A stretch of 64,000 nucleotides of DNA from Methanomicrobia archaeon (GTDB taxonomy: Archaea > Halobacteriota > Bog-38 > Methanoflorentales > Methanoflorentaceae), in contig JACTTZ010000003.1 in the NCBI GenBank assembly GCA_015660915.1, positions 4,479 to 68,478 on the forward strand. The letters run 5' to 3'. Both the position numbers and the translations under genes were made by a program. Positions 1-64,000 of the stretch are shown here, piece by piece. Position 1 is the first letter of the stretch, and each line of letters starts with the position of its first letter. The notes beneath the pieces are model-generated. The model did no database searches, was not told the origin of the DNA, and worked only from the letters and a program-made list of their open reading frames with translations.

Positions 1-35
1 TTCATCCTCAATACAAAACCTACTGTACACGGGGT

Positions 36-1403
36 TTGTGGCCGCCCGATATAACCCCTTACATAGAGTTTGATGAATCAAAAAAACAGATTTCACTGAA
101 ATATCTTCACAGTCCTTTTGACATACATATAAACAAGATATGGAAAGCCCGAATCGATGCAAACTATGAAAGCCCTTCAGTGTATGATTGGCAGAAACAG
201 TGGCACAACATCCGAAATAAGTCTCAATTGCTAACATCTGAGTATATAGAAGCATTTGAAGCGTTGATACTTCAAGACCAAAAAAGATTTAAGAGAAAAG
301 CAAATAAGATCGCGAAGCTCACAGAAGCGATTATTTCCTTTTTAGATGCGGACAGAGAATTTCCGACCAAAATTAATACCGCAATTGACTCAGAAAAGTT
401 CGAAAAAGAACTCAAGGACATCTCGGACTGGGCATCTTTTTGGCGCAGGTTTATCACCCAGCAGCCAACGTCAAGTCAAAATCAGATTAGCTATTTTGAT
501 AGACTTAAATTTGCCATCCAAGACACTTGCAGAGCACTGTTGAGTATGCAAATTGCTTACGACAAAATAGTAGAAGCAACCTTCTCTTACTTCAACGTTT
601 CACGTCTCAAAAATCAGGAAAGAGAGACTTACAACTATTTGTTAAAGATCGTAACTTTTCTTGCCCTAGAACCTGACAAAATAGGTAACATAGCCGCTCC
701 TAAATCAGCGATAAATCAATGGTGGGCTCAGCTGGATAAAAAACGAATTGAAAAGATTAGCGATGTTCTCAACCATCTTGAAAAAGAGCTTCATATGGAA
801 TTTATTAGGCCCTGTTATACAGTTCAACGAGGCGGTCTTCGAGAAACTGCGCTGGGCATGAAGGGGAAAAAATTAGAGCAATTTGATGAAGTTTTTCTCA
901 CGTCTTTGATACAAGGTTTGAGTGATTTAGCTGAAATCGAAATTGATCAGTATTTACTTATGTTCATTGATGATCATAACCGCGTGCAACGGTTTGACGC
1001 GATTTTGCTAACTAAAAGCTGTTTAAGCCACGTAAAAGAATTTAAAGGAACAGCGAAAGAATTCGAATGGGATAATTACAACAAGCCGCGTTTTGTTCCT
1101 TTTCAAGAAGACACGTTACGGTCTCTTCCTGAGGTCACATTCAAAATTGATCCAAGTCTGTTGTTGATGAGGAACATTGTGGTTAATATCTGGCATATAA
1201 CAGAAGTGCGCAGAAGGTTATCTCCAAATGTAGAAGTAGAATCCGCGTGGATGAAAGAATTAGTAGACATTCTTCGTTTGGAATTAAACGACTTTTTAGC
1301 CTCCTTAAAAGCTGAAACTTCCCAAGAAACGTGGAAAGCATACAACGATCTAGTAGAAGCTGTCCTTAGCGGAGATGAATCTTATACATCAGGCTTATTC
1401 TAA
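36..1403 (+). CDS. hypothetical protein on AT-rich island cargo; may start upstream of the window
   Basis: 455-aa ORF with no recognisable catalytic motif. Lys/Glu/Ile-rich and markedly AT-rich compared with core genes. Lies outside (left of) the partial tRNA att-like fragment. Confidence 0.4.
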   Translation: MWPPDITPYIEFDESKKQISLKYLHSPFDIHINKIWKARIDANYESPSVYDWQKQWHNIRNKSQLLTSEYIEAFEALILQDQKRFKRKANKIAKLTEAIISFLDADREFPTKINTAIDSEKFEKELKDISDWASFWRRFITQQPTSSQNQISYFDRLKFAIQDTCRALLSMQIAYDKIVEATFSYFNVSRLKNQERETYNYLLKIVTFLALEPDKIGNIAAPKSAINQWWAQLDKKRIEKISDVLNHLEKELHMEFIRPCYTVQRGGLRETALGMKGKKLEQFDEVFLTSLIQGLSDLAEIEIDQYLLMFIDDHNRVQRFDAILLTKSCLSHVKEFKGTAKEFEWDNYNKPRFVPFQEDTLRSLPEVTFKIDPSLLLMRNIVVNIWHITEVRRRLSPNVEVESAWMKELVDILRLELNDFLASLKAETSQETWKAYNDLVEAVLSGDESYTSGLF

Positions 1404-1603
1404 CAATCTCGTCACTATACACAACTTCGATTTTCTTATTGTGGCCGTATCAACATCGAACTTGCGCTGCTATAGTCGGACTCTATTATGTCTTCGAACG
1501 CACTGTCAACGTTAAACTCAAGAGCGACGCTCTAGCTATGTTTTGCAAGACGTCGGAAAAAGCTGAAGATCGAAAGAGAATGTGATTTGGGGTTATAGCT
1601 CGG

Positions 1604-1921
1604 TTAAACGATACCTTTGCAGACGCACCAGATCTCTCTATCTCTAAATTTAGTAGGGTCGAAAGGCTGAGTATCGTGAGTCAAATCGACTCTTTGAAAG
1701 GTGCTTGAGAAAAGCCTTCGAGCCGTTGAGTATTTTCGTTGCGCATACGGATCGGTGTATTTGCCCAGCAGATAATCACGCAGCGCAATCATATTGTCTT
1801 TGCAAAGCTGGCCGCGCGTCAAGTTCCAAAAAGTCTCCGTACACTTATTCATCCACGGAATTGAAGCCTTGCCGATCCTAGCCACACGAAATGCTCTGTA
1901 ACTTTCCAGCTCTTCTTGCAA
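1604..1921 (-). CDS. hypothetical protein; possibly a remnant of an integrase N-terminal (SAM-like core-binding) domain
   Basis: 105-aa ORF next to the tRNA 3' fragment. Weak resemblance (ALRDYL...STARRLF) to N-terminal helices of tyrosine recombinases. Speculative. Confidence 0.2.
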   Translation of the reverse strand: MQEELESYRAFRVARIGKASIPWMNKCTETFWNLTRGQLCKDNMIALRDYLLGKYTDPYAQRKYSTARRLFSSTFQRVDLTHDTQPFDPTKFRDREIWCVCKGIV

Positions 1922-2056
1922 TATTCAAGGGTAATTAAAGCGAGGTTGTTGGATTCGTTTGAGTTGTTTCTGCCTGAAGATTGTAATGGAGATTCCGACT
2001 TTTATTCAGTTTGCAGACTTGCGTAAAAGAAGCTATTTTTGGGCTTTATATCAAAA

Positions 2057-2108
2057 TTAGCGCCCTGTGGAGGCCACGACGCGGGTTCGAATCTCGCCCT
2101 CGGCCTTT
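2057..2108 (+). repeat. partial tRNA gene, 3' half only (variable region + T-arm GCGGG-TTCGAAT-CTCGC + acceptor 3' strand); probable att site of an integrated element
   Basis: Canonical T-stem/T-loop (GGTTCGAATC) followed by an acceptor 3' strand. No matching 5' acceptor (GCCGAGG) or D-arm within about 100 nt upstream. Confidence 0.5.
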
Positions 2109-2912
2109 GATTTTCTGTTTTCGTTAGAGCTATTAGCTTCGTTTGAAAGAAGAAATGATTTTAGTTCGCTAATCTCCGATTCCAATCTATTAAGCCGCTT
2201 AGTCATCTGATTTTGTTCAAGATTTGCACAAAATTTGCCAACGTGGTCGCCAACAGTAATCGCAAACGCAGGTTCTCCTCCAAGTTCCGTTTTGTAAATG
2301 TTGGCTGTCTTTCCGATTAGTCCTTTGAATTCACGTGGAAGTCGGATCACCGGATATGCGTGAGATGGGGTTGCGCTGTGGGCGCCTATCTTGTGCGTGC
2401 AGATCGGTTGCATACATAGCAGAACGCGCCAAACGTGCATAATTATTGTGATTCGCCGCAGTGCGTTTCAAGGGCTTTTTGCAGCATACCTCGTGCTTTC
2501 GCCACCACGCTTCCGAACGGGCCTCAGAAATCAAAGGAAATCGAAAAAAGAGATAACGGCCTAGGAGATAAGGAATGGGCGATAGGAACACGCTATCAGG
2601 CTATAATCTCTAAGAATGCCCCAATGGTTAACCACGACCAAATAATAATAAAAAAATCACAAAGATTATTGTTCCCCAAAATTGACGTACCGCATATGAA
2701 TCTGCGGCTCTTCGTGATTCGAGAAGTCCTGTCACAGCTACCACTAAAAACTCGCATAGCACAGAAAGAATAAGCATAAAGCTGATAGCACGCGCCATGC
2801 CGGTGCTGACGCCGACGAAACCCGCTTACTCTGGTCTAATGAGCCGCCAAATGCACGTACGCCCTACCTTTGTATTGCTACCGATGGTGTCTACTTTTTA
2901 GCGTACTCCCCA

Positions 2913-5723
2913 GTGATTGCGGACGCGACACTCAAAAACGTCACCCAAGATGATGTCGTCCTCAAAACAATCGAAAAAACGGACTGGACAGAGCTGACGT
3001 CGTCTGAAGTTTGTTACTGGCTTGATCGATATTTTCTTCGCCGCCAAGTCCTACCAGTGACAAGTGAACGCGTAATCCACGATTTCGGCACAAAGAGCCA
3101 CGCTTTTCAGACGACAACAAATCTCCTCGCTGCGCTTTGGCAAGAAGTTGAGTCACAGAGTGTCTATCAGGTAATATACAGCAACTGGGAAAAGTACCTT
3201 CGAATAGTTTACGGGAGTGACGTTTCGGATCAACAACTCTTCATTCGGCACACCTACTTGGCAACACTGGCGAAGCTAATGTCGTGGATGCGTATTAGTG
3301 AAAGTGTAAGCCTGCCACATAGCGATGAAATAATCGAAATACTAGAGGGAAGATTTTTCAGAGTCTATGGGATTGACAACTTTTTAGAAGAGGACTTTTT
3401 TTCGTGGCTTACTCACAAAGAAGCTTCAAAAATAGGCGTTAATGCTGTACGCTGGCTGTTTAGCCTGCTGCAGAACTACAATTTGCACGACTTGTCAGAG
3501 GACGTGCTAAAGACATTATATCAAGAATTGGTAGACCCAGAAACGCGGCACGACCTTGGCGAGTTTTATACGCCAGATTGGTTAGCACATCGCATTGTGA
3601 CGAAACTACTTGATGAGAAACCGGACGGGGCCCTCCTTGATCCTGCATGCGGGTCGGGCACTTTTCTTTATCTCGCCATCAGGGAAAAGCGTGAATGGAT
3701 GTCCGATTCTCCTAAAACCCTGCAACACGTATTAGAGTCGGTATATGGAGCAGATATACACCCTCTTGCCGTGATAATTGCTAAAACAAACTATGTCTTA
3801 GCACTAGGCGATCTGCTGAAAAAGCGAAAAAGCACGATTACAATACCCGTTTATCTGGCAGATACAATTCACTTACCTGAATGGGAAACGCAGCATAAAT
3901 TATCAATGGAGTTCTCGAGCTACCGTGTCGAACTAGATGGAGAAAAAATACGACTGCCCGAACCGCTACTTCAAGACCTCACTCTCTACGATCACGCAAT
4001 TGAGCTGGTAAAGGATTTCGCTGAACAGAATAAGGGCAAAGACGTCGAATCTGGACTTTTTCACAATTTTTTAGAGAAACGACATTTCCCAAAAATAGAC
4101 AATGAAATTCTAGTTGAAGCCCTCTTTGATATGGCGACTATCTTAAAACACTTTATCGAAGCGAACCGTGACACGATATGGGCATATATCCTCAAAAACG
4201 CCTATAAACCATTGTTTTTTATGCAAACGTTCGATTTCGTTGTGGGCAATCCGCCGTGGATAGTGTTACGAACCGCAGAGCCTGCGTATCAAGAGTTCTT
4301 AAAACAACAGGTGATGAAGGAGTACAGATTGTTAACCAAACGCGCAGAGCTGATAACCCATCTGGAAGTAGCCGCTCTTTTTTTAGCAAGAGCGGCAGAT
4401 TTGTATTTGAGACCCAGTGGAAAAATAGCCTTTGTAATTACGAGGAGCATATTTAGCAGCGATCAGCACGACGAACTGCGAAGAGGTACCTTCAGATTAA
4501 GCAATGACCCCGAACAACATCTAGCCTTTCAAGAAGTATGGGATTGTGAAGCAGTTACGCCGCTTTTTAATATCCCTGCATGCGTATTAATCGCAGAAAA
4601 AGGCCAAAATCAAACTCTTTATCCAATCAAAGGGCAAATATTAACTGGAAAACTAAGCCAAAAAAATATGTCACTACAGAGCGCGGCAAAAGAACTGCAC
4701 GTTGAAGATACGCGAATATCACTATGTTTTACTGGGACACGCTCTTTCTGGTCTACTCTTGACTGCAAAGAAAAGAAAGCGGTTAGTCCGTACAAAACGA
4801 AATTCATGCAAGGTGCCACAATCATACCTCGCTCTTCATGGATTGTCGAACCTAGCTCACAAAAATATGGATTTGATGAGTTTCGCCCTATGGTAGAAAC
4901 TGCAGGTTATGCCGTAAAGAAAGCAAAAAAGCCGTATAAGGACTTATTTATAAAAGGCAATATTGAAAGTGACTTCCTTTATACTACACTTTATTCGGAA
5001 GATCTGATTCCTTTTGGACATTTTGACTATCGTTTGACCGTTCTACCCGTTGAACCACAGGCAGATCAATACAAACTTGTTGAATCGGAAGAGGCGCGCT
5101 TGCGCGGGTATTCTGACCTAGCACAATGGGTGGAACGCGCAGAAAAAGAATGGACAAAACGGGGCAGTTCAAAAGTGGGGCGAATGAATGCATTGGAACG
5201 GCTAGATTATCGCCACGGGCTGACAAAACAAAATCCCCAAGCACGGTGGCGAGTAATCTACAACACTTCTGGCACTTATTTAACGGCCGCGGTTATTCAA
5301 AGTGCAGAAGTTAAGAACATATTAGGAGAGAACGACACTAGTACAAAAGGATTTGTTGCAGATCACAAAGTCTACTTTTTCGATCTAAACAACAGAAGCG
5401 AAGCATTTTACTTAGCGTCGATTTTGAATGCACCCATCATCGATAGGCTTATAAAGCCAATGCAGAGCCGAGGGTCGTGGGGGCCGCGAGACATTCACAA
5501 AAAAGTTTTTGAGCTTCCTATCCCGCAATTTGACGCCACGAACGCCGAACATCGCAAGTTGAGCGAATTAGGTGAAGGATGTACGGACAAAGTGCAGAAC
5601 TGGGTGTTAAGCGGAGGAAAAGGAAAAATCAAAAGTATAGGAAAGTTACGCTCAATAGTTCGTGAGATGCTGCAAGAAGAACTAAATGAAATCAATCCGA
5701 TTGTTGTGAGAATTTTGCAGTAG
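2913..5723 (+). CDS. gamma-class N6-adenine DNA methyltransferase, type IIG/IIL-like large single-chain R-M/BREX-PglX-like protein
   Basis: Motifs in order GEFYTP (motif X), LDPACGSGTFL (motif I, AdoMet binding), NPPW (motif IV), followed by a C-terminal region of about 480 aa, presumed TRD. The N-terminal 220 aa have no obvious PD-(D/E)xK nuclease motif. Confidence 0.65.
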   Translation: MIADATLKNVTQDDVVLKTIEKTDWTELTSSEVCYWLDRYFLRRQVLPVTSERVIHDFGTKSHAFQTTTNLLAALWQEVESQSVYQVIYSNWEKYLRIVYGSDVSDQQLFIRHTYLATLAKLMSWMRISESVSLPHSDEIIEILEGRFFRVYGIDNFLEEDFFSWLTHKEASKIGVNAVRWLFSLLQNYNLHDLSEDVLKTLYQELVDPETRHDLGEFYTPDWLAHRIVTKLLDEKPDGALLDPACGSGTFLYLAIREKREWMSDSPKTLQHVLESVYGADIHPLAVIIAKTNYVLALGDLLKKRKSTITIPVYLADTIHLPEWETQHKLSMEFSSYRVELDGEKIRLPEPLLQDLTLYDHAIELVKDFAEQNKGKDVESGLFHNFLEKRHFPKIDNEILVEALFDMATILKHFIEANRDTIWAYILKNAYKPLFFMQTFDFVVGNPPWIVLRTAEPAYQEFLKQQVMKEYRLLTKRAELITHLEVAALFLARAADLYLRPSGKIAFVITRSIFSSDQHDELRRGTFRLSNDPEQHLAFQEVWDCEAVTPLFNIPACVLIAEKGQNQTLYPIKGQILTGKLSQKNMSLQSAAKELHVEDTRISLCFTGTRSFWSTLDCKEKKAVSPYKTKFMQGATIIPRSSWIVEPSSQKYGFDEFRPMVETAGYAVKKAKKPYKDLFIKGNIESDFLYTTLYSEDLIPFGHFDYRLTVLPVEPQADQYKLVESEEARLRGYSDLAQWVERAEKEWTKRGSSKVGRMNALERLDYRHGLTKQNPQARWRVIYNTSGTYLTAAVIQSAEVKNILGENDTSTKGFVADHKVYFFDLNNRSEAFYLASILNAPIIDRLIKPMQSRGSWGPRDIHKKVFELPIPQFDATNAEHRKLSELGEGCTDKVQNWVLSGGKGKIKSIGKLRSIVREMLQEELNEINPIVVRILQ

Positions 5724-5873
5724 TACTCTAGTGACGCGATGCAATAAGATGACGATCATTGGCTGGAATCTCGATGATCGCGTTCCATTTGAGGAGCAAA
5801 AGGAGTTTTTATCCTGTTTTTCATAAACACTTTGGAACAAGCGATTGAACTTGATCCGAGACTTAAGTAGAGC

Positions 5874-6785
5874 CTACTCTTCGGTGAAGAAATCAGAATC
5901 GACTTGTTTTATTTCGTATTCGACGACCTTTGACACCCCGATGCCGTGATCGATCATAAGCTGTGCCAACATATCTCCATTGATAAGAACAACCTTATCC
6001 TCTATTTGCGAGGCATAGTCCGTTGCTTCACGTGAAAAATCAGCCGTAGTAATGAATACGCCTCTGCGTGCGCGCTGACCGTGGAGCGCCCCAACGAACT
6101 TCTGAATCTCCGGTCTGCCGACCGTCGCTTCCCACCTCTTAGCTTGCACGTAGACCACGCCTAACCCCAATGGGTCTTCCTTGATAATGCCATCTATCCC
6201 TTCGTCGCCGCTCTTGCCTAGCGCCTGTCCGGCATCTTTGATTGAGCCGCCATACCCCATCTCAACAAGTAGTTTAACCACTAGTCTCTCAAAAAAGCTA
6301 GGAGAACAGACTTTCAGTTTATCGAGCAGCTCTCTAGCCAAGTTCAGCCTCAGCTCCTGATAGGCATTTTCCATCACCTCAACGGGCGTCTGATCAGGGA
6401 CTTTTGCAGATTCGGCTTCGCCTTCTGTTCTATCTTCTTTTTTCCGCTGCAAGAACCCCACGAATCGCGGATATTGCTTTAAAAACTTGACGTCTATTGT
6501 CTTGGGACTCGCCTTAAGCGCATTTACGCCGTCTTCCGTTATTTTAAAAAAAGAGCGCCTCGTAGAGTCGACCAGCCCTGCTTTTTTTAAGTAAAACAAC
6601 CCCCATCGGACTCTGTTATCAAAAACTTGCTCGTAGCCGCTTGGCAATAGTTCTCTCCTTTCCTGAGTTGATACTTCAAAAACCGAAGCGACGTAGTCGT
6701 ATGCGTCGCTTATCGCGTGCTCTTCCTCATCAGAAGCGTATTGTAAGAGTGGGAGCATTGCTTGTTGGTATTTGGGAATAGCCAT
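5874..6785 (-). CDS. mrr: Mrr-like type IV (modification-dependent) restriction endonuclease
   Basis: N-terminal Mrr_N winged helix (AIPKYQQAMLPLLQ...) plus C-terminal Mrr_cat-like region (GIDGII...VYVQAKRW). Likely true start at the internal Met MAIPKY preceded by GAGGTG. The ORF-track start at 6917 adds a 44-aa Arg-rich extension. Confidence 0.65.
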   Translation of the reverse strand: MAIPKYQQAMLPLLQYASDEEEHAISDAYDYVASVFEVSTQERRELLPSGYEQVFDNRVRWGLFYLKKAGLVDSTRRSFFKITEDGVNALKASPKTIDVKFLKQYPRFVGFLQRKKEDRTEGEAESAKVPDQTPVEVMENAYQELRLNLARELLDKLKVCSPSFFERLVVKLLVEMGYGGSIKDAGQALGKSGDEGIDGIIKEDPLGLGVVYVQAKRWEATVGRPEIQKFVGALHGQRARRGVFITTADFSREATDYASQIEDKVVLINGDMLAQLMIDHGIGVSKVVEYEIKQVDSDFFTEE

Positions 6786-6959
6786 AGCACCTCTTCTCAA
6801 ACATCGTCTCGAAGTATTCTCTGTTCGATATCTCCTAGCTAGATGCAGTAAAACCGTGCGACTGTTAAGACCCCTCAAACTCACAGATTTATTGTGGCGG
6901 TTCTTAAATCGCCGCAAACCAGTTGCTTAGCTGACTTGCTCAGTCTTCTTTGCTTACGT

Positions 6960-7430
6960 TTATTTTTTTTGGCTTGTTTTTTTAGCTTGTGAGATTATCC
7001 GATCGTAATCGCTTTGCGGAATCTGAACCACAGCTTTACCTCTAATAGGGCCAGTCCAGTATGTCTTGTTCGGTAAGAAAGAAAGTCTCAGTATTAAAGG
7101 CTTAAAATCGATGGGTGGTTCAAATACCCTTACAGCTTCCAACCGTAATCTCAACGGAAAAGTTTCATTTGGCGTATTCGGAGGTGTAACGAACAGCTTC
7201 TTGCTGTCTTCGAAGACTGTTGAAGCGATCTCATATTGTGCAACTATCTTCGGTCTTAACGTTTCGCCTGCGCTAATTTCACCTTTCACATAAACTAAGC
7301 ATTGGTCGCCTTTCTTTACTCTGGAGAGCGCATTCTTGTATCGTGCAGAAGCCCCGAGAATATTTGTCTTCTTTGTGATTGTCCAGTTGTCAGAGTTTGT
7401 TACATAGATCCAGTAAGCCATAGCCATCAA
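6960..7430 (-). CDS. EVE (PUA-like) domain protein, putative modified-base reader
   Basis: Starts AYWIYVTNSDNW...; size about 150 aa; PUA-like beta-barrel signature typical of EVE/ASCH proteins. Sits directly beside Mrr. Confidence 0.5.
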   Translation of the reverse strand: MMAMAYWIYVTNSDNWTITKKTNILGASARYKNALSRVKKGDQCLVYVKGEISAGETLRPKIVAQYEIASTVFEDSKKLFVTPPNTPNETFPLRLRLEAVRVFEPPIDFKPLILRLSFLPNKTYWTGPIRGKAVVQIPQSDYDRIISQAKKTSQKK

Positions 7431-7569
7431 ACCGAACCTATGCCCCCGCCGCTATAAAAAAGGCGCGTTGTGCACTTACTTGGGATGCTTGCACTGTTCA
7501 ACGACGAGAGTACCCAGCCAAGTAAAACTCGGCGCACTTGAACACGTAAAAAAAAGAATCGCTTGAATA

Positions 7570-7605
7570 CCCGAGTTTTTCCCGAGTTTTTCCCGAGTTC
7601 TTAGC
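7570..7605. repeat. tandem repeat (cccgagtttttc) x about 3
   Basis: Direct tandem copies are visible in the sequence. Confidence 0.7.
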
Positions 7606-7840
7606 TCCAAAAGTTCCTGTCGTAACCCGTCGGATACCCCCCTCATCCGCTGCTTTCGGGTCGATCGAACGTCTCGTGGCAAGGTCAAATAGATATTAAA
7701 AGCTCGAAATGTTTGCTCGGTTTCGCCATCCAACGCTTCCAAGGCTCGGGATTGTGAGGCTTAGGATTGACACCTACGCGAAGGGCTTTTACATCCATTA
7801 TGTTCTCGAAAATCTCTACAAAGAATTGCCCAAATCCCCG

Positions 7841-7920
7841 TGTTTTTACCGTGTTTTTTCCCTACTTTTACCGACCGTTTGCCGCTGCTTGACCGACACT
7901 TTTTTACCACCTGTTTACCC
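7841..7920. repeat. iteron-like cluster of TTTTACC motifs (at least 4 copies); candidate replication origin of the integrated element
   Basis: Repeated gtgtttttacc / cttttacc / ttttttacc / tgtttaccc within 80 bp in a non-coding stretch near the primase-helicase gene. Confidence 0.35.
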
Positions 7921-8185
7921 TTCCTAAAGACGTTCTGTATGATTCCAAGATACACTTTTCACGTTCGTTCAGCTCAAGGGCAAAGATTCGATCAGAAAAA
8001 GCTTGTGCCCGCTTGACCCTATCGTATCTCGCACTATACCGTTCAAGTTGGCGCAAGGAAAGAGAGAGGCTGTAGGTTTGCCGCAGCTTCTGAAGTGATC
8101 GGGAAGGGCCCATGTCTCGATAAAGGCAAAAAAGCTCATACGCCTTGCTGCGTTCATTGGGTAAACGATCCCATGCTTCGGTCAT
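7904..8185 (-). CDS. hypothetical small protein
   Basis: 93-aa ORF in the island, no motif. Confidence 0.25.
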   Translation of the reverse strand: MTEAWDRLPNERSKAYELFCLYRDMGPSRSLQKLRQTYSLSLSLRQLERYSARYDRVKRAQAFSDRIFALELNEREKCILESYRTSLGRVNRW

Positions 8186-8203
8186 TCAAACGATTCCTTT
8201 ATC

Positions 8204-8449
8204 TCAAGGAGGGCAGCACATAATCGATCTTCTGACGCGGCGAATCTTAATATACCCTGACCGAGCCAATCTGTGAACCCTGTAGTAGAGTTCCTGATAG
8301 GCGGTGTCATAGAACTCTTTGTTGAGATCGGCAAGCGGTACGCACTCTAGATTGTGACCAATAGAAAGCCCCAGAGTGAAACGGGATCTCCTGCAAATCC
8401 GAGCTATGATTTGCTCATCGAGTTCATTGATTTTGTTTTTGTTATTCAC
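8204..8449 (-). CDS. hypothetical small protein (overlaps the primase-helicase start)
   Basis: 81-aa ORF with an 8-nt overlap with the upstream gene, suggesting an operon. Confidence 0.3.
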   Translation of the reverse strand: MNNKNKINELDEQIIARICRRSRFTLGLSIGHNLECVPLADLNKEFYDTAYQELYYRVHRLARSGYIKIRRVRRSIMCCPP

Positions 8450-10580
8450 TTTCGTCCCCTTCTAACAAGAGCGGTTTTCCGCCGGTTAGTTTCAAAAAGA
8501 TCGATGCTGCCGGGCCATTTCCGTTCACGAGCTCGCTGAAGCGGCGCTCGAGGATAATGCGCGACTGTCTATCATCGGCCGAGATGTTATTTTCTTCACA
8601 ATACATCGCGACTGTGAAATTGCAGAGATATTCCGGATCGCGGGGTTCCTTGTAATCGCCATCGGCCAACCATCCGAGCCTTTCGCTTACGTAGCCGTCG
8701 AAGTGTGCCTCCCGGTCGTGGTCGTCTGGTACATGCTTACCACGCGAGCAGTCGGCTATGAGCGTCTGCACTTCCGGATCAGTCTCGGCTAACTTTTTAT
8801 AGAACTGCTCGACGGGGTAGTCGCGCAACCAAGGCTTATCTGCCTTAATGGTCTTGCTCAATTCGGCAGCAAACTCGTTAGTTGTCATGTCGATGGGCCC
8901 AGACCGCGCCTTCTTGAACCCGTTTAGTATCTGCTTGACGTCTTCGACGAGTTCTTTTTCATGTTTTTCACGCTCGCCATTCACCTGAGGGCCTGAAGGC
9001 AATGAACCCATTTTGACTAACTTTTCATGATACCCCTCAGCCGTCATGTAACGAATGTCAAAACCACCTTCATAGCCTTCAGCATTCAGCTCAGCCTTCA
9101 GCGGTGCGGCAACCTCATCGTCATACTCGCCAATATCCCGTAACCGAATCCCTGCCCGCAGATTGCCGCTTTCTTTATGTATGCTCTTAAATCCGAGTTT
9201 CGTAAGATATGAGTAAAAACTCGTCGGCGTCGAGACGTTATGACGCTCCTCGGCGGTCGCGACGTTTCGAAATCGCTCATACAAGGCTTTAGACGTCGAT
9301 TCGGCGCCCGCTTCGACTATGCACTCACTCTCGATAAACGCGGCGAGCGGATTCATAGATTTTTGGTAGTCTTTCCGCGCAGCGTTGACCGAATCCGGCG
9401 GCATAAGGCCGTAGTCTTGCCAATCATAGCACCCCTGCACTAACCACGCAAAAATAGCCTTCTGCGCGTTCTCATCCTCTAAGAGAAATTCTTTGATTTT
9501 CGGGTCGCACTCCTCGAGAGCGATCGGGTTTAAGAACTGCACGATAAAGAACCGATTAAACGACGCATCATCGTCGAAGTCTAATTTCGGCAAGAAATTC
9601 GTCTCGATATAGAATTTTGTGCGCGGATCTATCTTGCGCTGCCTTTTTTCAAACAGGCCTCGGGCACTCTGCGGGTTCCCGCTCGTAACAGCCTTGAGAA
9701 ACGAATCATTGAAGACCATACCCCGAGGCACTTCGCTACACTGCGCGGCACGCACGCCCTCGAGACTAACAAGGTCTGCCCGCGCTCCTCCGGGTTTTTG
9801 TATCGCCTTTGCGAATGTCGATATGTTGACCGGGGCAGCATAATCGCCTAGGGTTTTAAAGATCGCATCTAAAAGCGTTGACTTACGTGCGTTCGCTTCA
9901 CCGTAGAGAACGAACAGGGCCTTGTCTCGATTGATCGCTGTCAATCCTGACCCACAAGCCCGCTGTAAAAACGCGCCTTGCTCGAGTGACAACACTTCGA
10001 TAAGCCGTTCGTACCATTCCGAGCTTACCGTCTCGGGTTCATAGGGCACGGCTGCTATTTTGGTTACCAAGTCGTTGCGATCCGGGTCGCGCAATTCCCG
10101 CGCATTTAAGTCAAGGGTTCCGTTTTGACAGTTGATGAGCCAAGGGTTGGCGTCAAAGTCTTTCGCCATGACTGCGATGCGCGGGTCTGACTGTGCAAGT
10201 TGAATCATCGCGTTTATGCGAAAATTGGAATCACTCTGATACGCCCAGTTCGTCAACCGCTTTTGTGCCGCTTTCCGTTCTTTCGGATCATCCTCATCGA
10301 TGAAACTCGCCTCTGCGTGTATGAGTTTGACCGTTTTTTTGGCCAGTTCTCGAATTTTGAGTGTGACGTCTCGAGGCCATCGCGAGTCATCCCATATGAA
10401 CCACTCACCAATTTCAGCGCAATAACGGATATCATCACCGTACAGAGCAATAAGTCGAAGCGCATTGCCGCCGTCTGTCAAAGGATAACCACACACTACC
10501 CGCACGTCGTTATGTGTGCTGGTTTTGAGGTCAAGCTCAGACAATGTATGCTCACGTATCCCGGGTTGTGATCCGCTCAC
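8442..10580 (-). CDS. plasmid/virus-type replication protein: primase-like N-terminal domain plus D5/SF3-helicase-like NTPase (P4/COG3378 family)
   Basis: N-terminal LTDGGNALRL motif (P4-type primase family). Central Walker-A-like YGEANARKSTLLD with downstream D5_N-like region. 712 aa, typical of MGE primase-helicases. Confidence 0.6.
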   Translation of the reverse strand: MSGSQPGIREHTLSELDLKTSTHNDVRVVCGYPLTDGGNALRLIALYGDDIRYCAEIGEWFIWDDSRWPRDVTLKIRELAKKTVKLIHAEASFIDEDDPKERKAAQKRLTNWAYQSDSNFRINAMIQLAQSDPRIAVMAKDFDANPWLINCQNGTLDLNARELRDPDRNDLVTKIAAVPYEPETVSSEWYERLIEVLSLEQGAFLQRACGSGLTAINRDKALFVLYGEANARKSTLLDAIFKTLGDYAAPVNISTFAKAIQKPGGARADLVSLEGVRAAQCSEVPRGMVFNDSFLKAVTSGNPQSARGLFEKRQRKIDPRTKFYIETNFLPKLDFDDDASFNRFFIVQFLNPIALEECDPKIKEFLLEDENAQKAIFAWLVQGCYDWQDYGLMPPDSVNAARKDYQKSMNPLAAFIESECIVEAGAESTSKALYERFRNVATAEERHNVSTPTSFYSYLTKLGFKSIHKESGNLRAGIRLRDIGEYDDEVAAPLKAELNAEGYEGGFDIRYMTAEGYHEKLVKMGSLPSGPQVNGEREKHEKELVEDVKQILNGFKKARSGPIDMTTNEFAAELSKTIKADKPWLRDYPVEQFYKKLAETDPEVQTLIADCSRGKHVPDDHDREAHFDGYVSERLGWLADGDYKEPRDPEYLCNFTVAMYCEENNISADDRQSRIILERRFSELVNGNGPAASIFLKLTGGKPLLLEGDESE

Positions 10581-11119
10581 GAACGACCTCCGTCGTCGCC
10601 GTCGCCCGAGAGCGAACTCGACTGAGGGTCGTTGCCAAAGCCCAGCAGCTTTCGGAGTTCTTGCATCTCCTTTGCTTTCGTATACTCCACATCAATCGCG
10701 CGCACTTGCGCTATGGTCTCATCAGCGTCTTGGTCACCGAGCGGCTTACGTCGTTGGATCCTGCGGAACAGCGCTAAAAGCAGCCATAACGGTACTTCGT
10801 CAGCGTAGCAATCGTTACGCCACTCAGCCCCAGCGCCGTCTTGATAGTTGATTAGGGCCCGTTCATCGCCGCGTTCAGTCAAATACCAGCTCACATTCTT
10901 ATGCTGCGTGCCAAAGCTCTCGCGCACTCCCTGACGCACGAATATCTGATATTCGTAGAGCAAGTGCTCTGCCGCGTCGTATAGGTCGTTGGACAGCGTG
11001 GCCGTCTCGCCACGTCTCAGCTCTGTCGTGACTTCCTTTAAGCTTCTGTGTGTCTCGCTCTCGTAGTCATCGGCGGGCGTGACATAGCCGCGATTCGGGT
11101 CAAAATATGAACTCGTCAT
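10577..11119 (-). CDS. hypothetical protein
   Basis: ORF translationally coupled (ATGA overlap) to a duplicated 3'-end remnant. Likely ATG start at MTSSYFDP. Confidence 0.35.
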   Translation of the reverse strand: MTSSYFDPNRGYVTPADDYESETHRSLKEVTTELRRGETATLSNDLYDAAEHLLYEYQIFVRQGVRESFGTQHKNVSWYLTERGDERALINYQDGAGAEWRNDCYADEVPLWLLLALFRRIQRRKPLGDQDADETIAQVRAIDVEYTKAKEMQELRKLLGFGNDPQSSSLSGDGDDGGRS

Positions 11120-11169
11120 GCCCTCGCCTCCCACAACCGCTCCATTCTGAATATGAAGCTGTCTAGGTC
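11117..11169. repeat. about 53-bp direct repeat copy 1 (gene-junction cassette: 3' end ...F(I/F)(F/G)RMERLWEAR(A/S)* + ATGA start overlap)
   Basis: About 90% identical to 12004-12055. Confidence 0.8.
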
Positions 11170-11183
11170 GTCGTGAATGTCGG

Positions 11184-12005
11184 TCATGCTCGATGCTCCC
11201 CGTTCGCTATTGCCCATAATTTTTCTCTGTCAACACGTTCAGCCCGAAGTACGCCATAAAAAACAGACGTGTCGTAAAACTCGAAAAGAGCAGCTTCGTA
11301 AAGCTCCCGGAGTGTATAAGGAGGAAGGGCGTCGAGTTCCACCTGCATGAGCTGACCGTAGTCTCGAATGAAGCCGGCTGCACGTGAATCGCCTTTTTTA
11401 CCCGGGTTTACCGGTAAATTATATTCACTTACCTGATCCTCATTGAGCGCAATGCGTTGCACATGGTCAAAGCAGCTGCACCGCTTTTTGAAGTCTCTCA
11501 ATATGTCGACGCCGCTCGGATCGAAATCACCAGCATAAATGAGCACGGCTTGACGGTCATTGTTCGTAACATCCTCGATGATCACATCGACATACGTTTG
11601 CGACGAGTACCCACGAAGCGGGGCGATCGCAACACCGTATGTTTCAAACCACTGCTTCAACTGCGGCACCATGCCGTACTTTTCAACGCCGAGATAGACC
11701 GAGTACTCCTGCCTTTCATCGCGGTTACGGCAGTAGCTCCTAGTGAGCGATTTCAAAGCATCTTGCGGGCTACTGAATCCGCCAAAGCGGTGAATATCGC
11801 GTGTCTGGTCAACTAGCTGCGGAAACTGTCCGTTTCGACGAAGAGCCGCGGTGACCCTACTGAGTCTTTTATACGCGTACTCACTGTTCGGTATCGCGCC
11901 TTCAACGACCAAGCGATAGAACAGTTGTCGGAGAGAGACGCCGGTGTCATAAGAACGCACTATTTCAGCAGCTCGGGTGATGACGCGAGGCCATGAAATG
12001 CTCAT
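11184..12005 (-). CDS. Spo11/Topo VI-A-like 'Mini-A'-type protein (winged helix with Tyr + Toprim)
   Basis: wH motif SLRQLFYRLV (5Y-CAP-like R..Y). Toprim glutamate LGVEKYGMV and DxD motif IYAGDFDPSGVDI. 273 aa, shorter than Topo VI-A. Confidence 0.45.
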   Translation of the reverse strand: MSISWPRVITRAAEIVRSYDTGVSLRQLFYRLVVEGAIPNSEYAYKRLSRVTAALRRNGQFPQLVDQTRDIHRFGGFSSPQDALKSLTRSYCRNRDERQEYSVYLGVEKYGMVPQLKQWFETYGVAIAPLRGYSSQTYVDVIIEDVTNNDRQAVLIYAGDFDPSGVDILRDFKKRCSCFDHVQRIALNEDQVSEYNLPVNPGKKGDSRAAGFIRDYGQLMQVELDALPPYTLRELYEAALFEFYDTSVFYGVLRAERVDREKLWAIANGEHRA

Positions 12006-12226
12006 GACCTCGCCTCCCACAACCGCTCCATTCTGCCTATGAAGCTTTCTAGGTCATAAACGAAGGGTGCTAGTACGAGGTGGTATTCGTCGTCTTCGGT
12101 TTCGACGCGTTCAAGCTCGTAACACAGGTCGCCGTAGAGCTCCTGTGCCCCTATCAAAATCAAAAGAGGGCGCTCTGCATCAAAGCGCTTATCAAAGCGC
12201 AGCCCGTCACTGCTCACCGCGTGCAC
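12002..12226 (-). CDS. hypothetical small protein
   Basis: 74-aa ORF; its stop overlaps the downstream start (ATGA). Its last 16 codons are duplicated at 11120-11170. Confidence 0.35.
   Translation of the reverse strand: MHAVSSDGLRFDKRFDAERPLLILIGAQELYGDLCYELERVETEDDEYHLVLAPFVYDLESFIGRMERLWEARS
12004..12055. repeat. direct repeat copy 2 (see 11117-11169)
   Basis: Covers the 3' end of gene 12002-12226 and the start of 11184-12005. Confidence 0.8.
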
Positions 12227-12714
12227 GAGAAACCTCCGTGTGTCTCTTTTGGAGTCTTAGTCGCCAATGGCACATCGGCTTCCATGTTCTTGCGCTCAGA
12301 ACCACGGCACGTTATTGCGCCTCTACTTCGCCCAGCGAATGGTATACAGCTTCTGTCAAGGTCACGCGGCAATGAGCAAAGGCAGTTAGGTACGCCTTTG
12401 ACCTTCTTTTGGGGATCGGTCAACTTCATGCGTTTGCATGAACGATCCGGATTAAAACTGCGTTCAAAGTCTAAGGGACTCTTTTCAGACTCATCCGGCT
12501 GAAGCCTCATTAGAGGAGCCGGCAAGTTTTTCGAAATTTTGTTTCTTCTAAACATGTTTCTCACTCCAAAAAGCCCAATAAATGGAGAGAGAAACGACCT
12601 TATTTCAAGCGGATATTCTTTATAAAAAGAAACCGCAATTACGTACTACCTAATCTAATCAATTAGGTATGGAGAAACAAGGAATGAGAGGATAGATCGG
12701 GATCTACTCTTACC

Positions 12715-12737
12715 GGCGGAGATCATAACTCTCCGCC
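12715..12737. terminator. perfect 8-bp stem / 7-nt loop hairpin GGCGGAGA-TCATAAC-TCTCCGCC followed by a T-rich tract
   Basis: Inverted repeat seen directly in an intergenic region. Confidence 0.3.
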
Positions 12738-12785
12738 ATCTCTCCATTTTACAGTGCTCTGATTGTTTTTGTTTTGTCTTTCCTC

Positions 12786-13418
12786 CTACGGGTTCGCATT
12801 CTCTGTCGGTCGACGTGTCTTATGCAATGAGAACTCCACAGCCACCGAATCTTCTGCACCTTTCCGAGGCTTTTCCCCACGCTCCACCCGATCAAAAAGT
12901 GCCATAATGTCGCCGTCTTGATCCTTGTAAAGCACCCACACATATGTTAGTGACAAGGGTTCATCGATCGGAAGGCCATCCTCCACCTTCTGAACCGTCG
13001 CAATCCATTTTGAAACGACAGAATTGCAGACATAGCACCAGCTTGATCCAGATTTTAATTGGCTGTACGAAAAACCGATAAGGGGGTCGCTGCTGTGAAT
13101 ACCGTCAGCTTGTACACTAAGACCGAGGCTCTTAGCCACGTCGTCAGCGTGGAGAGAATCCCATACGATTCTGATGAACCTGATGGTAGATTTCCGCACA
13201 GGCCAACGCATAGGATCATGTGTAAGCACCCAAAAAGCAACGATTTCGCCGACCGAATACTCAGGCCAATTGCTTGGCCCGCCTCGACCTTTTCCTTCGC
13301 TCTTGTGGTAACGACGAGGCGCGGTAATGACCCCTTCGTGGGCAAGCTTTCTGATTGTGCTGGAAGCTAAACCAACTCCGTATTTGTGTAAATGAGCCTG
13401 AAGTTCGTCGACTTGCAC
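12786..13418 (-). CDS. hypothetical protein with N-terminal HTH-like segment
   Basis: LASSTIRKLAHEGVI helix-turn-helix-like stretch; the rest is unknown. Confidence 0.3.
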   Translation of the reverse strand: MQVDELQAHLHKYGVGLASSTIRKLAHEGVITAPRRYHKSEGKGRGGPSNWPEYSVGEIVAFWVLTHDPMRWPVRKSTIRFIRIVWDSLHADDVAKSLGLSVQADGIHSSDPLIGFSYSQLKSGSSWCYVCNSVVSKWIATVQKVEDGLPIDEPLSLTYVWVLYKDQDGDIMALFDRVERGEKPRKGAEDSVAVEFSLHKTRRPTENANP

Positions 13419-13546
13419 GCTTCATACTGGGTTTGCTTTTTACTTAAACTTGTTCTCCTATAGAACATGTTCCATACAGAACAAGTTAGTGCTTTCACGG
13501 AAGCCACAGTTTGTTATAAACCCTTGAGTGCTACTTCTTCGACACT

Positions 13547-13836
13547 ATGCAAAAGATCCAAGAATTGTTACCAGATCACAGCACCAGCATCCTAGAGATA
13601 ATCAATGATGCCGCCAATGCTTACAAAGGCGCCATCCCTGATGACCGATGGAAAGAGCCGTACATGTCAGCGAACGAACTGGCCGATGAAATAAGAGCCG
13701 GCGTTCGATTCCACGGGTGGTTTGAAGACGGCTTTTTAGTGGGCATCGCGGGATTCAAAATGTCGGCGGCTTCAGGATCAATAAGCGGGGGTAGCGTGAG
13801 GTTCCCAATGCTTTTTAATCTAGACATCCTCTGTTT
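13547..13836 (+). pseudogene. possible truncated/frame-disrupted acetyltransferase-like ORF
   Basis: The N-terminal 95 aa look protein-like. The tail overlaps the convergent pentapeptide gene and is low-complexity. Confidence 0.2.
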
Positions 13837-15393
13837 TCATCCTTGTCGCTGCTGTTTTTCTCTAAATGCCTGCACAAGTTTGGCTGAGCGTTCCCTGTCG
13901 CCTTTAATTGCTTCTTGCGACACCGCCTTAGCAGGCTCTATTACGTTTTTGTTTATCGATTTGACCAGATCGGCCGTATCTTCATACCAATAGGTATCGA
14001 GAATCATCGTTTCAAGTTTCTTTCGCAAGCCAATCAGCACCATATGCTCTCCCTTCGCTTTTTCTGAGGCGACTCGGATGGGCAGTATAGGCACAGCAGC
14101 GCCCGTATCAGCGATGTGTTGCACCTCGATAGGCACCATCTCAGGGTCAGTAAAGTCAGCGATAACGAACTGCGCCATACGTGCAAGAGTAGATACTGTT
14201 TCGATAAACGTTTGGCTCTCCGGTTTTTCAAAGTCGAATACTACAGGCACATAGTCATGATGACGAAGTTCGTCTCGGACTGCGTCGAGCGTCGGCTTTT
14301 GCTCATCAGTGAAGCGGCCGAGGAGAAGCACGACTTTTGAGGTCATAATATCAATAACATTTCGCAGCTTTTCGTATTTCGTTAGCAAATAGATGAACTG
14401 CGCGACCTCAAGGTCGTCAACGGTGATCACGGGCTCTCGTTCGTATATATTGCTGATGTTCAAGTTTGACTGATCTTTTGGCTTACCTTGAAGGTTCCAC
14501 ACCGAGCTACCGTACACGGCACATCCAGCAAAAATGGCATCCGCGATGGTCGTTTCTACAAAAATTGCCCTCGTGAGATTGGCGTCTGAAAGGTCGGTAC
14601 CTGTCAGATCCGCATTTGAAAGATCGGCAGAATAGAGGGTAGCGTGAGAGAGGTTAGCGTGGGAGAGGACGGCTTTGTAGAGGTGGGCTTCTCGCAAGGT
14701 GGCGCCAGAGAGGTTGGCGTCGGTGAGCTTGGCCTTATAGAGGTGGGCGCGGGTGAGGTCGGCTAACGAGAGGTCGGCGCCCCTCAGATCCGCATTTGAA
14801 AGATATGCGTCGACAAGAATAGCGCCAGAGAGGTTAGCGCCGGAGAGGTGGGCAAAGGAGAGGTGGGCCTCGCTGAGATTAGGCCTCACCTCAGAGTACT
14901 TATCACGCCAACTGTTCCACTCGTCAACGCCTTGTTTCAGAATTTCAAGGTGCGATTCATTTGCCGTAGAAGATCTCACTGCGAGCGTCAGGCCGGCGTC
15001 GGTGAGGTCTGCACCCGTCAGATCCGCATTTGTAATGTTAGCGTTAGAGAGGTCGGCGCCGCTGAGGTCGGCGTTAGAGAGGTCGGCGCCAGAGAGCTCG
15101 GCGTTAGAGAGGTCGGCGCCAGAGAGGTCGGCGCCAGAGAGGTTAGCGTCGGTGAGCTCGGCGTGGGAGAGGTTAGCGCCAGAGAGGTTAGCGCCAGAGA
15201 GGTCGGCGTCGGTGAGGTCGGCGTAGAAGAGGTCGGCTCCGATGAGGTTGGCTTCGTAGAGGTCGGCTTCTGGGAGGTGGGCGCCGCTAAGATCGGGCCT
15301 CACGTCATGGTACTCTTCACGCCAACTGTTCCAGACTTTAAAGCCTTGCTTTAGGATTTCGAGATGTGATTCATTGACCATCGAAGATCTCAC
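13837..15393 (-). CDS. pentapeptide-repeat protein with duplicated N-terminal module and a C-terminal non-repeat alpha/beta domain
   Basis: Long runs of A(D/N)LSGA(N/D)L pentapeptides. Two copies of the module ESHLEILKQG..WNSWR..Y.(D/E)VRP(D/N)LS.AHL. The C-terminal 190 aa are non-repetitive (KVVLLLGRFTDEQ...VPVVFDFEKPE...FVIADFTDPE). Confidence 0.7.
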   Translation of the reverse strand: MRSSMVNESHLEILKQGFKVWNSWREEYHDVRPDLSGAHLPEADLYEANLIGADLFYADLTDADLSGANLSGANLSHAELTDANLSGADLSGADLSNAELSGADLSNADLSGADLSNANITNADLTGADLTDAGLTLAVRSSTANESHLEILKQGVDEWNSWRDKYSEVRPNLSEAHLSFAHLSGANLSGAILVDAYLSNADLRGADLSLADLTRAHLYKAKLTDANLSGATLREAHLYKAVLSHANLSHATLYSADLSNADLTGTDLSDANLTRAIFVETTIADAIFAGCAVYGSSVWNLQGKPKDQSNLNISNIYEREPVITVDDLEVAQFIYLLTKYEKLRNVIDIMTSKVVLLLGRFTDEQKPTLDAVRDELRHHDYVPVVFDFEKPESQTFIETVSTLARMAQFVIADFTDPEMVPIEVQHIADTGAAVPILPIRVASEKAKGEHMVLIGLRKKLETMILDTYWYEDTADLVKSINKNVIEPAKAVSQEAIKGDRERSAKLVQAFREKQQRQG

Positions 15394-15581
15394 TCGTCAA
15401 ATTGGCATAACAGAGTCAGCCATAAGCGCATCCGTCTAACGGTTCACTCCACGTTGCACGCTGCTGCACTTTTTGCTTTGTCAATTCTAGTGGAATTATC
15501 TTAGCTGCTGAAAACTTTATCGGCTTGTGTTCTGCGGCAGTAGCGTGGTTTGAGATGGAGTGGCGTTTGATTTTCGCCGGT

Positions 15582-15720
15582 TTATCTGGAAATTATGAGC
15601 TTAACGTTATTCCAATATTGCATATACACATCATATGCGTGCTCAGGCAGCGGATGCTTATAGTGCTTCCAATCGATACCGCTGACGCCGTGCGTCGTAC
15701 ACGCTCTGACCGACAGAATC
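15582..15720 (-). pseudogene. tyrosine integrase C-terminal remnant (...THGVSGIDWKHYKHPLPEHAYDVYMQYWNNVKL*), no start codon
   Basis: Strong protein/DNA similarity to the C-terminus of the intact integrase 20218-21045. Confidence 0.5.
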
Positions 15721-16030
15721 GTAATGCCGCCCAATAATTTCTGCTCCTTCTTATGTGCGCGCTGTGAGCTAAGGCAAACTTGTCTGCCAAGCTACCTGAA
15801 AATGTGAACCCAGAGATTGATCGCCATAGGTACCATCGTCACTATGATAACCAAGATGACGAACAGTGGCGTTATTTTTGCTTTTCCACGCCAGACAAGA
15901 TAAAAAACAATAGCATCGGTGACTGCGACGATGATGGTAGCGATAATAAGAGCTCTCACAAAGAGGTCGACCATAGTTTTACTGCTCACGCTTCAGTGTT
16001 CATTTGATTCAAAAAACTGTTAGCGACAGT

Positions 16031-16264
16031 TTAGTTGTCTAGGCGGGTATTGTGCCAATATTTTATAAACCCGTAATAAACGTGCTCAGGCAAAGGATGC
16101 TTGTCATGCTTCCAATCTATACCGCTCACGCCATGCGTCATTATGTAAGCACGATTTGACTGATCCCAGCCTATTGCGTCACCGCCCTGCTCGCAAAACT
16201 TGCGCAGATCGCCAAGCACGAAATGCCCCTTAAACTGTGACATCGGAATCTTCTGCCGTTTCAT
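16031..16264 (-). pseudogene. tyrosine integrase C-terminal remnant (box II + catalytic Tyr region)
   Basis: GDLRKFCEQ...WDQSN..Y.(L/M)THGVSGIDWKH.KHPLPEHVY matches the intact integrase C-terminus. Confidence 0.6.
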
Positions 16265-16448
16265 CTATATCCCCAAAAAGCCATGTCGGAAAACAGCTTC
16301 ATCGTCTTTTTTTCTTCGATCGACTCCCCGCCAAAGATGGCGTATTGGAAAGGATTATTCGTTAAGTTCAACAAGAGTCGGTTGCGAACCTTCATGCTGA
16401 ACTGGCAAACCACCAACGACAAGGATCTTTGCCTTAGACGACGCATCT

Positions 16449-16781
16449 GTGAATATGGAACTACCTGCACTAACGCAGTTTATCGCTAACATTAGCGTGG
16501 CGGTCGACGCCGGCTACGATACAAACGTTGCCGAGATACGCGCCCACATCGAACGCGGCGATATCATATCGTTTTTAACAGATATGTGCTGCGCCGATCC
16601 CGTTCTAATGGCAAAGCTCGTGCGTGAGCACTGGGCAACAGAGACTGAGAATGAGCTTAATGAGCTACTCGGTGATGAGTCAGGAGACGAAAAACTTGCG
16701 GGGAGCTTCAATCGAAGCGGCTTATGCTACCTCATCGCGCTTACGACGCGACTGATTGAGCGGCGCTCTTTCAGGGCTTAA
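16449..16781 (+). CDS. hypothetical protein
   Basis: 110-aa ORF, no motif. Confidence 0.25.
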   Translation: MNMELPALTQFIANISVAVDAGYDTNVAEIRAHIERGDIISFLTDMCCADPVLMAKLVREHWATETENELNELLGDESGDEKLAGSFNRSGLCYLIALTTRLIERRSFRA

Positions 16782-17134
16782 ACGCACTTAGGCAGTTCGT
16801 TTTATGAGCGCCATGGATTTACGGTGGTTTCGCGCGAGGAGACGAATGAGCTTCTGCAACAGCACTAGAACATTCTAAGAAGGCAAATCGAGACGTCGGT
16901 TGTGCTTAAGCTAATACTTGCAGATTCCCGCTGAACTGCACCAGTCTTGGGCATCAAAAATGGTCTTCTGGCGGCCAAAGCATGGCCCTAAACTCGCGGT
17001 TGAAAAACATTGCAAAGCTGCATACTGGAGCTTAAACTTTGAAGTGTACATCTTTCCAATACCGTATGTACGCATCATACACATTCTCGACCGAAAGAGT
17101 TTAGTGTTGGTTTTATACTTTTTTTTTCCAAATA

Positions 17135-18406
17135 ATGACGATTATCATAGGGATCAATTTCGGTGCGTATGTGTTATTAGCTGCCGATACACGAGCTACT
17201 CTCCTCAACTTGAGCAACCGCCCATACCGCCGTCGCGATGATCACAAAAAGATTAACAAGACTAGCTCTGGCATAGTCGCAGGTCGAGGTATTGATGAAC
17301 TCCTTGAACTTGTCAATTCCAAGTTTGATGAAATTCATGAGATCATTAGTACTGATGAAGTTCGAAGAATCATAAACAATGAAAGACAACATTTCCGCGA
17401 ACTTTACCCAGAGAACAAACAAGGCATTGAAAACACTGCTTGGATTTTTAGCTATTTAACGTTTAGCGAAGGAACTTTCGACAAAGGCACACCGACTCTT
17501 CGACTAGGCGTCAATGGTCGTGGCATAGACATCATTGGACGTCGCCACATAGTCGACAACTGCCCTTGCGTAATTCCGCCACCCGAGGCAACTAAACAAG
17601 ATGCTAGTTTTATCTTTGACTTTCTGAATGAATCAATAAAGGGCTTCGATCAGTTTAAGACGATAGGCGACAGCATCGAATATCATTGGTCATTAATTGC
17701 CCGTTTAATTCGAACAATTCAGCCTAAGTTTGATAGCATAAGTCGTCATTGTCAGATAGGTGTGCATACACTAGACGGTCATACCGGTATATCTTCAATT
17801 CTAAAAGACACCGATACTAGCGCTTCAATAACTCTGAAGCCACCACCTTCACCGTCGAGCGTCATATCTACCGTGGGACGATTAACTACTCTGACGAACG
17901 AAGCATATGGGTTTAGAATAACATATCCTGTAACTTGGAAAATTGAAGAGGCGCTTTCCGCGTTTGATCCCGTCAGAGTCCGCATCTTCTTACCTACAGA
18001 TGATTACGAGGATAACGTTAGCGTTGCTATGTTCAGTCTCGAGCCAAATACATCGCTTGATGGCGTTATCAAATACAACTTAAATGATATTCGAAACCTT
18101 AACGACATCCGCCTTGTATCAGAAAGAAACTCCACTATCGCTAATCATCCTTCCTACACAGCGGTGTTTGAAGGGATTGTTCCTGTTCAGCTAAGCGAAA
18201 CGTCTCCCGTCGCCCAAGATATAATACATAAAGCGAAACAAATATGCGCGGTGAATAATGACGCGCTTTACGTCGTCACCTACAAAACGGCGCGAGACAA
18301 GTACGACCAGTATTTAGCGCCAGCGCAACGAATCATGGATTCTTTTGTTTTCGTCAGACCACACGATATATTCAAACCGAACAAAAAATGGTTAATTCGA
18401 TACTGA
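17135..18406 (+). CDS. Ntn-hydrolase (proteasome beta / HslV-like) domain protein fused to a C-terminal domain of unknown function
   Basis: N-terminus MTIIIGINFGAYVLLAADTRAT mirrors the proteasome-beta TTIVGIK..GVVLAADTRAT, with Thr2 positioned as a potential N-terminal nucleophile. The C-terminal 200 aa are a beta-rich domain, possibly PsbP/Mog1-like. Confidence 0.4.
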   Translation: MTIIIGINFGAYVLLAADTRATLLNLSNRPYRRRDDHKKINKTSSGIVAGRGIDELLELVNSKFDEIHEIISTDEVRRIINNERQHFRELYPENKQGIENTAWIFSYLTFSEGTFDKGTPTLRLGVNGRGIDIIGRRHIVDNCPCVIPPPEATKQDASFIFDFLNESIKGFDQFKTIGDSIEYHWSLIARLIRTIQPKFDSISRHCQIGVHTLDGHTGISSILKDTDTSASITLKPPPSPSSVISTVGRLTTLTNEAYGFRITYPVTWKIEEALSAFDPVRVRIFLPTDDYEDNVSVAMFSLEPNTSLDGVIKYNLNDIRNLNDIRLVSERNSTIANHPSYTAVFEGIVPVQLSETSPVAQDIIHKAKQICAVNNDALYVVTYKTARDKYDQYLAPAQRIMDSFVFVRPHDIFKPNKKWLIRY

Positions 18407-18609
18407 GAAATGTTCTTCTTAGATCGTATATAGATGCCGAACCTGTGCTCAGGCAGACAGATGTTTACAGCGCGGTAAGGGTTCCAATATGGAGCGTTTC
18501 GCGCTTCTTTTTTCTTGGTTGCACGCCTACGCTATATCCGCACGTGCTTTCATCTAAGTTATCGGTCAGGGCACGGATCGTCTCACGCTAACCGCACATC
18601 CGCCCAATA

Positions 18610-18861
18610 CTAGATATACGTATCATAGACGTTCTCCGGCAATGGGTGTTTGTAGTGCTTCCAATCGATGCCGCTCACCCCGTGCGTCAGGATGTCAGCG
18701 CGATTTGGTTGGATCCACTCGATAATACCAATACTGTTCACGAAACTACACAGATCGTTGGGTAGCGCTTCTGTCAGCGGTAGGATCTGGCAGGGCAGTG
18801 CCGCAGTTTGCGTGCGTACGAGGCACATCGAATGCCACCATCCCCACATTTTTTTCATCAA
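18610..18861 (-). pseudogene. tyrosine integrase C-terminal remnant
   Basis: ...ILTHGVSGIDWKHYKHPLPENVYDTYI* matches the intact integrase. The upstream part is unrelated. Confidence 0.55.
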
Positions 18862-19078
18862 GTCTCAAAAGAAGCCCCTGAACGAAGGAAATTCAAAAAA
18901 GAGATGATGATCGGGGAGTAACTAACAGGCTAGTCTAAACGTAATAACTAGATTTCAAGGTGCCACCTTAATCCAGCCGTGCCCTTATCGCGCGGCTAAA
19001 ATGCTCATTCAAGCGCTTTGATGGGGGGAAACCCTATATCGCGGAACCTTTCATAACCGTGTAAAGGAGGTAAGTAGA

Positions 19079-19489
19079 ATGGTCGCACTACCTGAAAAGG
19101 TAATAGAGAACTTCAACACGTGGAAGGGGCGCGCCCGCGCCGTGTTCGCGACGGTAAGCGATGCGGGCGTACCCAACGTGGTTCCTGTTGGGGCGCTTAT
19201 GGTGAAAGATCCAGAGACGATCCTCATCGGCGACAACTTCTTCAAGAAAACAGCCGAAAACGTGAGGCGACCGAACTGCCATGTGGCCGTAACGTCGTGG
19301 ATCGGCAGGGAGGGCTATCAGGTGAAGGGCACTGGTAACTACGTGACTGACGGCCCCGACTACGAGATGATGAAGCAGTTTATAAAGGCGATCAACCCGA
19401 ACCTGCCAGCTAAGGGCTGCCTCGTGATGAAGGTCACTGAGGTGTTTGACGTCGCGCCCGGGCCGAGCGCGGGAGAGAAGATCGTGTAG
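19079..19489 (+). CDS. pyridoxamine 5'-phosphate oxidase-like FMN/F420-binding split-barrel protein
   Basis: Size about 135 aa; pattern NVVPVG..ILIGDNFF..T..N typical of PNPOx-related small flavin-binding proteins. Confidence 0.55.
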   Translation: MVALPEKVIENFNTWKGRARAVFATVSDAGVPNVVPVGALMVKDPETILIGDNFFKKTAENVRRPNCHVAVTSWIGREGYQVKGTGNYVTDGPDYEMMKQFIKAINPNLPAKGCLVMKVTEVFDVAPGPSAGEKIV

Positions 19490-19908
19490 ATCGGTGTCGA
19501 AAAAATAAGCACTCGTGCAGGCTTTTATGATCCCACAAGTATAGCGCATACGCGTCATATGCATCGCAGCGGATGCTTATGACGTCACCACTCTACGCGT
19601 GAAACTCCGTGGGGCAAGACATCATTGCTTTCGCTGCAATCTGAAATGCTTGGTGATATAACCTCTTATTTTGTTTATAACCCCGACGCTGAAGTCTGTT
19701 ACACTTCCCGGCCGAGGCTTAACAGTCGGTTCACCTTTCGCTACCTGCTCACCGGTTTACACTCTCTTGTAGTGGAAAGCGACAGGCTCGTTACCTTTTA
19801 AATGGACTGGCAAAGCGAGTGCATTTGTCTCAAGATATCAGTTGAACCGAAAGACAAAAAATAACTGAACTCAAAGCGACGAACAAACTAGATCCAGTCT
19901 GCGAATGG

Positions 19909-20196
19909 GTGGGAGGTGAAACATTGCAAAGCGACGAAGAACTGATGAGGTTAGCTCGAAAACGCGCTGAAGACAGGGTTGGATTCTATATACACCTCAC
20001 CATTTACGTCGTGGTGAACCTTTTCCTCGTAGCCGTATGGTGGTTTACAGGCGCGGGGTTCCCGTGGTTTGTCTTTGTGATCGGTTTTTGGGCGATCGGA
20101 TTAGTCGCCCACGGCGCGAGCGTCTTTATGGGGGGTGGAATGACGGATAGGATCACTGAACGCGAATATCAGAAACTCAAACGAGATAAGGAATAG
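19909..20196 (+). CDS. 2TM-domain small membrane protein
   Basis: Two hydrophobic helices after a basic N-terminus (RVGFYIHLTIYVVVNLFLVAVWW...); resembles 2TM family proteins. Confidence 0.4.
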   Translation: MGGETLQSDEELMRLARKRAEDRVGFYIHLTIYVVVNLFLVAVWWFTGAGFPWFVFVIGFWAIGLVAHGASVFMGGGMTDRITEREYQKLKRDKE

Positions 20197-20217
20197 CGAG
20201 CGACCTTTTTAACTGGG

Positions 20218-21045
20218 CTAAGCGTCGAATCTCACATCTTTCCAGTACTTCATGTATACGTCATACACGTTCTCAGGCAGCGGGTGCTTGTAAAATCGCC
20301 AATCGACACCTGAAACGCCGTGAGTGAGTACATAGTTCTTATTCGATTGATCCCACAGCAGAATATCGGATTGTTGCTCACAGAATTTTCTTAGATCTCC
20401 GTTTACTATACGGGCCCCGCTGTTCAACAATCGAACGCCAGTGTGCTTGAGCCACTCCTGAAAGGATAGTTGCTGAAAAACAAATTCATCATCAGGCCGA
20501 TCTTCCAACGCGGGAATCATCGCCTCTACAACTTGCGGATGCAGGGGGCAATAATGCTGCATTCGGATTTTGTCTTGCCACGGAAGCACGTCGACAGCAG
20601 GCTTCTTCGTTTTCACAGCTTCCCTGAACTGGCCGACGGTTAACCGTGCTATTGTTGCCAAAGGCCGCTGCCCAGTGAACGCACCAAACAACGTCAGTGC
20701 TTTGTAATTAAGGCGGTGATAGTCATCTATCCGCCCGACACTATAGGAGAGTTCAATCGCCTTCAGCACATTCTCAACGTCTTCTTTCGTAATGATTCTC
20801 GAAGTGACATGCTTACGCGTTTTGAGCGTTTTAGGCATTTCCAAAAAGAGTTCAAATGCCTGAAAGCGCATGTCGAACGTCGTCTTCGCGAGATACTTCA
20901 AAAGACCTTTGGTGAAATAGAGCACTTTGCGTTTTGAATAGACGCAAGTGTATTTTGTCAGAGTGAAATTGCGCACTGCGTCTATCGTTTCCTTGCTAAC
21001 AGTGCCGTGCGTATGCTTCCAGACGATTTCAGCCGCCTTATTCAT
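20218..21045 (-). CDS. int: tyrosine recombinase / phage-type integrase (intact copy)
   Basis: Catalytic signature in order: R (TGQRPLAT), H..LRKF (box II), HGVSGVDWRFY (His/Trp + Tyr nucleophile). Three co-oriented C-terminal remnants lie nearby. Confidence 0.7.
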   Translation of the reverse strand: MNKAAEIVWKHTHGTVSKETIDAVRNFTLTKYTCVYSKRKVLYFTKGLLKYLAKTTFDMRFQAFELFLEMPKTLKTRKHVTSRIITKEDVENVLKAIELSYSVGRIDDYHRLNYKALTLFGAFTGQRPLATIARLTVGQFREAVKTKKPAVDVLPWQDKIRMQHYCPLHPQVVEAMIPALEDRPDDEFVFQQLSFQEWLKHTGVRLLNSGARIVNGDLRKFCEQQSDILLWDQSNKNYVLTHGVSGVDWRFYKHPLPENVYDVYMKYWKDVRFDA

Positions 21046-21271
21046 CCAGTTGCTGCTCTTCCGGTCAAGGCCTGCTTTACGCCATTTTTTATAACCAATA
21101 AGCTGGTTTCGTGAGAACGTTAATTGAAGTGAGCTAATGTCTTGCCCGTTTACTGATTCAAGTGGAACTCTAATCCGTGCTTTTTCACTCGTTAAAATGG
21201 TTTGAAATAAGCTTTGAGCATCAGAAATGTCTTGCTTTGTCGAAAGAGCACCAAAAAGAGGAGGAGAGCTC

Positions 21272-21350
21272 GACAGGGCTCCATGATAGGCCGCTACACT
21301 ACCCGGGCTTGCGCAAAAATGGTGGTTGCACAGAGCACAACTTACTAGGC
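21272..21350. repeat. about 80-bp imperfect direct repeat copy A (gacagggctc..tgataggccgctac...gcttgcgcaa...tgcacagagc)
   Basis: About 80% identical to 22414-22490; the pair flanks the 21390-22169 gene. Confidence 0.7.
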
Positions 21351-21389
21351 AGGGGATGAAAGATAAAGGTTTCTGCGGAGATTCGGAGC

Positions 21390-22169
21390 GTGCTTCTGCC
21401 TCTGACGTGTTTATCCAATCTGTTCTATGAGTTCTTCCAAGCTCAATATCTCACCTCAACCTTCGAGATGTTATGGAAGCAGGCTGTTCCGGCGAAAGAA
21501 CAAATACAAGAGCTTTGGAGCGGGGACCTCAGCAGGCATAAAGGGCGCGCAAGCGACGATAATACAAATGCAACTGCTCCACTTTTAAGCAGAGGTCTTC
21601 AACCGTTTTTTGCGGTACGTGACTCAAATAAGTCACGCGGCCTTATAAACTCGAAGGTCCTTTTTTTAGCAATGGTCTATAAGACAATCCTTGAAAACGT
21701 GAAGGACATTATAGCTGCCAGTTTAACGGTAGTGGAATCTGCAAAGAACGAAATCATCTGGCTCCTACCACCTCAGATGTTGGTCTTCGCCGGTCAATTC
21801 GGCGTGACTAGCAAATCAAAGGCGCTAATAGAAAAAGGCGGACGAGTAAGGGGCATCACTCAGATTTCAGAAACCGACCTTCGTGTCGTGCGCGAATTGT
21901 TGGACATCGGCGAAGATGTGCGCCACGTCGATCAGTATCGAGGAGAGTTCATGGTGGTTGTAGACAAAACAGAATGCATCAGTTCAATACCTCAGCAGAG
22001 TGTCAATATCGGGGATCTCTCGCTTGATGATCGCGTAGTAGGGTTCTGGACTGATGAGCCAGCCTATGCCGAATACCTTATCACCACCTTTGAAGCTGCG
22101 TGGAAAGAAGCAGTCGATGCAAAAAAGCGCATAGAAGAGCTATTGCAGCAAGATCTGCCGCAGAGTTGA
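21390..22169 (+). CDS. TrmB C-terminal (sugar-binding-like) domain protein lacking an N-terminal HTH; mosaic
   Basis: The C-terminal 170 aa are similar to the C-domains of the TrmB paralogs at 39996, 40840 and 43329. The N-terminal segment TFEMLWKQAVPAKEQIQEL resembles the C-terminal tail of those paralogs. Confidence 0.45.
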   Translation: MLLPLTCLSNLFYEFFQAQYLTSTFEMLWKQAVPAKEQIQELWSGDLSRHKGRASDDNTNATAPLLSRGLQPFFAVRDSNKSRGLINSKVLFLAMVYKTILENVKDIIAASLTVVESAKNEIIWLLPPQMLVFAGQFGVTSKSKALIEKGGRVRGITQISETDLRVVRELLDIGEDVRHVDQYRGEFMVVVDKTECISSIPQQSVNIGDLSLDDRVVGFWTDEPAYAEYLITTFEAAWKEAVDAKKRIEELLQQDLPQS

Positions 22170-22413
22170 TTGTCGACCCTCAGGCCGGCATGACTAGCAA
22201 AGGCTGTTTTTGATTGCGAAGAATCACACATATCATCTCTTTTGAAACTCCGCAGAAGAATGTCAATTGGAACGTCCTGAGGCTTTGCTGCTAGTGTGGA
22301 GCAGGCAAAAATCCCAATTGTGCGTTTACAGCGTAAGCGTATTACTAAGCGGCTGCCCGGCAACACAAAATAGCTGTTAATTCTGCGAAACTGTTTCGAA
22401 AATAGGAGTCCCT

Positions 22414-22490
22414 GACAGGGCTCACTGATAGGCCGCTACTTCCCAAGCTTGCGCAATCGCGGGGGTGCACACAGCCCAGTTGCTAGTCAA
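22414..22490. repeat. direct repeat copy B
   Basis: See 21272-21350. Confidence 0.7.
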
Positions 22491-22557
22491 GCGTTGATTA
22501 CATACTTTCTACGAGTGAGTGCAGGCCGTTAGAAGCAACTTGAAACGAAGTGCGAGC

Positions 22558-23595
22558 TTAGCACACGCGTGGAACGGGATCACCAAGCGGTGCATCAACA
22601 AAGCGAGTTCCGCCGATATGCGTCGTCATCAGGACTTTTTGGCCTTCCTTCACCTCGCCGATTATCGCCGCGTTCTTCCCGTACTTGGTTTTCTTGACTG
22701 CGTGGAGCACTGCTTCGGCGCTCTCCGCCTCCACACCGATGATCGCCTTGCCCTCGTTTGCCACTTCGAGCACATCGATGCCGAGCATTTCGGCAGCTGC
22801 CCTTATCGACGGATTGATCGGCAGCGACTCCTCTTGAATGAGCACCTCGACGCCGCTCTTGTGCGCCATGTCGTTGAGCGCGCTGGCGACGCCACCTCGC
22901 GTGGGGTCCTTCATAGCCGTTATTGCTGTTGAGTCAGCCGCGTCGAGAGCAGCCTTTACGGTGTGCCAGATCGGTGCGACGTCTGAGCGCAGTTCAGTTC
23001 GAAAGTGAAAGTCCTCTCGCTTGGCAAGCACAGCGATTCCGTGATCGCCGATCGTGCCGGTGATGATGAGCTTGTTCCCAGGCTTCAGACCGCAATCCCG
23101 CACCGGCCTTTCAACAAAGCCTATCCCGGCAGTGTTAATGATAATCTTATCGAGCGCGCCTTTTTCCACGACCTTCGTGTCGCCGGTCACGATCGCCGTG
23201 TCAACCTCCTGCGTTGCCTCATCCATCGATGCGACTATCTTGCGCAAATCGCTGATCGCAAATCCATCCTCCATGACGATCGCACTCGTCAGCGCGAGCG
23301 GCGCTGCACCCATCATCGCAAGGTCGTTGACCGTTCCTGAAACCGAGAGCCGCCCAATATCCCCTCCGGGAAAGAAGATCGGCTTGACGACGTGCGTGTC
23401 CGTAGTGAGCACAAGGAAGCCCCCTTGAGCCAGCGGAATAGCAGCCCCGTCATCTAACGATTCTAAGCCAATACCGCCGGCGTTCTTGTTTTTGATCTTC
23501 GTCAGGACGTCGGCGATCAAGGCGTTCATCATCTCTCCGCCCGCGCCGTGGAGCAGGCTGACGTTCTTTTCGACTCTCGCTCGTTCCGATTGCAT
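22558..23595 (-). CDS. hypE: [NiFe]-hydrogenase maturation protein HypE
   Basis: AIR-synthase-related fold; N-terminal LHGAGG and overall HypE pattern. Confidence 0.8.
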   Translation of the reverse strand: MQSERARVEKNVSLLHGAGGEMMNALIADVLTKIKNKNAGGIGLESLDDGAAIPLAQGGFLVLTTDTHVVKPIFFPGGDIGRLSVSGTVNDLAMMGAAPLALTSAIVMEDGFAISDLRKIVASMDEATQEVDTAIVTGDTKVVEKGALDKIIINTAGIGFVERPVRDCGLKPGNKLIITGTIGDHGIAVLAKREDFHFRTELRSDVAPIWHTVKAALDAADSTAITAMKDPTRGGVASALNDMAHKSGVEVLIQEESLPINPSIRAAAEMLGIDVLEVANEGKAIIGVEAESAEAVLHAVKKTKYGKNAAIIGEVKEGQKVLMTTHIGGTRFVDAPLGDPVPRVC

Positions 23596-23615
23596 TGGAT
23601 CAGTCCCCTCGCCGT

Positions 23616-23966
23616 CTAGCTCTCGTCTTCGAGTTCGACTTTGAGATTTTTAATGCAGATGCCCCTGCCCGAAAGCAGCTCGTACATACCGCCGCACTTG
23701 GGGCACAAGTAATCCTCGTCGCCCAACGCGCCTTCAAAGCCGCACTTGCACTTGGCTACTGCAGGAAGTGTCTCGACGTTCATTTCGGCGCCTTCAAAGG
23801 GGCCGCCCTCCGTGATAACTTCAAAGCAGAACTTGAGCTGCTCGGGGTTCACCATCGCGAGCTGACCGACTTCGACGGTTACCGAGATAAGCCGTTTCAC
23901 CGGCTTGCTTGCGACCGTTTCCTTCACGACGTTAACGATCTCGGTCGCGAGGCCAAACTCATGCAT
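23616..23966 (-). CDS. hypA: hydrogenase nickel-insertion protein HypA
   Basis: Starts MHEFGLA; C-terminal CxxC...CxxC zinc site. The track start at 24005 is an upstream in-frame extension. Confidence 0.75.
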   Translation of the reverse strand: MHEFGLATEIVNVVKETVASKPVKRLISVTVEVGQLAMVNPEQLKFCFEVITEGGPFEGAEMNVETLPAVAKCKCGFEGALGDEDYLCPKCGGMYELLSGRGICIKNLKVELEDES

Positions 23967-24189
23967 TTTCCTGCTCGAGCTCTTCCAACTCCTTAAAAAT
24001 CGCAAGCGTTTCGAGCGCAGCTTCCTTGCTGAGCTTCTCTATGGCAAAACCGACATGGATAAGCACATAGTCGCCTGGATGGACGTCTTCGACGAGATCC
24101 AAGTTTATTTCCTGTTCTAGGCCGCCGTAATCGACGACGCCTTTGTTTCCTTCGACCTTAATGACCTCGGCAGGAATTGCAAGACACAT
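23959..24189 (-). CDS. hypC: hydrogenase assembly chaperone HypC
   Basis: N-terminal MCLAIP signature; 76 aa. Confidence 0.8.
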   Translation of the reverse strand: MCLAIPAEVIKVEGNKGVVDYGGLEQEINLDLVEDVHPGDYVLIHVGFAIEKLSKEAALETLAIFKELEELEQENA

Positions 24190-24444
24190 GTAAATTGACT
24201 CCTATAACGAGCAAGAATGCGAAGCCCGTCGCAGCACCGGCTTACAAGAAGAGCGGGGCGTACTTCGTTTCGTTACGTACATCTGTCCCGCGAGCCATAT
24301 ATAGCTTACCTCGCTCCGCTTGGCCACAAACGCGCTAAAAAGTTTTTAAATGAAGCGCTCACTATATCCATTGTCGAGCGACCGGCCGCAAGACGCGTGG
24401 TCCTCTTTAGCTTTTTGTCCGTGTGGAGGCGGAGATATGCCAAT

Positions 24445-25677
24445 ATGAGCGACTCAATCGAATCACTGAAGCGCTACGAGTTTAAGCGCGTCATCGAGAC
24501 CCTCGAAGGCAAAAAAGGACAGGCGACCGAACTCATTACCATCTATATCCCGCCTGACAAACAGATCTCTGACGTTGTAAGCCAGCTGCGCGACGAATAC
24601 GGCCAGGCGTCCAACATCAAATCGAAGAGCACGCGCACCAACGTGCAGAGCGCACTCTCATCGATCACGTCGCGCCTTAAGTACTATCGCTTCCCGCCGT
24701 CCAATGGCCTTGTGATCTTTACGGGGACGATCTCGCTCGGAGGTGACAAGACGACCATGGAAACGCTCGTCGTGGAACCCATTGAACCGATCAAGTCGTA
24801 CCAGTACCGGTGCGACTCGACCTTCAACCTCGAGCCGCTCAAGGAGATGCTCAAAGAAAAGGAGGTATTCGGACTCGTCGTGCTCGACCGAAACGAGGCA
24901 ACGGTCGGCATCCTCAACGGCAAGCGTATTGAGCCGATCAAGCATCTCACATCCGGAGTCCCCGGCAAGCACACAAAGGGCGGCCAATCGCAGCGCCGTT
25001 TCGAACGGCTGCGCCTCATCGCGATCCACGAGTTCTACAAGCGCATCGGTGAGGCTGCCAACAACGAGTTTCTGCAGCATCCCGAACTCAAGGGCGTACT
25101 TATCGGTGGCCCGAGCCCGACCAAAGAAGAGTTCGTCGACGGCGAGTACCTCCACCACGAGCTGCAGCAACGGATTCTGGGGGCATTTGACGCGTCCTAT
25201 ACCGACGAGTTCGGCCTTTCAGAGCTCGTCGAAAACGGCGCTGAGGTGCTACAAGAGCTCGATTTGATGCGCGAAAAGAACGTCGTGGAGCGCTTCCTCA
25301 AAGAGCTCGTGCACGACTCAAACAAGGCGACCTACGGTGAGAGACAGGTGCGAAAAGCGCTCCAGCTAGGCGCCGTTGACACACTCCTCCTCTCAGAGGC
25401 ACTTCGCATCCAGCGCGTGACCAATAGCTGCCCGCTGTGCGGGTTCACGCTCGAAGAGACGATCCGCGGCATAAAGGGGGTGGGTGTATGTCCCAAGTGT
25501 GAGGGCGCTATGGAACGCGTGCACGAAGAAGACGTCGTCGATGAACTTATCCGCCGGGCCGGAGACACGGGAACCTCGGTGGAATTCATCTCAACCGACT
25601 TCAATGAGGGCGAGCAGCTTATGCGAGCATTTGGCGGCATTGCGGCCATCCTTCGCTTTGCGATCGACGAGCACTGA
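24445..25677 (+). CDS. prf1: peptide chain release factor aRF1
   Basis: eRF1 domain order; NIKS-like (SNIKSKSTR) and GGQ motifs. Likely start at MSDSIESLKRYEF. Confidence 0.85.
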   Translation: MSDSIESLKRYEFKRVIETLEGKKGQATELITIYIPPDKQISDVVSQLRDEYGQASNIKSKSTRTNVQSALSSITSRLKYYRFPPSNGLVIFTGTISLGGDKTTMETLVVEPIEPIKSYQYRCDSTFNLEPLKEMLKEKEVFGLVVLDRNEATVGILNGKRIEPIKHLTSGVPGKHTKGGQSQRRFERLRLIAIHEFYKRIGEAANNEFLQHPELKGVLIGGPSPTKEEFVDGEYLHHELQQRILGAFDASYTDEFGLSELVENGAEVLQELDLMREKNVVERFLKELVHDSNKATYGERQVRKALQLGAVDTLLLSEALRIQRVTNSCPLCGFTLEETIRGIKGVGVCPKCEGAMERVHEEDVVDELIRRAGDTGTSVEFISTDFNEGEQLMRAFGGIAAILRFAIDEH

Positions 25678-25687
25678 CGGAGACGCG

Positions 25688-27358
25688 ATGTTTCTCACCT
25701 TTCGCGAGCACGTCAAAAAGCTGCTGACCGAGGCGCTAGGACAGTGCGAGTACCCAAGCAGCGACCTTGCCCTTACTGTTAAGCCCGGCTACGCCGATCT
25801 TACGAGCCTCATCGCGTTCAAGCTCGCGCCCGTCCTTAAGCTCGCGCCGCAAGAGATCGCGCGCAATGTGACGCAGCACCTCGGCTCTGATGAGCTCGTC
25901 GCGCGAGCCGAAGCTTCCGGACCCTACGTGAATTTCTTTGTAAGCGACGACTACCTGCGCCGCACGCTCAGCGCCGTCCTGGAAGAAGATCAGAATTATG
26001 GACGCGTCGACGCAGAGGGTGTGGTGATTCTCGAGCACACCTCCGCGAATCCGAACGGGCCCCTCCACATCGGCCACGTGCGAAACTCAGTCATTGGCGA
26101 CACGCTCGCACGCTGTCTACGCCAAGCAGGGTACCGCGTCGAGACCCAGTACTATGTCAACAACATGGGCCGACAGATCGCGCTCGTCGTTTGGGGCATT
26201 ATGAACTTCGAGCTCAACGGGCAGAGAAAATCGGATCACGCTACAGCCGATATCTACGTCAAGGCGAATGCTGACGTAGAAGTGCACCCCACAAAGCTCG
26301 GTGAGATCCGCCAACTCATGCAGCGCTTTGAGAGCGGCGATCGAGACGTTGCGTGTCTGTTCAAAGACGCGGTTGAGTTCTGTCTACGCGGAATTAACCA
26401 GACTCTTAAGAGCCTCCACGTTTCGCACGACCGCTACGTCTGGGAGAGCGAATTCCTCGACGATATTGACGGCATTATCGATGAACTCAAGAGCCACGGT
26501 GTAGCCGAGAGTGACGGGTCGACGCACGTCGATCTATCATCTTTTGGCATCGGCAAAGATCTCGTCGTGCGACGCTCGGACGGCACGTCGGTGTATGCGA
26601 CGCGCGACATAGCTTACCACGTCTGGAAGGCGGGCCGGTGTAACCGTATGATCGACGTGCTCGGCGCTGACCACAAACTCAACGCTCTCCAAGTGGGCAA
26701 GGTGCTTGAACTCCTCAGCATCAACGCTCCTGAAGTCGTGTTCTTTGAGTTCGTCTCATTGCCCGAGGGCTCAATGAGCACGCGTCGGGGACACTTCGTC
26801 AGCGCAGACGAGGTACTAGAGAAAGTGACCGAAAAGGCGTACGACGAGGTCGACAAGCGGCGTCCGACGTTGTCCGAGCAGGAGAAACGCGCGATCGCGC
26901 AAGCCGTTGGCATCGGCGCAACGCGCTATGACCTGCTCAAGGTATCGACCGACAAACCGATGGTGTTCGACTGGACTGAAGCCCTCGATTTCGAGCGACA
27001 AGGGGGGCCGTTTCTGCAGTACGCACACGCCCGTGCTAGCAATATCCTCAAAAAGACGACATTCGATTACCAATACGAGCCAGAGCTGCTTACTGACGAA
27101 TATGAGATCAAGCTCATCAAGCTGTGCGCACAGTTTCCCGCGGTAATCGAAGACGTCACCGTGAACTTGAGCGTGAGTGTGCTCGCGTCGTATGCGCGCG
27201 AGCTTGCCGAGGCGTTTAACCAATTCTATCGGTTCATGCCCGTGCTCTCCGCCGAACCTGAGATGCGCAGCGCTCGGCTGGCCCTGGTGACGTGCGCACG
27301 GGTCGTGTTGCGAAACGTGCTAAACTGTCTCGGGATTGAACCCGTCGATTCGATGTGA
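25688..27358 (+). CDS. argS: arginine--tRNA ligase
   Basis: Class I aaRS HIGH motif (PNGPLHIGH); ArgRS N-terminal and DALR anticodon-binding domains. Confidence 0.85.
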   Translation: MFLTFREHVKKLLTEALGQCEYPSSDLALTVKPGYADLTSLIAFKLAPVLKLAPQEIARNVTQHLGSDELVARAEASGPYVNFFVSDDYLRRTLSAVLEEDQNYGRVDAEGVVILEHTSANPNGPLHIGHVRNSVIGDTLARCLRQAGYRVETQYYVNNMGRQIALVVWGIMNFELNGQRKSDHATADIYVKANADVEVHPTKLGEIRQLMQRFESGDRDVACLFKDAVEFCLRGINQTLKSLHVSHDRYVWESEFLDDIDGIIDELKSHGVAESDGSTHVDLSSFGIGKDLVVRRSDGTSVYATRDIAYHVWKAGRCNRMIDVLGADHKLNALQVGKVLELLSINAPEVVFFEFVSLPEGSMSTRRGHFVSADEVLEKVTEKAYDEVDKRRPTLSEQEKRAIAQAVGIGATRYDLLKVSTDKPMVFDWTEALDFERQGGPFLQYAHARASNILKKTTFDYQYEPELLTDEYEIKLIKLCAQFPAVIEDVTVNLSVSVLASYARELAEAFNQFYRFMPVLSAEPEMRSARLALVTCARVVLRNVLNCLGIEPVDSM

Positions 27359-27379
27359 AGACAAAGCGAGGCCCTATTC

Positions 27380-28327
27380 ATGCGACGAAGTAAGGCCAAG
27401 GCGTCAGCTCCCCTCTCATACCGAGAGACTCTTGCAAAACAAGGTTATCACGCTATCGGCTGTGGCGGGGCAGTCAAGCCCTGCCTGTGGCTCAAAAAGT
27501 CCCTACGAGACGAGGGCGTGTGCTACAAGGAGCAGTTTTACGGCATTCACGCTCACCGCTGTATACAAATGACGCCGACGCTGCAGTGCAATCAGCAGTG
27601 CCTCCACTGCTGGAGGGCCACCGATCTGGACAAAGCAGAGGAACTCGCGTTTGACGAGCCGCAGACTCTCGTCGATGGCTCGATTGCGGCGCAGAGAAGC
27701 CTTATCTCAGGCTACAAGGGCGCCGCGACGACCAACCTGCAAAAACTTCAAGAGGCTTACGATCCAAGCCAAGTGGCCATATCGCTCAGCGGGGAACCCA
27801 CGCTCTACCCGCACCTCGGCGAGCTTATCAAACGCTACCATCGCGAACACATGACGACCTTCGTTGTTTCCAACGGGAGTCATCCCGAGGTGCTCGAGCA
27901 GATTCGTCCGACTCAACTCTACGTTTCACTAAACAGCCCAGATGAAGCGCACTTCTACGTGATGTGCAAGCCACGAACGCACCGGTTTGAGCAGCTGCTC
28001 GAGTCTTTGCGGGTGCTCGCCGATCATCCGTCCCGCACCGCTGTACGTATCACGCTCGCAAACGAGGTGAACACTTTCGGAGAGCCAGGCTATGCAAAGC
28101 TCATTGAGATGGCCGAACCCGATTACGTCGAAGTCAAATCTTATATGCACCTCGGCTTTTCGAGAAAGCGATTGTCGCGGGCCGCGATGCTGCCGTACGA
28201 AGGTGTTATGTCGTTTGCACAAGACTTTGCGGAAAGAACGGGGTATGCAGTCGCCGCGGGGTCCCCCATTAGTCGCGTTGTTGTACTATCTCAAAGTGGA
28301 TCGATTGAGAGAATTGATACGTCGTGA
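27380..28327 (+). CDS. taw1: tRNA wyosine biosynthesis radical-SAM enzyme TYW1/Taw1
   Basis: Radical-SAM CxxxCxxC (CNQQCLHC) plus the TYW1 family pattern. Confidence 0.75.
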   Translation: MRRSKAKASAPLSYRETLAKQGYHAIGCGGAVKPCLWLKKSLRDEGVCYKEQFYGIHAHRCIQMTPTLQCNQQCLHCWRATDLDKAEELAFDEPQTLVDGSIAAQRSLISGYKGAATTNLQKLQEAYDPSQVAISLSGEPTLYPHLGELIKRYHREHMTTFVVSNGSHPEVLEQIRPTQLYVSLNSPDEAHFYVMCKPRTHRFEQLLESLRVLADHPSRTAVRITLANEVNTFGEPGYAKLIEMAEPDYVEVKSYMHLGFSRKRLSRAAMLPYEGVMSFAQDFAERTGYAVAAGSPISRVVVLSQSGSIERIDTS

Positions 28328-28375
28328 CTTTTCATGCAGAGCATGAACTGCTCTAAGCAGAGAAGCAAGTGATGA

Positions 28376-29080
28376 ATGCTGATGCGAACAAAATCTGATA
28401 TCGAGAAGCTCAAAGGAGAGAAAAGCCTCTACGGGCTAATTAACGCACTCAAGGACGCTGATCCGGACGTTCGGTTGCGCGTCGCTGAAATACTCGGCGA
28501 GTTGAAAGACGAGGTCGCCGCCGGTGCCCTCATCGAAGCGCTAAGCGACGACCGCTGGTCTGTGAGACGCAATGCAGCATGGGCGTTGGGGGAGATCGGT
28601 TCGACACGCGCTATCCCATATCTCATCGGCGCCTTCAGCAAAACGTGGGAGGGGATCGACGCTTATTGCGCTGAAGCGCTTGTAAAAATCGGTCGCCCTG
28701 CGGTCACGCCGTTGCTTCGGGTGATAGAAAGCCCAGACCTAAACACGAGATATTGGTCGATTGAGGCGCTCGGCGAGATGGGTGATACGCGCGCCGTAGA
28801 GCCCCTTATTGCGCTCCTTGCTGATAAGGATGTCATCATACGATATGGCGCAGCAAAAGCGCTCGGTGCTATTGGTGACAGCAAAGCGTTTAACCCACTT
28901 GCACAGCTGCTTGACGATCCGAGCGAGATGGTCAAACGGCTCGCACAAAAGTCCTTGAGCAGAGTGCTCCCTCCGGAATCAGCGCGCAAAGCTGGTCTGC
29001 AATCAGGACGTGTGATAAAACTGATTGTTGTCGTTAAAACAGAAGACGGGACGCTTAAAGAAGTCGAAATTGATTTGTAA
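28376..29080 (+). CDS. HEAT (PBS-lyase-type) repeat protein
   Basis: Repeated DxxVRxxAaxALGeiGdxrAvxpLixaL units. Confidence 0.7.
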   Translation: MLMRTKSDIEKLKGEKSLYGLINALKDADPDVRLRVAEILGELKDEVAAGALIEALSDDRWSVRRNAAWALGEIGSTRAIPYLIGAFSKTWEGIDAYCAEALVKIGRPAVTPLLRVIESPDLNTRYWSIEALGEMGDTRAVEPLIALLADKDVIIRYGAAKALGAIGDSKAFNPLAQLLDDPSEMVKRLAQKSLSRVLPPESARKAGLQSGRVIKLIVVVKTEDGTLKEVEIDL

Positions 29081-29420
29081 TCAGCTCGCGGAACGCGAGA
29101 TATGGATTACGCGAGCATCGAGGGAGATCATTTGCCTCTTACAGCTAATCGTAGAAGGAGGCGTCATCTCGCCACGGCTGCGCAAACGAGTCCAGGAAGC
29201 TTGACCTTGCCGACCCCTGATGCGGCCTTCGTGCGCATTTTGCCTTGCTTGGCCTCAACAAGAGATGCATCGACGATCCTAGCGCCTCAGCGGCGGAGGT
29301 AAGCATTTATACCAGGATGACGTCGTATGCATTTGAATCAGCCGGGCGATCCTGATGAGCTCTGCGTCATTTCCTCGACGCAATCATCAAGTGACACAAT
29401 AGTGCAGAATTGGCGTTGTT

Positions 29421-30071
29421 ATGGCTCACGTGCCCCTTTTTATCGATCTACGAGACAGGCGTATCGTCATATTCGGCGGCGGCCACGTCGGAGAGAGAAA
29501 GGCCAAGATGTTTTGCGCCTACGGGCTAACGAAGGTTGTAAGCACAAGCTTTACCGCTGAATTATTGAAAATGGCAGACAGTGGCCTCATCGATGCGATT
29601 GTGGACGATTTAACAGACGTCAAGAAGTACCTTACAGGGGCGTTCATCGTCGTTCCGGCGACCAACAACCGCACGCTCAACGCTTTCATAGCCGACCAAG
29701 CGAAGGCGATGGACATTCTCGTCAACCAGGTGGATGGCATCGGCGAAGTAATCGTGCCGTCGGTCATCAACAAGGACGACATCCACATCGGGATTTCGAC
29801 GATGGGCAAAAGTCCCGCATCGGCCCTTTTTCTCAGACTGCGCATCGAGGAGCTCATCGAAAGCGTCGCTCTCATGGTCACGCTTCAAGACGAACTGCGC
29901 AACATTTTGAAAAAAGAGATTGACAGCCAGCTGGAGCGAAAGCGCATCCTTGAGGCAATCATCAACGACCAAGAGGTATGGGCTGAACTCGCGCGGAGCT
30001 ACGACGCGGGACTGCAATTGGCACTTAAGATTATAGAAAATGAACGAGTGACGCCTCAGGCAGCGACATAA
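29421..30071 (+). CDS. sirC: precorrin-2 dehydrogenase / sirohydrochlorin ferrochelatase (SirC-like)
   Basis: N-terminal FGGGhVgerKa Rossmann motif typical of the siroheme synthase N-domain. Confidence 0.65.
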   Translation: MAHVPLFIDLRDRRIVIFGGGHVGERKAKMFCAYGLTKVVSTSFTAELLKMADSGLIDAIVDDLTDVKKYLTGAFIVVPATNNRTLNAFIADQAKAMDILVNQVDGIGEVIVPSVINKDDIHIGISTMGKSPASALFLRLRIEELIESVALMVTLQDELRNILKKEIDSQLERKRILEAIINDQEVWAELARSYDAGLQLALKIIENERVTPQAAT

Positions 30072-30082
30072 GGGGTTCGCAC

Positions 30083-31330
30083 GTGAATGGTATCAGCAAC
30101 CTTTCGATCTCGCACAAATGGGCAAGCCTAAACGACTTGGAGTGTGCTCGCATTGATAACGTAGAAGATGCTTTACGAGCAATGCACTCGGCCGGCGGCG
30201 TTAGCGAATGCGTAATCGTGCAGACGTGCAATCGGATTGAGCTCTACCTCAACGTGACCAGCGAATTCGACGCCACAGTATTTGTGGCGCGTTTTTTCCC
30301 ATCCGTACCCCCGGAGCTCATCGCCCACTACGAGTCGCGCGAATCACTTCGACACTTGATGCGACTTGCGTCAGGCCTCGATTCAATGATCGTAGGCGAG
30401 GACCAGATACTCGGCCAGCTCAAGGCGGCGGTCGAAACGGCGAGCAAAGAACGCACGTTAGGGCCCGAGCTGGGCTTAGCATTTTCCAAGGCAATCAAAG
30501 TCGGCAAGCGTGTGCGGACCGAGACGCAGATCAACCGCGGCTCAGTCTCCGTTGGCTCTGCAGCGGTCGATCTCGCAGAGCGGGTGATGGGCACCCTCGA
30601 GGACAAGGCGATTCTGAGCATCGGAGCAGGTGAGCTGGGAACGCTCGTGGCTGTCGCGCTCGCCGAACGAGAACTGAAGGCGATGTTTGTGTCGAACCGG
30701 ACCTTCCGGCGCGCGCAGACCCTGGCCAAGAGGCTTGGCGGCACCGCTATCCGATTTGACAAGATAGAGGAGTACCTATGCGAAGCTGATCTGGTGATAA
30801 GCGCCACCGCCGCGCCGCACTACATACTGACGCGTGAGCAGGTCAGCCAAGCGATGCAGCGGCGAAACGGCCAGTCATTGGTCATTATAGACATCGCCAA
30901 TCCGCGTGACGTTGAAGAGGCCGTAGCGACGCTCGACAACGTCGACCTTCATAACATCGATGACCTGCGAAAGATCACCGAACACAACCTCAAGAAGCGA
31001 CGTTCTGAGATCGGCAAAGTGGTCGCAATTATCAACCAAGAGCTCAACCTGCTCGAAGAGCAATACAAGAAAGACCGCGCTAACGAGCTTATTGCGAGCC
31101 TGTACAAGAACGCCGAGGAGCTCCGGGCACGCGAGCTCGAAAAAGCGCACAACCGCCTGCGAAGCGACGGGGACCTGAGCAAGCACGAGCAGATTTTAGA
31201 CGACCTTACCGCTTCGATCGTCAACAAACTGCTCTTCGAGCTCACCGCATCGCTCAGAGAAGCAGCGGCTAATGATGATGAAGACCTCATGCGCTCCGCG
31301 CACAAGCTGTTTAGACGAAAGGGTGATTAG
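30083..31330 (+). CDS. hemA: glutamyl-tRNA reductase
   Basis: HemA family catalytic Cys region (CNRIELY) and NAD(P)-binding domain. Confidence 0.85.
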   Translation: MNGISNLSISHKWASLNDLECARIDNVEDALRAMHSAGGVSECVIVQTCNRIELYLNVTSEFDATVFVARFFPSVPPELIAHYESRESLRHLMRLASGLDSMIVGEDQILGQLKAAVETASKERTLGPELGLAFSKAIKVGKRVRTETQINRGSVSVGSAAVDLAERVMGTLEDKAILSIGAGELGTLVAVALAERELKAMFVSNRTFRRAQTLAKRLGGTAIRFDKIEEYLCEADLVISATAAPHYILTREQVSQAMQRRNGQSLVIIDIANPRDVEEAVATLDNVDLHNIDDLRKITEHNLKKRRSEIGKVVAIINQELNLLEEQYKKDRANELIASLYKNAEELRARELEKAHNRLRSDGDLSKHEQILDDLTASIVNKLLFELTASLREAAANDDEDLMRSAHKLFRRKGD

Positions 31331-32290
31331 TTGGCCAGTCGACCAGCGCGGCTTCGAAAGAAGGGCGTTAGCACGTTGGTACGAGAGACGTCACTGCTCC
31401 CTCGCGATCTGATATGCCCGCTATTCGTCGATGAAAACGCGCAAAAGCCTGTGCCAATCCCATCCCTGCCGGGGTTTTTTCGTCACACTGTCGAAACGGC
31501 TGTATCCGAGGTCGATGCGATCTGGGAACTCGGTATTCCTGCGGTCATAGTGTTCGGGGTACCACGCCACAAAAACGACACCGGGAGCTCTGCGCTCAGC
31601 GGCATCGTGCAAGACACTATCAGCGCAATAAAGTCAGACGTGCCGGAAGCCACGGTCATTGCCGACACATGCTTGTGCGAGTATACGAGCCACGGACACT
31701 GCGGCATCGTCAACGAAGCAGGTGCGATCCTTAACGGGCCGACCCTCGAAATGTTGCGTCGGATCGCAACGTCATATGCACGCGCCGGGGTCGATATCGT
31801 CGCGCCTTCCGGGATGATCGACGGGATGGTCGGCGCGATACGCACGCAACTCAACGAGGAGGGGTTTGATGGCGTCGCCATCATGCCGTACGCGGCGAAG
31901 TACTGCTCAAGCTTCTACGCACCATTTCGCGACGCCGTGGATTCAGGATGCGCGTTTGGAGATCGGTCGACACACCAGATGGATCCAGCGAACAGCGACG
32001 AAGCGGTTCGCGAAGTGCGTCTGGACCTAGAAGAGGGTGCCGACATTATCATGATCAAGCCCGCGCTGCCTTATCTCGATATCATCTATCGCATCAAAAA
32101 GACCTTCGGCGTTCCAGTCGCTGCATACAGCGTCAGCGGGGAGTACGCCATGCTACGCTCAGCGATTGATAACGGGCATTTGACGGATGATTCCATCTAT
32201 GAGACGTTGCTTTCGATAAAGCGTGCCGGAGCCGATATGATCGTTACCTATTTTGCTAAGGAGGCGGCAAAGAAACTGGCCTCAGAGTGA
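31331..32290 (+). CDS. hemB: porphobilinogen synthase (ALAD)
   Basis: HemB TIM-barrel family pattern. Confidence 0.85.
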   Translation: MASRPARLRKKGVSTLVRETSLLPRDLICPLFVDENAQKPVPIPSLPGFFRHTVETAVSEVDAIWELGIPAVIVFGVPRHKNDTGSSALSGIVQDTISAIKSDVPEATVIADTCLCEYTSHGHCGIVNEAGAILNGPTLEMLRRIATSYARAGVDIVAPSGMIDGMVGAIRTQLNEEGFDGVAIMPYAAKYCSSFYAPFRDAVDSGCAFGDRSTHQMDPANSDEAVREVRLDLEEGADIIMIKPALPYLDIIYRIKKTFGVPVAAYSVSGEYAMLRSAIDNGHLTDDSIYETLLSIKRAGADMIVTYFAKEAAKKLASE

Positions 32291-33591
32291 ATGGAATGCC
32301 GATGCAAACAGACGAGTCTGAGAGATTATACAACAAAGCCCTGAAGCTTATGCCCGGTGGCGTTTCAAGCCCAGTGCGGGCGATCGACCCCTACCCGTTT
32401 TACGTCCAGAGGGCAAGCGATTCGCGAATATGGGATGTGGACGGCAACCTGTACATCGATTACTGCATGGGCTACGGCCCACTCATTCTCGGCCACGCTC
32501 GCCCTGCCGTGCAGACGGCGGTTGCCGAACAACTGAAACTGGGGTGGGACTATGGCACCCCCATTAAAGCGGAGATTGACCTCGCAGAGCGCATTCAAGA
32601 GGATTTCCCCTCAATGGAGATGCTTCGATTCGTATCGACGGGAACCGAGGCCACAATGAGCGCCCTTCGCGCCGCTCGCGGGTTTACTGGGAAAGATACG
32701 TTCGTAAAAATTGAAGGAAGTTACCACGGCGCCCATGACGCGGTGCTCGTCAAGCCTGGATCGGCGGCGATCTCCACCGCTAGCTCACTCGGGGTGCCTG
32801 CCGCCGCTGTAAAAAACACCGTTCAAGTCCCATTTAACGACATAGAAGCATTGTCATACGCCTTAGAAAAAGTCGATGCGGCGTGCCTCATGATAGAGCC
32901 CGTGATGGGAAACATAGGTCCCGTGCTGCCCGAGGAGACCTACCTAGCGGACGTAAGAAAAGTCACCGAAGAGAACGAGACGCTCTTGATATTTGACGAG
33001 GTGATTACCGGATTCCGATTGTGCATCGGAGGCGCACAGTGTCTTTTCGGCGTCACTCCTGACCTGACCACCTTAGGAAAAATTGTTGGTGGCGGATTTC
33101 CGATTGGGGTGTTCGGGGGCAAAAAAGAGATTATGGAATGCGTCGCCCCGTCCGGAGGCGTTTTTAACGCAGGGACTTTCAGCGGTCATCCCGTTTCACT
33201 CGTAGCAGGCCTAGCGACGCTCAACGTGCTTAACGAGGAGGGCTACCGACGCGTGAATGGCCTAGGCGACCTCCTCAGAAGGATGCTCGTTGACCTGCTC
33301 GCAGAACTGGATATTCGCTTCGTGGTGCAAGGGATAGGCACGATGTTCCAGGTCTTTTTCACCGACAAGCCGGTCAGAAACTATCAAGATGCGCTCGCCT
33401 GCGACGTTAACAGGTACAACAAACTTGCTGCCTTCATGCGCGAGGAGGGCATCTTCTTAGCCCCTTCGCAATACGAGACTAATTTCATCTCGCTTGCCCA
33501 CTCAAACGAAGACCTGGAGTACACCATTCGCGCGTACGCAAACGCGTTCGAACGGCTTTACAGCCTTGACGTCGACACCCCCGGCTATTAA
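32287..33591 (+). CDS. hemL: glutamate-1-semialdehyde 2,1-aminomutase
   Basis: Class III aminotransferase pattern. Confidence 0.85.
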   Translation: MNGMPMQTDESERLYNKALKLMPGGVSSPVRAIDPYPFYVQRASDSRIWDVDGNLYIDYCMGYGPLILGHARPAVQTAVAEQLKLGWDYGTPIKAEIDLAERIQEDFPSMEMLRFVSTGTEATMSALRAARGFTGKDTFVKIEGSYHGAHDAVLVKPGSAAISTASSLGVPAAAVKNTVQVPFNDIEALSYALEKVDAACLMIEPVMGNIGPVLPEETYLADVRKVTEENETLLIFDEVITGFRLCIGGAQCLFGVTPDLTTLGKIVGGGFPIGVFGGKKEIMECVAPSGGVFNAGTFSGHPVSLVAGLATLNVLNEEGYRRVNGLGDLLRRMLVDLLAELDIRFVVQGIGTMFQVFFTDKPVRNYQDALACDVNRYNKLAAFMREEGIFLAPSQYETNFISLAHSNEDLEYTIRAYANAFERLYSLDVDTPGY

Positions 33592-33627
33592 TCCCCCCGA
33601 ATAACGACAGCGAACAACGGAAAGAGC

Positions 33628-34527
33628 GTGATCAACATATTGCGCATTGGCACCAGAGGCAGCAAACTCGCGTTGATTCAAGCTAGGACGGTCAGGAGCT
33701 TACTCGCAACGAACGGCGTTGAAAGTGAACTCGTGATCGTCAAAACGAGCGGCGACAGTTTTAGCGACAAGCCCTTCCGAGAGGCGGGCACCGGCGCTTT
33801 CGTGCGCGAGATCGATGACCGCATGCTCGCAGGCGACATCGATATCGCCGTGCACAGCATGAAAGACGTGCCTACAAAAAGGCCAGAGGAGATAAGTATT
33901 TGTGCTGTATTGCCCCGTGCAGTGCCGTATGACGTTTTGATCTTCGAGCGTCCGTTGCGTGATGGGGCCATAATAGGCACCTCGAGCTTGCGACGACAGG
34001 CGCAACTGGCGCGATACTACCCCCTCTACAATCGCAAACAAATTCGGGGCAACATCGACACGCGGATGAGAAAACTAAGGGCAAGCGAGTTCGACGCGGT
34101 GATTCTCGCCGAGGCAGGGCTCGAGCGTCTCGGCATCCGAATCAACAAGAAACGCCTCCCGTTCATTCCTTCGCCAAACCAAGGAATCATCGCCGTGATG
34201 GCGAATCGGGGAGTCGACGAGTTCGATGTTGTTGCTAAACTCAACGACAAGCGCACCTTCATTGAAGGCATGGTAGAGCGCATCATAATGGAGGCTTTAG
34301 GAGGTGGGTGCTTAGTCCCTCTCGGCATCTTTGCGCAAGTCGAAGGTGAATCGGTATCCGCCGTTGCCGAGGTGCTCTCGCTCGACGGCCAACGCGCGGT
34401 GCGTCTCACTGACCGCATGCCTGTCGACAGTTACGAGCGCACCTCACAAGCATTTGCCCAGCAAATAAAAGAACGTGGGGGTGACACGTTAATTGCCGAA
34501 GCTATAGCAATCGGTTTCGGCGCCTGA
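33628..34527 (+). CDS. hemC: porphobilinogen deaminase (hydroxymethylbilane synthase)
   Basis: HemC family N-terminal IGTRGSKLAL. Confidence 0.85.
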   Translation: MINILRIGTRGSKLALIQARTVRSLLATNGVESELVIVKTSGDSFSDKPFREAGTGAFVREIDDRMLAGDIDIAVHSMKDVPTKRPEEISICAVLPRAVPYDVLIFERPLRDGAIIGTSSLRRQAQLARYYPLYNRKQIRGNIDTRMRKLRASEFDAVILAEAGLERLGIRINKKRLPFIPSPNQGIIAVMANRGVDEFDVVAKLNDKRTFIEGMVERIIMEALGGGCLVPLGIFAQVEGESVSAVAEVLSLDGQRAVRLTDRMPVDSYERTSQAFAQQIKERGGDTLIAEAIAIGFGA

Positions 34528-34534
34528 TTGACAC

Positions 34535-35311
34535 ATGAACCCGAAAGACAGGTCTGAAGGAAAAGTATTCTTGGTAGGGGCGGGGCCGGGTGACCCCGAC
34601 CTATTGACCCGAAAAGCCGAACGCGTTATAAAAGAAGCTGACGTGGTGCTCTACGACAAGCTCGTCGATGAGCGCGTTATAGCGCTTGTTCCCAAAAAGG
34701 CGACGCTCATAGACGTCGGCAAGGACCCGAACCGCCACAAGGTGCCGCAGCACAAGATCAATGATCTGCTTGTTAGATATGCGCGAACGGGCAAAAGGGT
34801 AGTGCGGCTCAAGGGCGGCGACCCCTTCGTATTCGGCCGCGGTGGCGAGGAGGCCGAGGAGTTGGTCGCCCACGGAATCGAGGTGGAGGTCGTCCCCGGC
34901 ATTTCTTCGGCCGTGGCGGTTCCTGCGTACGCCGGCATCCCGGTCACGCACCGCGACTACGCGTCCACCTTTACCGTCGTCACCGGCCACGAGGCAGCAG
35001 GCAACGAGCTGCCTTGGGACATTCTCGCTCAGCTTGACGGCACCCTTGTGATTCTGATGGGTGTAAGCACCCTCGCAGAAAACGTTGCCAATCTAATCGC
35101 TTTTGGAAAGCCCGCGCAAACGCCGGCGGCGATCATTGCACAGGGAACGACCCGCAGCCAAAAAATCGTCGTAGGTACCTTGGATGACATCGCGCTCAAG
35201 GCTGAAGCAGCTCACGTAGATGCTCCCGCGGTGCTAGTTATCGGCGACGTGGTAAAGCTCACACACATACTGAAACCGCAAGATGCAAACGCTGGCAATC
35301 ATTCGACCTGA
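34535..35311 (+). CDS. cobA: uroporphyrinogen-III C-methyltransferase (SUMT)
   Basis: VFLVGAGPGDPDLLT tetrapyrrole-methylase signature. Confidence 0.8.
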   Translation: MNPKDRSEGKVFLVGAGPGDPDLLTRKAERVIKEADVVLYDKLVDERVIALVPKKATLIDVGKDPNRHKVPQHKINDLLVRYARTGKRVVRLKGGDPFVFGRGGEEAEELVAHGIEVEVVPGISSAVAVPAYAGIPVTHRDYASTFTVVTGHEAAGNELPWDILAQLDGTLVILMGVSTLAENVANLIAFGKPAQTPAAIIAQGTTRSQKIVVGTLDDIALKAEAAHVDAPAVLVIGDVVKLTHILKPQDANAGNHST

Positions 35312-36056
35312 GGAACAGCTGAAGGATTCGAAAAAGATCGTGGAATCCTTCGGGTTCCGACCGCTCGCAGTCTCTATCATCGACATCGTACCGTTACGGG
35401 ACCCACTCTGGCCTGCTTTCTTGGACGAGCTCAAAGTAGGCAACATCGACTATGTGATACTGACGAGCGCCAACGGTGCAAGGAGTTGCGCGAAGCTTGG
35501 ACTGAACGCAGCAAGCATCCCGGCATCGACGTGCGTCGTGGCCATAGGACCAACAACCAGAACTGCACTGCTTAAAGAGCATCTCCGCGTTGATCTTATG
35601 CCGTCAGAGTACAGCTCACGCGGAATCGTTCAGATGCTCAACCACCTTACCCGAAAAAACGTTTGGGTCTTGCGGAGCGCTTTTGGGAGTTCCGAACTGA
35701 TCGAAGGGCTCCAGAATAACGGTGCTACTGTCAAAGAACTCGTGCTGTACACGCTCAAGAAGCGCTGCGGGCAGCCGCAGCGAGACTTTATAGCGAAAGT
35801 AACAGAGGGTGACGTGGCCGGCGTACTCTTTACGAGCGCCATGACAGTACACGCTTTCTTTGACTGTGCTGACCGAACGGGAACACGTAAGCGACTTACG
35901 GCACGACTGGCGAATCAACTCGTTGGCGCCATAGGAAAACCAACAGCCGAGGCGCTTTATGCAAACGAGGTTCAGGTCAATGCCGTGCCAGAAAAAGCAA
36001 CATTCCGTGAGCTCGTTTCGACGGTTCATTTGGCTTTGAACAATCGAGCATTATAG
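35283..36056 (+). CDS. hemD: uroporphyrinogen-III synthase
   Basis: Size and position after cobA; weak HemD-family pattern. Confidence 0.6.
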   Translation: MQTLAIIRPEEQLKDSKKIVESFGFRPLAVSIIDIVPLRDPLWPAFLDELKVGNIDYVILTSANGARSCAKLGLNAASIPASTCVVAIGPTTRTALLKEHLRVDLMPSEYSSRGIVQMLNHLTRKNVWVLRSAFGSSELIEGLQNNGATVKELVLYTLKKRCGQPQRDFIAKVTEGDVAGVLFTSAMTVHAFFDCADRTGTRKRLTARLANQLVGAIGKPTAEALYANEVQVNAVPEKATFRELVSTVHLALNNRAL

Positions 36057-36074
36057 TGCATCCAAAGAGTCCCC

Positions 36075-36962
36075 ATGGATATACTTTTAGCCGAGTACGC
36101 AAGCGCAATGGTGCCCAGCCTCGCAGAAGAGGGGCGTGCGATGTTACACACGCTCGAAGCAGGCTTTCAAAAATGCGGGCACTCCGTGCACGTGCCATGG
36201 CTGCAGAAGGGCGACGCCAGCGCTTTTTATGCGCAGATAGAGCGACTTGCACGAACGTGTGACGCGGGACTCGTCATCGCTCCCGACTACCTCCTTCACG
36301 ATCTTACTGCGCTTATTGAACGACACACGACGAATCTCGGGTGTCCCGCAGAGGCAGTCCAGAAAGCGGCTGACAAACTCGCCGCGTCTGTGGTTCTTTC
36401 GCAAGGATCGCTGACCGTTCCTGAAATAAACCCCCCTACAGGCCCATATGTGTTAAAGCCACGCGAGGGCTGTGGCGCAGAGGGAATTCACATCGTCGAA
36501 ACGTTCGAAGCAAACGGCATCGACGAGAACACGTTCGTCTCGAGGTTCGTCACTGGAGATCACATCAGCGTCAGTCTTATCATCGGAAGAACTGTGCTCC
36601 CTCTATCGATCAACAAGCAGCATATTCGCATCGATGAGACTATCCATTATCTAGGTAACACGACACCGTATTCCGTTCCGAACGCGAGCGAAGTCATCGA
36701 TCAGGCCTCGAGAGCCGCGCAGTTGCTGGGGTGCGAAGGGTACGTCGGCGTTGACATCGTGTTGCAGTCCGACGGCGTCGTGAATATCGTCGATGTGAAT
36801 CCGCGTCCGACGACGGCGATAGTAAGCGTCGACAAGGTGATCGGCAACGTAGCGGATCTAATTCTCAAAGCGCGATTAGGAGAAGAATTGCCAACGGTTC
36901 TGAAACCGCACGGCATACACACTTTCTTAAGAACCAGCTGCGGCAGCAACCGCCTTCTTTAA
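36075..36962 (+). CDS. ATP-grasp family ligase (RimK/MptN-like)
   Basis: About 295 aa, ATP-grasp pattern. Paired with the downstream hydantoinase-like gene as in methanopterin-related loci. Confidence 0.5.
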   Translation: MDILLAEYASAMVPSLAEEGRAMLHTLEAGFQKCGHSVHVPWLQKGDASAFYAQIERLARTCDAGLVIAPDYLLHDLTALIERHTTNLGCPAEAVQKAADKLAASVVLSQGSLTVPEINPPTGPYVLKPREGCGAEGIHIVETFEANGIDENTFVSRFVTGDHISVSLIIGRTVLPLSINKQHIRIDETIHYLGNTTPYSVPNASEVIDQASRAAQLLGCEGYVGVDIVLQSDGVVNIVDVNPRPTTAIVSVDKVIGNVADLILKARLGEELPTVLKPHGIHTFLRTSCGSNRLL

Positions 36963-36968
36963 ACTGCT

Positions 36969-37946
36969 ATGACCCAAGGCGAAACAATCGGAATCGACAT
37001 CGGTGGAGCAAACACAAAAGTAGCCTCTACCAGCGGGACCGCGAGAAGCTTTTATATGCCCCTATGGAGGGAGAACGACCTCGCGGGCTTGTTGAAGAGC
37101 GTGAAAGACGAGTTTCGACCGGAGCGCGTGGGGATCGTGATTACAGGCGAATTAGCCGACGCTTTTACCAGCAAGAAAGAAGGGATTTGCTCAATAGCGT
37201 CTGCTGTCAACTCAGTCTTTACGAAGCCGTGCTATCTAAACATTCGCGGGCAGCTTACGCCTGCCATCGCAGAGAGAGACGCGCTTTTATACGCTGCGTC
37301 AAACTGGACGGCCTCGGCCGCCTTTCTTGCAAAAAGTTCCCAAGATTGCATATTCGCAGACGTAGGGAGCACAACAAGCGACGTCATTCCTATAAAGAAT
37401 GGCAAGCCGGTCACCCTGATGACCGACTTTGAACGGTTGCGGGAGCACGAACTCATCTACATGGGTGTGCTGAGAACCAACATCGCGGCCCTTTTGCGCT
37501 TTGTCAACCTTAATGGCAAGAAGTACAGGCTCTGCTCAGAACTGTTCACCATCACCGCAGACGCGCACCGCATTCTAGGAAACATCGATGAGTCGGATTA
37601 CACTTGTGACACGCCAGATTCTCAATCACGCAATCTTGAAGCATGTTATCGAAGAATCTCGCGACTCGTGCTTTGTGACGTAGACGAGCTTGGCAGGCAA
37701 AATGCACACGAAGTTGCCAAGCAGGTGGAGCGAACCCAGATCAATGACCTTGCCGACGCACTCGCGTTTCAGGCACGAAAATTCGAGTTAAACACGGTCA
37801 TCGGCGCAGGTCTCGGCGAGTTTCTCGTAGCCAAGGCTGCCTTGAAGGCACAACTTGAATGTCGATTGCTCTCGCGGCAATACGGCCGCGAGCTTTCGAA
37901 CATGTTCCCGGCATTTGCGGTTGCACAGTTGGTCCAACACGCGTAG
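36969..37946 (+). CDS. hydantoinase/oxoprolinase-like ASKHA-fold protein (H4MPT-pathway-associated family)
   Basis: N-terminal GIDIGGANTK phosphate-1 motif of the ASKHA superfamily. Confidence 0.45.
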   Translation: MTQGETIGIDIGGANTKVASTSGTARSFYMPLWRENDLAGLLKSVKDEFRPERVGIVITGELADAFTSKKEGICSIASAVNSVFTKPCYLNIRGQLTPAIAERDALLYAASNWTASAAFLAKSSQDCIFADVGSTTSDVIPIKNGKPVTLMTDFERLREHELIYMGVLRTNIAALLRFVNLNGKKYRLCSELFTITADAHRILGNIDESDYTCDTPDSQSRNLEACYRRISRLVLCDVDELGRQNAHEVAKQVERTQINDLADALAFQARKFELNTVIGAGLGEFLVAKAALKAQLECRLLSRQYGRELSNMFPAFAVAQLVQHA

Positions 37947-38159
37947 CTTACTGCAAACGAATCAGTCTCGAACCGCCACTAACCTCAAAACTGCCTGCAT
38001 CCTCTTGACTCGTGCTTCCCTTAAAGAGTTCTTTTTTTAACTTCAGCATCGAAACGCCGTTTGTCGAAGCGTTGTCGTGTATGCATATGTGTGACAAACA
38101 AATGTACTCACGCGGCCTTATACCGTTTTTTGCCTTTCTTGGACCTAGAGGCAACGATC

Positions 38160-38333
38160 ATGGTGACAACGGATACAGGGTGCTACTACGGCGTTCACTT
38201 TGGATGCCTCTGCGCCGCGCGCGATCCCAACTGTCGACGCTGCGCAGAACGCCTCACAAACGCAGTGAATTACTCACTGCAACCGGGTGGAAGCACAGTC
38301 GACGCACCACGCACGGAAAATGCGTCGTGTTGA
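38160..38333 (+). CDS. small 4-Cys protein, paralog of 48576-48920
   Basis: C-x7-C-x8-C-x2-C with the shared motif PNCRrCAeRLTnAVN. Confidence 0.4.
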   Translation: MVTTDTGCYYGVHFGCLCAARDPNCRRCAERLTNAVNYSLQPGGSTVDAPRTENASC

Positions 38334-38382
38334 CGCTGCCACAGAATGTACGGCAAAATAGGAAGCAAGGCAAAACGAGGAG

Positions 38383-39663
38383 ATGACGATGTCAGGCGTG
38401 TTGTCCGTTTCGAACGCTTATGATGGAGCATCGCCCCTGAACAGCTTGGAAACTGTCATACAAAAGCTCAGCGAATTCGGGCTCAGCGAAAAGGAAGCAC
38501 AGCTTTACGTGTACTTGCTGAAGTATGGTCCAAAGCGCGCAGGGGATCTTGCGCGGTCTCTGAAAACGTATCGTCTAGGGGTCTATCGAAAACTAGCAGG
38601 CCTCATCGATAAGGCGCTTGTGACCACAAAGAGAGCGAGCCCCGCCGTGTATACAGCGGTGGACCTTGCCGAAGCGCTTGACGCCGTAATAGCCTCCCGC
38701 CAGCGCGAGCTTCGCTTAGTAGAGGACATTAAGAGCGATCTAGTCGCCCTTGTGAACGGCAGGCACCCGCTGGCAGCCGACGACTCTCTTCCAACAACGC
38801 TTGCGAATGGCGACGAGCAAGTGCTCGTACAACTGTTGAGCGTATTCGGACTTAGCGATAAGGAGGCGCAGCTCTACGTGCACCTTCTTAAGTACGGTCC
38901 GAAGCGCGCGGGGGATCTTGCGCGGTCGCTCAAGACGTACCGTGAAGACGTGTACCGGAGGTGTGCGCGATTGATTGACGAAGGTATGATAGTGAAAGGC
39001 GTAAAGGATAAGGCACGCTACGCACCAGTCGAGCTAGATCAAGCTCTTGACGGCGCGCTCAGGGCCCACCAGAACGAGCTTCGCCGCTTAGAAAGGGCCA
39101 AGCAGGAGCTAATCGAAGAGACGAACGTCATCCTCAACAGAGGATCGAGCAGCGCTCCCGAGTTCAAGAATCTTGACACTGTCGGGGAAGTAGTCACTGC
39201 AATCTCGCAGCTCATTAACTCGGCAGAGACTTCCATTATCTTCGCTGCACATCAACGATTCAGCCCCCTATCAATGGGGGGCTTCTTGGATCACCTAAAA
39301 TGTGCCATTGGGCGCGACGTGCGTGTCCGTGGTGTGCTTGATATCTCGCCTAGGAATTCTTCTGCGGGGCGCGCGTATATAAGCTGTGGCGTTGAACTGC
39401 GGAATATAAACCCGTACAAAGGCATCACGATGGTTATGGCCGACCGCAAGCAGAGCGTCAGCCTCATCCACGCCGATATGAAGAGCGCTTTTTCGTTGGA
39501 TGAAAAAGTCGCGGCAATATGGAGCAACAGCGTTGCGCAATCAGAATTCCTTACTAGCGCGTTTGAGACGGCCTGGGAACAAGCCGTTGGCGCGGAAGAA
39601 TACTTGAATAAGCTACTGCGGCAAGAACGTCCATCACTAGAGTCCGCCCCAACCACCTACTAG
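38383..39663 (+). CDS. TrmB-family transcriptional regulator with tandemly duplicated N-terminal wHTH
   Basis: Two copies of FGLSeKEAQLYV.LLKYGPKRAGDLARSLKTYR (TrmB N-domain), then a TrmB_C-like domain. The DNA shows an internal repeat of about 130 bp at roughly 38440-38580 and 38810-38950. Confidence 0.6.
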   Translation: MTMSGVLSVSNAYDGASPLNSLETVIQKLSEFGLSEKEAQLYVYLLKYGPKRAGDLARSLKTYRLGVYRKLAGLIDKALVTTKRASPAVYTAVDLAEALDAVIASRQRELRLVEDIKSDLVALVNGRHPLAADDSLPTTLANGDEQVLVQLLSVFGLSDKEAQLYVHLLKYGPKRAGDLARSLKTYREDVYRRCARLIDEGMIVKGVKDKARYAPVELDQALDGALRAHQNELRRLERAKQELIEETNVILNRGSSSAPEFKNLDTVGEVVTAISQLINSAETSIIFAAHQRFSPLSMGGFLDHLKCAIGRDVRVRGVLDISPRNSSAGRAYISCGVELRNINPYKGITMVMADRKQSVSLIHADMKSAFSLDEKVAAIWSNSVAQSEFLTSAFETAWEQAVGAEEYLNKLLRQERPSLESAPTTY

Positions 39664-39995
39664 GACGCTTCAACTTAGGCACTGATATGTGACTGAACGA
39701 GAACACTATTTGCTTACTACAGCGAATTCTGCACACCACTATGTGTTTCTCAGCAGTTTGCTTTTGCTTGCTGAGACGTTCGAAATGTTGTGAAAACAGT
39801 CAGTTCCAGCGGCAGAGCGGATTCAAGAGCTATTAGAACGAGGGCCGCCGCAGACGTGAAGCACGAGCGAGGGCACTTGGCAACGAGAACGCATAATGTT
39901 GCGTGCCGCTCACTTAGACTCAGCTCCTAGCATAGCCCACATGAAGGAAATGATGTCACGCAACTTTATAAACCCCTAATCATTTCTCTTTCTTA

Positions 39996-40454
39996 ATGGT
40001 TAAAGAAACAATTATTGAAACTGTGAAAGATGCCATAGCAGTGACTTCGACTATAGTAGAATCTGCAGAGAGAGAGCTCGCCTGGCTTCTTCCAGCGCCT
40101 ATGTTGGTGATGGGCGCGCAATACAACATTCAATCGAAAGGCCTGATACAAAAAGGTGGACGAGTGCGCGGAATAACCACGATCTCATCACCATATGTCG
40201 AAACCGTACGCGAACTCCTCGACACGGGCGTAGACGTGCGTCATCTTGAAAACTACACGGGCTCGTTTATGCTCGTCGCAGACAAAAGCCAAAGCATTAG
40301 TTCGATTCACCTCAACGTCGAAGATCTCTCACTTGATGACAAGATCGTTGCATTCTGGACTGATGATGCTGACTACGCCGAGTACCTGCTTGCAAACTTC
40401 GAAACGGTCTGGGCAGAAAGTACTGATGCGCAAAAGCGGATCCACGAATTTTAG
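39996..40454 (+). CDS. TrmB C-terminal domain protein (stand-alone)
   Basis: Matches the C-domains of 40840 and 43329 (ELLDtGvdVRHl..Y.G.fm.V.Dk.qs.SsI...WTDd.dYA.YLl..FE). Confidence 0.45.
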   Translation: MVKETIIETVKDAIAVTSTIVESAERELAWLLPAPMLVMGAQYNIQSKGLIQKGGRVRGITTISSPYVETVRELLDTGVDVRHLENYTGSFMLVADKSQSISSIHLNVEDLSLDDKIVAFWTDDADYAEYLLANFETVWAESTDAQKRIHEF

Positions 40455-40839
40455 AGAAAGATCCCGACAAATAGAGCGCACGGAGCGCAAGCAGCTCCAC
40501 GCTGATCAAGCTATTTCATATGCTAGTTCTAAGACTTGCTGCGACCCGTGTTAGACCATGTTTTACAAAAACACTCGGCATTCGGATAATTTCGCCAACA
40601 GGTGGAGTTTAACTAATAAGGAGCTATCCTAACCCGCCCCGCGAGTTTGCGGGACTCAGATGATGATTTGACAATTATTCTCATTATTATTTTGATAATT
40701 CCATTAGCCTAGCATAATCACACAACGAAAGAAGAGCTCAAGCGGCCCTTAGAACGATCAGACGTCTGTATGACAAAATAAAACAGTATGGGCTAAAACT
40801 AAGACGGCAACTTTTATCTACGCCCTATCATATCTTTTT

Positions 40840-41679
40840 GTGATGGACGATGACGCGGAATTTATTACTCGTCTGATCGGCTTCGGGCTTAGTGAAAAGG
40901 AGGCACAGACCTATCTTCACTTGCTCAAGTACGGTCCCAAGACGCCCTCGCCGCTCGCGAAGTCACTCAAGACATACCGTGAAGACGTGCACCGGACGCT
41001 CACCAGTCTCATCGAAAAGGGTATGGTGCGCCCCTCACTCGACGCTCCAACGATCTACGCCGCAGTGAACGTCGACACCGCTCTCGCGGCTGCGCTCAAA
41101 AAGCACGAGAGCGAGCTGCACGAGATGGAAGCGCGAAAACGAGAGCTCGAGGAGCTCTCAGAGCGACAGCGTTTTCCGAGCTCAGACGAGCATGCCACTT
41201 TCAAGATTATCAAGAGCGTCAAGGAAGTCGTCGCTGCTGCCTCAACTCTCATATCCTCTGCAAAAAACGGATTCTTGTACATCGTTCCCTCTGAAATGCT
41301 CGTTATCACCTCTTTGCTAGGGGTAAACGCAGAAGCCGAAAAGCTCATAGAGCGAGGGGGGTATATTAGGGGAATTAGTGAAGTTAAGTATGCGGATATA
41401 GCGCCCGCTCAAGAGGTCCTGGACATTGGCGAAGAATTGCGGCACTATGACAGTTATGGGGGGATATATTTCGCGGTAGTAGATAGCAAGCAAAGCGTTA
41501 GCGCGATCAACGTCGATATCAACCGGATCTCACTGAATGAACCCGTTTCACTGCTCTGGACCGATGATCCGACTTACGCTAAATATCTCACAGCTACCTT
41601 TGACACGTTGTGGGAACAATCCATCCCCGCGAGCGAGCAAATCGAGAAACTTCTGCTACGAGGACCTCCGAAAGCCTAA
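40840..41679 (+). CDS. TrmB-family transcriptional regulator
   Basis: N-terminal wHTH (RLIGFGLSEKEAQTYLHLLKYGPKTPSPLAKSLKTYRED) plus TrmB C-domain. Confidence 0.6.
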   Translation: MMDDDAEFITRLIGFGLSEKEAQTYLHLLKYGPKTPSPLAKSLKTYREDVHRTLTSLIEKGMVRPSLDAPTIYAAVNVDTALAAALKKHESELHEMEARKRELEELSERQRFPSSDEHATFKIIKSVKEVVAAASTLISSAKNGFLYIVPSEMLVITSLLGVNAEAEKLIERGGYIRGISEVKYADIAPAQEVLDIGEELRHYDSYGGIYFAVVDSKQSVSAINVDINRISLNEPVSLLWTDDPTYAKYLTATFDTLWEQSIPASEQIEKLLLRGPPKA

Positions 41680-41800
41680 GCGAGCCTTGCGCCACATCCT
41701 TGCTGCCTCCGTTAGTCAGCATCGTCAGAAATGAGGTTGAGCGACGCAACGGCGTCACAGGTTAATAAGCTCCGAGAGCCTCATCAGCACAGGTGTAAAC

Positions 41801-43018
41801 ATGAGGGACGAGTATGACGTCATTGTGGTCGGGGCGGGTCCAGGAGGGTCTACTGCAGCACGCACCGCTGCCGAGACGTGCGATGTGCTGCTGATTGAAA
41901 AGCGTCAGGAGATCGGTGCGCCGGTGCGCTGCGCAGAGGCAGTTCTTAAGAGCGCGTTAGTAGGATTAGTGTACCCAGATAAGAAGTGGATTTCGAGCTA
42001 CATCCGTAGGTACCGAATCTTCGCTCCTGATGGCACGATGCTTGACATATCGGCGGAAGCGATGGGCATTGAGGGCGAGCTCGCGTACATCCTTGAACGC
42101 AAGATTTTCGATCGCGAGCTCGCGAAAGACGCGGCGCGGGCCGGTGCTGACGTCATGGTGCGCACCCGCGCTACGGGGCTCATCATAGAAGACGGGGTAG
42201 TGAACGGCGTGAAAATCAAAAGGCTTGGAGAGAGTCTCGAGGTACGCTCAAAGGTCGTGATAGGTGCAGATGGCGTGGAGTCACAGGTCGGCCGATGGGC
42301 TGGGATCAATACTGCGTTTAAGCTCAAAGACGTTGGGATCGGCGTTCAGTACCTAATGACTAATGTCGATGTGGCAGAAGACTCTTGCGACGTCTACGTC
42401 GGCTCGCGAGCAGCGGGAGGCTATGCTTGGGTTTTTCCTAAGGGCGAAAAACTAGCAAACGTAGGGCTTGGTATGCCAGCGAGCATGCTAAACGGGAGCA
42501 AGCCGATAGATTATTTGAACAAGTTTGTCTCGAAACAGTTTCCGGAGGGACAGCAGCTTGGCCTTATCATGGGAAGTGGTCCCTCCAGCGATGAGCTCAA
42601 AACTGTAATATGCAACGGACTGATGCTGGTAGGTGACGCCGCACACCATTGCGATCCTCTGAGCGGTGGCGGTATTACTAACGCAATGGAAGGCGGAAAA
42701 ATAGCAGGCAACGTTGCGAGCAAAGCAGTGCAGCAACGAGACTCTTCAGTTCGCGTTCTTAAGGAATATGAAGATACGCGGCGTGGATCGCTTTTCGGTA
42801 AGCTACAAAAACACAACTACAGAATCAAAGAGTTTGTAGTAACCTTGTCTGATAATGAGCTAAGCAAGCTTATACGGTCATTGAAGGGCATAAGACCGCA
42901 AGAGATCAATTTTGCAAGCGTCGTGCGCTTAGTTGCAGCGAATCCGAAGGTCCTGCTTGTTATGCACGATCTGGCGCGTTTGAAAGAGCTTGCAGACGCG
43001 CTAACGGAGAAACGTTAA
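41801..43018 (+). CDS. geranylgeranyl reductase family FAD-dependent oxidoreductase
   Basis: YDVIVVGAGPGGS FAD-binding motif; GGYAWVFPKG; GDAAHH..P..GGGI. Confidence 0.8.
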   Translation: MRDEYDVIVVGAGPGGSTAARTAAETCDVLLIEKRQEIGAPVRCAEAVLKSALVGLVYPDKKWISSYIRRYRIFAPDGTMLDISAEAMGIEGELAYILERKIFDRELAKDAARAGADVMVRTRATGLIIEDGVVNGVKIKRLGESLEVRSKVVIGADGVESQVGRWAGINTAFKLKDVGIGVQYLMTNVDVAEDSCDVYVGSRAAGGYAWVFPKGEKLANVGLGMPASMLNGSKPIDYLNKFVSKQFPEGQQLGLIMGSGPSSDELKTVICNGLMLVGDAAHHCDPLSGGGITNAMEGGKIAGNVASKAVQQRDSSVRVLKEYEDTRRGSLFGKLQKHNYRIKEFVVTLSDNELSKLIRSLKGIRPQEINFASVVRLVAANPKVLLVMHDLARLKELADALTEKR

Positions 43019-43328
43019 ACGCTCTACGACAACGGCCTGTGTACGACTGCCGAAAGCACTTTGCGCCTTATTTTGAAATGTAGGCAATGCTGAGGCCCCT
43101 GATAATAAAATTCTCGAGCGTTCTCGAGCAACCCCCTATGACCGAGTGTCTGGTTGATCTGGCATTTATTCTCGTCCCGTTGCTGATAAGGCCCCTTGGC
43201 CAAGCATACCCTAAAGAACGAAAGCAGAGCGTAAGACGTGTTTTCCCGGAACGATTAGATATCTAATTGATCTAACAAATCAACAGTATACAATCAAACA
43301 AAGCAACTTTTATCTACGGCCTATTATC

Positions 43329-44174
43329 ATGCTTTGTTGCATGGATGACGAAGCAGAGTTTGTAACTCGTCTGATCGGCTTCGGGCTTAGCGAAAAGGAA
43401 GCACAGACCTACCTTTATTTGCTCAAGTACGGCCCCAAGACCCCTTCTCCCCTCGCAAAATCCTTGAAGACATACCGTGAGGACGTGCACCGCACACTTA
43501 CTAGTCTCATCGAGAAGGGCATGGTACGTCCGTCGCTCGACGCGCCAACGATCTATGCGGCGGTGGACCTCGACACTGCCATTGACTCTGCAGTAAAAAA
43601 GCACGAAAGTGAACTGCGTGAGATGGAAGTGCGAAAGCAGGAGCTTCACGAGCTTTCAGAGCGGCAGCGGTTCAGACCTTCTGACGAAGTCTCGACGTTC
43701 AAAATCGTTAAAAGCATGAAGGAACTCATTAGTATCTCTGTCCCCGTCGCAGCTGCATGCCAAAATGAATTCGTTATAGTAACTCCTGAAGAAATGATCG
43801 GTATCGCTTCGCTGTTCGTATTAGACGAAGTCGAGAAGATGATAGGGCGCGGAGTGAGCTTCAGAATGCTGACCGATATATCGTACTCCGGAATTGAGTT
43901 AATTAAAGAAGCGTTGCAAGTTGGGGAGGAGGTACGCCACTTACACGAATATCACGGGGTGTATTTGGCTGTACTGGACAGAAAAACTTGTTGGCACGGT
44001 ATTAACATGGATATCAAGCATATCTCGCTCAATCAACCCGTTGCAGTACTCTTTACCGATGATCCTAACTACGCTCAATACCTGTTAGCCACTTTTGAAA
44101 TGCTGTGGAAACAGTCAATTCCCGCCGAACAGCGAATTGAAGAACTACAAAAACAAGGCCCACCACCGGTTTGA
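43329..44174 (+). CDS. TrmB-family transcriptional regulator (paralog of 40840)
   Basis: The N-terminal 100 aa are about 90% identical to 40840-41679. The upstream 40 bp are also duplicated. Confidence 0.6.
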   Translation: MLCCMDDEAEFVTRLIGFGLSEKEAQTYLYLLKYGPKTPSPLAKSLKTYREDVHRTLTSLIEKGMVRPSLDAPTIYAAVDLDTAIDSAVKKHESELREMEVRKQELHELSERQRFRPSDEVSTFKIVKSMKELISISVPVAAACQNEFVIVTPEEMIGIASLFVLDEVEKMIGRGVSFRMLTDISYSGIELIKEALQVGEEVRHLHEYHGVYLAVLDRKTCWHGINMDIKHISLNQPVAVLFTDDPNYAQYLLATFEMLWKQSIPAEQRIEELQKQGPPPV

Positions 44175-44206
44175 CTGGCTTGCTGCGCAGCATCTACAAA
44201 GTAAAG

Positions 44207-45184
44207 TCACCTGTCGTTTTTCAGCACGTGCAAGTAGTAGCACGCAATCTGCCTTCGCACGCTTGTGGGCATCAGCAATAACTGCGGAAGATGTCTGACG
44301 ACGTCAAACGGAAGGACCTTGTTGATAGCTCTCGCAAAAGTAGCATGATTGAAGTAGTGGCGCGCATTGGATTCCTGCGCCTCCAAGGACGGAAGAACAT
44401 ACGTCGATAGATCCTGAGCTATAACGATTGAGAACTCCTTTCGCATAGCATCCTCAACGTTGTCAATGCGTTCAAACGTTTCAAGCACAGAGCCTCTGTA
44501 AATGAGCTTCCACATGGTTTTTTCCGACTCACTCAGCGGGATTGCGCGATTTCTCGTGTACGGGTCAAAAATAATGAAAAAGCCACCCTTTGTTAATTTC
44601 TTCTTCACCTCACGCAGGACTTCTAATTTCTGAGTCGAGTAACACAAGGCCTCAATGACAAAGACGATATCGTACGAATTACCCTTGAACTGGCTTAAAT
44701 TATGGTAGTCCCCAAAACAAAAGTGCAAATTTGGTATCGTTGTGAAACTTCTCAAAGGTTTGTTGGAAATATCAATCGCGTCAAAGGCCACGTGAGGGTT
44801 CCGCCTCGCAAGGTATGCGGAGTTGGTACCTAGCCCGTAGCCAAGTTCGAGCACCTTTTTAGCGTTGTTGTCCTGAATATACGTGTCAACTATTCTTGCT
44901 TGTTCCCTGAAATCCCCTTTTTTGCGTTTCCCGTCGTAGCTAATTCCGCAATGGATAAATCCCTCAAAATTCCATGCCAGTCTATAAGAACGTTTGTTCA
45001 TCAGATAATAGTTGATAATTTGTGACTTGTCGCGCGGTGCGTCAATAATACGTGGTATGTCGAATATCTTACGAATCTGCGCAAGATATAACTCAAGATT
45101 ATCATCTTGTTCGACAATATGCTCGCGCGCTGTGGAATCAGTTGTGAATTCAGTGGTTTTGCACTCGGTGGTTTCTTCACCCAT
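44207..45184 (-). CDS. class I SAM-dependent methyltransferase
   Basis: VLELGYGLGTNSAYLA motif I (GxGxG) and the overall class I MTase pattern. Confidence 0.65.
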   Translation of the reverse strand: MGEETTECKTTEFTTDSTAREHIVEQDDNLELYLAQIRKIFDIPRIIDAPRDKSQIINYYLMNKRSYRLAWNFEGFIHCGISYDGKRKKGDFREQARIVDTYIQDNNAKKVLELGYGLGTNSAYLARRNPHVAFDAIDISNKPLRSFTTIPNLHFCFGDYHNLSQFKGNSYDIVFVIEALCYSTQKLEVLREVKKKLTKGGFFIIFDPYTRNRAIPLSESEKTMWKLIYRGSVLETFERIDNVEDAMRKEFSIVIAQDLSTYVLPSLEAQESNARHYFNHATFARAINKVLPFDVVRHLPQLLLMPTSVRRQIACYYLHVLKNDR

Positions 45185-45185
45185 T

Positions 45186-46067
45186 TCACTGGAACCCCCA
45201 GACAGCTACCGTAAGCGCGTAAACAGCGCTGGCGGCCCCCACAAGATAAGGGAAATACAAAGTAAACATAACCAACTGCTTTCTTACGTTTAAAAGGTCT
45301 GGCGCCCTAAGCAGAGATAAGGCAGTAAAGATTCCGATGGCTCCCCAGATTGCTATGGGAATTAAGTACGCGTCGCCCACAACCCTGACAACAAATGGAA
45401 AGGGCGATGTTAAAACGGAAAGAAGCAGAAAAAGGGCGCCAACAATCGCCGCTATACGTATACCGCGCTTGATGGCCAAGGTGGGGTATCCCACTTTCAA
45501 ATCACCGTCCACAGTTAGGACGTCCTTTAGGACGTTCAGGCCGATGGCGGCTGCAGCAATCATCCCAACAAACGAGAGAGCGGCAATATCGATGGTTTTA
45601 AACACGACTGCCCCTGCAAAGAGCGCTATAGTTGCCCCCAAGTATCCCATCACAAGGTTGCTTAAAAACCCAGAAATCCGCTTGAACACGCGCGGATACA
45701 ACAAAAAAAGGACAACGTTAAGCGCGACAATTCCAAAGGCCAGAACGTTGATCGCATACGACGCGAGCAGCCCAGCAAAAAAGGTCAATGCGGAAAACTG
45801 CGCTGCTCTTATGGGAGAGATCCGGTTTGACGGAATAACTCTTTCGGGATGGGTAAGCCAATCCGACTCGCAGTCAAAGTAATCATTGATGGCTGCACCC
45901 CCAGCAACTACGAGCGACACGGTAAGAATGGCTAAAACCATCGAAACTAGATCGCCGAAACCTTTTTGGAACGTTAATATCAAGAGCACGCAGAGAAGGT
46001 CCAGCATAAGAATATAAGGAACCCTGATTAGACTGACATAAGCCTTCAATTTAGCAGCGAATTGCAT
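45186..46067 (-). CDS. UbiA-family aromatic/isoprenoid prenyltransferase (DGGGP-synthase-like)
   Basis: Polytopic membrane protein with a NDYFDCESD Asp-rich motif. Confidence 0.7.
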   Translation of the reverse strand: MQFAAKLKAYVSLIRVPYILMLDLLCVLLILTFQKGFGDLVSMVLAILTVSLVVAGGAAINDYFDCESDWLTHPERVIPSNRISPIRAAQFSALTFFAGLLASYAINVLAFGIVALNVVLFLLYPRVFKRISGFLSNLVMGYLGATIALFAGAVVFKTIDIAALSFVGMIAAAAIGLNVLKDVLTVDGDLKVGYPTLAIKRGIRIAAIVGALFLLLSVLTSPFPFVVRVVGDAYLIPIAIWGAIGIFTALSLLRAPDLLNVRKQLVMFTLYFPYLVGAASAVYALTVAVWGFQ

Positions 46068-46539
46068 TATTTTCCGAAAAACTTCTTTGATACGCTGTAT
46101 AAGTAAATTCTCATATGGACTCGCTGCTTAAGTCGCTGCCAACGTCATCAGAAACTAGGTTAACTAGCCCGCGCGCGCAAATCCGTTCTGCCGGTGAGCA
46201 CAAAGGAACACCCCAAAAAAGCCAAAATGCCCCGTGATTAGCGATGCACGCGCAAGTGAGGCGTTCAAACACCGAGAAATTTCAGATTGCACGAACGAGA
46301 CCGTTGAAAAGACCTGTTTAGAGCAAGAGTGGTTCAACCTTCGCAAAACTGCCATGATCCAACGAAGCATTTAAATGCGAAAGCTTATCGTTGGCCTGTT
46401 TCTCCTTATGTGCGCCACAACGCGATAGATGCTCAGAGCGTTCTTAAAACGGTGCCCACATTTCTATCAACTGCTCCGAACGACTAACGGATGTGCGTTT
46501 TTTATCGCCGATCCGCACGAATGTGCAGCCAGAGACAGG

Positions 46540-47742
46540 ATGATGAGAGACGAGTATGACGTAATAGTGGTGGGGGCGGGCCCAGCAGGTTCCATCGCTG
46601 CCCAACACGCGGCCGCCCAGTGCGATGTGCTGCTTGTCGAAAAACGACAGGCTATCGGGGAGCCTATAAGATGTGCGGAAGGTGTCCCTCTTTGGCAATC
46701 GCCCATTTTTCCAAAGTCATTTAGCGAATATGTGCAGCCAGATCCAAACTGGATTGCTAGTGAGGTTCGACGAATCCGAGCCACCAGTCCCGATGGCACG
46801 ACTATTGAAGTGTCTTCAGAAACGTTTGGAGTCGACGGGCCGCTTGCCTTTATCATCGAGCGAAAACTCTTCGATCGACAACTTGCCAAAGACGCAGCAC
46901 GGGCGGGGGCCGATATAATGGTGCGCACTCGCGCGTCAGGGCTCATTATTGACGAGAACGTGGTTAAAGGCGTCCGGGCAAACAGGCTTGGTGACGAATT
47001 TGAGCTGACGGCTAAGGTTGTAATCGCTGCAGATGGCTTGGAATCACAAGTTGGTCGATGGGGCGGCATCAATACTTCCCTCGAAGCCAAAGATATCGCG
47101 AGCTGCGCCCAGTATTACGCGGAAAATGTCGACGTATCCCAGGAAACTGTCGACCTCTACTATGGCTCGAATATTGGAGGCGGCTACGCGTGGGTATTTC
47201 CCAAAGGTGACAAAACAGCAAATGTAGGGCTCGCTGTTCCTGGAAGCAGATGCGGTGCTAAGCGGCCAATAGACTATCTTGATGAGTTTGCGGCGAAGCG
47301 CTTCCCTAGTGCTCAGCCTATCGGACTTATACTGGGTGGCATCGCCATCAGCAACGAGCTTCGCACGATCGTGCGAAACGGACTGATGCTTGTTGGTGAC
47401 GCCGCGCACCACACTGATCCACTGACGGGTGGGGGCATTGTCCCAGCGCTGGAGAGCGGGACTATTGCAGGCAAAGTTGCGAGCAAAGCCGTCCGTAAGA
47501 ACGACCCCTCAGAGAGAGTGCTTCGCGAATACCAAACTGAGTATAATCATTCATTTGGCACTATGCGGAGGCTTAGGTACAGTTGCAAGGAGTTGGCCGT
47601 AAGCCTTTCCGATGAAGAAATAAACAGGGTGATGCGGGTACTTAATGGTATCCAACCCGGAGAACTGAGTCTGAAGAGCATTACAATGCGTTTTCTAAGA
47701 AAGGATCCGCGGCTTCTGTTAAAGGCAAGACAACTAGTCTAG
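46540..47742 (+). CDS. geranylgeranyl reductase family oxidoreductase (paralog of 41801)
   Basis: MMRDEYDVIVVGAGPAGS; GGYAWVFPKGDKTANVGL; GDAAHHTDPLTGGGI. The track start at 46429 adds an unlikely 37-aa extension. Confidence 0.8.
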   Translation: MMRDEYDVIVVGAGPAGSIAAQHAAAQCDVLLVEKRQAIGEPIRCAEGVPLWQSPIFPKSFSEYVQPDPNWIASEVRRIRATSPDGTTIEVSSETFGVDGPLAFIIERKLFDRQLAKDAARAGADIMVRTRASGLIIDENVVKGVRANRLGDEFELTAKVVIAADGLESQVGRWGGINTSLEAKDIASCAQYYAENVDVSQETVDLYYGSNIGGGYAWVFPKGDKTANVGLAVPGSRCGAKRPIDYLDEFAAKRFPSAQPIGLILGGIAISNELRTIVRNGLMLVGDAAHHTDPLTGGGIVPALESGTIAGKVASKAVRKNDPSERVLREYQTEYNHSFGTMRRLRYSCKELAVSLSDEEINRVMRVLNGIQPGELSLKSITMRFLRKDPRLLLKARQLV

Positions 47743-48429
47743 CTATTCTTCGTTTTCCCGTTTTCTGCACATTCATATATGTCGCGGGGGTATCAATTGT
47801 CGACTGCGGGCCCTTGATAGGCACAAAAGCGAAAAAAGTTGTTTTCCTGGTTTTGCGGTCGCTTGTGACTGTGACAACAGTTTTCGTGAACTTACGGAAA
47901 CCAAACGTCGTCAGCTAACGCGTAATAATGCAGCTTAGCGCCTTATAGCAACCAAGTGAATTTTCGCGACGTAGTTACGCTTACGTGGGAGTAAGAAAAT
48001 ATTAGCGCGGCAATTCGAAAGTAAGATCTTGACTACTGCCGCGGATGGGGACATTATCGAAATGAACACTAGAATTAAACGTCCTCTTGTTGGCAATAAC
48101 GGCTATTTTTCGAGCTGCAGGCAGGACAAATTAAACCGTGGGACGAGCGAGCGGAACGCGTAGCAAACCTCACTCACAAAACCGCCTGCCGCCATGTGGG
48201 TGCTAAATTTCCGCCTACACTCGTGAGAAATCCAAGGGGGTGAAAGAAAACCCGCCTGCTAGACTACGGCACCTAGCCTCAGCGGAATCGACGGCACACG
48301 ACGGGTATGTCTTCCTCTACAGTTGGGCGCGGATGTGACGCGAGCTTGTTGTCACACTTTCGTACACGTAGGATGCCTCACGCGGCCTAAAGAAACATTT
48401 TTGCGCAGGTTGAAGTGGAGGTGACCGTG

Positions 48430-48576
48430 ATGGTAAACAAGGAACAGACGAAACTTGAACGCGACATTGCCATTATAGAGCAGACGCTTCGTGCGATGAT
48501 CGAGATTGATTCTGCAGTAGCTCAAGCGCCCGCAGATGACACTCGGCAGAGCACCGATTACGCCACACTAATGTAA
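48430..48576 (+). CDS. small ORF (48 aa) translationally coupled (ATGTAATGA) to the downstream 4-Cys protein gene
   Basis: Start and stop are visible; the overlap is suggestive. No motif. Confidence 0.25.
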   Translation: MVNKEQTKLERDIAIIEQTLRAMIEIDSAVAQAPADDTRQSTDYATLM

Positions 48577-48920
48577 TGACCACTGAAAACAGTGTGTGCT
48601 TCTATGGGCTTCGCGTCGGCTGCCCTAGTGCATCGAATCCTAACTGTCGAACGTGCGCAGATCGTTTGACACACGCTGTCAATGAGATGCTGCGCTCGAC
48701 TGGACGTAGTGCTCGAATAAGCAAAAACGCTACCGAACCTCTAATCGATGAAGCCTCAGAACGTCTCACAAAGAAATGGCGTGTCGATCAACTGCGTGAC
48801 AGAGCCCAACTAAACTTCGCGCTGTTGACTGCCCGGACAAGGCTTGCCACTCTGCGCGAGCGGACTCTGACCAGCAGTCTTTCCGAACGTGACATTTTGC
48901 GGTGGCTTGGAGGCCGCTGA
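48576..48920 (+). CDS. small 4-Cys protein (paralog of 38160-38333) with an Arg-rich C-terminal tail
   Basis: CFYGLRVGCPSASNPNCRTCADRLTHAVN. Confidence 0.4.
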   Translation: MTTENSVCFYGLRVGCPSASNPNCRTCADRLTHAVNEMLRSTGRSARISKNATEPLIDEASERLTKKWRVDQLRDRAQLNFALLTARTRLATLRERTLTSSLSERDILRWLGGR

Positions 48921-49314
48921 AGCTGTAGTATTGTGTGACTCGTGATTGACAAGGGTGCGTAGCCACCTCAAGTAAAGTCATCCCAGTGCTTCTTGTCCTA
49001 ATGACCAAGCGGCTATCTGCCGTAGTCACGAGAAACAAGCAATTTATCAACAACTTTTTCCCTAGGACAGCCTCCTTATTGCAAATCGCAAACATGTCCT
49101 TTTATAGGTAGACTCTAAGATCTTTTAGTCCATAGTCACATCAAGAGTGGCCTGGAACGCACATGCGTTGTCTGCAACAATGAAGCGTGTTGAACGACGA
49201 CGTTTGGTGTGGGTGGCCGTGAGCGATCCTCGACGGGCACCTTAAACCTGCGAAAGCCGAATAAGATCTCTAATCGCGGAAAAAACCGCAAAATTGTGAA
49301 ATAAGGGTGAAAGT

Positions 49315-50877
49315 ATGCCAACCGGAATTGTGCTTGGCGGCGGGGGAACGCTAGGCGATTTTCAAGTCGGAGTTTTGAAGTACCTCTACAAGAAGGGCGT
49401 TCTGCCACATATCAAATGTGTCTGCGGCACGTCAATTGGCGCAATCAACGCTGCGATAATCGCAACGGGTGACGGGTGCACCGCAAGACTCGAAAAGTAC
49501 TGGGAGGAGGACGTAAACTCCCGCGTGGACCTAATTCCGCAGCACGAATGGTCAGACACCTTAGGCCCTCTGCTGGAAGCGATCTTTCGGGGCGTGGTTG
49601 GTTCGTGGGTGTACGCGATGGGCTGTCTTGCGCTCGACTCAGAGCACACATTCAGCGACTTTAGGGGCGCAATCAAGGACATGGAAGAAATGTTCGAGCT
49701 TGCTCGCAAGCAACGTGCGCTTTACTCAGCGGAGCTTCTCGAAAAAAAGATGTATGATGATACGCAAGATCTCGACAAAGCCCTGAAATCAGATATAGCA
49801 CTGCGCATTTACGCAACAGACCTTAAAACGGGGGCTTGCACGTGTTTCCACAACAAAGCTTGCAAAATCGATCCTGAGAAGAAAAGGGGAGGTCGTAAAG
49901 AATACGTCCTTTGCGACTCGCGCGAGAAGCTCGTCAAGGCCGCCCTAGCCTCTTCAGCGATTCCAGGGATATTTTCTCCCGCCGAGGTGGACTGCAACTG
50001 GTATATCGACGGTTCGGCCCGAGAAGTCGTCCCTGTCGCGGGGGCGGTCGAGTGCGAGGCCGATGAGATCTATGCCATTCTCTGTCTGCCTCGTCTCACT
50101 CCGGGGGAAGACTCAGTTGTGGATTACGCGACCGAGGACTGGAGCACGAGCAGCGTTTTCGACATCCGCACTGAGGACTTTAGCACGAATTGCATGGATT
50201 GGAGCAGCAAGGGGGATCGTGATTTGATCGACATAGCAAACCGCACAGCAGCAATTGTGTTAGATGAGCTCACCACCGGCGATCTTGAAGCTGCGAAGCA
50301 AAGCGATAAGCCAATCAAATGTCTGAAAGTCATCGACCCCCTAGTCCCCGTTCACGGATTTGCACAGTTGAATATCGGCCTTTTGAAAATCAACATCGAC
50401 CAGGGCCACATGCGCGCTTTCGATGAGCTAGACGCCCCAAAAGCTGAGCGCAAGCGATGTAAGCAGCTGACGAAAGAGATAACGTCTCGACGGGTTGCCA
50501 TCTGGCGAGACGAACACAAACTCATCGAACAATGGGCGCAAGCGACGAAGCAGTGGCCGCTTAAGGGATTATATCCGATGCGGATCCTCTGCTTACCACT
50601 TATGCTATGCGGTTGGGACGAAATCGGCGCAGTGGACACAACGATTCTGTCGGAGATCCGCAGGCAAAAGAAAGAACTGAAGCGATTTGCCGAAGAAAGA
50701 CTGAAACTTGTTGGAATTACGTCGCTACCTGAAAACTATAAGGATATTTACCGAAATTGGGAACCGCACGACTTGCACCACGAGATGGAAGACATACCGC
50801 TCCCGCGAACTCCGTGGGATCGCCTCGACCTCGGCCGCTTGGGCACTGAGGTGATTCCCAAAGAAGAGCTGCCGTAG
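49315..50877 (+). CDS. patatin-like phospholipase with a long C-terminal extension
   Basis: GGGGTLGDFQ (oxyanion GGxR/K-like), GTSIGA (GxSxG nucleophile), and DGS/DGG Asp of the dyad. The patatin domain is about 250 aa, followed by an unrelated region of about 270 aa. Confidence 0.7.
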   Translation: MPTGIVLGGGGTLGDFQVGVLKYLYKKGVLPHIKCVCGTSIGAINAAIIATGDGCTARLEKYWEEDVNSRVDLIPQHEWSDTLGPLLEAIFRGVVGSWVYAMGCLALDSEHTFSDFRGAIKDMEEMFELARKQRALYSAELLEKKMYDDTQDLDKALKSDIALRIYATDLKTGACTCFHNKACKIDPEKKRGGRKEYVLCDSREKLVKAALASSAIPGIFSPAEVDCNWYIDGSAREVVPVAGAVECEADEIYAILCLPRLTPGEDSVVDYATEDWSTSSVFDIRTEDFSTNCMDWSSKGDRDLIDIANRTAAIVLDELTTGDLEAAKQSDKPIKCLKVIDPLVPVHGFAQLNIGLLKINIDQGHMRAFDELDAPKAERKRCKQLTKEITSRRVAIWRDEHKLIEQWAQATKQWPLKGLYPMRILCLPLMLCGWDEIGAVDTTILSEIRRQKKELKRFAEERLKLVGITSLPENYKDIYRNWEPHDLHHEMEDIPLPRTPWDRLDLGRLGTEVIPKEELP

Positions 50878-51239
50878 ACCCGCACGCGCGAGACGCTCTG
50901 AGCTAGGACGCAAGAGTTGATAGTTATGCGACCGAGTCTGCGTCTGCGCGCCGAAACGCGTTCGCACGCGGGCCGAGATGCTCGCAAACGACTCTCGTCG
51001 GCACGCCCGTAGCCTATGAGCGCTAGAATTCGCTGCCGTTGTCGTAACTCTTGCTTCGCTGAAGGAAATGTGAGAGAATGCTCAGATCAAATTGGACGCA
51101 AAAGACGATGCTGGTGAAACCCGCTTGCGATCCCTCACGGTCTCGGATCACAAGTCGAGCAGCAGAATCAGATGCTCAACAACGGAAAACGCCCGCCGTC
51201 CGAACGGCCCTCTTCCGTCGACAGTTATAGCGGGACAAA

Positions 51240-51842
51240 ATGACGCGCACCGTGCTTAAGGTCGGAGGCAGTCTACTCGCAGTCTCCAAAGAGTTGATTG
51301 ACTACTTGATAGAGGCTCACGTGAACGCAGTAGTGGTACCCGGCGGGGGGCCATTTGCACAGACGGTCCGACGCTATGCGGATCGCACCAACGAGACTGC
51401 CGCCCACTGGATGGCAGTTCTCGCAATGAATCAGTATGGATTCTATATGGCAGCTCCAGGAGCGACACTAGTCGAGAAGCTGAGCGCGCTTGAACACGGA
51501 ATTTGCATTTTTTTACCTTTCAAGATGTTATACGACAAAGATCCGCTGCCCCACTCTTGGAATGTCACCTCCGACTCCGTCGCTGGCTGGGTTGCCCACG
51601 AGCTCAAGGCCAATCTCGTGATAGCGACGGACGTCGACGGAATCGTTTTTTCCAATAAGTTGGTTTCGCGTGTTTCGGCGAGCGAACTCAGGGCGCAAAC
51701 GTGCGTCGATGCGTTTCTGCCGCAGCTCTTGGCTATCCACAACCGAGATTGCACGATCGTGAATGGTCATCACTTTCAACGTGTCGTCGCCGCGATTCAG
51801 GGACGCGAAACGGTCGGCACGACGATTATCGGACGAAAGTAG
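51240..51842 (+). CDS. amino-acid-kinase-family protein (MfnE-like small kinase)
   Basis: LKVGGSLL N-terminal motif and VVVPGGG. About 200 aa, matching the short archaeal AAK-family kinases. Confidence 0.5.
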   Translation: MTRTVLKVGGSLLAVSKELIDYLIEAHVNAVVVPGGGPFAQTVRRYADRTNETAAHWMAVLAMNQYGFYMAAPGATLVEKLSALEHGICIFLPFKMLYDKDPLPHSWNVTSDSVAGWVAHELKANLVIATDVDGIVFSNKLVSRVSASELRAQTCVDAFLPQLLAIHNRDCTIVNGHHFQRVVAAIQGRETVGTTIIGRK

Positions 51843-51931
51843 TTAATAAAGGTCCTTGCTCTATAGAGTAGAAGCAACCTTTACTGGCGATTCTCACTAA
51901 TCATAGAAACGCGACCGGAGACGATGAAAAC

Positions 51932-52087
51932 ATGGAAAAGACGTGTATATCGTGCGGTGCACGGATGGCCAAGGACAGCGGCATATCGTACCCGTGCCCC
52001 TCGTGCGGAGAGATCATCACGCGATGCAAGAAATGTAAGAAGCTGAGCAATCCGTATCGATGCACGTGTGGTTTCGGAGGCCCTTAA
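51932..52087 (+). CDS. small zinc-ribbon protein (51 aa) upstream of EF-1beta
   Basis: Two CxxC pairs (CISCG ... CPSCG ... CKKCKK ... CTCG). Its stop abuts the EF1B start. A conserved archaeal arrangement. Confidence 0.5.
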   Translation: MEKTCISCGARMAKDSGISYPCPSCGEIITRCKKCKKLSNPYRCTCGFGGP

Positions 52088-52357
52088 ATGGGGGAAGTAG
52101 CAGTACAGCTTAAGATAATGCCAAACGGCCCTGACGTTGATCTGAAAGGTCTCAGCAGTCGAATTACTTCTCAGGTCGCGCCGTACGGACGACTGTACAG
52201 CTGCGAGGTGCAACCCATCGCGTTTGGACTCAAGGCGTTGATGCTCACGGTTATCGTTGAAGACAAAGAAGGCGGAACTGAAGCTTTAGAAGCCTCCATA
52301 TCGGAAATCAACGAGGTAGAAAGCGTTCAAGCCGGCGCCGTGACCAGAATGCTGTGA
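52088..52357 (+). CDS. ef1b: translation elongation factor aEF-1beta
   Basis: Family N-terminus M.EVAVQLKIMP... Confidence 0.8.
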   Translation: MGEVAVQLKIMPNGPDVDLKGLSSRITSQVAPYGRLYSCEVQPIAFGLKALMLTVIVEDKEGGTEALEASISEINEVESVQAGAVTRML

Positions 52358-52387
52358 CGTGTGGCCGACCGCGCCTGTACGCAGCAA

Positions 52388-52471
52388 TGCACCGACCGGG
52401 ATTCGAACCCGGGTTGTGGGCTTTCTTCACGCGTTGGAAGGCCCAAGTCATAACCGCTAGACCATCGGTGC
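52388..52471 (-). tRNA. tRNA-Gly(UCC) with a 12-nt intron 3' of the anticodon
   Basis: Manual fold: acceptor GCACCGA/TCGGTGC, anticodon arm TGGGC-CUUCCAA-GCCCA, T-arm CCGGG-TTCGAAT-CCCGG. TATA-like ATTAATATA about 30 nt upstream. Confidence 0.7.
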
Positions 52472-52521
52472 GCGACGCAAAACTACTTTAACAGAACGTA
52501 TATTAATGCTTTGCACGACGT

Positions 52522-52830
52522 GTGCGGAAAATGTCCCGACGAAGGAAGAGAAAGGCGTTTATTAACGACATCGTTTTGCAACGTGTAGAGCGTCTCTTCG
52601 ACGCGGCTTTCGTCGAGTTTCCCGCTCACACGCAAAGAAGTGATCGCTACGTTGAGCTAGCTCGGAAGCTAGCAATGAAGCACAGGGTGCCTCTCGGAAA
52701 GACGTACAAAATGCGTTTTTGCAGAAGTTGCGGGGCATATTTCGTATACGGAACGAATGCACGCGTTCGCATAAAAGACAAGCGAACGGTTATCACATGC
52801 TTGAGGTGTCACGACCTAAGGCGCTATTGA
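52522..52830 (+). CDS. rnp4: RNase P protein component Rpp21/Rnp4
   Basis: Basic N-terminus and C-terminal CxxC...CxxC zinc ribbon in the Rpp21 arrangement. Confidence 0.7.
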   Translation: MRKMSRRRKRKAFINDIVLQRVERLFDAAFVEFPAHTQRSDRYVELARKLAMKHRVPLGKTYKMRFCRSCGAYFVYGTNARVRIKDKRTVITCLRCHDLRRY

Positions 52831-52848
52831 ATAAGGGTTCACCACCAG

Positions 52849-53163
52849 ATGACCAGAAGAAGCGAGACGCAAAAACTCAAGGCGCTCTCCATGGAGCTCG
52901 TCCCGACGCTTTGGGTCGGCAAGAATGGCGCGAATGAGGCAATCGTGCACGAGCTGCAGGAGCAACTCAAGCTACGCAAGATGGTCAAAGTGAGGATCCT
53001 TAGGACTGCGTTGTTCGAATCAAGTCGCGATGAGATCGCGCATGAACTTGGGCAAGCGTCGGGTGCGCAGTTGGTCGATTTAAAAGGCGCCACCGCCGTG
53101 TATCTTTCGCCGTACCGCGTCAAAAAGACGCCGAAAAACAGCTTCGCGCATCAGAGAAAATGA
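52849..53163 (+). CDS. YhbY/CRS1-type RNA-binding domain protein
   Basis: LVPTLWVGKNG...V.ELQEQLK..KMVKVR pattern of the CRM domain. Confidence 0.5.
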   Translation: MTRRSETQKLKALSMELVPTLWVGKNGANEAIVHELQEQLKLRKMVKVRILRTALFESSRDEIAHELGQASGAQLVDLKGATAVYLSPYRVKKTPKNSFAHQRK

Positions 53164-53223
53164 TATAAGTAAAAAAGACGTAAAGTCGCTCATTCCAGCA
53201 AGAAGTCTAATTTTGGAGATTAA

Positions 53224-53643
53224 ATGACCACATTGTACGATGTTTCCGCAAGCAAACTTATCGAACTGACCGCAACGAAGCTAAAGGGTGATGAACGATT
53301 TACGCCCCCAGAATGGGCTGCGTGGGTAAAGACGGGGATGCACAAGGAGCATCCACCACAAAACGATGATTGGTGGTACGTGCGCTGCGCCGCGCTTTTA
53401 AGGCGCATTGCAATCGACGGCCCCGTCGGCACCCAGCGACTCCGCTCAGTCTACGGAGGCAAGACCGACAACGCGTCAAGGCCTGAGCGTTTCGTCAAGG
53501 GCAGCGGTTCAATAATTCGAAAAGCGATGCAGCAGCTCGAAATCGCGGGGTTTGTAAGAACGACCCCGAAAGGCCGCGAGATCTCGTCAGAGGGTCGGTC
53601 GTTCTTAGACAACAGCGCGCACGAGCTCTTACAAAGCGCATAG
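53224..53643 (+). CDS. rps19e: ribosomal protein S19e
   Basis: Family pattern (P.W..WVKTG...E.PP...WWY.R.A..LR.). Confidence 0.8.
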
Positions 53644-53664
53644 CCGACGCGGAGCATAATAATT

Positions 53665-53994
53665 ATGGACGATGACCTTGAACAGATACGGAAACGGCGC
53701 CTCGAACAACTCCAAGCGCAGCAGAGCGGTTTGCAAGGGCCGTCCACCGACGAGATAGAGCAAGCACAGGCCCGACGAAGTGCGCTCCTGCGACAGGTGC
53801 TCACGCCAGAAGCGCGCGAACGGCTCAGCAGCATAAGACTTACTCGTCCCGACTTTGCGGACTCCGTTGAGTCACAGCTTCTCGCGCTTTACCAAAGCGG
53901 AAAATTGACCGGACAGATCACCGACGAACAGCTCAAGCAACTTCTCAAACAAATCACCCCCAAGAAACAGAACATACGCATCACGCGCAGATGA
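53665..53994 (+). CDS. PDCD5/TFAR19-like DNA-binding protein
   Basis: LEQIRKRRLEQLQAQ N-terminus and family size. Confidence 0.65.
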   Translation: MDDDLEQIRKRRLEQLQAQQSGLQGPSTDEIEQAQARRSALLRQVLTPEARERLSSIRLTRPDFADSVESQLLALYQSGKLTGQITDEQLKQLLKQITPKKQNIRITRR

Positions 53995-54578
53995 AAGCCG
54001 GCGTTTTGTTCAGCGGGGGCAAAGATAGCGCGCTCGCGGCAGTTCTTCTCAGCCCTTTTGCGCAAATTGAACTTGTAACGATGTCCTTCGGAATCGTGCC
54101 GAACGACGCAGCTGCAGTGGCGCGCGCACTCGGGTTCCCCCACGTAACGATCGGCCTCGAACAAGAACTCGCAAAGACGTCCGTCGATGCGATGATCAAG
54201 GACGGGTACCCCAACAGGGGCATCAATCAAGTGCACCAAACGGCGCTTGAACGTGCATCGGAACGCTATCACTTTGTGGCTGATGGCACGCGCCGCGACG
54301 ACAAGGCTCCGCTCTTGACCTTGCGGGAGGCGCGAAGTCTGGAGGATCGCTTGCGCGTCGACTACGTCAGGCCACTGCTCGGTTATGGACGACGGGCGAT
54401 TGACGCTCTTGCCGCGGAGCATCTCGAGGTCATCTACGGCGAGTGTATCTCGTTCGACTATGAAGTCGAACTGAGGCAACTTATGGCGATTTCGTACGGC
54501 CACGAAGCTGTGAATCGCGTTTTCCCGAAAAAGCATCTCCAATCGAAGGTCACAAAACGAAAAAACGCGTTTTTCTGA
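53991..54578 (+). CDS. PP-loop ATP pyrophosphatase (diphthine--ammonia ligase Dph6-like)
   Basis: LFSGGKDS PP-loop at the N-terminus. Confidence 0.6.
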   Translation: MKAGVLFSGGKDSALAAVLLSPFAQIELVTMSFGIVPNDAAAVARALGFPHVTIGLEQELAKTSVDAMIKDGYPNRGINQVHQTALERASERYHFVADGTRRDDKAPLLTLREARSLEDRLRVDYVRPLLGYGRRAIDALAAEHLEVIYGECISFDYEVELRQLMAISYGHEAVNRVFPKKHLQSKVTKRKNAFF

Positions 54579-54687
54579 GCATTGGGGGCGTAAACAATTA
54601 TTAACGATGAGCGGGTATAGGCTACTCTGATCGGAATATGTTTAAAGTGCCGAGCAACCCAACGACTTCAGCCACAGAGGGACTGCA

Positions 54688-54840
54688 ATGAGCAAAGTAA
54701 CAAAAGGGAAGAAGAAGCGGCTCGCGAAAGCGACAAAGCAGAACAGACGTGTGCCAGCGTGGGTGATTGTACGGACAAACCGCACCGTAAACACCCATCC
54801 GAAGAGAAGGCATTGGAGACGCAGTAACCTTAAGGTGTGA
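54688..54840 (+). CDS. rpl39e: ribosomal protein L39e
   Basis: [32 protein letters not shown]...; 50 aa (below the ORF-track cutoff). Confidence 0.8.
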
Positions 54841-54846
54841 TCGTTC

Positions 54847-55128
54847 ATGGCGAAAGACACGAAAATAGAGGAAGAGCGTGTGTACACCATACCACTGAGA
54901 GGAGTAAAACACACGCCCAGGTGGAGACGCAGCAAGAAGGCGATGTCAGAAATTCGCCAGTATCTCGCCCATCATTTGAGCGCGGAGCCAGACAAAGTTA
55001 AACTCGACCGATCGATCAATGAGAGAGTTTGGGAAAGGGGCTCGAGCAATCCGCCGAACAAGATCACTGTGCGAGCAATGAAATTCGACGACGGCATCGT
55101 CGAGGCAGAACTCGCGACCGAATCGTAA
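54847..55128 (+). CDS. rpl31e: ribosomal protein L31e
   Basis: Family pattern (ERVYTIPLR...). Confidence 0.8.
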   Translation: MAKDTKIEEERVYTIPLRGVKHTPRWRRSKKAMSEIRQYLAHHLSAEPDKVKLDRSINERVWERGSSNPPNKITVRAMKFDDGIVEAELATES

Positions 55129-55170
55129 GCGAGCGTACCGACCAGCAAACGTACGTCTCGAGGCTGCAAC

Positions 55171-55839
55171 GTGGTCAAGCGCATCACTTTAGGCGGAAGT
55201 GCCGTGCTCGGCGTTTTTGGGACGTGTACAGAAGACTTCTTGCTCACTGCGCCGCCAACGACCGATGAAGAGCAGCTAAACTTCTCACAGGAACTAGAGG
55301 TGCTCACTGTCCCGCTTCTCGTAGGCTCGAGTTCGGTTGTCGGGTCGCTCGTGGCTGGAAACTCGAACGGATTTGTTGTTTCCGGTATTGCAATGAGACA
55401 TGAAATAGCGCTACTCGAAGCACGTGCCGAAGGCTTGAACGTGCGAAAGCTCCCTGGGAGAATCAATGCGGCAGGAAACGTCATCCTCACAAACGACACC
55501 GCAGCGCTGATACACCCCGGCTTGATCGCTCGCGCTGAGCGGGTCATTTCCGAGACCTTAGGTGTAGACGTGCAGCGCGGAACGGTAGCCAGCTTAAAAA
55601 CGGTCGGTATGGCTGCGTGCGCCACCAACAAAGGCGTTTTAGCGCATCCAAAGGCGACGGAGGGTGAGCTATCGGAAATGGACGAGACGTTTGGCGTTCC
55701 TGTCAACATCGGCACCGTGAACTACGGCTCCCCGTTAGTAGGTTCTGCACTCCTCGCGAACACGAAGGGCTACGTCGTCGGTCACGAGAGCACAGGAATC
55801 GAGCTCGGACGGATCGAGGACTCATTAGGGTTTCTGTAA
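55171..55839 (+). CDS. eif6: translation initiation factor 6 (aIF6)
   Basis: Pentameric repeat pattern of the eIF6 family (ITLGGSAVLGVF...). Confidence 0.85.
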   Translation: MVKRITLGGSAVLGVFGTCTEDFLLTAPPTTDEEQLNFSQELEVLTVPLLVGSSSVVGSLVAGNSNGFVVSGIAMRHEIALLEARAEGLNVRKLPGRINAAGNVILTNDTAALIHPGLIARAERVISETLGVDVQRGTVASLKTVGMAACATNKGVLAHPKATEGELSEMDETFGVPVNIGTVNYGSPLVGSALLANTKGYVVGHESTGIELGRIEDSLGFL

Positions 55840-55968
55840 ACCGTCAAAAGCACCTAGCATCCACTGCGCCACGTGGTTTGGATACCTATTTAACCGATAA
55901 CCTCGCGAATAACTCAGTGATCAAGTGAGTGCTCGACGCGAGCATGTCAGCCTCATACGCAGACGCCA

Positions 55969-56196
55969 ATGGCGTACAAAACGCCCCTATTGATGGATGA
56001 TTTAAGCATGGAAAGAAAAACCTTTCAAATAATAGGTTCCTTCAAAGCAGGACGTTCGTGGGAACGCTTTACAAAAGAAGTCTCGAGCAACAACGAGAAA
56101 AATGCCGCCGAAAAGCTCTATTCGCTCATTGGAAGCGAGCACGGCTTGAAGCGGAACCTTATTCGAATTGAATCTATTGAAGTTGAAAACGAGTGA
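55969..56196 (+). CDS. rplX: ribosomal protein LX (L18Ae)
   Basis: Size, and position between eIF6 and prefoldin alpha. Confidence 0.65.
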   Translation: MAYKTPLLMDDLSMERKTFQIIGSFKAGRSWERFTKEVSSNNEKNAAEKLYSLIGSEHGLKRNLIRIESIEVENE

Positions 56197-56200
56197 TATC

Positions 56201-56632
56201 ATGGCGAGCGAACAAGAAGTACGCGTGATATTAAGCCAGCTACAACAATCCGAGGCAGAAGCCCGTGCCTACGAACAGCAGATGGAAATCGTCAGCTTCA
56301 CCATCAGCGAGATAGAAAATGCAGTCGTCGCCGTGGAAGCGCTGTCGAAACCTGATATCGGCAAAGAGACGCTTATACCAATTGGGGCAAACTCGTTCGT
56401 GTATGGCACCATCCCCCAGACAAACAGGGTTATAATTGGACTTGGCGCGAACGTCTCCGCCGAGGTGGACGTCACGGACGCCGTGTCATACCTCACTGAG
56501 CGAAAGAAAAAACTCACTGAAATGCAAGGACAGTTCGCCGCTCGACTTAACCAGATCGGCTCTCAAATCTACTCACTCCAATCGAAGTTGCAGACGGTTC
56601 AGTCGCAGTTAAAGGCAACACCAGATGTTTGA
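56201..56632 (+). CDS. pfdA: prefoldin alpha subunit
   Basis: Coiled-coil / beta-hairpin / coiled-coil pattern. Starts MASEQEV directly after the LX stop. Confidence 0.7.
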   Translation: MASEQEVRVILSQLQQSEAEARAYEQQMEIVSFTISEIENAVVAVEALSKPDIGKETLIPIGANSFVYGTIPQTNRVIIGLGANVSAEVDVTDAVSYLTERKKKLTEMQGQFAARLNQIGSQIYSLQSKLQTVQSQLKATPDV

Positions 56633-57746
56633 AGGCTTAAGGCAACGGCTCAGTCAATTTAGAGAGAGCGTTAGCACTAAAGAACGCGAGCTTGATAATG
56701 AGGGAATCGAAGCCACTGCGAGTGAAGCACCGCCTTCTGATACAACTTTAAGAGAGCCCTCGCGCGAACCTGAAGCACCAAAAGCAACAAGCGCTGAGCC
56801 TGTTCAACCTGCTTCTAAATCTGCCGAAGAGCTGACGCAGCGCATTGAACCAAATGATGGCAAAAAGTCCAAAAGCGGCAAGTCCTTTTTTGAACGAGAA
56901 ATCAAAGATAAAGACCTTGAAGAGTCTCTTTGGGACCTTGAGATTGCCCTCCTTGAAAGCGATGTCGCTGTATCGGTCTCTGAAGAGATCATTGAGAATG
57001 TAAAAAAAGAGCTGGTCGGTACAAAAAGAAAATGGCGCCAAGACATCGGTGCTCTCGTCGAACAGGCGCTTCGCAACGGAATCTTACAGGTGCTCGATGT
57101 CAATGGCCTCGATTTCGATGAAATCATTAAAAACACTCCAAAACCTATCACCATTGTATTCACCGGAATAAATGGAACAGGGAAGACCACAACCATCGCA
57201 AAAGTGGCATACCGCCTCAAAAATCAGGGCTATAGCGTCGTGCTCGCTGCAGGGGACACGTATCGGGCCGGGGCTCTTGAACAGATTGAGCGCCACGCCG
57301 AGAGATTAGGAGTGAAGCTCGTCAAACACCAACAGGGCGCTGACCCTGCCGCAGTAATCTATGATGCCGTGCAGTATGCGCGAGCGAAACATAAGGACGT
57401 CGTCCTCGCAGATACCGCCGGGAGGATCCACACTAACGTCAACCTGATGAATCAGCTCAAAAAAATTGAGCGAGTCATAGACGCAGATTTAGTGGTCTTT
57501 GTCGACGAAGCGCTCGCGGGCAACGACGCCGTAGAGCGTGCTCTCCAGTTCAATACGGCAATGGCCATCGATGGATCGATTCTTACTAAGGTGGATGCCG
57601 ATTCGAAAGGGGGCACCGCCATCTCGATAGCGCACACAACGAGCAAGCCAATCCTGTTTTTGGGCATAGGACAGAATTACGAAGACATCGTCAAGTTTGA
57701 CCCCCAGTGGCTTTTGACTAGACTGTTCGACGAGGCGGACACGTAA
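56625..57746 (+). CDS. ftsY: signal recognition particle receptor FtsY
   Basis: SRP-GTPase G-domain (GINGTGKTTT, DTAGR). Confidence 0.9.
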   Translation: MFEGLRQRLSQFRESVSTKERELDNEGIEATASEAPPSDTTLREPSREPEAPKATSAEPVQPASKSAEELTQRIEPNDGKKSKSGKSFFEREIKDKDLEESLWDLEIALLESDVAVSVSEEIIENVKKELVGTKRKWRQDIGALVEQALRNGILQVLDVNGLDFDEIIKNTPKPITIVFTGINGTGKTTTIAKVAYRLKNQGYSVVLAAGDTYRAGALEQIERHAERLGVKLVKHQQGADPAAVIYDAVQYARAKHKDVVLADTAGRIHTNVNLMNQLKKIERVIDADLVVFVDEALAGNDAVERALQFNTAMAIDGSILTKVDADSKGGTAISIAHTTSKPILFLGIGQNYEDIVKFDPQWLLTRLFDEADT

Positions 57747-59066
57747 ATGGTAATGGAGAACTTAGGCAGCTCGCTTCGCGACACGCTCAAGAAACTAGCT
57801 CGAGCTAATCGCATCGACGAAAAAACGCTCAATGAAGTCGTAAAGGATATTCAACGTGCGCTCCTCAGCGCTGACGTCAACGTCGCTCTCGTGCAGCAGC
57901 TGTCGAAGCGCATTAAAGAAAGAGCGTTGAAGGAGGAGCTCTCGGGGAAACTGAACCCTCGTCAACACGTCATCAACATAGTATACCAAGAGCTTGTTGC
58001 GCTCCTTGGTGAGCCGATAACGGTACCACTCACCCGTCACACCGTGATCTTGGTCGGGCTTCAGGGCAGCGGCAAGACGACGACTACGGTGAAGCTTGCG
58101 CGATTTTTTCAGAAAAAGGGCTTGAAAGCCGCGGTCATCTGCGCTGACACCTTCCGCCCGGGGGCGTATGACCAGCTCTCACAGCTGTGTGAGCGGATCG
58201 ACGTCGCTTTTTACGGCGAATCAGAGAACACCAACGCGGTCGAAATAACGGCCCACGGCATCGCTGAGCTCAAACGCCACGACGTTATCCTCGTCGATAC
58301 AGCGGGACGCCACGCACTCGAATCAGACCTCGTTCTCGAGATGAAGGCCATCAACGACATAGCGAACGCTGACCAGCGCTTCCTGGTGCTCGACTCTGGC
58401 ATAGGTCAGCAGGCGAGCGAGCAAGCGCGAGCGTTTAACGCAGCGATCGGCTTAACAGGCGTCATTGTGACGAAGCTCGATGGAACAGCGAAAGGAGGTG
58501 GCGCACTTTCAGCAGTTGCGGAGGTTGGAACAGGCATAGCGTTCATCGGCACGGGCGAAACCATAGATGACTTCGAAAAGTTCGAACCGGACCGATTCAT
58601 CTCTCGGCTGCTCGGAATGGGGGATATTAAGACCTTGGTCGAAATGATCGAAGAAGAACCTCCCATCGAGACAGAAGAAGCAGAGGCGATGCTCAAAGGC
58701 GATTTTACGCTGAAAGATATGTACAAACAAATGAAAGCGATTAGTAAGATGGGTCCCCTCACTAAAATCGTCCAAATGCTTCCGCTTGGATCACTCGGTG
58801 TCGATATCCCCGACACTGCGCTTCAATCGACGAAAGAAACGCTAGACCATTTTAAAGTAGTCATGGATTCGATGACTGATGAAGAGCTCGAACATCCGCG
58901 CATTATTCGCAGTTCACGCATCAAGCGGATCGCGCGCGGCTCGGGCGTCCCTTCTGATAACGTGCGTGAGCTCCTAAAATATCACAAAATGATGCAGAGA
59001 ACGTTGAAAGGCGTTCGCTCGCAAAAAGACATGCAAAAGTTCTTGAGGAAACAAGGGCTCAAGTGA
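57747..59066 (+). CDS. srp54: signal recognition particle protein SRP54
   Basis: N-, G- (GLQGSGKTTT, DTAGR) and M-domains. Confidence 0.9.
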   Translation: MVMENLGSSLRDTLKKLARANRIDEKTLNEVVKDIQRALLSADVNVALVQQLSKRIKERALKEELSGKLNPRQHVINIVYQELVALLGEPITVPLTRHTVILVGLQGSGKTTTTVKLARFFQKKGLKAAVICADTFRPGAYDQLSQLCERIDVAFYGESENTNAVEITAHGIAELKRHDVILVDTAGRHALESDLVLEMKAINDIANADQRFLVLDSGIGQQASEQARAFNAAIGLTGVIVTKLDGTAKGGGALSAVAEVGTGIAFIGTGETIDDFEKFEPDRFISRLLGMGDIKTLVEMIEEEPPIETEEAEAMLKGDFTLKDMYKQMKAISKMGPLTKIVQMLPLGSLGVDIPDTALQSTKETLDHFKVVMDSMTDEELEHPRIIRSSRIKRIARGSGVPSDNVRELLKYHKMMQRTLKGVRSQKDMQKFLRKQGLK

Positions 59067-59372
59067 CAAAATGTGTGGAGATGCGAACATCAGAGAAGTT
59101 GAAGCAATTCGGTTTTTCGCTTTTCATAGGCCTCGCTAGTGATAAAACCTTTCTCACGTAACACATCGAGCTTTTCTATTTGCTCGATTATGTCCTCTTT
59201 CATGCTTTGATGCTTCTCTTCGTTAGCCATCGTGTTTCGGATAGCCTTTATGAACGATAAACTTTATGTATTTTCACACGTAATAATATATTCTTTTTTG
59301 CTTGCACCCTTCACGTAGACGTTAACCCAAGAAGTGGTACACGCGTAGCGTGTAAAAGCAGTACTTTGAACA

Positions 59373-59468
59373 AGCCGCCGGAGGGATTTGAACCCTCGAT
59401 CTGCTGATACTTCTTTGAGCGGTGCTCAAATACGAATCAGCCGCTATGCCGAGCTTAGCCACGGCGGC
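59373..59468 (-). tRNA. tRNA-Thr(CGU) with a 22-nt intron (hairpin UUUGAGC...GCUCAAA) after position 37
   Basis: Manual fold: acceptor GCCGCCG/CGGCGGC, D-stem GCTA/TAGC, anticodon stem GCTGA/TCAGC with loop UUCGUAA, T-arm GAGGG-TTCAAAT-CCCTC. Confidence 0.6.
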
Positions 59469-59488
59469 CACGCATAGTATGTTTAGAC

Positions 59489-59500
59489 ATATATAAATGC
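59489..59500 (-). promoter_or_regulatory. TATA box (TTTATATA, with upstream AAAGCA BRE-like) for tRNA-Thr
   Basis: AT-rich TATA about 22 nt upstream of the tRNA 5' end on the coding strand. Confidence 0.35.
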
Positions 59501-59905
59501 TTTACACGTTCAGCTGGACAAACTCTCGATAGCGGGTTCACATTAAGACCGAGCACGAGAAAAAGATGGCTCGCGCGCTACAGCTGATACGCCCCTGCAG
59601 CTTGCTTAGCAAACAGCGCTCCTACGCACCCAGTTTCATGAACCCTTAATCCTGAAATAGGAAGGAGAGACGTTGATAACCGCAACGTCAATCTGGCACC
59701 AGCTGACGCATAACCGCAGGCCGCTCATAACCCCCACAAAATCTCGGGCTATCCAAAACTATTATGGAAAACGTTAACTGTATTACCTGACTGTGTCGCT
59801 CTTGTCACGGCGAACCTCATAACCACCTAGCGGTTCTTGAAATAGACGTGCGACGCCACCAAGACAACCTCGTTGTTTTGCATACAGATGACGAATCAAA
59901 GCGCG

Positions 59906-61111
59906 ATGAAGACAATCGATTCCATCTTAGTCCGATACGGCGAAATTGGGATCAAAAGCGACAGAGTTAGGAGCCGCTATGAGCACACGCTCGTTAACAA
60001 CATAGAAAAAGCATTAGACTTTTGCGAAATTCCGCATGATGCTGTTGTTAGAGATTTTGGCCGCATTTTTGTCCATACGCAACACGCGGCAGCAGCTCCG
60101 GCGGTAGCACGTGTTTTTGGGGTGGTCTCAGTTAGCCCCGTCCAGACGAGCATAGCGACGTTAGACGCTATGAAAGACGCAGCCTTGCGAATCATATCGC
60201 CGCTGCTTACGGGGGAAAAATCCTTTGGAATTCGGCCACGTCGAACAGGAACGCACGACTACACTAGTAAAGACATTGGCGTCACTGTCGGACGCGCGAT
60301 TGAAAAAGCCACAGGCGCACCCGTGCGGTTGACAAAACCAGATGTCCCGTTATTTATCGAAGTTAGGGCGGAGCGCGCTTATATCTACACAGAGGTTATC
60401 CGCGGAGTCGGAGGCCTGCCGCTCGGAACCCAAGGAAAAGTGGTCGCCCTCATCTCAGGTGGTATCGATTCACCAGTCGCAGCGTGGCTCATGATGAAGC
60501 GCGGTTGCACGATCGTCCCTTTGTTTTTTGACTGTGAGCCCTACACAAGCGACGCCGGACGCGAGCGGGCACTGGGTGTTGTCAAAGCACTCGCGGTGTG
60601 GGCGGGACGCCCGTTAGATCTCGCTATAGTGCAACACGGCGGTAGTTTAGGTCAGTTTAGGAAGCTGGCCCCACGAGCAACCTGCATACTTTGCAAACGC
60701 ATGATGTATAGGATCGCCGCATCGATCGCGAAAGCAACTAGAGCGCACGGTATTGTGACTGGAGAGAGCATTGGACAGGTTGCAAGCCAAACGACCCAAA
60801 ATCTCTTAGCAATCGACCAAGCTTCCGATGCCCCCGTTTACCGTCCACTTATAGGCCTCGATAAGACGGAAAGCATTAAGTTGGCGCGACGTATCGGAAC
60901 ATACCCTTTGTCGACGGCTGGTCATCCTGCAGTTTGCGGGGCTGCGCACCGACACCCGACTACTAATGCGGATCTTGCCGAACTGAAGGCATTAGAGACA
61001 CAACTACCGCTACGCGAACTGACCGCCGCGGCATCAAAAAGCCTCACTTGGCAACGTATCTTCCCCGAAAAGTCATTTCGATGGGTTTTGTGCCCCGAGC
61101 GAAAAGCGTAG
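59906..61111 (+). CDS. thiI: tRNA 4-thiouridine synthase ThiI (THUMP + PP-loop)
   Basis: SGGIDSPVAAW PP-loop and ferredoxin-like/THUMP N-terminal region. Confidence 0.8.
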   Translation: MKTIDSILVRYGEIGIKSDRVRSRYEHTLVNNIEKALDFCEIPHDAVVRDFGRIFVHTQHAAAAPAVARVFGVVSVSPVQTSIATLDAMKDAALRIISPLLTGEKSFGIRPRRTGTHDYTSKDIGVTVGRAIEKATGAPVRLTKPDVPLFIEVRAERAYIYTEVIRGVGGLPLGTQGKVVALISGGIDSPVAAWLMMKRGCTIVPLFFDCEPYTSDAGRERALGVVKALAVWAGRPLDLAIVQHGGSLGQFRKLAPRATCILCKRMMYRIAASIAKATRAHGIVTGESIGQVASQTTQNLLAIDQASDAPVYRPLIGLDKTESIKLARRIGTYPLSTAGHPAVCGAAHRHPTTNADLAELKALETQLPLRELTAAASKSLTWQRIFPEKSFRWVLCPERKA

Positions 61112-61203
61112 TGGCCTAACGCGTCTCGTTGCGCCTAAGCTGCTATTTGCGACCTTCTTGCGTTTCATTGAGCGCTCACACACGGCAATGTGCGCTGCGT
61201 TTT

Positions 61204-61524
61204 TCATTTTGAAAGATCGGTCCAACTTTGCGTGACTTCGTCGAACGCCCTCTGCAGGTATTTCTCTTGTAATAAGCGGTCGACATCCGCCTCGAGCAGG
61301 TTTGCGATTGAAAGCGCGCAAAATATGACGTCAACAACCTCTTCTGTGGCAGTCGCTTCCTGACGTCGTACCGCAGTCGCAAGCTCGCCACATTCTTCTA
61401 AGAGGACCGAAAGAAGAAAGAGTGGACCCGACGCCCTGTCGATCGTGCCGTACCTGACCTTGATTTGCTCCTGTATGTCTGCAAGATCCATCTTAACTTC
61501 GCGATGCGGCCAAGCGGACGTCAT
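61204..61524 (-). CDS. MazG-like nucleotide pyrophosphohydrolase domain protein
   Basis: E..ELA.A all-alpha NTP-PPase pattern (EECGELATAV...EE..D). Confidence 0.55.
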   Translation of the reverse strand: MTSAWPHREVKMDLADIQEQIKVRYGTIDRASGPLFLLSVLLEECGELATAVRRQEATATEEVVDVIFCALSIANLLEADVDRLLQEKYLQRAFDEVTQSWTDLSK

Positions 61525-61699
61525 CGACGCGAATCGTTTTCCTTCCAGCGTGCTGTGCCAATATCAAAGCGCGTTCAGTCAAATCAATTACGTAGTTTTC
61601 CATAACGTTAGCAAGGGCTTCCGCTGCCTCTTGGCTTACCCGTTCCGCGCCCGCCTTTCGGATAATTCTGTCAACGGGAGCGATAGGTAGTTCAGTCAT
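61493..61699 (-). CDS. archaeal histone (HMf family)
   Basis: 68 aa; histone-fold signature LPIAPV.RIIRKAGAERVS..A...L.....TIRV.DV.LA. Confidence 0.8.
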   Translation of the reverse strand: MTELPIAPVDRIIRKAGAERVSQEAAEALANVMENYVIDLTERALILAQHAGRKTIRVDDVRLAASRS

Positions 61700-61762
61700 T
61701 TTGGCCTCCTAACTTTTTTTTTGCTTCCAGTTTAGCACGCGAGCGTCATTGTGCTCCTTTCG

Positions 61763-62257
61763 CTACTTGAAGCTAGTATACTGCCAATCCCACGGCTGTC
61801 CACAACGCTGATCCTGCGCACTTCCATTTATGAGTGCGGGACACACGGTGGGATCGTTCCAAGGGCGCCGCTCCTCGTCAGGTGCCGCGTAGTCGTAGAG
61901 CTTGTTAACGAAGTATACCAGATATGCTCGCTGTTCGCCGAGGACTTTGAATCCGTGCCAATACTGCCCGGGAATACGTACTGATTGTGAAACGTCGCTG
62001 GTGAGAATGATCTCGTTTAGTTCTGCAGTAGTATCGTCAAATGCACAAAGCTTAATCGCACCGTGCAAAATGACGAATTGGTCGGTCTGTCCCCGAGTAT
62101 GCCGATGCCACGCCCGGACGACGCCGGGGTAGGTGATGGAGAAATTGCATTGCTGCAGTGAATCATCGCCTATCCAATCTTGCCTGACTAGTTCTGTGAA
62201 GAATCCTCGCTCGTCTGCGTGTTTGATGAGTGGTCTCGTCTCAACCCCTCGAAGCAT
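61763..62257 (-). CDS. rmlC: dTDP-4-dehydrorhamnose 3,5-epimerase-like cupin
   Basis: RmlC family pattern (RGFF.E....W, H.H....DQ). Confidence 0.65.
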   Translation of the reverse strand: MLRGVETRPLIKHADERGFFTELVRQDWIGDDSLQQCNFSITYPGVVRAWHRHTRGQTDQFVILHGAIKLCAFDDTTAELNEIILTSDVSQSVRIPGQYWHGFKVLGEQRAYLVYFVNKLYDYAAPDEERRPWNDPTVCPALINGSAQDQRCGQPWDWQYTSFK

Positions 62258-62325
62258 AACTGAACTCTGCGCTCCTAGTTTAACTTGTTTGCGTTATGGC
62301 GCCGCGTATCTTCAATCGCAGGGCG

Positions 62326-63288
62326 CTACGTCAAGGCTCGTCCGAACAGCAGCACGACCGCGAGTATGAAGGTGAACATCGATGTGAAGAGCATGACGTT
62401 TACCGCGCGCCTGACGGTGGCCCTAGTGGTATCTTCTTTGCCTTCGCCAATTTCGTAGCTTGAAGGCTTAGTCAGCGTCACGCCTAAGCCTCCTGCGAAT
62501 AGGGCAACCGGGATCCCCGAGTTGATCGCGCGCTTCTTATGTCGGTCCCGTTTTAATACTGACCACGCCAAACTGCAGGCCGTTTTGCCTGACATCACGC
62601 GAAACCCGAGCAGCATGGGAATAACTGCGAGGCGAGTCGGAAGGTAGTTGAGGAAGTCGTCCAGTCGGGCTGAAAACAGCCCTGCGTGCTCCCTATTATC
62701 TCTATAGCCAAGCATTGAATCGAGCGTGTTCACGGCACGATAACATAGGGCGCCGACGACGCCAAAAACGGCAAAGAACAGGAGAGGAGAAACGACGCTG
62801 TCAACGGTGTTCTCCGCGACTGATTCACATACGCTCGAAAGGATACGCTCGCGATTGAGACCCTCTCTGTCCCGGCTGACGAGTGCTCGCAGTCGGAAGC
62901 GAGCCGCCTCGATGTCTGTGTAAGCCAGATCCGTCACGCAGAGGGCTTCTTTTTGCAGCGTAAATATAGTGAAGGAGGCCTTGAGCAGGTAAGCACTCAG
63001 CCCAACGTAAAGCAGCAGTAAAGCACTGTTTGCGCTTGCGATGCGATAGCCGAGCAATTGAAAAAGCGCCACAGGCACGGCAAAACTAACAATCACGACT
63101 GCGGCTGCTGCCGTTCCCTTAAGTCTTTGAGTGCGTTCGGTTCCCTTATACAGACCTTTCTCGAGTGCTGCAACGATTCGCCCCATCCAGACGACAGGAT
63201 GGACTTTTGCGGGAGGTTCGCCGACAAATGCGTCAAGCGCCAAGGCAACAAAAAGGATCGAGATCTGGACTAGAAGCCAAGAAAGCAT
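62326..63288 (-). CDS. cbiB: adenosylcobinamide-phosphate synthase CbiB/CobD
   Basis: Membrane protein with the CobD family N-terminus (DAFVGEPPAKVHPVVWMG). Confidence 0.8.
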   Translation of the reverse strand: MLSWLLVQISILFVALALDAFVGEPPAKVHPVVWMGRIVAALEKGLYKGTERTQRLKGTAAAAVVIVSFAVPVALFQLLGYRIASANSALLLLYVGLSAYLLKASFTIFTLQKEALCVTDLAYTDIEAARFRLRALVSRDREGLNRERILSSVCESVAENTVDSVVSPLLFFAVFGVVGALCYRAVNTLDSMLGYRDNREHAGLFSARLDDFLNYLPTRLAVIPMLLGFRVMSGKTACSLAWSVLKRDRHKKRAINSGIPVALFAGGLGVTLTKPSSYEIGEGKEDTTRATVRRAVNVMLFTSMFTFILAVVLLFGRALT

Positions 63289-63291
63289 TTC

Positions 63292-64000
63292 TCACAATCC
63301 AATGATTGAATACAGCGCTTCCATGTCGACGTGTTGCTGCACTACCCGAGCCAACTCATTAAAGGGATCCCCATCGTAATCGGAGTGCGGAGCACGTTGC
63401 GAAGTCGTTGAGAGCGAGAGCGCCTTATGGCGCACGTGTTGTCGCCGCTGCGAATGTCTTGAGTGCAGATATTCATACAAAACTGAGCGAAAATTGTCGT
63501 TGTGGAACAAGCCGTGCAAGTAGGTGCCCAAAACGAGGCCTTTTTCATCCTGCGCCCCATCATCACTGAATATCGGGAAAGCACTTGTAGTGGTACCCAT
63601 ATGAATTTCGTATCCTCGTATCGTATTGTTTCGCAAGCGGTCGAGCAGTGGCCCGTTTCCTGTAACGTATTTTTCCACCTGTTTCGTCTCTTTCCTACGC
63701 GAGTTAAAAACGGTATGGACGTGCAGCAGCCGTAACCCTTCTATCGCTTTGCTTTCGTTTTTCGTGCCCTCAAAGCCCTCATCAGTTATAGTCTCACCGA
63801 GCATCTGAAATCCACCACAGATGCCAATGATCGGGATTGTTCCCGCACTCGCTAAGATCTGCTTATCCATCCCCGACCGGCGCACTGCGGCCAAATCGTC
63901 AATGGTGTTTTTTGTGCCGGGAATAATCAACGCGTCTGGAGAACCAAGATCGCCGTCTAGCGAGACATATCGGATTTGGGCAATGGCTTCGAGGGGTTCA
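63292..64000 (-). CDS. cbiP: cobyric acid synthase CobQ/CbiP, C-terminal (GATase) part; the gene continues beyond the window
   Basis: GICGGFQMLG class-I glutamine amidotransferase motif. The ORF is open to the window edge. Confidence 0.7.
   Translation of the reverse strand, partial: EPLEAIAQIRYVSLDGDLGSPDALIIPGTKNTIDDLAAVRRSGMDKQILASAGTIPIIGICGGFQMLGETITDEGFEGTKNESKAIEGLRLLHVHTVFNSRRKETKQVEKYVTGNGPLLDRLRNNTIRGYEIHMGTTTSAFPIFSDDGAQDEKGLVLGTYLHGLFHNDNFRSVLYEYLHSRHSQRRQHVRHKALSLSTTSQRAPHSDYDGDPFNELARVVQQHVDMEALYSIIGL

Follow-up and report, generated by a model that had tools for sequence, protein, structure and literature searches.

A Topo Mini-A gene inserted as a cassette into a replication operon on a decayed mobile element from a peat-dwelling archaeon

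The window, by which we mean the whole stretch of 64,000 nucleotides that was analyzed, stems from an archaeal host, as seen from its genes for aRF1, TYW1 and ArgRS, and contains a gene for a Topo Mini-A protein on a decayed integrated mobile element that occupies an integration hotspot in a peat archaeon of the Halobacteriota. The location on an island, as given in the initial annotation, is borne out by integrase genes and gene fragments belonging to one element family (Table 1). The best preserved of these is a tyrosine integrase gene, which aligns with residues 69-381 of the 383-residue integrase of the related element L092 (47% identity, tblastn E 8e-95). No tRNA, and thus no tRNA-linked att site, was found near the island. 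Defense genes are also present on this island, encoding a type IIG RM enzyme as well as Mrr, EVE and Cap4-nSTAND. Large terminases are encoded by two archaeal relatives of the element, L085 and L090.

Table 1. Features of the Mini-A locus and its element, in coordinates of the window
Feature	Coordinates	Strand	Remarks
orf105, N-terminal integrase fragment	1604..1921	minus	tblastn matches to L094 and L096 integrases; match at 1918-1733
SF3 helicase, 712 aa	8442..10580	minus	D5_N, P4-family primase C-terminal region, Pox_D5; without primase domain
orf180, element-specific protein	10577..11119	minus	not a GHKL 'Mini-B', not a recognizable primase
Downstream copy of the 63-nt junction	11107..11169	minus	aligned with orf70/orf179 of L090, whose junction is uninterrupted
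23-codon relay mini-ORF (MTDIHDDLDSFIFRMERLWEARA, then stop)	11116..11187	minus	start overlaps Mini-A stop; stop overlaps orf180 start
Mini-A coding sequence	11184..12005	minus	ORF list; 273 aa, intact
T2BI box Q221-V-E-L-D-A-L227	11325..11345	minus	variant of xWELDAL
Toprim domain, residues ~100-200	11406..11708	minus
D160-F-D162-P-S-G165 (DxDxxG)	11511..11528	minus	predicted Mg2+-binding loop; invariant
E108 (VEK)	11682..11684	minus	Toprim acidic residue; invariant
Mini-A N-terminal segment	11721..12005	minus	ahead of Toprim
R26-Q-L-F-Y30 motif (R-x-x-F/Y-Y)	11916..11930	minus	Y30 = predicted catalytic tyrosine
Upstream copy of the 63-nt junction	11993..12055	minus	last 16 orf74 codons, Shine-Dalgarno, ATGA, first Mini-A codons
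orf74, small ORF upstream of Mini-A	12002..12226	minus	ORF list; ATGA-coupled
orf210, at the head of the same-strand cluster	12786..13418	minus	weakly resembles a 274-aa L090 protein
Integrase 3'-end fragments (three)	15591-15695, 16040-16312, 18580-18912	minus	= repeats D3/D4
Tyrosine integrase, near-complete, same element family	20227..21144	minus	tblastn with L092 integrase; read 21144-20227

The Mini-A reading frame comprises 273 residues when counted from the ATG at 12005, and an in-frame GTG at 12020 offers an alternative start leading to a protein of 278 residues. The ATG is the likely start; it shares an ATGA with the stop codon of the preceding ORF and follows a GGAGG at a distance of 7 nt. 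Comparison with its 78%-identical relative in element L087 gave a dN/dS of 0.198. The gene is intact and subject to purifying selection.

Judged by its sequence, the protein belongs to the Topo Mini-A family, whose defining features, among them the xWELDAL signature of a T2BI box near the C-terminus, have been set out previously (Takahashi et al., 2020, NAR Genom Bioinform, PMC7671362). The initial annotation had proposed just such a stand-alone Topo VI-A/Spo11-like 'Mini-A', and this identification is upheld by several lines of evidence, among them Topo VI-A as top structural neighbor and the invariance of the predicted catalytic residues, both treated below. The profile phrog_6247 ('DNA topoisomerase') matches residues 13-266, i.e. 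practically the full length, with an E value of 3.8e-45. The tblastn searches retrieved the Mini-A genes of the published carriers SPN19, Sano, Salvo, JG054 and LWP01 (Salmonella phage SPN19, Xylella phages Sano and Salvo, and Pseudomonas and Listeria phages) at E values from 1e-24 to 8e-30, the phage proteins being about 32% identical to the window protein, and also a gene annotated as 'Topo Mini-A' on the archaeal plasmid LC711082 (E 3e-16). With 273 residues the protein stays within the limit of about 300 residues for a stand-alone family member without ATPase domain, it is borne by a mobile element and a B subunit is not encoded next to it. Scanning against Pfam and NCBIfam yielded nothing above cut-off except Mini-A/Toprim signals.

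The layout of the protein is that of a shortened 5Y-CAP/winged-helix domain with R26 and Y30, a Toprim domain with E108 and the D160xD162xxG165 loop, and a C-terminal T2BI box. The motifs quoted in the initial annotation, SLRQLFYRLV, LGVEKYGMV and IYAGDFDPSGVDI, are all present and follow each other in the order given there. That they are not accidental follows from their conservation and from the dN/dS of the gene: R26, Q27, Y30, E108, K109, D160, D162, S164 and G165 are invariant among 31 close homologs, and the same nine residues remain invariant once reference Mini-A proteins encoded by phages and by one Asgard and one Streptomyces plasmid are added to the alignment. The predicted Mg2+-binding glutamate and DxD motif are thus both conserved. 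In the T2BI box, E223, A226 and L227 are invariant in the Mini-A alignments, while the position of the tryptophan is taken by V in the window clade (QVELDAL), by W in the phage and Streptomyces members and by C in the Asgard plasmid protein. R-x-x-F/Y-Y, VEK and DxDPxG occur in the same form in actual Spo11 and Top6A sequences, segments of which were retrieved from PDB sequences with a Spo11 fragment as the query. The spacing of arginine (i) and tyrosine (i+4) equals that in RDIFY of Spo11 (Y135) and RDLYY of Sulfolobus shibatae Top6A, which places the invariant Y30 where a catalytic tyrosine would be expected, and 52 residues separate the glutamate from DxD in both Mini-A and S. shibatae Top6A.

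Structure prediction points in the same direction. When an AlphaFold model of Mini-A (pLDDT 84.4) was compared with the PDB by Foldseek, ranks 1-6 were all occupied by Topo VI-A chains (1d3y and Methanosarcina mazei Topo VI-DNA complexes) with probabilities of 0.99-1.00 and up to 291 aligned columns, whereas Spo11 appeared at rank 13 and JetD at rank 27. Topo VI-A is thus the best structural neighbor across both domains, ahead of Spo11 and JetD, which the initial annotation had also named for comparison. The global TM-score against Topo VI-A/Spo11 is only 0.39, which implies that the orientation of the domains differs. On the level of sequence profiles, the Pfam models TP6A_N (PF04406) and Topo VI-A Toprim (PF21180) were not matched, phmmer and hmmsearch runs against PDB sequences with the single sequence and with the A1 and A3 profiles did not find Top6A or Spo11, and a large homology search started from a 64-residue Toprim segment gave no more than four short fragments. 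The PDB matches that HMMER did report, a designed repeat protein, a ciliary protein and AAV Rep, are considered chance hits. HHalign paired E108 with E233 of Spo11 and with the VEK of Top6A, i.e. in the expected E/DxD register, in alignments that are not statistically significant (Spo11 alone, E 0.013, probability 3%; a thin profile of six Top6A Toprim sequences, E 0.18). The proposed relationship to Topo VI-A accordingly draws on structure prediction, PHROGs and the literature, the links through thin profiles falling short of significance.

Mini-A lies between orf74 and the 23-codon relay ORF in a translationally coupled replication operon that continues with orf180 and the SF3 helicase gene, all junctions being ATGA overlaps. 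The same operon architecture is encountered in L087, where the relay ORF has also been kept. Homologs of orf74 share 48% identity in L087 and 54% in L090/L091. In L086 as well as in L085, a circular element, the Mini-A gene overlaps both of its flanking genes, and the gene downstream of it in L085 encodes a 704-residue PrimPol-helicase. As to the window, the initial annotation had described Mini-A as sitting next to a primase-helicase. This is correct insofar as a D5_N/P4-family SF3 helicase (Pfam D5_N, 1.1e-33; TIGR01613, 3e-46) is encoded one gene downstream in the same operon, but the protein lacks a primase domain and its alignment with primase-helicase fusions is confined to their C-terminal helicase part, the match to phrog_1156 covering profile positions 354-834 of 855. 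The intervening orf180 was considered as a hidden 'Mini-B' or primase and rejected, as its family is narrow and exclusively archaeal, occurs without Mini-A and gave no fold match.

The two copies of a 63-nt junction that flank Mini-A form the direct repeat D5 and are 89% identical. In the sister elements L090/L091, L092 and L096, the operon consists of orf74-like gene, orf180 and helicase gene without Mini-A, and since the corresponding junction in L090 is uninterrupted, the repeat is to be read as a duplicated coding junction. Mini-A thus joined the operon as a cassette, thereby duplicating the 63-nt gene junction, while the sister elements retain the empty junction; the relay ORF is a relic of the C-terminus of orf74. 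An interpretation of the repeat as an att site or as a target of Mini-A is rejected on the same grounds, and no other conserved repeat or site was found beside the gene.

Relatives of Mini-A are numerous: grouped at 50% identity, they form 9,590 clusters with a threshold of E <= 1e-3 and 5,474 with one of E <= 1e-10. The window protein nests in a mostly bacterial clade and its own subclade is 50-59% identical across phyla; the nesting of a protein from an archaeal element in a bacterial clade implies transfer across domains. Relatives were found on a circular element of 14 kb, on viral contigs and beside integrases and replicases. An alignment-based scan of viral contigs revealed 19 Mini-A loci where a scan with the single protein had given no match, and both genera of the Casjensviridae examined, Chivirus and Sanovirus, carry the gene. 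For 47 bacterial loci, we inspected the three nearest ORFs on either side of Mini-A. Among these 249 ORFs, Phage_integrase (18), AAA_25 (7), Resolvase (6), Prim-Pol (6), DUF3631 (5), DUF3987 (2), D5_N (1) and DnaB (1) were represented. A tyrosine or serine recombinase is adjacent in up to 24 of the 47 loci, in about ten bacterial loci a serine recombinase gene lies directly upstream on the same strand, and the placement relative to replicases varies. Neighbors on 18 viral contigs include serine integrases, DNA polymerases, helicases and small and large terminases. No recurrent GHKL ATPase was detected in the 47 bacterial and 18 viral loci, nor a recurrent JetABC/SMC or OLD-type ATPase in the bacterial and viral loci scanned. 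The genes neighboring Mini-A in the window have no counterparts by sequence in the bacterial loci, apart from a weak similarity to the helicase in L041 and L077.

We consider it somewhat better than an even bet (a probability of roughly 0.55) that Mini-A serves its element as an accessory DNA breakage-rejoining enzyme, acting in replication or resolution through a 5'-phosphotyrosyl link. By analogy with Topo VI-A/Spo11, from which we infer cleavage, dimerization and reversibility alike, the protein would act as a homodimer with Mg2+ bound by the acidic Toprim residues; attack of Y30 on a DNA phosphodiester would, reversibly, leave a 5'-phosphotyrosyl link and a free 3'-OH. It may thus introduce a protein-linked nick or double-strand break into the element's own replicating DNA. 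Possibly, such a break provides a swivel or a 3'-OH, or it allows replication products to be unlinked or resolved before packaging or segregation. Lacking an ATPase partner, Mini-A could not drive strand passage. Because sister elements possess the same operon without the gene, its role would be accessory rather than essential, and Mini-A cannot be an obligatory initiator in this element family. Two earlier suggestions agree with such a role: DNA cleavage is consistent with the residues present, and a function in plasmid maintenance or replication fits the operon context. A more far-reaching and rather unlikely version is that Mini-A is a self-sufficient, ATP-independent 5'-phosphotyrosyl breakage-rejoining enzyme that moves as a plug-in cassette among the replication modules of unrelated elements, even across the divide between bacteria and archaea.

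The main rival to a role in replication or resolution, in our view unlikely, is that Mini-A is an offensive or defensive DNase directed against host or competitor DNA (in defense, anti-defense or superinfection exclusion) in the manner of JetD/MksG, OLD/Gabija or PARIS AriB. The RM, Mrr, EVE and Cap4-nSTAND genes on the island speak for it, as do presence/absence polymorphism and cassette-like gain, which are typical of accessory fitness genes. Mini-A, however, is translationally coupled within replication operons and lies outside the block of defense genes. Its matches to JetD span just 24-47 residues at the DxD loop and stay below the Pfam cut-off (JetD_C, 12.5 versus 22 bits; DUF2399, 13.4 versus 23.4), and the PADLOC JetD3 match (E 5e-4) covers only 34 residues. 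JetA/B/C (SMC-like) genes were not found at the window locus, where orf74, orf180 and the SF3 helicase gene are the neighbors, and neither JetABC/SMC nor OLD-type ATPases recur elsewhere. Moreover, the invariant tyrosine suggests covalent, reversible chemistry, which JetD and OLD nucleases are not known to use. The conflict-related, JetD-like function contemplated in the initial annotation is thus not supported. The adjacency of recombinases in up to about half of the bacterial loci, along with terminase genes near Mini-A in several viral contigs and large terminases in L085 and L090, could instead indicate an enzyme that cuts and rejoins specific sites or branched DNA, be it for dimers, concatemers, integration/excision or pre-packaging steps or in concert with a recombinase, and rejoining of a 5'-linked covalent intermediate to a different partner is conceivable in principle. 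We regard this as improbable, given that the carrier elements already possess dedicated recombinases, that adjacency is weak evidence in small elements with few genes, that carrier phages such as Sano and SPN19 are without annotated integrase in the regions examined and that a conserved site beside the gene was not found.

A true type II topoisomerase in need of an unrecognized partner, either a non-canonical 'Mini-B' or Top6B of the host, appears highly improbable. It is true that the nearest fold belongs to a type IIB A subunit and that the host is a member of a group of archaea that usually carry Topo VI. The clade of the protein, on the other hand, is mostly bacterial, and Top6B is rare in bacteria. 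A GHKL/transducer protein is neither encoded nearby in the window nor recurrent in the 47 bacterial and 18 viral loci, and orf180 is without GHKL fold and present in elements devoid of Mini-A. Takahashi et al. left the question of a Mini-B open, but they also noted that Mini-A is missing the N-terminal part of 5Y-CAP that binds Top6B (PMC7671362). Least probable of all, we think, is a selfish, homing-type gene whose nuclease spreads it among related elements by cutting junctions that lack it. An exact pair of filled and empty sites with a duplicated junction, the patchy distribution in the element family and the cross-domain transfer implied by nesting in a bacterial clade would agree with homing, yet homing by double-strand-break repair would not leave a 63-nt duplication as its footprint, both Casjensviridae genera examined carry the gene, and a dN/dS of 0.2 together with relay-ORF coupling kept in two diverged elements suggests a benefit to the element.

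To our knowledge, Mini-A is the sole stand-alone relative of Spo11/Topo VI-A, and whether an A subunit cuts DNA without a B subunit bears on the origin of Spo11-type enzymes as well as on the replication of small elements. The family itself has been described before; new are the location in an archaeal (Halobacteriota) hotspot despite nesting in a bacterial Mini-A clade, the translational coupling into an operon of orf74, orf180 and SF3 helicase, the entry as a cassette under duplication of a 63-nt junction, and the size of the wider family, about 9,600 clusters at 50% identity. The locus adds a copy of the gene that is intact, under selection and placed in a defined operon, close relatives of the element that do or do not contain the cassette, evidence for its insertion and for coupling kept thereafter, and evidence for a large subfamily that has moved from bacterial into archaeal elements. 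The filled junctions of the window and L087 and the empty ones of L090 and L096 would constitute a natural isogenic pair for what the cassette contributes. If the plug-in concept were true, Mini-A would offer elements a novel means of starting, swiveling or resolving their replication, with a function resembling that of HUH Rep proteins or resolvases on a Spo11 fold. A fitting annotation would be 'Topo Mini-A (Topo VI-A/Spo11-like) protein' rather than 'hypothetical protein'.

Among known systems, the published Topo Mini-A proteins are the closest. They resemble the window protein in length (about 270-300 residues), in shortened 5Y-CAP plus Toprim with RxxF/YY, E, DxDxxG and C-terminal ELDAL box, in the lack of a B subunit, in being carried by mobile elements and in direct sequence similarity to reference members. 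The window protein differs from them by V instead of W in the T2BI box (QVELDAL versus xWELDAL), by belonging to a highly conserved, mostly bacterial subclade now found in an archaeal element, and by its cassette position in the orf74-orf180-SF3 helicase operon. Topo VI-A/Spo11 (PDB 1d3y, 2zbk, 9o0g, 8urq) provides the closest structure for both domains, the same motif forms and E-DxD spacing of 52 residues and, by analogy, the presumed 5'-phosphotyrosyl chemistry. Mini-A is about 100 residues shorter, devoid of the N-terminal B-binding segment, as reported previously (PMC7671362), and without a Top6B/Top6BL partner. In Topo VIII, a plasmid-borne fused type IIB enzyme, the box RVELNAM (PMC7671362) shares the V-E-L core with QVELDAL of the window clade, but a GHKL ATPase and a transducer are fused N-terminally, neither of which is present in the 273 residues of Mini-A. 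JetD/MksG of Wadjet is set apart by matches below thresholds, by the missing JetABC partners and by the invariant tyrosine of Mini-A at the Top6A position. A purely functional analogy may be drawn to the HUH Rep nickases of rolling-circle replicons, which likewise are tyrosine enzymes encoded together with an SF3 helicase and produce a 5' link and a 3'-OH, as Mini-A would. Their fold is unrelated, and the operon that accommodates Mini-A also exists without it, so that it is not an obligatory initiator. For skuldviruses, Mini-A has been proposed as the replication protein (bioRxiv 10.1101/2021.07.29.453957).

The gene singled out in the initial annotation as encoding a small Spo11/Topo VI-A-like protein has been correctly identified: the ORF is intact and specifies an archaeal Mini-A protein, a new member of a known family, and the three strings quoted at the time, SLRQLFYRLV, LGVEKYGMV and IYAGDFDPSGVDI, are all found in it in the order stated. 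Translation likely starts at the ATG at 12005 and not at an alternative in-frame GTG at 12020, because the former forms an ATGA overlap with the upstream stop and has a GGAGG at the usual distance. Pfam and NCBIfam searches returned nothing above cut-offs, faint sub-cut-off JetD_C/DUF2399 signals being confined to the region around the DxD loop, and PADLOC gave a JetD3 match over 34 residues (E 5e-4). In PHROGs, phrog_6247 ('DNA topoisomerase') matches full-length (residues 13-266, E 3.8e-45). By tblastn, 77 phage records match, covering roughly 90% of the protein at about 29-33% identity, among them Salmonella SPN19, Xylella Sano and Salvo, Pseudomonas JG054 and PAJD-1 and Listeria LWP01; Listeria, Pseudomonas and Salmonella are Mini-A host genera in Takahashi et al. 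(PMC7671362). Plasmid matches include an uncultured-archaeon plasmid gene annotated 'Topo Mini-A'. When 1.84 billion cluster representatives were searched with a family profile, 9,590 proteins scored E ≤ 1e-3, of which 5,474 reached E ≤ 1e-10 and 1,341 reached E ≤ 1e-30.

With 31 homologues as input, AlphaFold2 gives a confident model (mean pLDDT 84.4), and Foldseek against the PDB bears out the proposed resemblance: ranks 1-6 are Topo VI-A chains (M. jannaschii 1d3y and M. mazei Topo VI-DNA complexes; probability 0.99-1.00, up to 291 aligned columns), Spo11 comes in at rank 13, and JetD no higher than rank 27. The global TM-score is low (0.39), and the domain orientation is thus unlike the crystal forms. 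In the model, strand 101-107 is followed by E108 and strand 152-158 by D160xD162, the canonical positions in a Toprim fold, and helix 25-34 holds R26 to Y30. Segments of genuine Spo11 (8urq_A, residues 111-303) and S. shibatae Top6A (2zbk_A), retrieved from PDB search output, share the motifs with Mini-A in the forms RDIFY and RDLYY, VEKE and VEKD, and DADPYG, and the E-to-DxD spacing is 52 residues in Top6A and Mini-A alike. HHalign of Mini-A profiles with thin Spo11/Top6A targets pairs E108 with Spo11 E233 and D160/D162 with D288/D290 in alignments that are not statistically significant (E 0.013 and 0.18). Since HMMER searches of PDB sequences with Mini-A also gave no link to Topo VI-A/Spo11, the argument for homology draws on the match in fold, the annotation in PHROGs and published analysis.

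In all 31 close homologues R26, Q27, Y30, R31, E108, K109, D160, D162, S164, G165 and Q221-V-E223 are invariant. The candidate catalytic residues Y30, E108, D160 and D162 remain so once the alignment is widened to phage Mini-As and to those of Asgard and Streptomyces plasmids, as do R26, Q27, K109, S164, G165, E223, A226 and L227. The sole departure from the published signature is a V in the T2BI box (QVELDAL), where phage and Streptomyces members have W and the Asgard plasmid C; the count of V among our genome loci is biased because they were collected by a pattern containing QVELDAL. A dN/dS of 0.198 against the 78%-identical copy in the related locus L087 shows purifying selection. The four archaeal Mini-As are monophyletic in 200/200 bootstraps of a simple neighbour-joining tree, related bacterial ones without them in 0/200; the method is crude, and the sampling was biased by the search pattern. 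The window protein averages 50% identity to the bacterial crown and has only 26% to the Asgard-plasmid protein, as would be expected if an archaeal element family had acquired a Mini-A of bacterial type.

The host belongs to the Halobacteriota and comes from peat metagenomes; aRF1, TYW1 and ArgRS are encoded in the window. On the minus strand the order is orf210, orf113, orf74, Mini-A, a 23-codon mini-ORF, orf180, a 712-aa SF3 helicase and two small ORFs, with ATGA overlaps at each of the junctions from orf74 to orf180. Mini-A is exactly bracketed by a 63-nt direct repeat (89% identity), the upstream copy of which comprises the last 16 codons of orf74 and the ribosome-binding site; the downstream copy forms the mini-ORF, whose end (DLDSFIFRMERLWEARA before the stop) echoes the orf74 C-terminus (DLESFIGRMERLWEARS). 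L087 is organised identically, although its 23-codon relay ORF has diverged further. The closest orf180 homologues (80-82% identity) reside in the sister elements L090/L091, arranged HTH, ParB, orf70, orf179, D5 helicase and large terminase; here Mini-A is absent and orf70 (54% identical to orf74) directly overlaps orf179, an arrangement that L096 resembles. Because this uninterrupted junction aligns with the downstream repeat copy, Mini-A must have been inserted into a pre-existing coupled junction, which was duplicated at the same time. The relic mini-ORF was presumably retained for carrying the orf180 translation signals. L058, another Halobacteriota contig, has a decayed copy truncated to residues 1-100 (1894-2256, 77% identity, then unrelated sequence), with the orf180-helicase pair 5.6 kb downstream. 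The SF3 helicase matches D5_N, TIGR01613 and Pox_D5, and of primase-helicase fusions it aligns with the helicase portion alone; its C-terminal extension of about 230 aa has no family match, and residues 551-615 therein are common to the L058 and L090 helicases.

Five places in the window are matched by integrases of related elements (see table). The stretch between about 1.6 and 21.1 kb is thus a hotspot of integration where copies of a single element family have decayed, and the remnant array looks like an archaeal hotspot with successive decayed insertions. Defence-type genes (36-7430) are interspersed and flank the replication operon. No tRNA gene was detected near the array and no terminase survives within the 64 kb. 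Two ARAGORN 'tRNA-???' calls, each with an anticodon loop of four bases, may be spurious, or may represent archaeal tRNAs that are unusual or contain an intron. The non-repeat C-terminal domain (about 200 aa) of a pentapeptide-repeat protein in the hotspot has no Pfam match.

Features of the window and their coordinates
Feature	Position	Strand	Basis or remark
Mini-A ORF, 273 codons, intact	11184-12005	minus	ORF list
Integrase, nearly complete, 47% identity	21144-20227	minus	related-element integrases
Integrase C-terminal (3'-end) fragments, three	18912-18580, 16312-16040, 15695-15591	minus	match repeats D3/D4, 56-104 nt
Integrase N-terminal fragment (orf105, 1604-1921)	1918-1733	minus	related-element integrases
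Cap4-nuclease/nSTAND NTPase, C-terminal part	36-1403		left edge of window
Type IIG RM enzyme, Eco57I-like methylase-endonuclease, 936 aa	2913-5723		
Mrr	5874-6917		
EVE-domain protein	6960-7430		
Helicase extension, residues about 480-712	8442-9140		
Pentapeptide-repeat protein, 518 aa	13837-15393		between integrase fragment and Mini-A operon
'tRNA-???' calls	52388-52471, 59372-59469	minus	ARAGORN

Elsewhere, Mini-A likewise resides in mobile elements. The L085 contig (1-14266, 14,266 nt; Mini-A 65% identical) carries a direct repeat of 127 nt at its termini and so probably represents an entire circular element of about 14.1 kb. In it, Mini-A overlaps the gene of a 704-aa PrimPol-helicase (phrog_1829, E 2.5e-92), the large terminase (E 2.9e-33) is split over two overlapping ORFs, and no capsid or portal gene is recognisable in it. 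It may be an archaeal virus, either satellite-like or highly divergent. In L086, an HNH endonuclease gene with a run of 45-nt tandem repeats (880-1827) is situated some 1.2 kb upstream of a Mini-A with 64% identity. Around 47 bacterial loci (249 ORFs, up to three on each side) we found 18 tyrosine integrases, 6 serine recombinases, 6 Prim-Pol, 7 AAA_25, 5 DUF3631, 2 DUF3987, 1 D5_N and 1 DnaB besides a handful of genes for terminase, portal and capsid. Across 18 IMG/VR contigs, Mini-A has serine integrases, DNA polymerases, helicases and small/large terminases as neighbours. In phages Sano and SPN19, Mini-A closes the early/nucleotide-metabolism block. Plasmids from Streptomyces and allied actinomycetes (PLSDB, for example NZ_CP029542.1, NZ_CP109378.1 and NZ_CP101652.1) have the homologue near the record end (median 10.8 kb, 11% of plasmid length). 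The outer half contains 20/23 of them (KS p 2e-4; the records are not independent). Three records checked are linear, with the gene 0.5-4.3 kb from the end, in one of them next to a 'helicase associated domain' gene. A predicted Tyr enzyme linking to 5' ends beside protein-capped telomeres may deserve a look.

By analogy with Topo VI-A/Spo11, a Mini-A homodimer would use Toprim-bound Mg2+ and Y30 for a reversible 5'-phosphotyrosyl break. Its genomic context suggests that it most likely acts on the replicating DNA of the element as a swivel, a 3'-OH source or in unlinking/resolution, and as an accessory factor, because sister elements manage without it. A conflict nuclease, conceivable amid defence-type genes, is unlikely. 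No recurrent GHKL ATPase or SMC/Jet family occurs beside Mini-A in the 47 bacterial loci or the 18 IMG/VR contigs, nor does the operon in the window encode an ATPase partner. The same survey bears on a topoisomerase with a partner of another kind than recognised, which we regard as very doubtful. A resolution or recombination enzyme, in loci where integrases and recombinases abound, has a marginally better but still small chance, and a selfish homing-type gene, for which the exactly bracketed cassette might speak, is the least probable of these.

For skuldviruses, Mini-A has been proposed as replication initiator (bioRxiv 10.1101/2021.07.29.453957). An obligatory initiator cannot hold for the element family in the window, given the sister elements without Mini-A. 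The analysis adds a pair of filled and empty insertion junctions, a relay ORF that has been preserved, the affinity of the archaeal clade to bacterial Mini-As and the family size.

Follow-up and report, generated by a model that had tools for sequence, protein, structure and literature searches.

The window, which is the whole stretch of 64,000 nucleotides that was analyzed, carries on its minus strand an open reading frame at 13837..15393 that encodes 518 aa from a GTG at 15393 or 514 aa from an ATG at 15381. The ATG at 15381 was chosen by the gene callers in 97 metagenome blocks, with the exact 514-aa product in each; residue numbers throughout follow the 518-aa numbering. The protein consists of two modules, each made of a cap motif and a run of pentapeptide repeats, and behind them a non-repetitive C-terminal domain of approximately 210-230 aa. 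The gene and the features of its repeat part are as follows.

13837..15381, minus strand: whole gene, 514 aa, ATG at 15381
14981..15394, minus strand: tandem-duplication unit, copy 1, with a 13-nt leader, the ATG, cap 1, and run 1 of the pentapeptides, as delimited by the local DNA alignment
14567..14980, minus strand: tandem-duplication unit, copy 2, with the old start codon now ACG (Thr), cap 2, and the beginning of run 2
15274..15372, minus strand: cap motif 1 (aa 8-40), ESHLEILKQGFKVWNSWREEYHDVRPDLSGAHL
14980..15273, minus strand: pentapeptide run 1 (aa 41-138), from PF00805 and the register
14860..14958, minus strand: cap motif 2 (aa 146-178), ESHLEILKQGVDEWNSWRDKYSEVRPNLSEAHL
14518..14859, minus strand: pentapeptide run 2 (aa 179-292), from PF00805 and the register
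14753..15354, plus strand: antisense ORFs 14753-15226 and 14848-15354, which overlap each other, mechanical ORFs and not genes

Pentapeptide repeats were recognized via Pfam PF00805 (E=2e-76) in eight stretches over about aa 30-295, and a printout of the register gives approximately 21 repeats in run 1 and 24 in run 2. At least eight contiguous A(D/N)LXX repeats define a pentapeptide repeat protein (PF00805), and the window protein is one; its repeat part is, judging from the sequence, expected to form a beta-helix that is quadrilateral and right-handed (Rfr fold).

The cap motif ESHLEILKQG..WNSWR..VRP.LS.AHL occurs at both aa 8-40 and aa 146-178, and the internal duplication of the N-terminal module that was noted in the original prediction is confirmed. 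Aligned with each other over 132 aa (score 339), the two modules show 57% identity without gaps. In the DNA, a 414-nt unit has been duplicated in tandem, exactly head to tail, and the local alignment is offset by exactly 414 nt. Copy 1 runs from 15394 to 14981 and copy 2 starts at 14980; over their first 140 nt, they share 77% identity. The duplicated unit includes the 13-nt leader and the start codon, where copy 1 has ATG and copy 2 has ACG. A doubled module was found in the window protein only, and the duplication is lineage-specific. The two antisense ORFs, rich in Arg, Ser, and Ala, lie wholly opposite the repeat region and are by-products of the repeat DNA, as had been proposed; similar ORFs at homologous loci cluster only as artefacts.

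The gene comes first in the cargo of an integrated element, next to the element's attachment-site remnant. The element is located at an integrase hot-spot and also carries RM, Mrr, and EVE genes. This agrees with the earlier placement of the gene in a mobile-element island. The integrase features are the following.

15607..15696, minus strand: integrase 3'-end remnant (phrog_216 integrase) nearest to the gene, marking the edge of the integrated element
16050-16139, 18599-18688, and 20237-20326: further copies of the integrase 3' end, the last one within an intact integrase gene

Fold and conserved residues of the C-terminal domain

The C-terminal domain and its candidate catalytic residue map to the following positions.

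14341..14517, minus strand: N-terminal subdomain (aa 293-351), with the hairpin VYGSSVWNL and two predicted helices, ITVDDLEVAQFIYLL and KYEKLRNVIDIMTS
13921..14340, minus strand: alpha/beta core (aa 352-491) of five predicted strands, flavodoxin-like and resembling nucleoside 2-deoxyribosyltransferases (NDT), from models and alignments
13840..13920, minus strand: C-terminal helical tail (aa 492-518), part of a long predicted terminal helix and present in close relatives only
14125..14127, minus strand: codon of the invariant Glu423, candidate catalytic residue in the opening turns of the helix that follows strand 3

Two independent AlphaFold models of the domain (pLDDT 87 and pTM 0.80; pLDDT 86 and pTM 0.83) predict a well-folded flavodoxin-like alpha/beta domain and not a disordered region. 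In Foldseek searches of the PDB with a model of the core only, the matches were MilB (TMq 0.71 and TMt 0.69, rmsd 3.5 A), BcmB (TMt 0.74-0.76), and DNPH1 (TM 0.60-0.72, rmsd 3.4-4 A), together with TIR domains (TM 0.5-0.6, rmsd 6-7 A) and flavodoxins (about 0.5). N-glycosidases of the MilB/BcmB/DNPH1 type were also the top low-rmsd matches with the full-domain model, and viral NDT and CMP-hydrolase models were among the structural matches as well. The Foldseek E-values are only 1e-3 to 1e-4, at 10-16% identity. As modeled, the fold is that of the NDT/DNPH1/MilB/TIR group of N-glycosidases, nearest to the NDT-like enzymes and then to TIR, and the original prediction of a flavodoxin-like, possibly TIR- or SLOG-like, module had come close.

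Sequence searches gave no meaningful match to the domain in Pfam, NCBIfam, PADLOC, PHROG, or the PDB sequences, either with the single sequence or with a profile. The full protein has no match in PADLOC-DB v2, where the domain retrieves only Cas7f at chance level (E=0.01), and none of 28 members matched the Pfam NDT families at E<=10. With hhalign, the family profile gave a non-significant probability of 0.4% against DNPH1 and nothing significant against the TIR of RPS4, both sequences having been verified with PDB entries, or against the genuine TIR domains of the family members P0240 and P0157; the diversity of this profile is low (Neff 2.5), which limits the power of these comparisons. The only Pfam family matched repeatedly was TIR_2 (PF13676), in four of the 28 members and in register with the core. 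All four matches lie below threshold (the best reaches 18.9 bits against a gathering threshold of 28, E=0.0017-0.0022), and the window protein itself matches neither TIR model (PF13676, PF01582). A CheY-like receiver was considered and rejected. Receivers have an acidic pair after strand 1, the phospho-acceptor Asp after strand 3, Thr or Ser after strand 4, and Lys after strand 5; the domain gave only a partial CheY match (E=0.075), and its strand-1 loop reads G-R-F without an acidic pair.

Some 20 invariant residues of the domain are kept across bacteria and archaea at 45-67% identity. In the N-terminal subdomain these are Q308, D326, Q332, F333, and Y335. Invariant or nearly so in the core are K353, G359, R360, F361, R377, P383, D387, F388, K390, P391, F409, D413, T415, E423, P438, and Y470. 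Strand 1 leads into G359-R360-F361, strand 2 into D387, K390, and P391, and strand 3 into D413 and T415, with E423 starting the next helix. The invariant polar residues lie, in the models, at the C-terminal ends of the strands, the edge where this fold class binds ligands. Glu423 is invariant in A1, A2, and A3 and, in the predicted model, occupies the same secondary-structure position as Glu104 of DNPH1. A collinear hhalign alignment of the family profile with the N-terminal TIR of P0240 (96 columns) places Glu423 on the catalytic TIR glutamate (GMFELVE), at a non-significant E=0.33.

Family architecture and genomic neighborhoods

The C-terminal domain family comprises 1,939 clusters at 90% identity and 4,620 representatives at 50% identity, and it occurs in at least 511 species genomes of bacteria and archaea. 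The domain is apparently always fused behind a pentapeptide helix of variable length, the region N-terminal to it ranging from 36 to 605 aa, and the cap HL..L..GV..WN.WR...PDL opens most members. The fusion, regarded as unusual in the original prediction, is the standard architecture of this family. Paralogues are frequent and include tandem arrays. Proteins of about 220 aa were considered as stand-alone versions of the domain and rejected: P0001 has a mis-called start with a full cap and repeats upstream in frame, and among the other short members, L063 carries a frameshift, L025 is truncated where its contig ends, and remnants of the repeats persist in L052 and L066. The family is very large, cross-domain, and undescribed, with a pentapeptide helix apparently always joined to one conserved domain.

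No conserved partner gene was found in 68 loci. A gene of about 185 aa accompanying the paralogues in L084 was considered as a partner and rejected, since it occurs only in L084, L001, and L007 and not in the window, and neither Pfam nor PHROG gives a match to it. Several members are found among defense or mobile-element genes. P0240 lies within a type I RM operon and adjoins a TIR-SH3 gene, P0083 occurs with Abi_alpha, an integrase, and IS21, and P0039 is located between an integrase/excisionase and a capsid gene in a prophage-like region. A copy on a Vibrio plasmid belongs to ICE cargo in which TIR and macro genes adjoin it. Bacterial homologues include one on pLMG19642-1 of Vibrio pectenicida (WP_125322322.1) and others in Spirosoma and Paludibaculum.

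Most copies of the family are chromosomal. The domain was found in none of 50,697 phage records and in four of 72,556 plasmids, and it has no PHROG. Together with the conserved synteny around the family gene in Methanotrichaceae and the housekeeping neighbors of P0007 and P0066, this distribution would suit a housekeeping or developmental protein, e.g., a DNPH1-like hydrolase for nucleotide salvage or for sanitizing modified nucleotides, tethered by a scaffold helix, or a HetL-like regulator, whose site in a mobile island is incidental. DNPH1 is itself a housekeeping sanitizing enzyme according to its PDB names, and the repeat part scores against the NCBIfam models of HetL and Alr5209. However, the HetL score of 157 bits is under the cut-off of 260, and that of Alr5209 (164.8 bits against a cut-off of 125) passes only by summing four partial repeat stretches against a 113-position model, so that it does not indicate a full-length equivalog. 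The patchy distribution, the paralogue arrays, and the highly variable repeat length also speak against such a role, as does the recurrence of the gene beside integrases and RM, Abi, TIR, and macro genes. We consider a housekeeping role quite unlikely.

Charge of the repeat helix and its possible role

The original prediction regarded the pentapeptide helix as a DNA mimic. The repeats of module 1 have a net charge of -18 over 104 residues without any Lys or Arg, which makes them the most acidic repeat region measured; those of module 2 are mildly acidic, at -6 over 120 residues. Across the family, the median net charge of the repeat regions is -0.03 per residue. This acidity is only mild, so DNA mimicry is not general; strong acidity like that of a DNA mimic is confined to module 1 of the window protein.

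The acidity of module 1 bears on two alternative explanations. In one, function would reside in the helix, which would bind a DNA-processing enzyme and either inhibit or protect it, in the way that Qnr, MfpA, and AlbG act on gyrase. The C-terminal domain would be non-catalytic, serve in dimerization or nucleotide sensing, and stand in for the helix at the C terminus through which Qnr and MfpA dimerize. A dimerizing role would agree with the NDT and DNPH1 folds, which form obligate dimers, and SLOG-type relatives of the fold act as nucleotide sensors (ThsA). Pentapeptide proteins of known function act via their surface (PMC8145042). In addition, a topoisomerase-like protein is encoded on the same element at 11184-12020, 1.8 kb from the gene (phrog_6247, E 4e-45), and a few members of the family add an N-terminal TIR or HTH domain and thus have an output of their own, which means that the C-terminal domain need not be an effector and could be a regulatory or assembly module. 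On the other hand, the topoisomerase-like neighbor is not kept in other loci, and the protein scores far under the NCBIfam cut-offs for Qnr (73.2 bits against 240) and MfpA (62.3 bits against 360). Approximately 20 invariant polar residues at strand ends, a glutamate among them, exceed what a dimer interface usually needs, and it is the repeat region whose length and charge vary, as would sooner be expected of a recognition module than of a conserved effector. This explanation seems doubtful.

The other alternative is an anti-defense factor of the mobile element, in which the acidic, DNA-mimicking helix would act as a decoy for restriction or DNA-sensing defenses and the C-terminal domain would degrade an immune signaling nucleotide. 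The gene is the first cargo beside the attachment-site remnant, NDT-like and TIR-like folds could conceivably hydrolyze signaling nucleotides, and there is a report of a phage pentapeptide protein that counters the Sucellos defense system (bioRxiv 10.1101/2024.07.02.601686). Such a role, as proposed in the original prediction, is nevertheless disfavored by the phage and plasmid counts given above and by the chromosomal location of most copies, some of them with housekeeping neighbors. The same element carries the RM, Mrr, and EVE defense genes, which suggests defense cargo rather than counter-defense. We regard anti-defense as highly unlikely.

Proposed function and known systems

The best explanation, which we put forward tentatively, is a self-contained protein that combines a recognition helix with an N-glycosidase and is most likely related to conflict. 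The window protein is real and probably enzymatic; a sensor-effector role of the defense type is plausible but unproven. In the proposed mechanism, the protein would act alone. Its variable beta-helix would be a recognition surface for a protein target, which could be a DNA-binding enzyme of either the invader or the host; in the archaeal copy of the window, this helix is doubled, with a very acidic, DNA-like extra module. The constant C-terminal domain would bind a nucleotide, NAD+ or a (d)NMP, and probably cleave its N-glycosidic bond via Glu423, probably working as a dimer like DNPH1 and the NDT enzymes. As cargo of a mobile element, the likeliest role of the protein would be defense, exclusion, or abortive infection.

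A further reading, which we consider unlikely, is that the family is a widespread, so far unrecognized single-protein immune system in bacteria and archaea. The rapidly varying helix would then be a DNA-like bait that senses DNA-binding proteins of an invader and switches on a TIR/NDT-like N-glycosidase of a new clade, whose activity destroys NAD+ or nucleotides or else generates a signal. The rare TIR or HTH domains would be a second output, and the doubled bait of the window protein would broaden or change its sensing.

Pentapeptide-repeat proteins number tens of thousands, of which only a handful have a known function (PMC8145042). The C-terminal domain is probably nucleotide-processing and has no model in any database, and the large new subfamily is defined here. 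If the domain is an active N-glycosidase, the family would be a new clade in the TIR/NDT enzyme group, which plays a central part in immunity across all domains of life, and many orphan pentapeptide proteins would gain a first general functional logic, in which the helix senses and the tail is the enzyme. For experiments, the invariant Glu423 is a simple and direct handle. Even if the role turns out to be housekeeping, the family merits a database model and a name.

Among known systems, Retron-Eco1 (Ec86) uses an NDT-like fold as a toxic anti-phage effector and was retrieved by Foldseek (8qbk_E, 7xjg_J). However, this match is weak (TMt 0.26-0.32), and the gene described here comes without a retron RT, an msDNA partner, or a PADLOC match.

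Qnr, MfpA, and AlbG have tandem A(D/N)LXX repeats like the window protein, whose module 1 is strongly acidic. Qnr and MfpA are single-domain proteins of about 180-220 aa which dimerize via a C-terminal helix, whereas the window protein has two modules of cap and repeats followed by a globular tail of 230 aa. A precedent for the fusion is the Salmonella effector SopA, in which a pentapeptide beta-helix is a targeting module for a C-terminal HECT-like E3 ligase (PMC8145042). SopA differs in that its catalytic domain is unrelated and in that it is a secreted virulence effector with another distribution.

TIR domains (TIR_2, PF13676; the NADases of SARM1 and plant NLR TIRs) belong to the same predicted fold class as the C-terminal domain, and they likewise occur in defense islands and in single-protein architectures with repeat sensors. 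The structural fit to TIR is poorer than that to the NDT-like enzymes, and the TIR_2 scores stay below the gathering threshold. Some members of the family have a genuine TIR besides the C-terminal domain, which indicates that the two are not interchangeable.

The closest likeness is to DNPH1/Rcl, MilB, and BcmB, which are the best structural matches (TM 0.60-0.76, rmsd 3.4-4 A) and share the predicted five-stranded flavodoxin-like core. As in these enzymes, a Gly-containing loop follows strand 1, and the invariant glutamate is predicted to stand near the start of the helix following strand 3, the place of their catalytic glutamate, marked in DNPH1 by the E-to-Q mutant of PDB entry 8qhq. A relationship at the sequence level, by contrast, is undetected (no Pfam match, hhalign probability <1%). 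Compared with these enzymes, the C-terminal domain adds a conserved N-terminal subdomain made of a hairpin and two helices, as well as a long C-terminal helix, and it is apparently always joined to a pentapeptide helix.

The pentapeptide-repeat gene and its doubled module

The minus-strand ORF at 13837-15393, originally predicted to encode a pentapeptide-repeat protein with a duplicated N-terminal module and a distinct C-terminal part, was recovered and encodes 518 aa when read from a GTG (the residue numbering used here). Starting at the ATG at 15381 gives a 514-aa product, and public metagenome assemblies contain an identical gene call in 97 blocks. Pfam places PF00805 pentapeptide repeats at aa ~30-295 (E = 2e-76, 8 stretches), and the last 214 aa have no match in Pfam, NCBIfam or PADLOC. 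Copies of the cap motif ESHLEILKQG..WNSWR..VRP.LS.AHL lie at aa 8-40 and aa 146-178, and the two cap-plus-repeat modules can be aligned across 132 aa. In the DNA the modules form an exact head-to-tail tandem duplication, and the Arg/Ser/Ala-rich ORFs predicted antisense to the repeats were also found.

Duplication copies and antisense ORFs
15394 to 14981, minus strand: duplication copy 1, 414-nt unit
from 14980, minus strand: duplication copy 2, 414-nt unit
14753-15226, plus strand: mechanical ORF opposite the repeats
14848-15354, plus strand: mechanical ORF opposite the repeats

The unit takes in the start codon together with 13 nt of leader; the codon reads ATG in copy 1 and ACG (Thr) in copy 2. 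The copies are 77% identical in nucleotides across the cap and 66% across the whole module, and the duplication is therefore not recent. In the genome loci, 68 focal genes were parsed; 52 of them contain one cap and not one contains two. Among 264 retrieved proteins, two caps occur only in P0121, the window's own representative. The doubled module is thus specific to the lineage of the window.

Strong acidity of the kind expected of a DNA mimic is confined to module 1 of the protein. No other repeat region that was measured is as acidic as this module (net -18 over 104 aa, without Lys or Arg), and module 2 is mildly acidic (-6 over 120 aa). In the family, 75% of the members are net negative and the median charge is only -0.03 per residue; strong DNA mimicry is not a family trait.

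A 148-aa convergent ORF (13547-13993, plus strand) overlaps the 3' end of the gene and is present among some metagenome gene calls. Its first ~70 aa resemble the start of a small enzyme (..ILEIINDAANAYKGAIPDDRW..) and the remainder is low-complexity antisense sequence; it has no Pfam match and may be a truncated gene remnant.

Fold and candidate active site of the C-terminal domain

AlphaFold models of the whole C-terminal domain (C-domain; pLDDT 87, pTM 0.80) and of its alpha/beta core alone (pLDDT 86, pTM 0.83) both contain a five-stranded flavodoxin-like core, with a hairpin and two helices on its N-terminal side and a long helix on its C-terminal side. In a Foldseek search of the PDB, nucleotide N-glycosidases were the best matches by geometry, followed by TIR domains, with modest E-values (1e-3 to 1e-4) and identities of 10-16%. 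Viral nucleoside deoxyribosyltransferases and CMP hydrolases were also among the structural matches.

Foldseek matches of the C-domain in the PDB
MilB: TMq 0.71, TMt 0.69, rmsd ~3.5 Å
BcmB: TMt 0.74-0.76
DNPH1/Rcl: TM 0.60-0.72, rmsd 3.4-4 Å
TIR domains: TM 0.5-0.6, rmsd 6-7 Å
flavodoxins and MdaB: about 0.5

The family alignment contains about 20 invariant columns, including the following.

Invariant residues of the C-domain
G359-R360-F361: after strand 1
D387, K390, P391: after strand 2
D413, T415: after strand 3
E423: first turns of the helix after strand 3
Y470: in strand 5

Proteins of the flavodoxin-like fold class have their ligand site at the C-terminal ends of the strands, and this is where the models place the invariant polar residues. 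These conserved residues and the pLDDT values argue against a disordered tail or a bland dimerisation module.

Among Pfam families, only TIR_2 drew matches from several members (4 of 28); these are below threshold (best E 0.0017) and lie in register with the core. Alignment of the family profile by hhalign was non-significant for DNPH1 and the RPS4 TIR (both sequences confirmed against PDB entries) and for two genuine bacterial TIRs. In the non-significant alignment to the TIR of the family member P0240, 96 columns run collinearly and Glu423 coincides exactly with the catalytic Glu of the TIR. The sequence-level link to known enzymes is weak; by predicted fold, the C-domain is placed in a TIR/NDT-like group (NDT, nucleoside 2-deoxyribosyltransferase) with a candidate catalytic Glu, and we file it in neither family.

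Family breadth and genomic context

The fusion, whose distribution had been raised as a check, is widespread. A search with aa 286-518 alone gave 1,939 clusters at 90% identity, nearly all with pentapeptide Pfam matches ahead of an unannotated tail, and an exhaustive HMMER profile search gave 4,620 representatives at 50% identity (E<=1e-3; 2,364 with E<=1e-30). In these representatives the C-domain is always C-terminal, with 55-605 aa of other sequence in front. When one genome per species was scanned, at least 511 species proved to encode it, with carriers including Acidobacteriota, Planctomycetota, Chloroflexota, Proteobacteria, Bacteroidota, Firmicutes and Cyanobacteria among bacteria, and Methanotrichaceae and other Euryarchaeota among archaea. 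Identity to the window's C-domain is 45-67%, even across bacteria and archaea. Repeat-region length is highly variable and the tail is constant. The architecture shown is that of a self-contained protein, in which a variable repeat helix is joined to a constant, conserved tail that resembles nucleotide enzymes. Apparent stand-alone tails were rejected as artefacts, P0001 for a mis-called start and the others as frameshifted, cut by contig ends or carrying repeat remnants, which suggests that helix and tail are obligately coupled.

A few members have an additional N-terminal region: a genuine TIR_2 in P0240 (E=5e-18), a TIR-like region in P0157, an XRE-type HTH in P0142, and 250 aa with no assigned domain in P0213. 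Such TIR- and HTH-bearing variants favor a Qnr-like helix as the effector, with the tail as a regulatory or dimerisation module, a reading that we consider rather doubtful.

Genomes commonly carry paralogues of the gene, and tandem arrays are also common. One Halobacteriota MAG (L084, JBTDLV010000053.1) has four tandem paralogues at 4096-10700, one with a truncated C-domain, interleaved with two copies (5735-6295 and 9227-9778) of an unannotated ~185-aa gene. This gene, which has no Pfam or PHROG match, is also near the focal gene in loci L001 and L007 and nowhere else.

No neighboring gene is conserved across 68 homologous loci. The contexts sampled below carry Pfam or RefSeq annotation.

Selected genomic contexts
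P0240 (TIR, pentapeptide and C-domain; JGI 3300071358, genes 3110-15005): type I RM operon hsdM-hsdS-x-[gene]-hsdR
P0039: integrase/excisionase on one side, phage capsid gene on the other
P0083: Abi_alpha, integrase fragment and IS21 around
WP_125322322.1 (L091, Vibrio pectenicida plasmid pLMG19642-1, 3428-6579): just downstream of TIR and macro-domain genes, same orientation, ICE cargo
Chlorohelix plasmid copy: AAA ATPases and SUMF1-domain proteins around
P0007 and P0066: plain housekeeping neighborhoods

A YgjP/SprT-like gene and a TIR_2-SH3 gene follow just downstream of the P0240 insertion, and the locus is a typical defence-island arrangement. The source of WP_125322322.1 has been cultured, and the protein is a candidate for experiments. 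A housekeeping role for the family, as the neighborhoods of P0007 and P0066 might suggest, is unlikely. The C-domain was found in 4 of 72,556 plasmids and 0 of 50,697 phage records, with no match in PHROGs. An anti-defence role is very unlikely, and the domain's absence from phages speaks against it, although a phage pentapeptide protein has reportedly been found to act against Sucellos defence (bioRxiv 10.1101/2024.07.02.601686).

The integrated element and a proposed role

The host is an archaeon, as judged by eRF1 and hypC/A/E next door, and the window gene sits within an integrated element.

Leftward of the gene, same element
hypothetical genes
11184-12020, minus strand: topoisomerase-like gene, 278 aa (phrog_6247 'DNA topoisomerase', E=4e-45; no Pfam match)
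D5-type primase-helicase
within 2913-7430: EVE-domain gene
within 2913-7430: Mrr endonuclease with Mrr_N
within 2913-7430: Eco57I/MmeI-like fused RM methyltransferase, 936 aa

The region 2913-7430 is a defence-gene cluster (RM, Mrr, EVE) at the element's far end. Pentapeptide proteins of known action target type II topoisomerases, and the topoisomerase-like gene, 1.8 kb away, adds to the case for the helix as effector; this neighbor is not conserved in the other homologous loci. A 63-nt direct repeat (11107-11169 and 11993-12055, 89% identity) spans the 5' ends and upstream regions of this gene and the adjacent minus-strand gene 10577-11134, whose products begin MGGEVMS.. and MGGEGMT.., respectively; the two genes have a start region in common.

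Copies of an integrase 3' end (~90 nt, minus strand)
15607-15696
16050-16139
18599-18688
20237-20326

Three of the four copies are 71-80% identical to the reference copy, and the segment is the 3' end of an intact 275-aa integrase-like gene (20218-21045, phrog_216). Three remnants, one inside a 77-aa ORF (16031-16264), and the intact copy lie immediately right of the pentapeptide gene. This looks like the trace of successive integrations at a single site by an integrase whose attachment site would lie inside its own gene (SSV-type). Between the remnants, 17135-18406 (plus strand) encodes a 423-aa protein with a weak, sub-threshold PsbP-like C-terminal region (PF18933, E=4e-5). Elsewhere in the window, two ARAGORN 'tRNA-???' genes with four-base anticodon loops (52388-52471 and 59372-59469, minus strand) could be archaeal tRNAs that carry introns or are otherwise unusual.

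We tentatively favor a protein in which the pentapeptide helix would be the recognition module and the tail would bind a nucleotide, probably hydrolysing it via Glu423; the protein would work as a dimer, as DNPH1 and NDT do, and would have a conflict-related role. The protein is real and its family large, and the proposed function can be tested through a single residue. A pentapeptide helix that targets a fused catalytic domain has a precedent in SopA (PMC8145042). Full-text literature searches found no description of the C-domain or of its pentapeptide fusion; the papers found mention pentapeptide repeats only as modules of a generic kind, variable or scaffolding, in conflict systems (PMC7159879, PMC8195603). 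Both components, the pentapeptide helix and the NDT/TIR-like fold, belong to known kinds. Their combination into a large family with a conserved domain of its own is undescribed, and none of the databases searched has a model for it.

Follow-up and report, generated by a model that had tools for sequence, protein, structure and literature searches.

In the "suicidal" integrases of the SSV type and of pTN3-like elements (Thermococcales), the attachment (att) site lies inside the integrase (int) ORF, and on integration the gene is cut into two halves, Int(C) and Int(N), which come to lie at the ends of the element. pTN3-like integrases target the 5′ half of tRNA genes, a choice reported as unique to these enzymes, and chimeras of Int(N) with Int(C) have been described (PMC8371274). 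IntpTN3 catalyses HR-like, homology-driven recombination (PMC8371274; Badel et al. 2020, PMC7253208). By the criterion used in review, a member shares ~30% identity with SSV, pTN3 or pT26-2 representatives across 60% of its length. The review of suicidal integrases that we searched makes no mention of orphan C-termini arrayed with cargo. In tRNA islands (Islander/TIGER), an arriving element brings along a copy of the 3′ part of its target, so that the gene is made whole again and the earlier fragment is pushed aside, and repeated integration produces a co-oriented ladder of target fragments separated by island DNA (PMC4383910). Integrons have been reported in Archaea (bioRxiv 10.1101/2022.02.06.479319).

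We analyzed a stretch of 64,000 nucleotides from a Methanomicrobia archaeon (the window) in which an array of integrase 3′ ends adjoins an integrase gene (Table 1). The original prediction had taken this gene for one intact paralogous integrase; it proved to be only an Int(C) half. Its frame is open as far as att with no ATG, GTG or TTG before 21045, and the conserved N-extension, in frame, lacks a start codon. The att sequence comprises 22 nt and the 5′ 40 nt of tRNA-Asp and lies inside the int ORF, on its 5′ side (window 21269-21330). All 62 of its 62 nt recur at L041 8657-8718, and the repeat lengthens to 143 nt at 98.6% identity. This second copy overlaps an intact tRNA-Asp (L041 8679-8752), as does a 157-aa Int(N) ORF (L041 8300-8718), and this Int(N)-tRNA-Asp end is located ~3.8 kb left of the window. 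Joining L041 8300-8718 to window 21268-20218 in silico yielded one uninterrupted 489-aa ORF with an ATG, and the same join was open in L002 (473 aa) and L003 (452 aa). Because the joined ends restore the ORF, the intervening ~25 kb represent one att-bounded island beside hypE. The island sits in tRNA-Asp, inserted by a split, pTN3-like tyrosine integrase, and is bordered on the left by Int(C) and on the right by Int(N) fused to tRNA-Asp; window 15.6-21.3 kb is its integrase-proximal variable region.

Like pTN3-like elements, the island uses a tRNA 5′ half as target (the repeat is tRNA-Asp 1-40 plus upstream sequence), which leaves the restored tRNA behind Int(N), and tandem elements and chimeric Int(N)/Int(C) genes occur here as well. 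By contrast, the family, PDB and phage searches given below detected no sequence similarity to a described family, and the host belongs to a mesophilic peat-bog Halobacteriota lineage whereas pTN3-like elements come from a hyperthermophile. Related loci also have tRNA pieces upstream of their integrases: the same 40-48 nt, 97.5-100% identical, precede integrases only 60-80% alike (L002, L003, L012, L018-L021), and the order [5′ half]-int-cargo-[tRNA-Asp] is present in L002 and L003. For the integrase, searches of Pfam, NCBIfam, PDB sequences and 50,697 phage/virus records returned no match, and the sole hit was a weak one (3e-6) to a PHROG integrase. Its AF2 model (pLDDT 73.6, with residues 226-251 of low confidence) retrieved only tyrosine recombinases among the top 30 Foldseek hits in the PDB (Cre/XerH/XerA/phage integrases; prob >=0.9, best E 2e-3). 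R127, R219 (in GDLRKF), H242, W249 and Y252 are invariant; judging from motif spacing, R219, H242 and Y252 are the probable catalytic residues.

Table 1. Features of the window, from left to right.
Feature	Position	Strand	Evidence or remark
Part of 1317-aa Cap4-nuclease/nSTAND defence gene	36..1403	+	L041 gene table; continues beyond window
5′ remnant of tRNA-His-type Int(C)	1659..1921	-	aa 1-65 plus N-extension, frameshifted; E 2e-8
Int(N)-type ORF of tRNA-His-targeting integrase	2057..2440	-	3′ end encoded by tRNA-His-derived att
tRNA-His(GTG) 3′-half att copy	2061..2116	+	93-100% identical to sequence upstream of subfamily-2 integrases, leaving out short L026 and L020 matches
Plasmid-like nested element body	2441..15393	-	Pfam
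Eco57I-like methylase	2913-5723	+	nested element, Pfam
Mrr	5874-6917	-	nested element, Pfam
EVE protein	6960-7430	-	nested element, Pfam
D5_N primase-helicase	8442-10580	-	nested element, Pfam
Pentapeptide protein	13837-15393	-	nested element, Pfam
Orphan fragment C	15597-15695	-	aa 241-273, 70%, E 2e-13 (tblastn)
Cargo 5, 65-aa membrane (TM) ORF	15792..15989	-	module with tail of fragment A
Orphan fragment A	16037-16312	-	aa 183-274, 48% identity, E 4e-25 (tblastn)
Cargo 4, 110-aa ORF	16449..16781	+	no family assigned
Orphan fragment E, minimal tail	17041-17088	-	aa 258-273, 75%, E 1e-3 (tblastn)
Cargo 3, 423-aa protein, weak PsbP-like C-terminal domain	17135..18406	+	Pfam PsbP_2, 4e-5, below cut-off
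Orphan fragment B	18589-18726	-	aa 228-273, 65%, E 3e-18; stop inside tail (tblastn)
Cargo 2, PNPOx-like protein	19079..19489	+	Pfam PNPOx_N, 6e-12
Orphan fragment D	19567-19641	-	aa 232-256, 60%, internal stop, E 8e-4 (tblastn)
Cargo 1, 2TM-domain protein	19909..20196	+	Pfam 2TM (PF13239), 6e-20
Int(C) half, split SSV/pTN3-type tyrosine integrase	20218..21268	-	annotated ORF 20218-21045
attL of ~25-kb island	21269..21411	-	~80 nt Int(N)-coding remnant, 22 nt, tRNA-Asp(GTC) 1-40
TrmB-like 259-aa ORF between two att copies	21390..22169	+	Pfam Regulator_TrmB 2e-3, below cut-off
Degenerate older tRNA-Asp 5′-half att copy	22404..22456	-	~83%; repeat families D8/D17

For a second integrase subfamily the target is tRNA-His, of which the 3′ half is used and the orientation is reversed, and the nested element in the left part of the window is of this kind. 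Homologues of its Int(N)-type ORF lie directly upstream of the tRNA piece and int at many loci, and in P0033 this ORF is joined in frame to the integrase. A further tRNA-His att copy lies left of the window (L041 8151-8205), and the Cap4-nuclease/nSTAND gene sits between the two copies. The N-terminal integrase fragment in this part of the window, absent from the original prediction, is co-oriented.

When the 275-aa ORF (20218-21045, minus strand) was searched against the window by tblastn, five C-terminal integrase fragments were found, all on the minus strand, confirming that co-oriented fragments with the His/Trp/Tyr end of a tyrosine recombinase are present. The predicted array is thus real, with five members instead of three to four, fragments D and E being extra or weak. 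Fragment D is degenerate, its frameshifted tail reaching ~19515, and the DNA upstream of the fragment E tail is unrelated to int; the body of the D5-primase element comes right after fragment C. All five fragments were also recovered at the DNA level (blastn, 73-82% identity, E 1e-8 to 4e-3), four of the five fall in one repeat family (D3/D4), and an ORF check showed that none belongs to a longer ORF in another frame. Neighbouring fragments lie 342-1501 nt apart. Across the 20.8 kb that surround the gene, four independent assemblies spanning this interval are 99.8-100% identical, and four shorter contigs that cover it in part are 99.5-99.99% identical, indicating that the stacked array is not an assembly artefact. 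Among the cargo genes, the predicted 2TM and PNPOx-like proteins were borne out, and the call of an Ntn-hydrolase fusion was not confirmed by Pfam.

The original prediction explained the fragments by serial att integrations followed by decay down to an att-proximal int end. Repeated integration into tRNA-Asp did take place here. An earlier element (E0), now decayed, is bounded on the left by a degenerate older att copy, and the TrmB-like ORF, with paralogues at 39-44 kb of the window, is the only cargo of E0 left. A 97%-identical strain (L049) lacks 21340-22413 (1.07 kb including this ORF), with the junction in the att repeat. As in a tRNA-island tandem, there is a true tRNA-Asp ladder in direct orientation: a degenerate 5′ half, a perfect 5′ half and then the intact gene. 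In contrast to that ladder of tRNA pieces, the orphan ladder is made of integrase 3′ ends, its "target" being a mobile-element gene, and its units are far smaller than tRNA islands and carry no integrases. The orphan fragments are also not att-proximal: the tails come from the end of the gene farthest from att, which is at its 5′ side. The predicted divergence gradient was absent, identities to the resident gene moving outwards being 76, 76, 80, 82 and 73%. Two fragments are nearer to a foreign integrase (85-88% to the L019 gene versus 73-76% to the resident); fragment C, for example, is 88.5% identical to the L019 tail and 73% to the resident gene. The five orphan 3′ ends are C-termini of foreign integrases; they did not arise by decay of copies of the resident gene.

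To place the array in context, we compared 29 related loci from "Bog-38" Halobacteriota genomes. These contain 33 Int(C) genes and 63 orphan C-termini, with only 3 orphan N-termini. Most orphans (54/59) are co-oriented with the nearest int, and the median tail-to-tail spacing is 1.67 kb. Some elements have no orphans (L003, L012, L019, L020, L059), and in L022 and L023 arrays are also found upstream of integrases. Serial tRNA-Asp integration with random deletions that happened to spare the int 3′ end and a neighbouring gene, the tail being nothing special, could draw on the real att tandem, on the Int(N)-att-Int(C) tandem junctions that are common among the loci, on int-like sequence upstream of codon 252, the start of which varies (aa 154-249) among roughly half of the orphans, and on array breakpoints that lie away from tails. 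However, random deletion predicts equal numbers of 5′ and 3′ remnants and evenly distributed end points, and almost no end points fall before aa 150, with a peak at -12..+5 nt from codon 252. Att copies would be expected beside the remnants, and none is present inside the array. It also leaves unexplained why identical tail-plus-cargo units occur on five integrase 5′ parts, intact genes included. We consider this account improbable; the older att copy and the 1.07-kb remnant are traces of serial att integration, and the orphan fragments probably are not.

The modules themselves are exchanged between arrays. In the comparison, 42 block pairs have downstream DNA in common, most of them without common upstream DNA. 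The present tail of Int(C) and the 2TM gene form one module, and this tail-plus-2TM combination is joined to at least 5 upstream integrase types (L023, L001, L043, L045, L047, L051, L053). The 2TM tail is near-identical from +24 onward in ten loci, its upstream partners are five or more integrase types or non-int DNA, and the junctions fall at -10 to +24. Likewise, the fragment A tail and the 65-aa TM ORF form a module found in five arrays, 85-89% identical to L001 12528-12831, L022 8341-8653 and L023 2728-3038 and 76% identical to L014, with a different upstream partner in each; where the TM65 and 2TM modules end on the right varies between arrays. The fragment E tail and 300 nt downstream are 78% identical to L023 DNA, namely the tail of an intact Int(C) gene and what follows it. 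The PNPOx module is 91% identical to L037 6877-7784, and fragment B is ~93% identical to its L037 counterpart up to the Tyr252 codon and ~66% beyond it; in fragment B, it is the sequence ahead of codon 252 that moves together with the PNPOx module, and not the tail. Every orphan is physically linked to its downstream cargo, and the part upstream of codon 252 goes with the cargo upstream of the orphan.

Module junctions cluster from about -12 to +24 nt from the codon of the probable catalytic Tyr (252). In 27 orphans the 5′ limit is at -12..+5, versus 24 spread over -84..-13, and in 35 short orphans conservation begins at about -10 and ends at the stop codon. Roughly 8-10 of the short orphans have a hairpin-containing left arm in common, and hence not all are independent events; relative to codon 252 in fragment B, L049 and L045 part from the window ~200 nt earlier. 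The recurrence of this pattern across the lineage points to the 3′ end of the integrase gene as a recombination junction. We give about an even chance to the reading that its last ~25 codons are a recurrent junction at which cargo modules are swapped and stacked. The hot spot would be the final ~80 nt of Int(C), from the Tyr252 codon onward (consensus ...TGG NNN NNN TAY AAR CAY CCG CTG CCT GAG CAC GTN TAY GAY GTN TAY ATG...). Tail-bearing DNA, either a whole related element or a circle released from another array, would recombine there; the resident gene would gain a new tail and cargo, and the old tail and cargo would shift one step outwards. After insertion of a whole element, backbone genes would later be deleted, and repeat-mediated deletion would purge long integrase remnants, which is why short tails would survive. 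Arrays could in this way grow, shrink and trade modules, both among the several integrase loci within one genome and from one genome to another.

The integrase itself could catalyse these events, through a second, non-att site or a homology-driven activity like that reported for IntpTN3; host homologous recombination, acting on the only DNA stretch common to diverged family members, could equally do so. The junctions are spread over ~35 nt, which a homology-guided crossover fits better than a fixed 6-8-bp overlap. A dyad scan of the tail detected no tyrosine-recombinase-core symmetry (best 4.3/9 complementary positions), and the tail has no sequence similarity to the real att of the element. 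As a second possibility, the original prediction had offered repeated use of a site that overlaps the 3′ end of int. Insofar as junctions gather around codon 252 it was nearer the mark than serial att integration with decay, even if the site is not the att of the element and site-specific catalysis there is putative; overall, the original interpretation is partly supported, and its view of the region as a record of repeated acquisition at one locus stands.

A more specific version of recombination at the tail would make the system integron-like: the integrase would recognise a core at its own catalytic-Tyr codon, and int-less circles [tail-cargo-short int stub] would be excised by tail x tail recombination and inserted where Int(C) has its 3′ end, so that with each circle the enzyme would receive a substitute C-terminus (Tyr and the last helix). 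As in integrons, small and mostly single-gene units form a co-oriented array behind an integrase; they are bounded by a repeated recombination-associated sequence and are shared between arrays in differing order. The units here carry no mobility genes. The newest unit apparently lies beside int, since in L001 an extra 113-aa unit sits between int and the 2TM unit, with a displaced 2TM-type tail behind it. Novel int/non-int junctions at -12..+5 are beyond what homologous recombination can create, and third positions of CAT CCG CTG CCT GAG are more conserved in short orphans, CCG CTG CCT even more so than in intact genes. However, the integrated Int(C) is an incomplete gene, so "repairing" it would bring no immediate function. 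The junction spread without dyad symmetry, the variable right-hand ends of the units and the arrays upstream of integrases also speak against this proposal, and neither circular cassettes nor tail-bounded filled/empty polymorphism was seen among the compared loci. We regard it as unlikely, if slightly less so than random decay. Integrons differ further in having IntI, whereas the gene here is split, tRNA-targeting and without a Phage_integrase or IntI family match; in place of the attC hairpin (imperfect inverted repeats), the boundary is a codon-periodic fragment of integrase coding sequence. We identified neither attI nor Pc, cargo genes may be on one strand or the other, and a mobile element that targets a tRNA houses the whole array platform, any catalysis at the repeat being putative. 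Tycheposons of Prochlorococcus are reportedly tyrosine-recombinase elements that lie in tandem at tRNA genes, forming variable islands, and are said to include cargo-only satellite units bounded by repeated partial target sequences. Their repeated boundary is a partial tRNA, whereas here it is the 3′ end of the recombinase gene itself.

We also considered whether the orphans could be silent C-terminal cassettes in the manner of pilS/vls, serving as gene-conversion donors that diversify the C-terminal helix of the recombinase. Promoter-less 3′ fragments are indeed arrayed beside one longer copy, the tails vary mainly in the last ~8 residues and chimeric integrases exist. We rejected a locus of this type, which is highly improbable: 3/5 orphans (B, D, E) carry stops, frameshifts or truncation, unrelated conserved cargo genes separate the orphans, the tails co-vary with cargo, and the expressed gene is itself split.

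Returning to the junction at the integrase tail, this form of suicidal-integrase island, with its stacked tail-plus-cargo modules, may work like an integron. If that unlikely reading proves true, a site-specific cassette system unrelated to IntI/attC would be at work inside a "suicidal" split-integrase element, providing integron-like gene capture in mobile elements of peat-bog archaea, with the displaced C-termini as a readable history of capture.

A search of the whole window with the 275-aa integrase encoded by ORF 20218-21045 (minus strand), the resident gene, returned five co-oriented C-terminal matches on the minus strand, more than had originally been counted, and a single N-terminal match (table). 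At the DNA level, the C-terminal fragments match the resident gene at 73-82% identity (repeat families D3/D4). The cargo genes of the array encode a 2TM protein, a PNPOx-like protein, a 423-aa protein with a weak PsbP-like domain, a 110-aa ORF and a 65-aa membrane ORF. Four independent assemblies spanning 20.8 kb are 99.8-100% identical to the window sequence, four shorter contigs that partially cover this interval are 99.5-99.99% identical, and identical-protein contigs of the same species are all collinear with the window. Independent assemblies therefore confirm the fragments. ARAGORN and Rfam (both thresholds) found no tRNA or other known RNA at 15-23 kb. Four of the eight independent assemblies of the species have a contig end within or just past the first cargo unit (2TM, window 19600-20012), which fits either a unit repeated across co-occurring genomes or heterogeneous strain sequence immediately behind the integrase.

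The resident gene had been taken for an intact integrase, and proved to be the C-terminal half, Int(C), of a split gene. Homologues number more than 700, every one from an uncultured Halobacteriota ("Bog-38") genome in peat/bog metagenomes, and have a conserved N-terminal extension of ~45 aa that is in frame in the window but has no ATG, GTG or TTG upstream of 21045. Roughly 220-270 nt upstream of the integrase genes lies a tRNA piece that is 97.5-100% conserved although the integrases are only 60-80% identical. In the subfamily that includes the window's gene the piece is the tRNA-Asp(GTC) 5' half, on the integrase strand; in a second subfamily it is the tRNA-His(GTG) 3' half, on the opposite strand. 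At loci L002 and L003 the 5' half is followed by the integrase, 5 kb of cargo and an intact tRNA-Asp. For the window, the intact tRNA-Asp was found ~3.8 kb beyond base 1 in two left-extending contigs (L041 and L042). Window 21269-21330 is identical at 62/62 positions to its first 40 nt plus 22 nt upstream, and the att repeat extends to 143 nt at 98.6%. A 157-aa ORF runs into tRNA-Asp at the far end of the island; joined in silico to the window sequence across the repeat, it gives a single uninterrupted 489-aa ORF with an ATG, and the same joining at L002 and L003 gave open frames of 473 and 452 aa.

The split-gene architecture is that of SSV-type "suicidal" integrases, and use of a tRNA 5' half is the hallmark of the pTN3-like group (PMC8371274). 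The element is by architecture a member-like variant of such suicidal islands of the SSV/pTN3 type, with att inside the ORF, split ends and a 5'-half tRNA target. Neither the integrase nor the N-terminal half, Int(N), matched anything in sequence searches of Pfam, NCBIfam and PDB, and a weak PHROG integrase match was the sole sequence-library recognition of the integrase. Its predicted fold is of moderate quality (pLDDT 73.6), and tyrosine recombinases account for all of the top 30 PDB hits. Motif spacing places R219 (GDLRKF), H242 (THGVSG) and Y252 (YKHPLPE) in the active site as its probable Arg, His and Tyr. Nothing supported an episomal or viral origin: no relatives turned up in IMG/VR or in phage records, and long ORFs such as P0010 proved to be tandem junctions at this hypE locus and not free circles.

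Features of the island, in the order of a minus-strand reading from hypE
Feature	Position	Strand	Remark
hypE	22558-23595		start point of reading
Degenerate att copy	22404-22456		next after hypE
TrmB-like ORF	21390-22169		between the two Asp att copies
Int(N) remnant and perfect att copy	21269-21411
Int(C), then five tail-plus-cargo units	down to 15597
Orphan 3' fragment D	19567-19641	-	matches aa 232-256, with stop, E 8e-4
Orphan 3' fragment B	18589-18726	-	matches aa 228-273, E 3e-18
Orphan 3' fragment E	17041-17088	-	matches aa 258-273, E 1e-3
Orphan 3' fragment A	16037-16312	-	matches aa 183-274, E 4e-25
Orphan 3' fragment C	15597-15695	-	matches aa 241-273, E 2e-13
Nested plasmid-like element	beyond 15597		pentapeptide protein, D5 primase, EVE, Mrr, Eco57I-like methylase
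EVE-domain protein	6960-7430		defence cluster
Mrr	5874-6917		defence cluster
Eco57I/MmeI-like methylase	2913-5723		defence cluster
tRNA-His-type Int(N) ORF	2057-2440
att of tRNA-His-type Int(N)	2061-2116
Truncated tRNA-His-type Int(C)	1659-1921
Single N-terminal integrase match	1659-1852		aa 1-65, E 2e-8
Cap4-nuclease/nSTAND NTPase defence gene, 1317 aa	36-1403 in window		follows truncated Int(C); runs past window start
Second tRNA-His att copy, then Asp-type Int(N) and tRNA-Asp			left of the window

The 1.07 kb between the Asp att copies (window 21340-22413), with the TrmB-like ORF, is absent from L049, a 97%-identical strain, and the junction lies in the repeat; this is a natural polymorphism at the att repeat. 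Serial att-mediated integration at the locus is therefore real, as the original prediction had it, but is recorded in the att copies and not in the integrase tails that had been read as its footprint. We rejected a reading of fragment C and the N-terminal fragment at 1.7 kb as the two halves of one split gene that bounds the 14-kb D5-primase element, because the N-terminal fragment comes with a tRNA-His att of its own; it is part of a further nested remnant between two tRNA-His half copies. The island's defence-gene cluster spans window 1-7430 and L041 3533-7486, and the 455-aa ORF at the window edge is a fragment of the 1317-aa gene. The TrmB-like ORF has four paralogues (29-56% identity) grouped together at 39172-44165 (plus strand), and relatives lie inside the integrase arrays of L003, L022, L024, L026 and L038. 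The gene of the 518-aa pentapeptide-repeat protein (13837-15393, minus strand) contains a long DNA repeat of 15-nt periodicity (families D1/D2). On the opposite strand, 13547-13993 holds a possible truncated GNAT-like ORF, overlapped by a stretch (13531-13734) that is 83% identical to DNA within the array of L023. ARAGORN also called tRNA genes at 52388-52471 and 59372-59469 (minus strand), 84 and 98 nt long with 4-base 'anticodons' and each scoring ~55 bits as an Rfam tRNA; they probably contain introns, which are typical of archaeal tRNA genes.

The divergence gradient expected of successive integrations was absent: going outwards, identity of the orphans to the resident gene is 76, 76, 80, 82 and 73%. 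Fragments B and C are nearer to the integrase of L019 (85% and 88.5%, respectively) than to the resident gene. The orphans of the window are foreign, not local duplicates. A scan of 29 loci from GTDB representative genomes recovered 33 Int(C) genes together with 63 orphan fragments of the C-terminus and 3 of the N-terminus. Orientation is that of the nearest integrase for 54/59 orphans, the median tail-to-tail spacing is 1.67 kb, and L001, the orthologous hypE locus in another species, has its own array with five orphans; orphans are absent from L003, L012, L019, L020 and L059 among the elements scanned. Ordinary decay does not explain this strong, lineage-wide asymmetry of 63 C-termini against 3 N-termini, and we consider accretion by decay alone improbable. 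The asymmetry points to recombination at a specific junction, which lies at the gene's catalytic end.

Positions along the tail, the 3' end of the integrase gene, are counted from the first base of codon 252. For 35 orphans preceded by sequence unrelated to integrase, conservation starts at about -10 and stops at the stop codon; codon periodicity is kept, and third-position conservation is somewhat raised in CAT CCG CTG CCT GAG. By profile-based boundary estimates, 27 orphans start at -12 to +5 versus 24 over the preceding 72 nt, and counts drop again past +5, though starts at +18 remain detectable. Junctions were placed by alignments, and an ungapped change-point scan was dropped as over-sensitive to indels. 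Not all junctions are independent: ~8-10 have a common left arm with a GGAGCC-N7-GGCTCC hairpin similar to the anticodon stem of tRNA-Asp. A repeated module of 2-3 hairpins, GGAGCC-(TAATACA/CTATTGA)-GGCTCCGAC, whose stem is the same as the tRNA-Asp anticodon arm, either immediately precedes short orphan tails or, inverted, immediately follows tRNA-Asp (L002 16078, L014 5210-5400, L027 5822, L030 15996 and others; none in the window), and may represent a MITE, an arm-type site or a small RNA. The tail was rejected as a pseudo-att, as local alignments of the hot spot to either att (tRNA-Asp or tRNA-His) did not outscore those of shuffled sequence (p 0.5-0.97), and a dyad scan of 97 copies was negative for a classical core with inverted arms.

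The 65-aa TM unit occurs in the window, L001, L022, L023 and L014 (76-89%) with different upstream partners, and the unit of fragment E is joined to an intact Int(C) in L023. The 2TM unit is joined to the resident Int(C) in the window, lies behind an orphan in L001 and L023, and in metagenome contigs is joined to integrases only 46-53% identical to the window's. The integrases of the metagenome contigs L045/L046 and L043/L044, only 46-53% identical over their length, are 86-91% identical to the window in the final stretch from ~codon 252-260 and in the downstream cargo; they are clearly chimeric genes. The ten loci of the 2TM set are near-identical from +24 onwards, stop codon and cargo included; upstream they switch, at -10 to +24, to at least five different integrase types or to unrelated DNA. 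The PNPOx unit shows the junction from its other side: the window and L037 are ~93% identical through the cargo and integrase-like aa 228-251 and ~66% identical from codon 252 onward. The tail thus belongs with the downstream cargo and the stub with the upstream cargo. Tail-plus-cargo units behave like cassettes moving between arrays and genomes, carrying membrane proteins and flavin enzymes, with defence genes further out.

A recombination hot spot in the integrase 3' end that stacks tail-plus-cargo modules is the reading we favour, at even chances. The 63:3 asymmetry, the clustering of junctions, the novel int/non-int junctions and the shuffling of modules between arrays all speak for the tail having a special role. 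When whole elements recombine legitimately, att x att or tail x tail, cargo or 5' parts are swapped and, we reason, no orphan tails result from this alone. For orphans to arise, either a whole tail-bearing circle would have to insert and then lose its backbone by deletion, or small integrase-less circles (tail-cargo-stub) would have to insert. The catalyst would not have to be the integrase: the hot spot coincides with the longest DNA-conservation run common to diverged family members, so host homologous recombination, or by analogy a homology-driven activity like that described for IntpTN3 (PMC8371274), would also focus crossovers there. The array behaves partly like that of an integron, but the element is not one: the integrase is not IntI and there is no attC. 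A strict, integron-like site-specific version seems unlikely, given a junction spread of ~35 nt, no dyad symmetry, a tail without similarity to the real att, variable right-hand unit ends, and array breakpoints in close strains that lie away from the tails.

Neither an archaeal recombinase review nor a literature text search yielded a description of orphan-tail arrays, and a new cassette-capture mechanism is a real but unproven chance. To the split ("suicidal") integrases our analysis adds a sequence-orphan family, with a pTN3-like subgroup targeting the tRNA 5' half. Its hosts are mesophilic archaea of an abundant peat lineage, whereas suicidal-integrase biology was characterised in hyperthermophiles. 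For annotators of these MAGs, orphan integrase tails mark variable cargo regions, and calls of an "intact integrase" are half-genes. If the integrase catalyses capture, the arrays would represent an integron-like capture device that was invented a second time, independently, and also a route for "suicidal" elements to keep or regain a working integrase.
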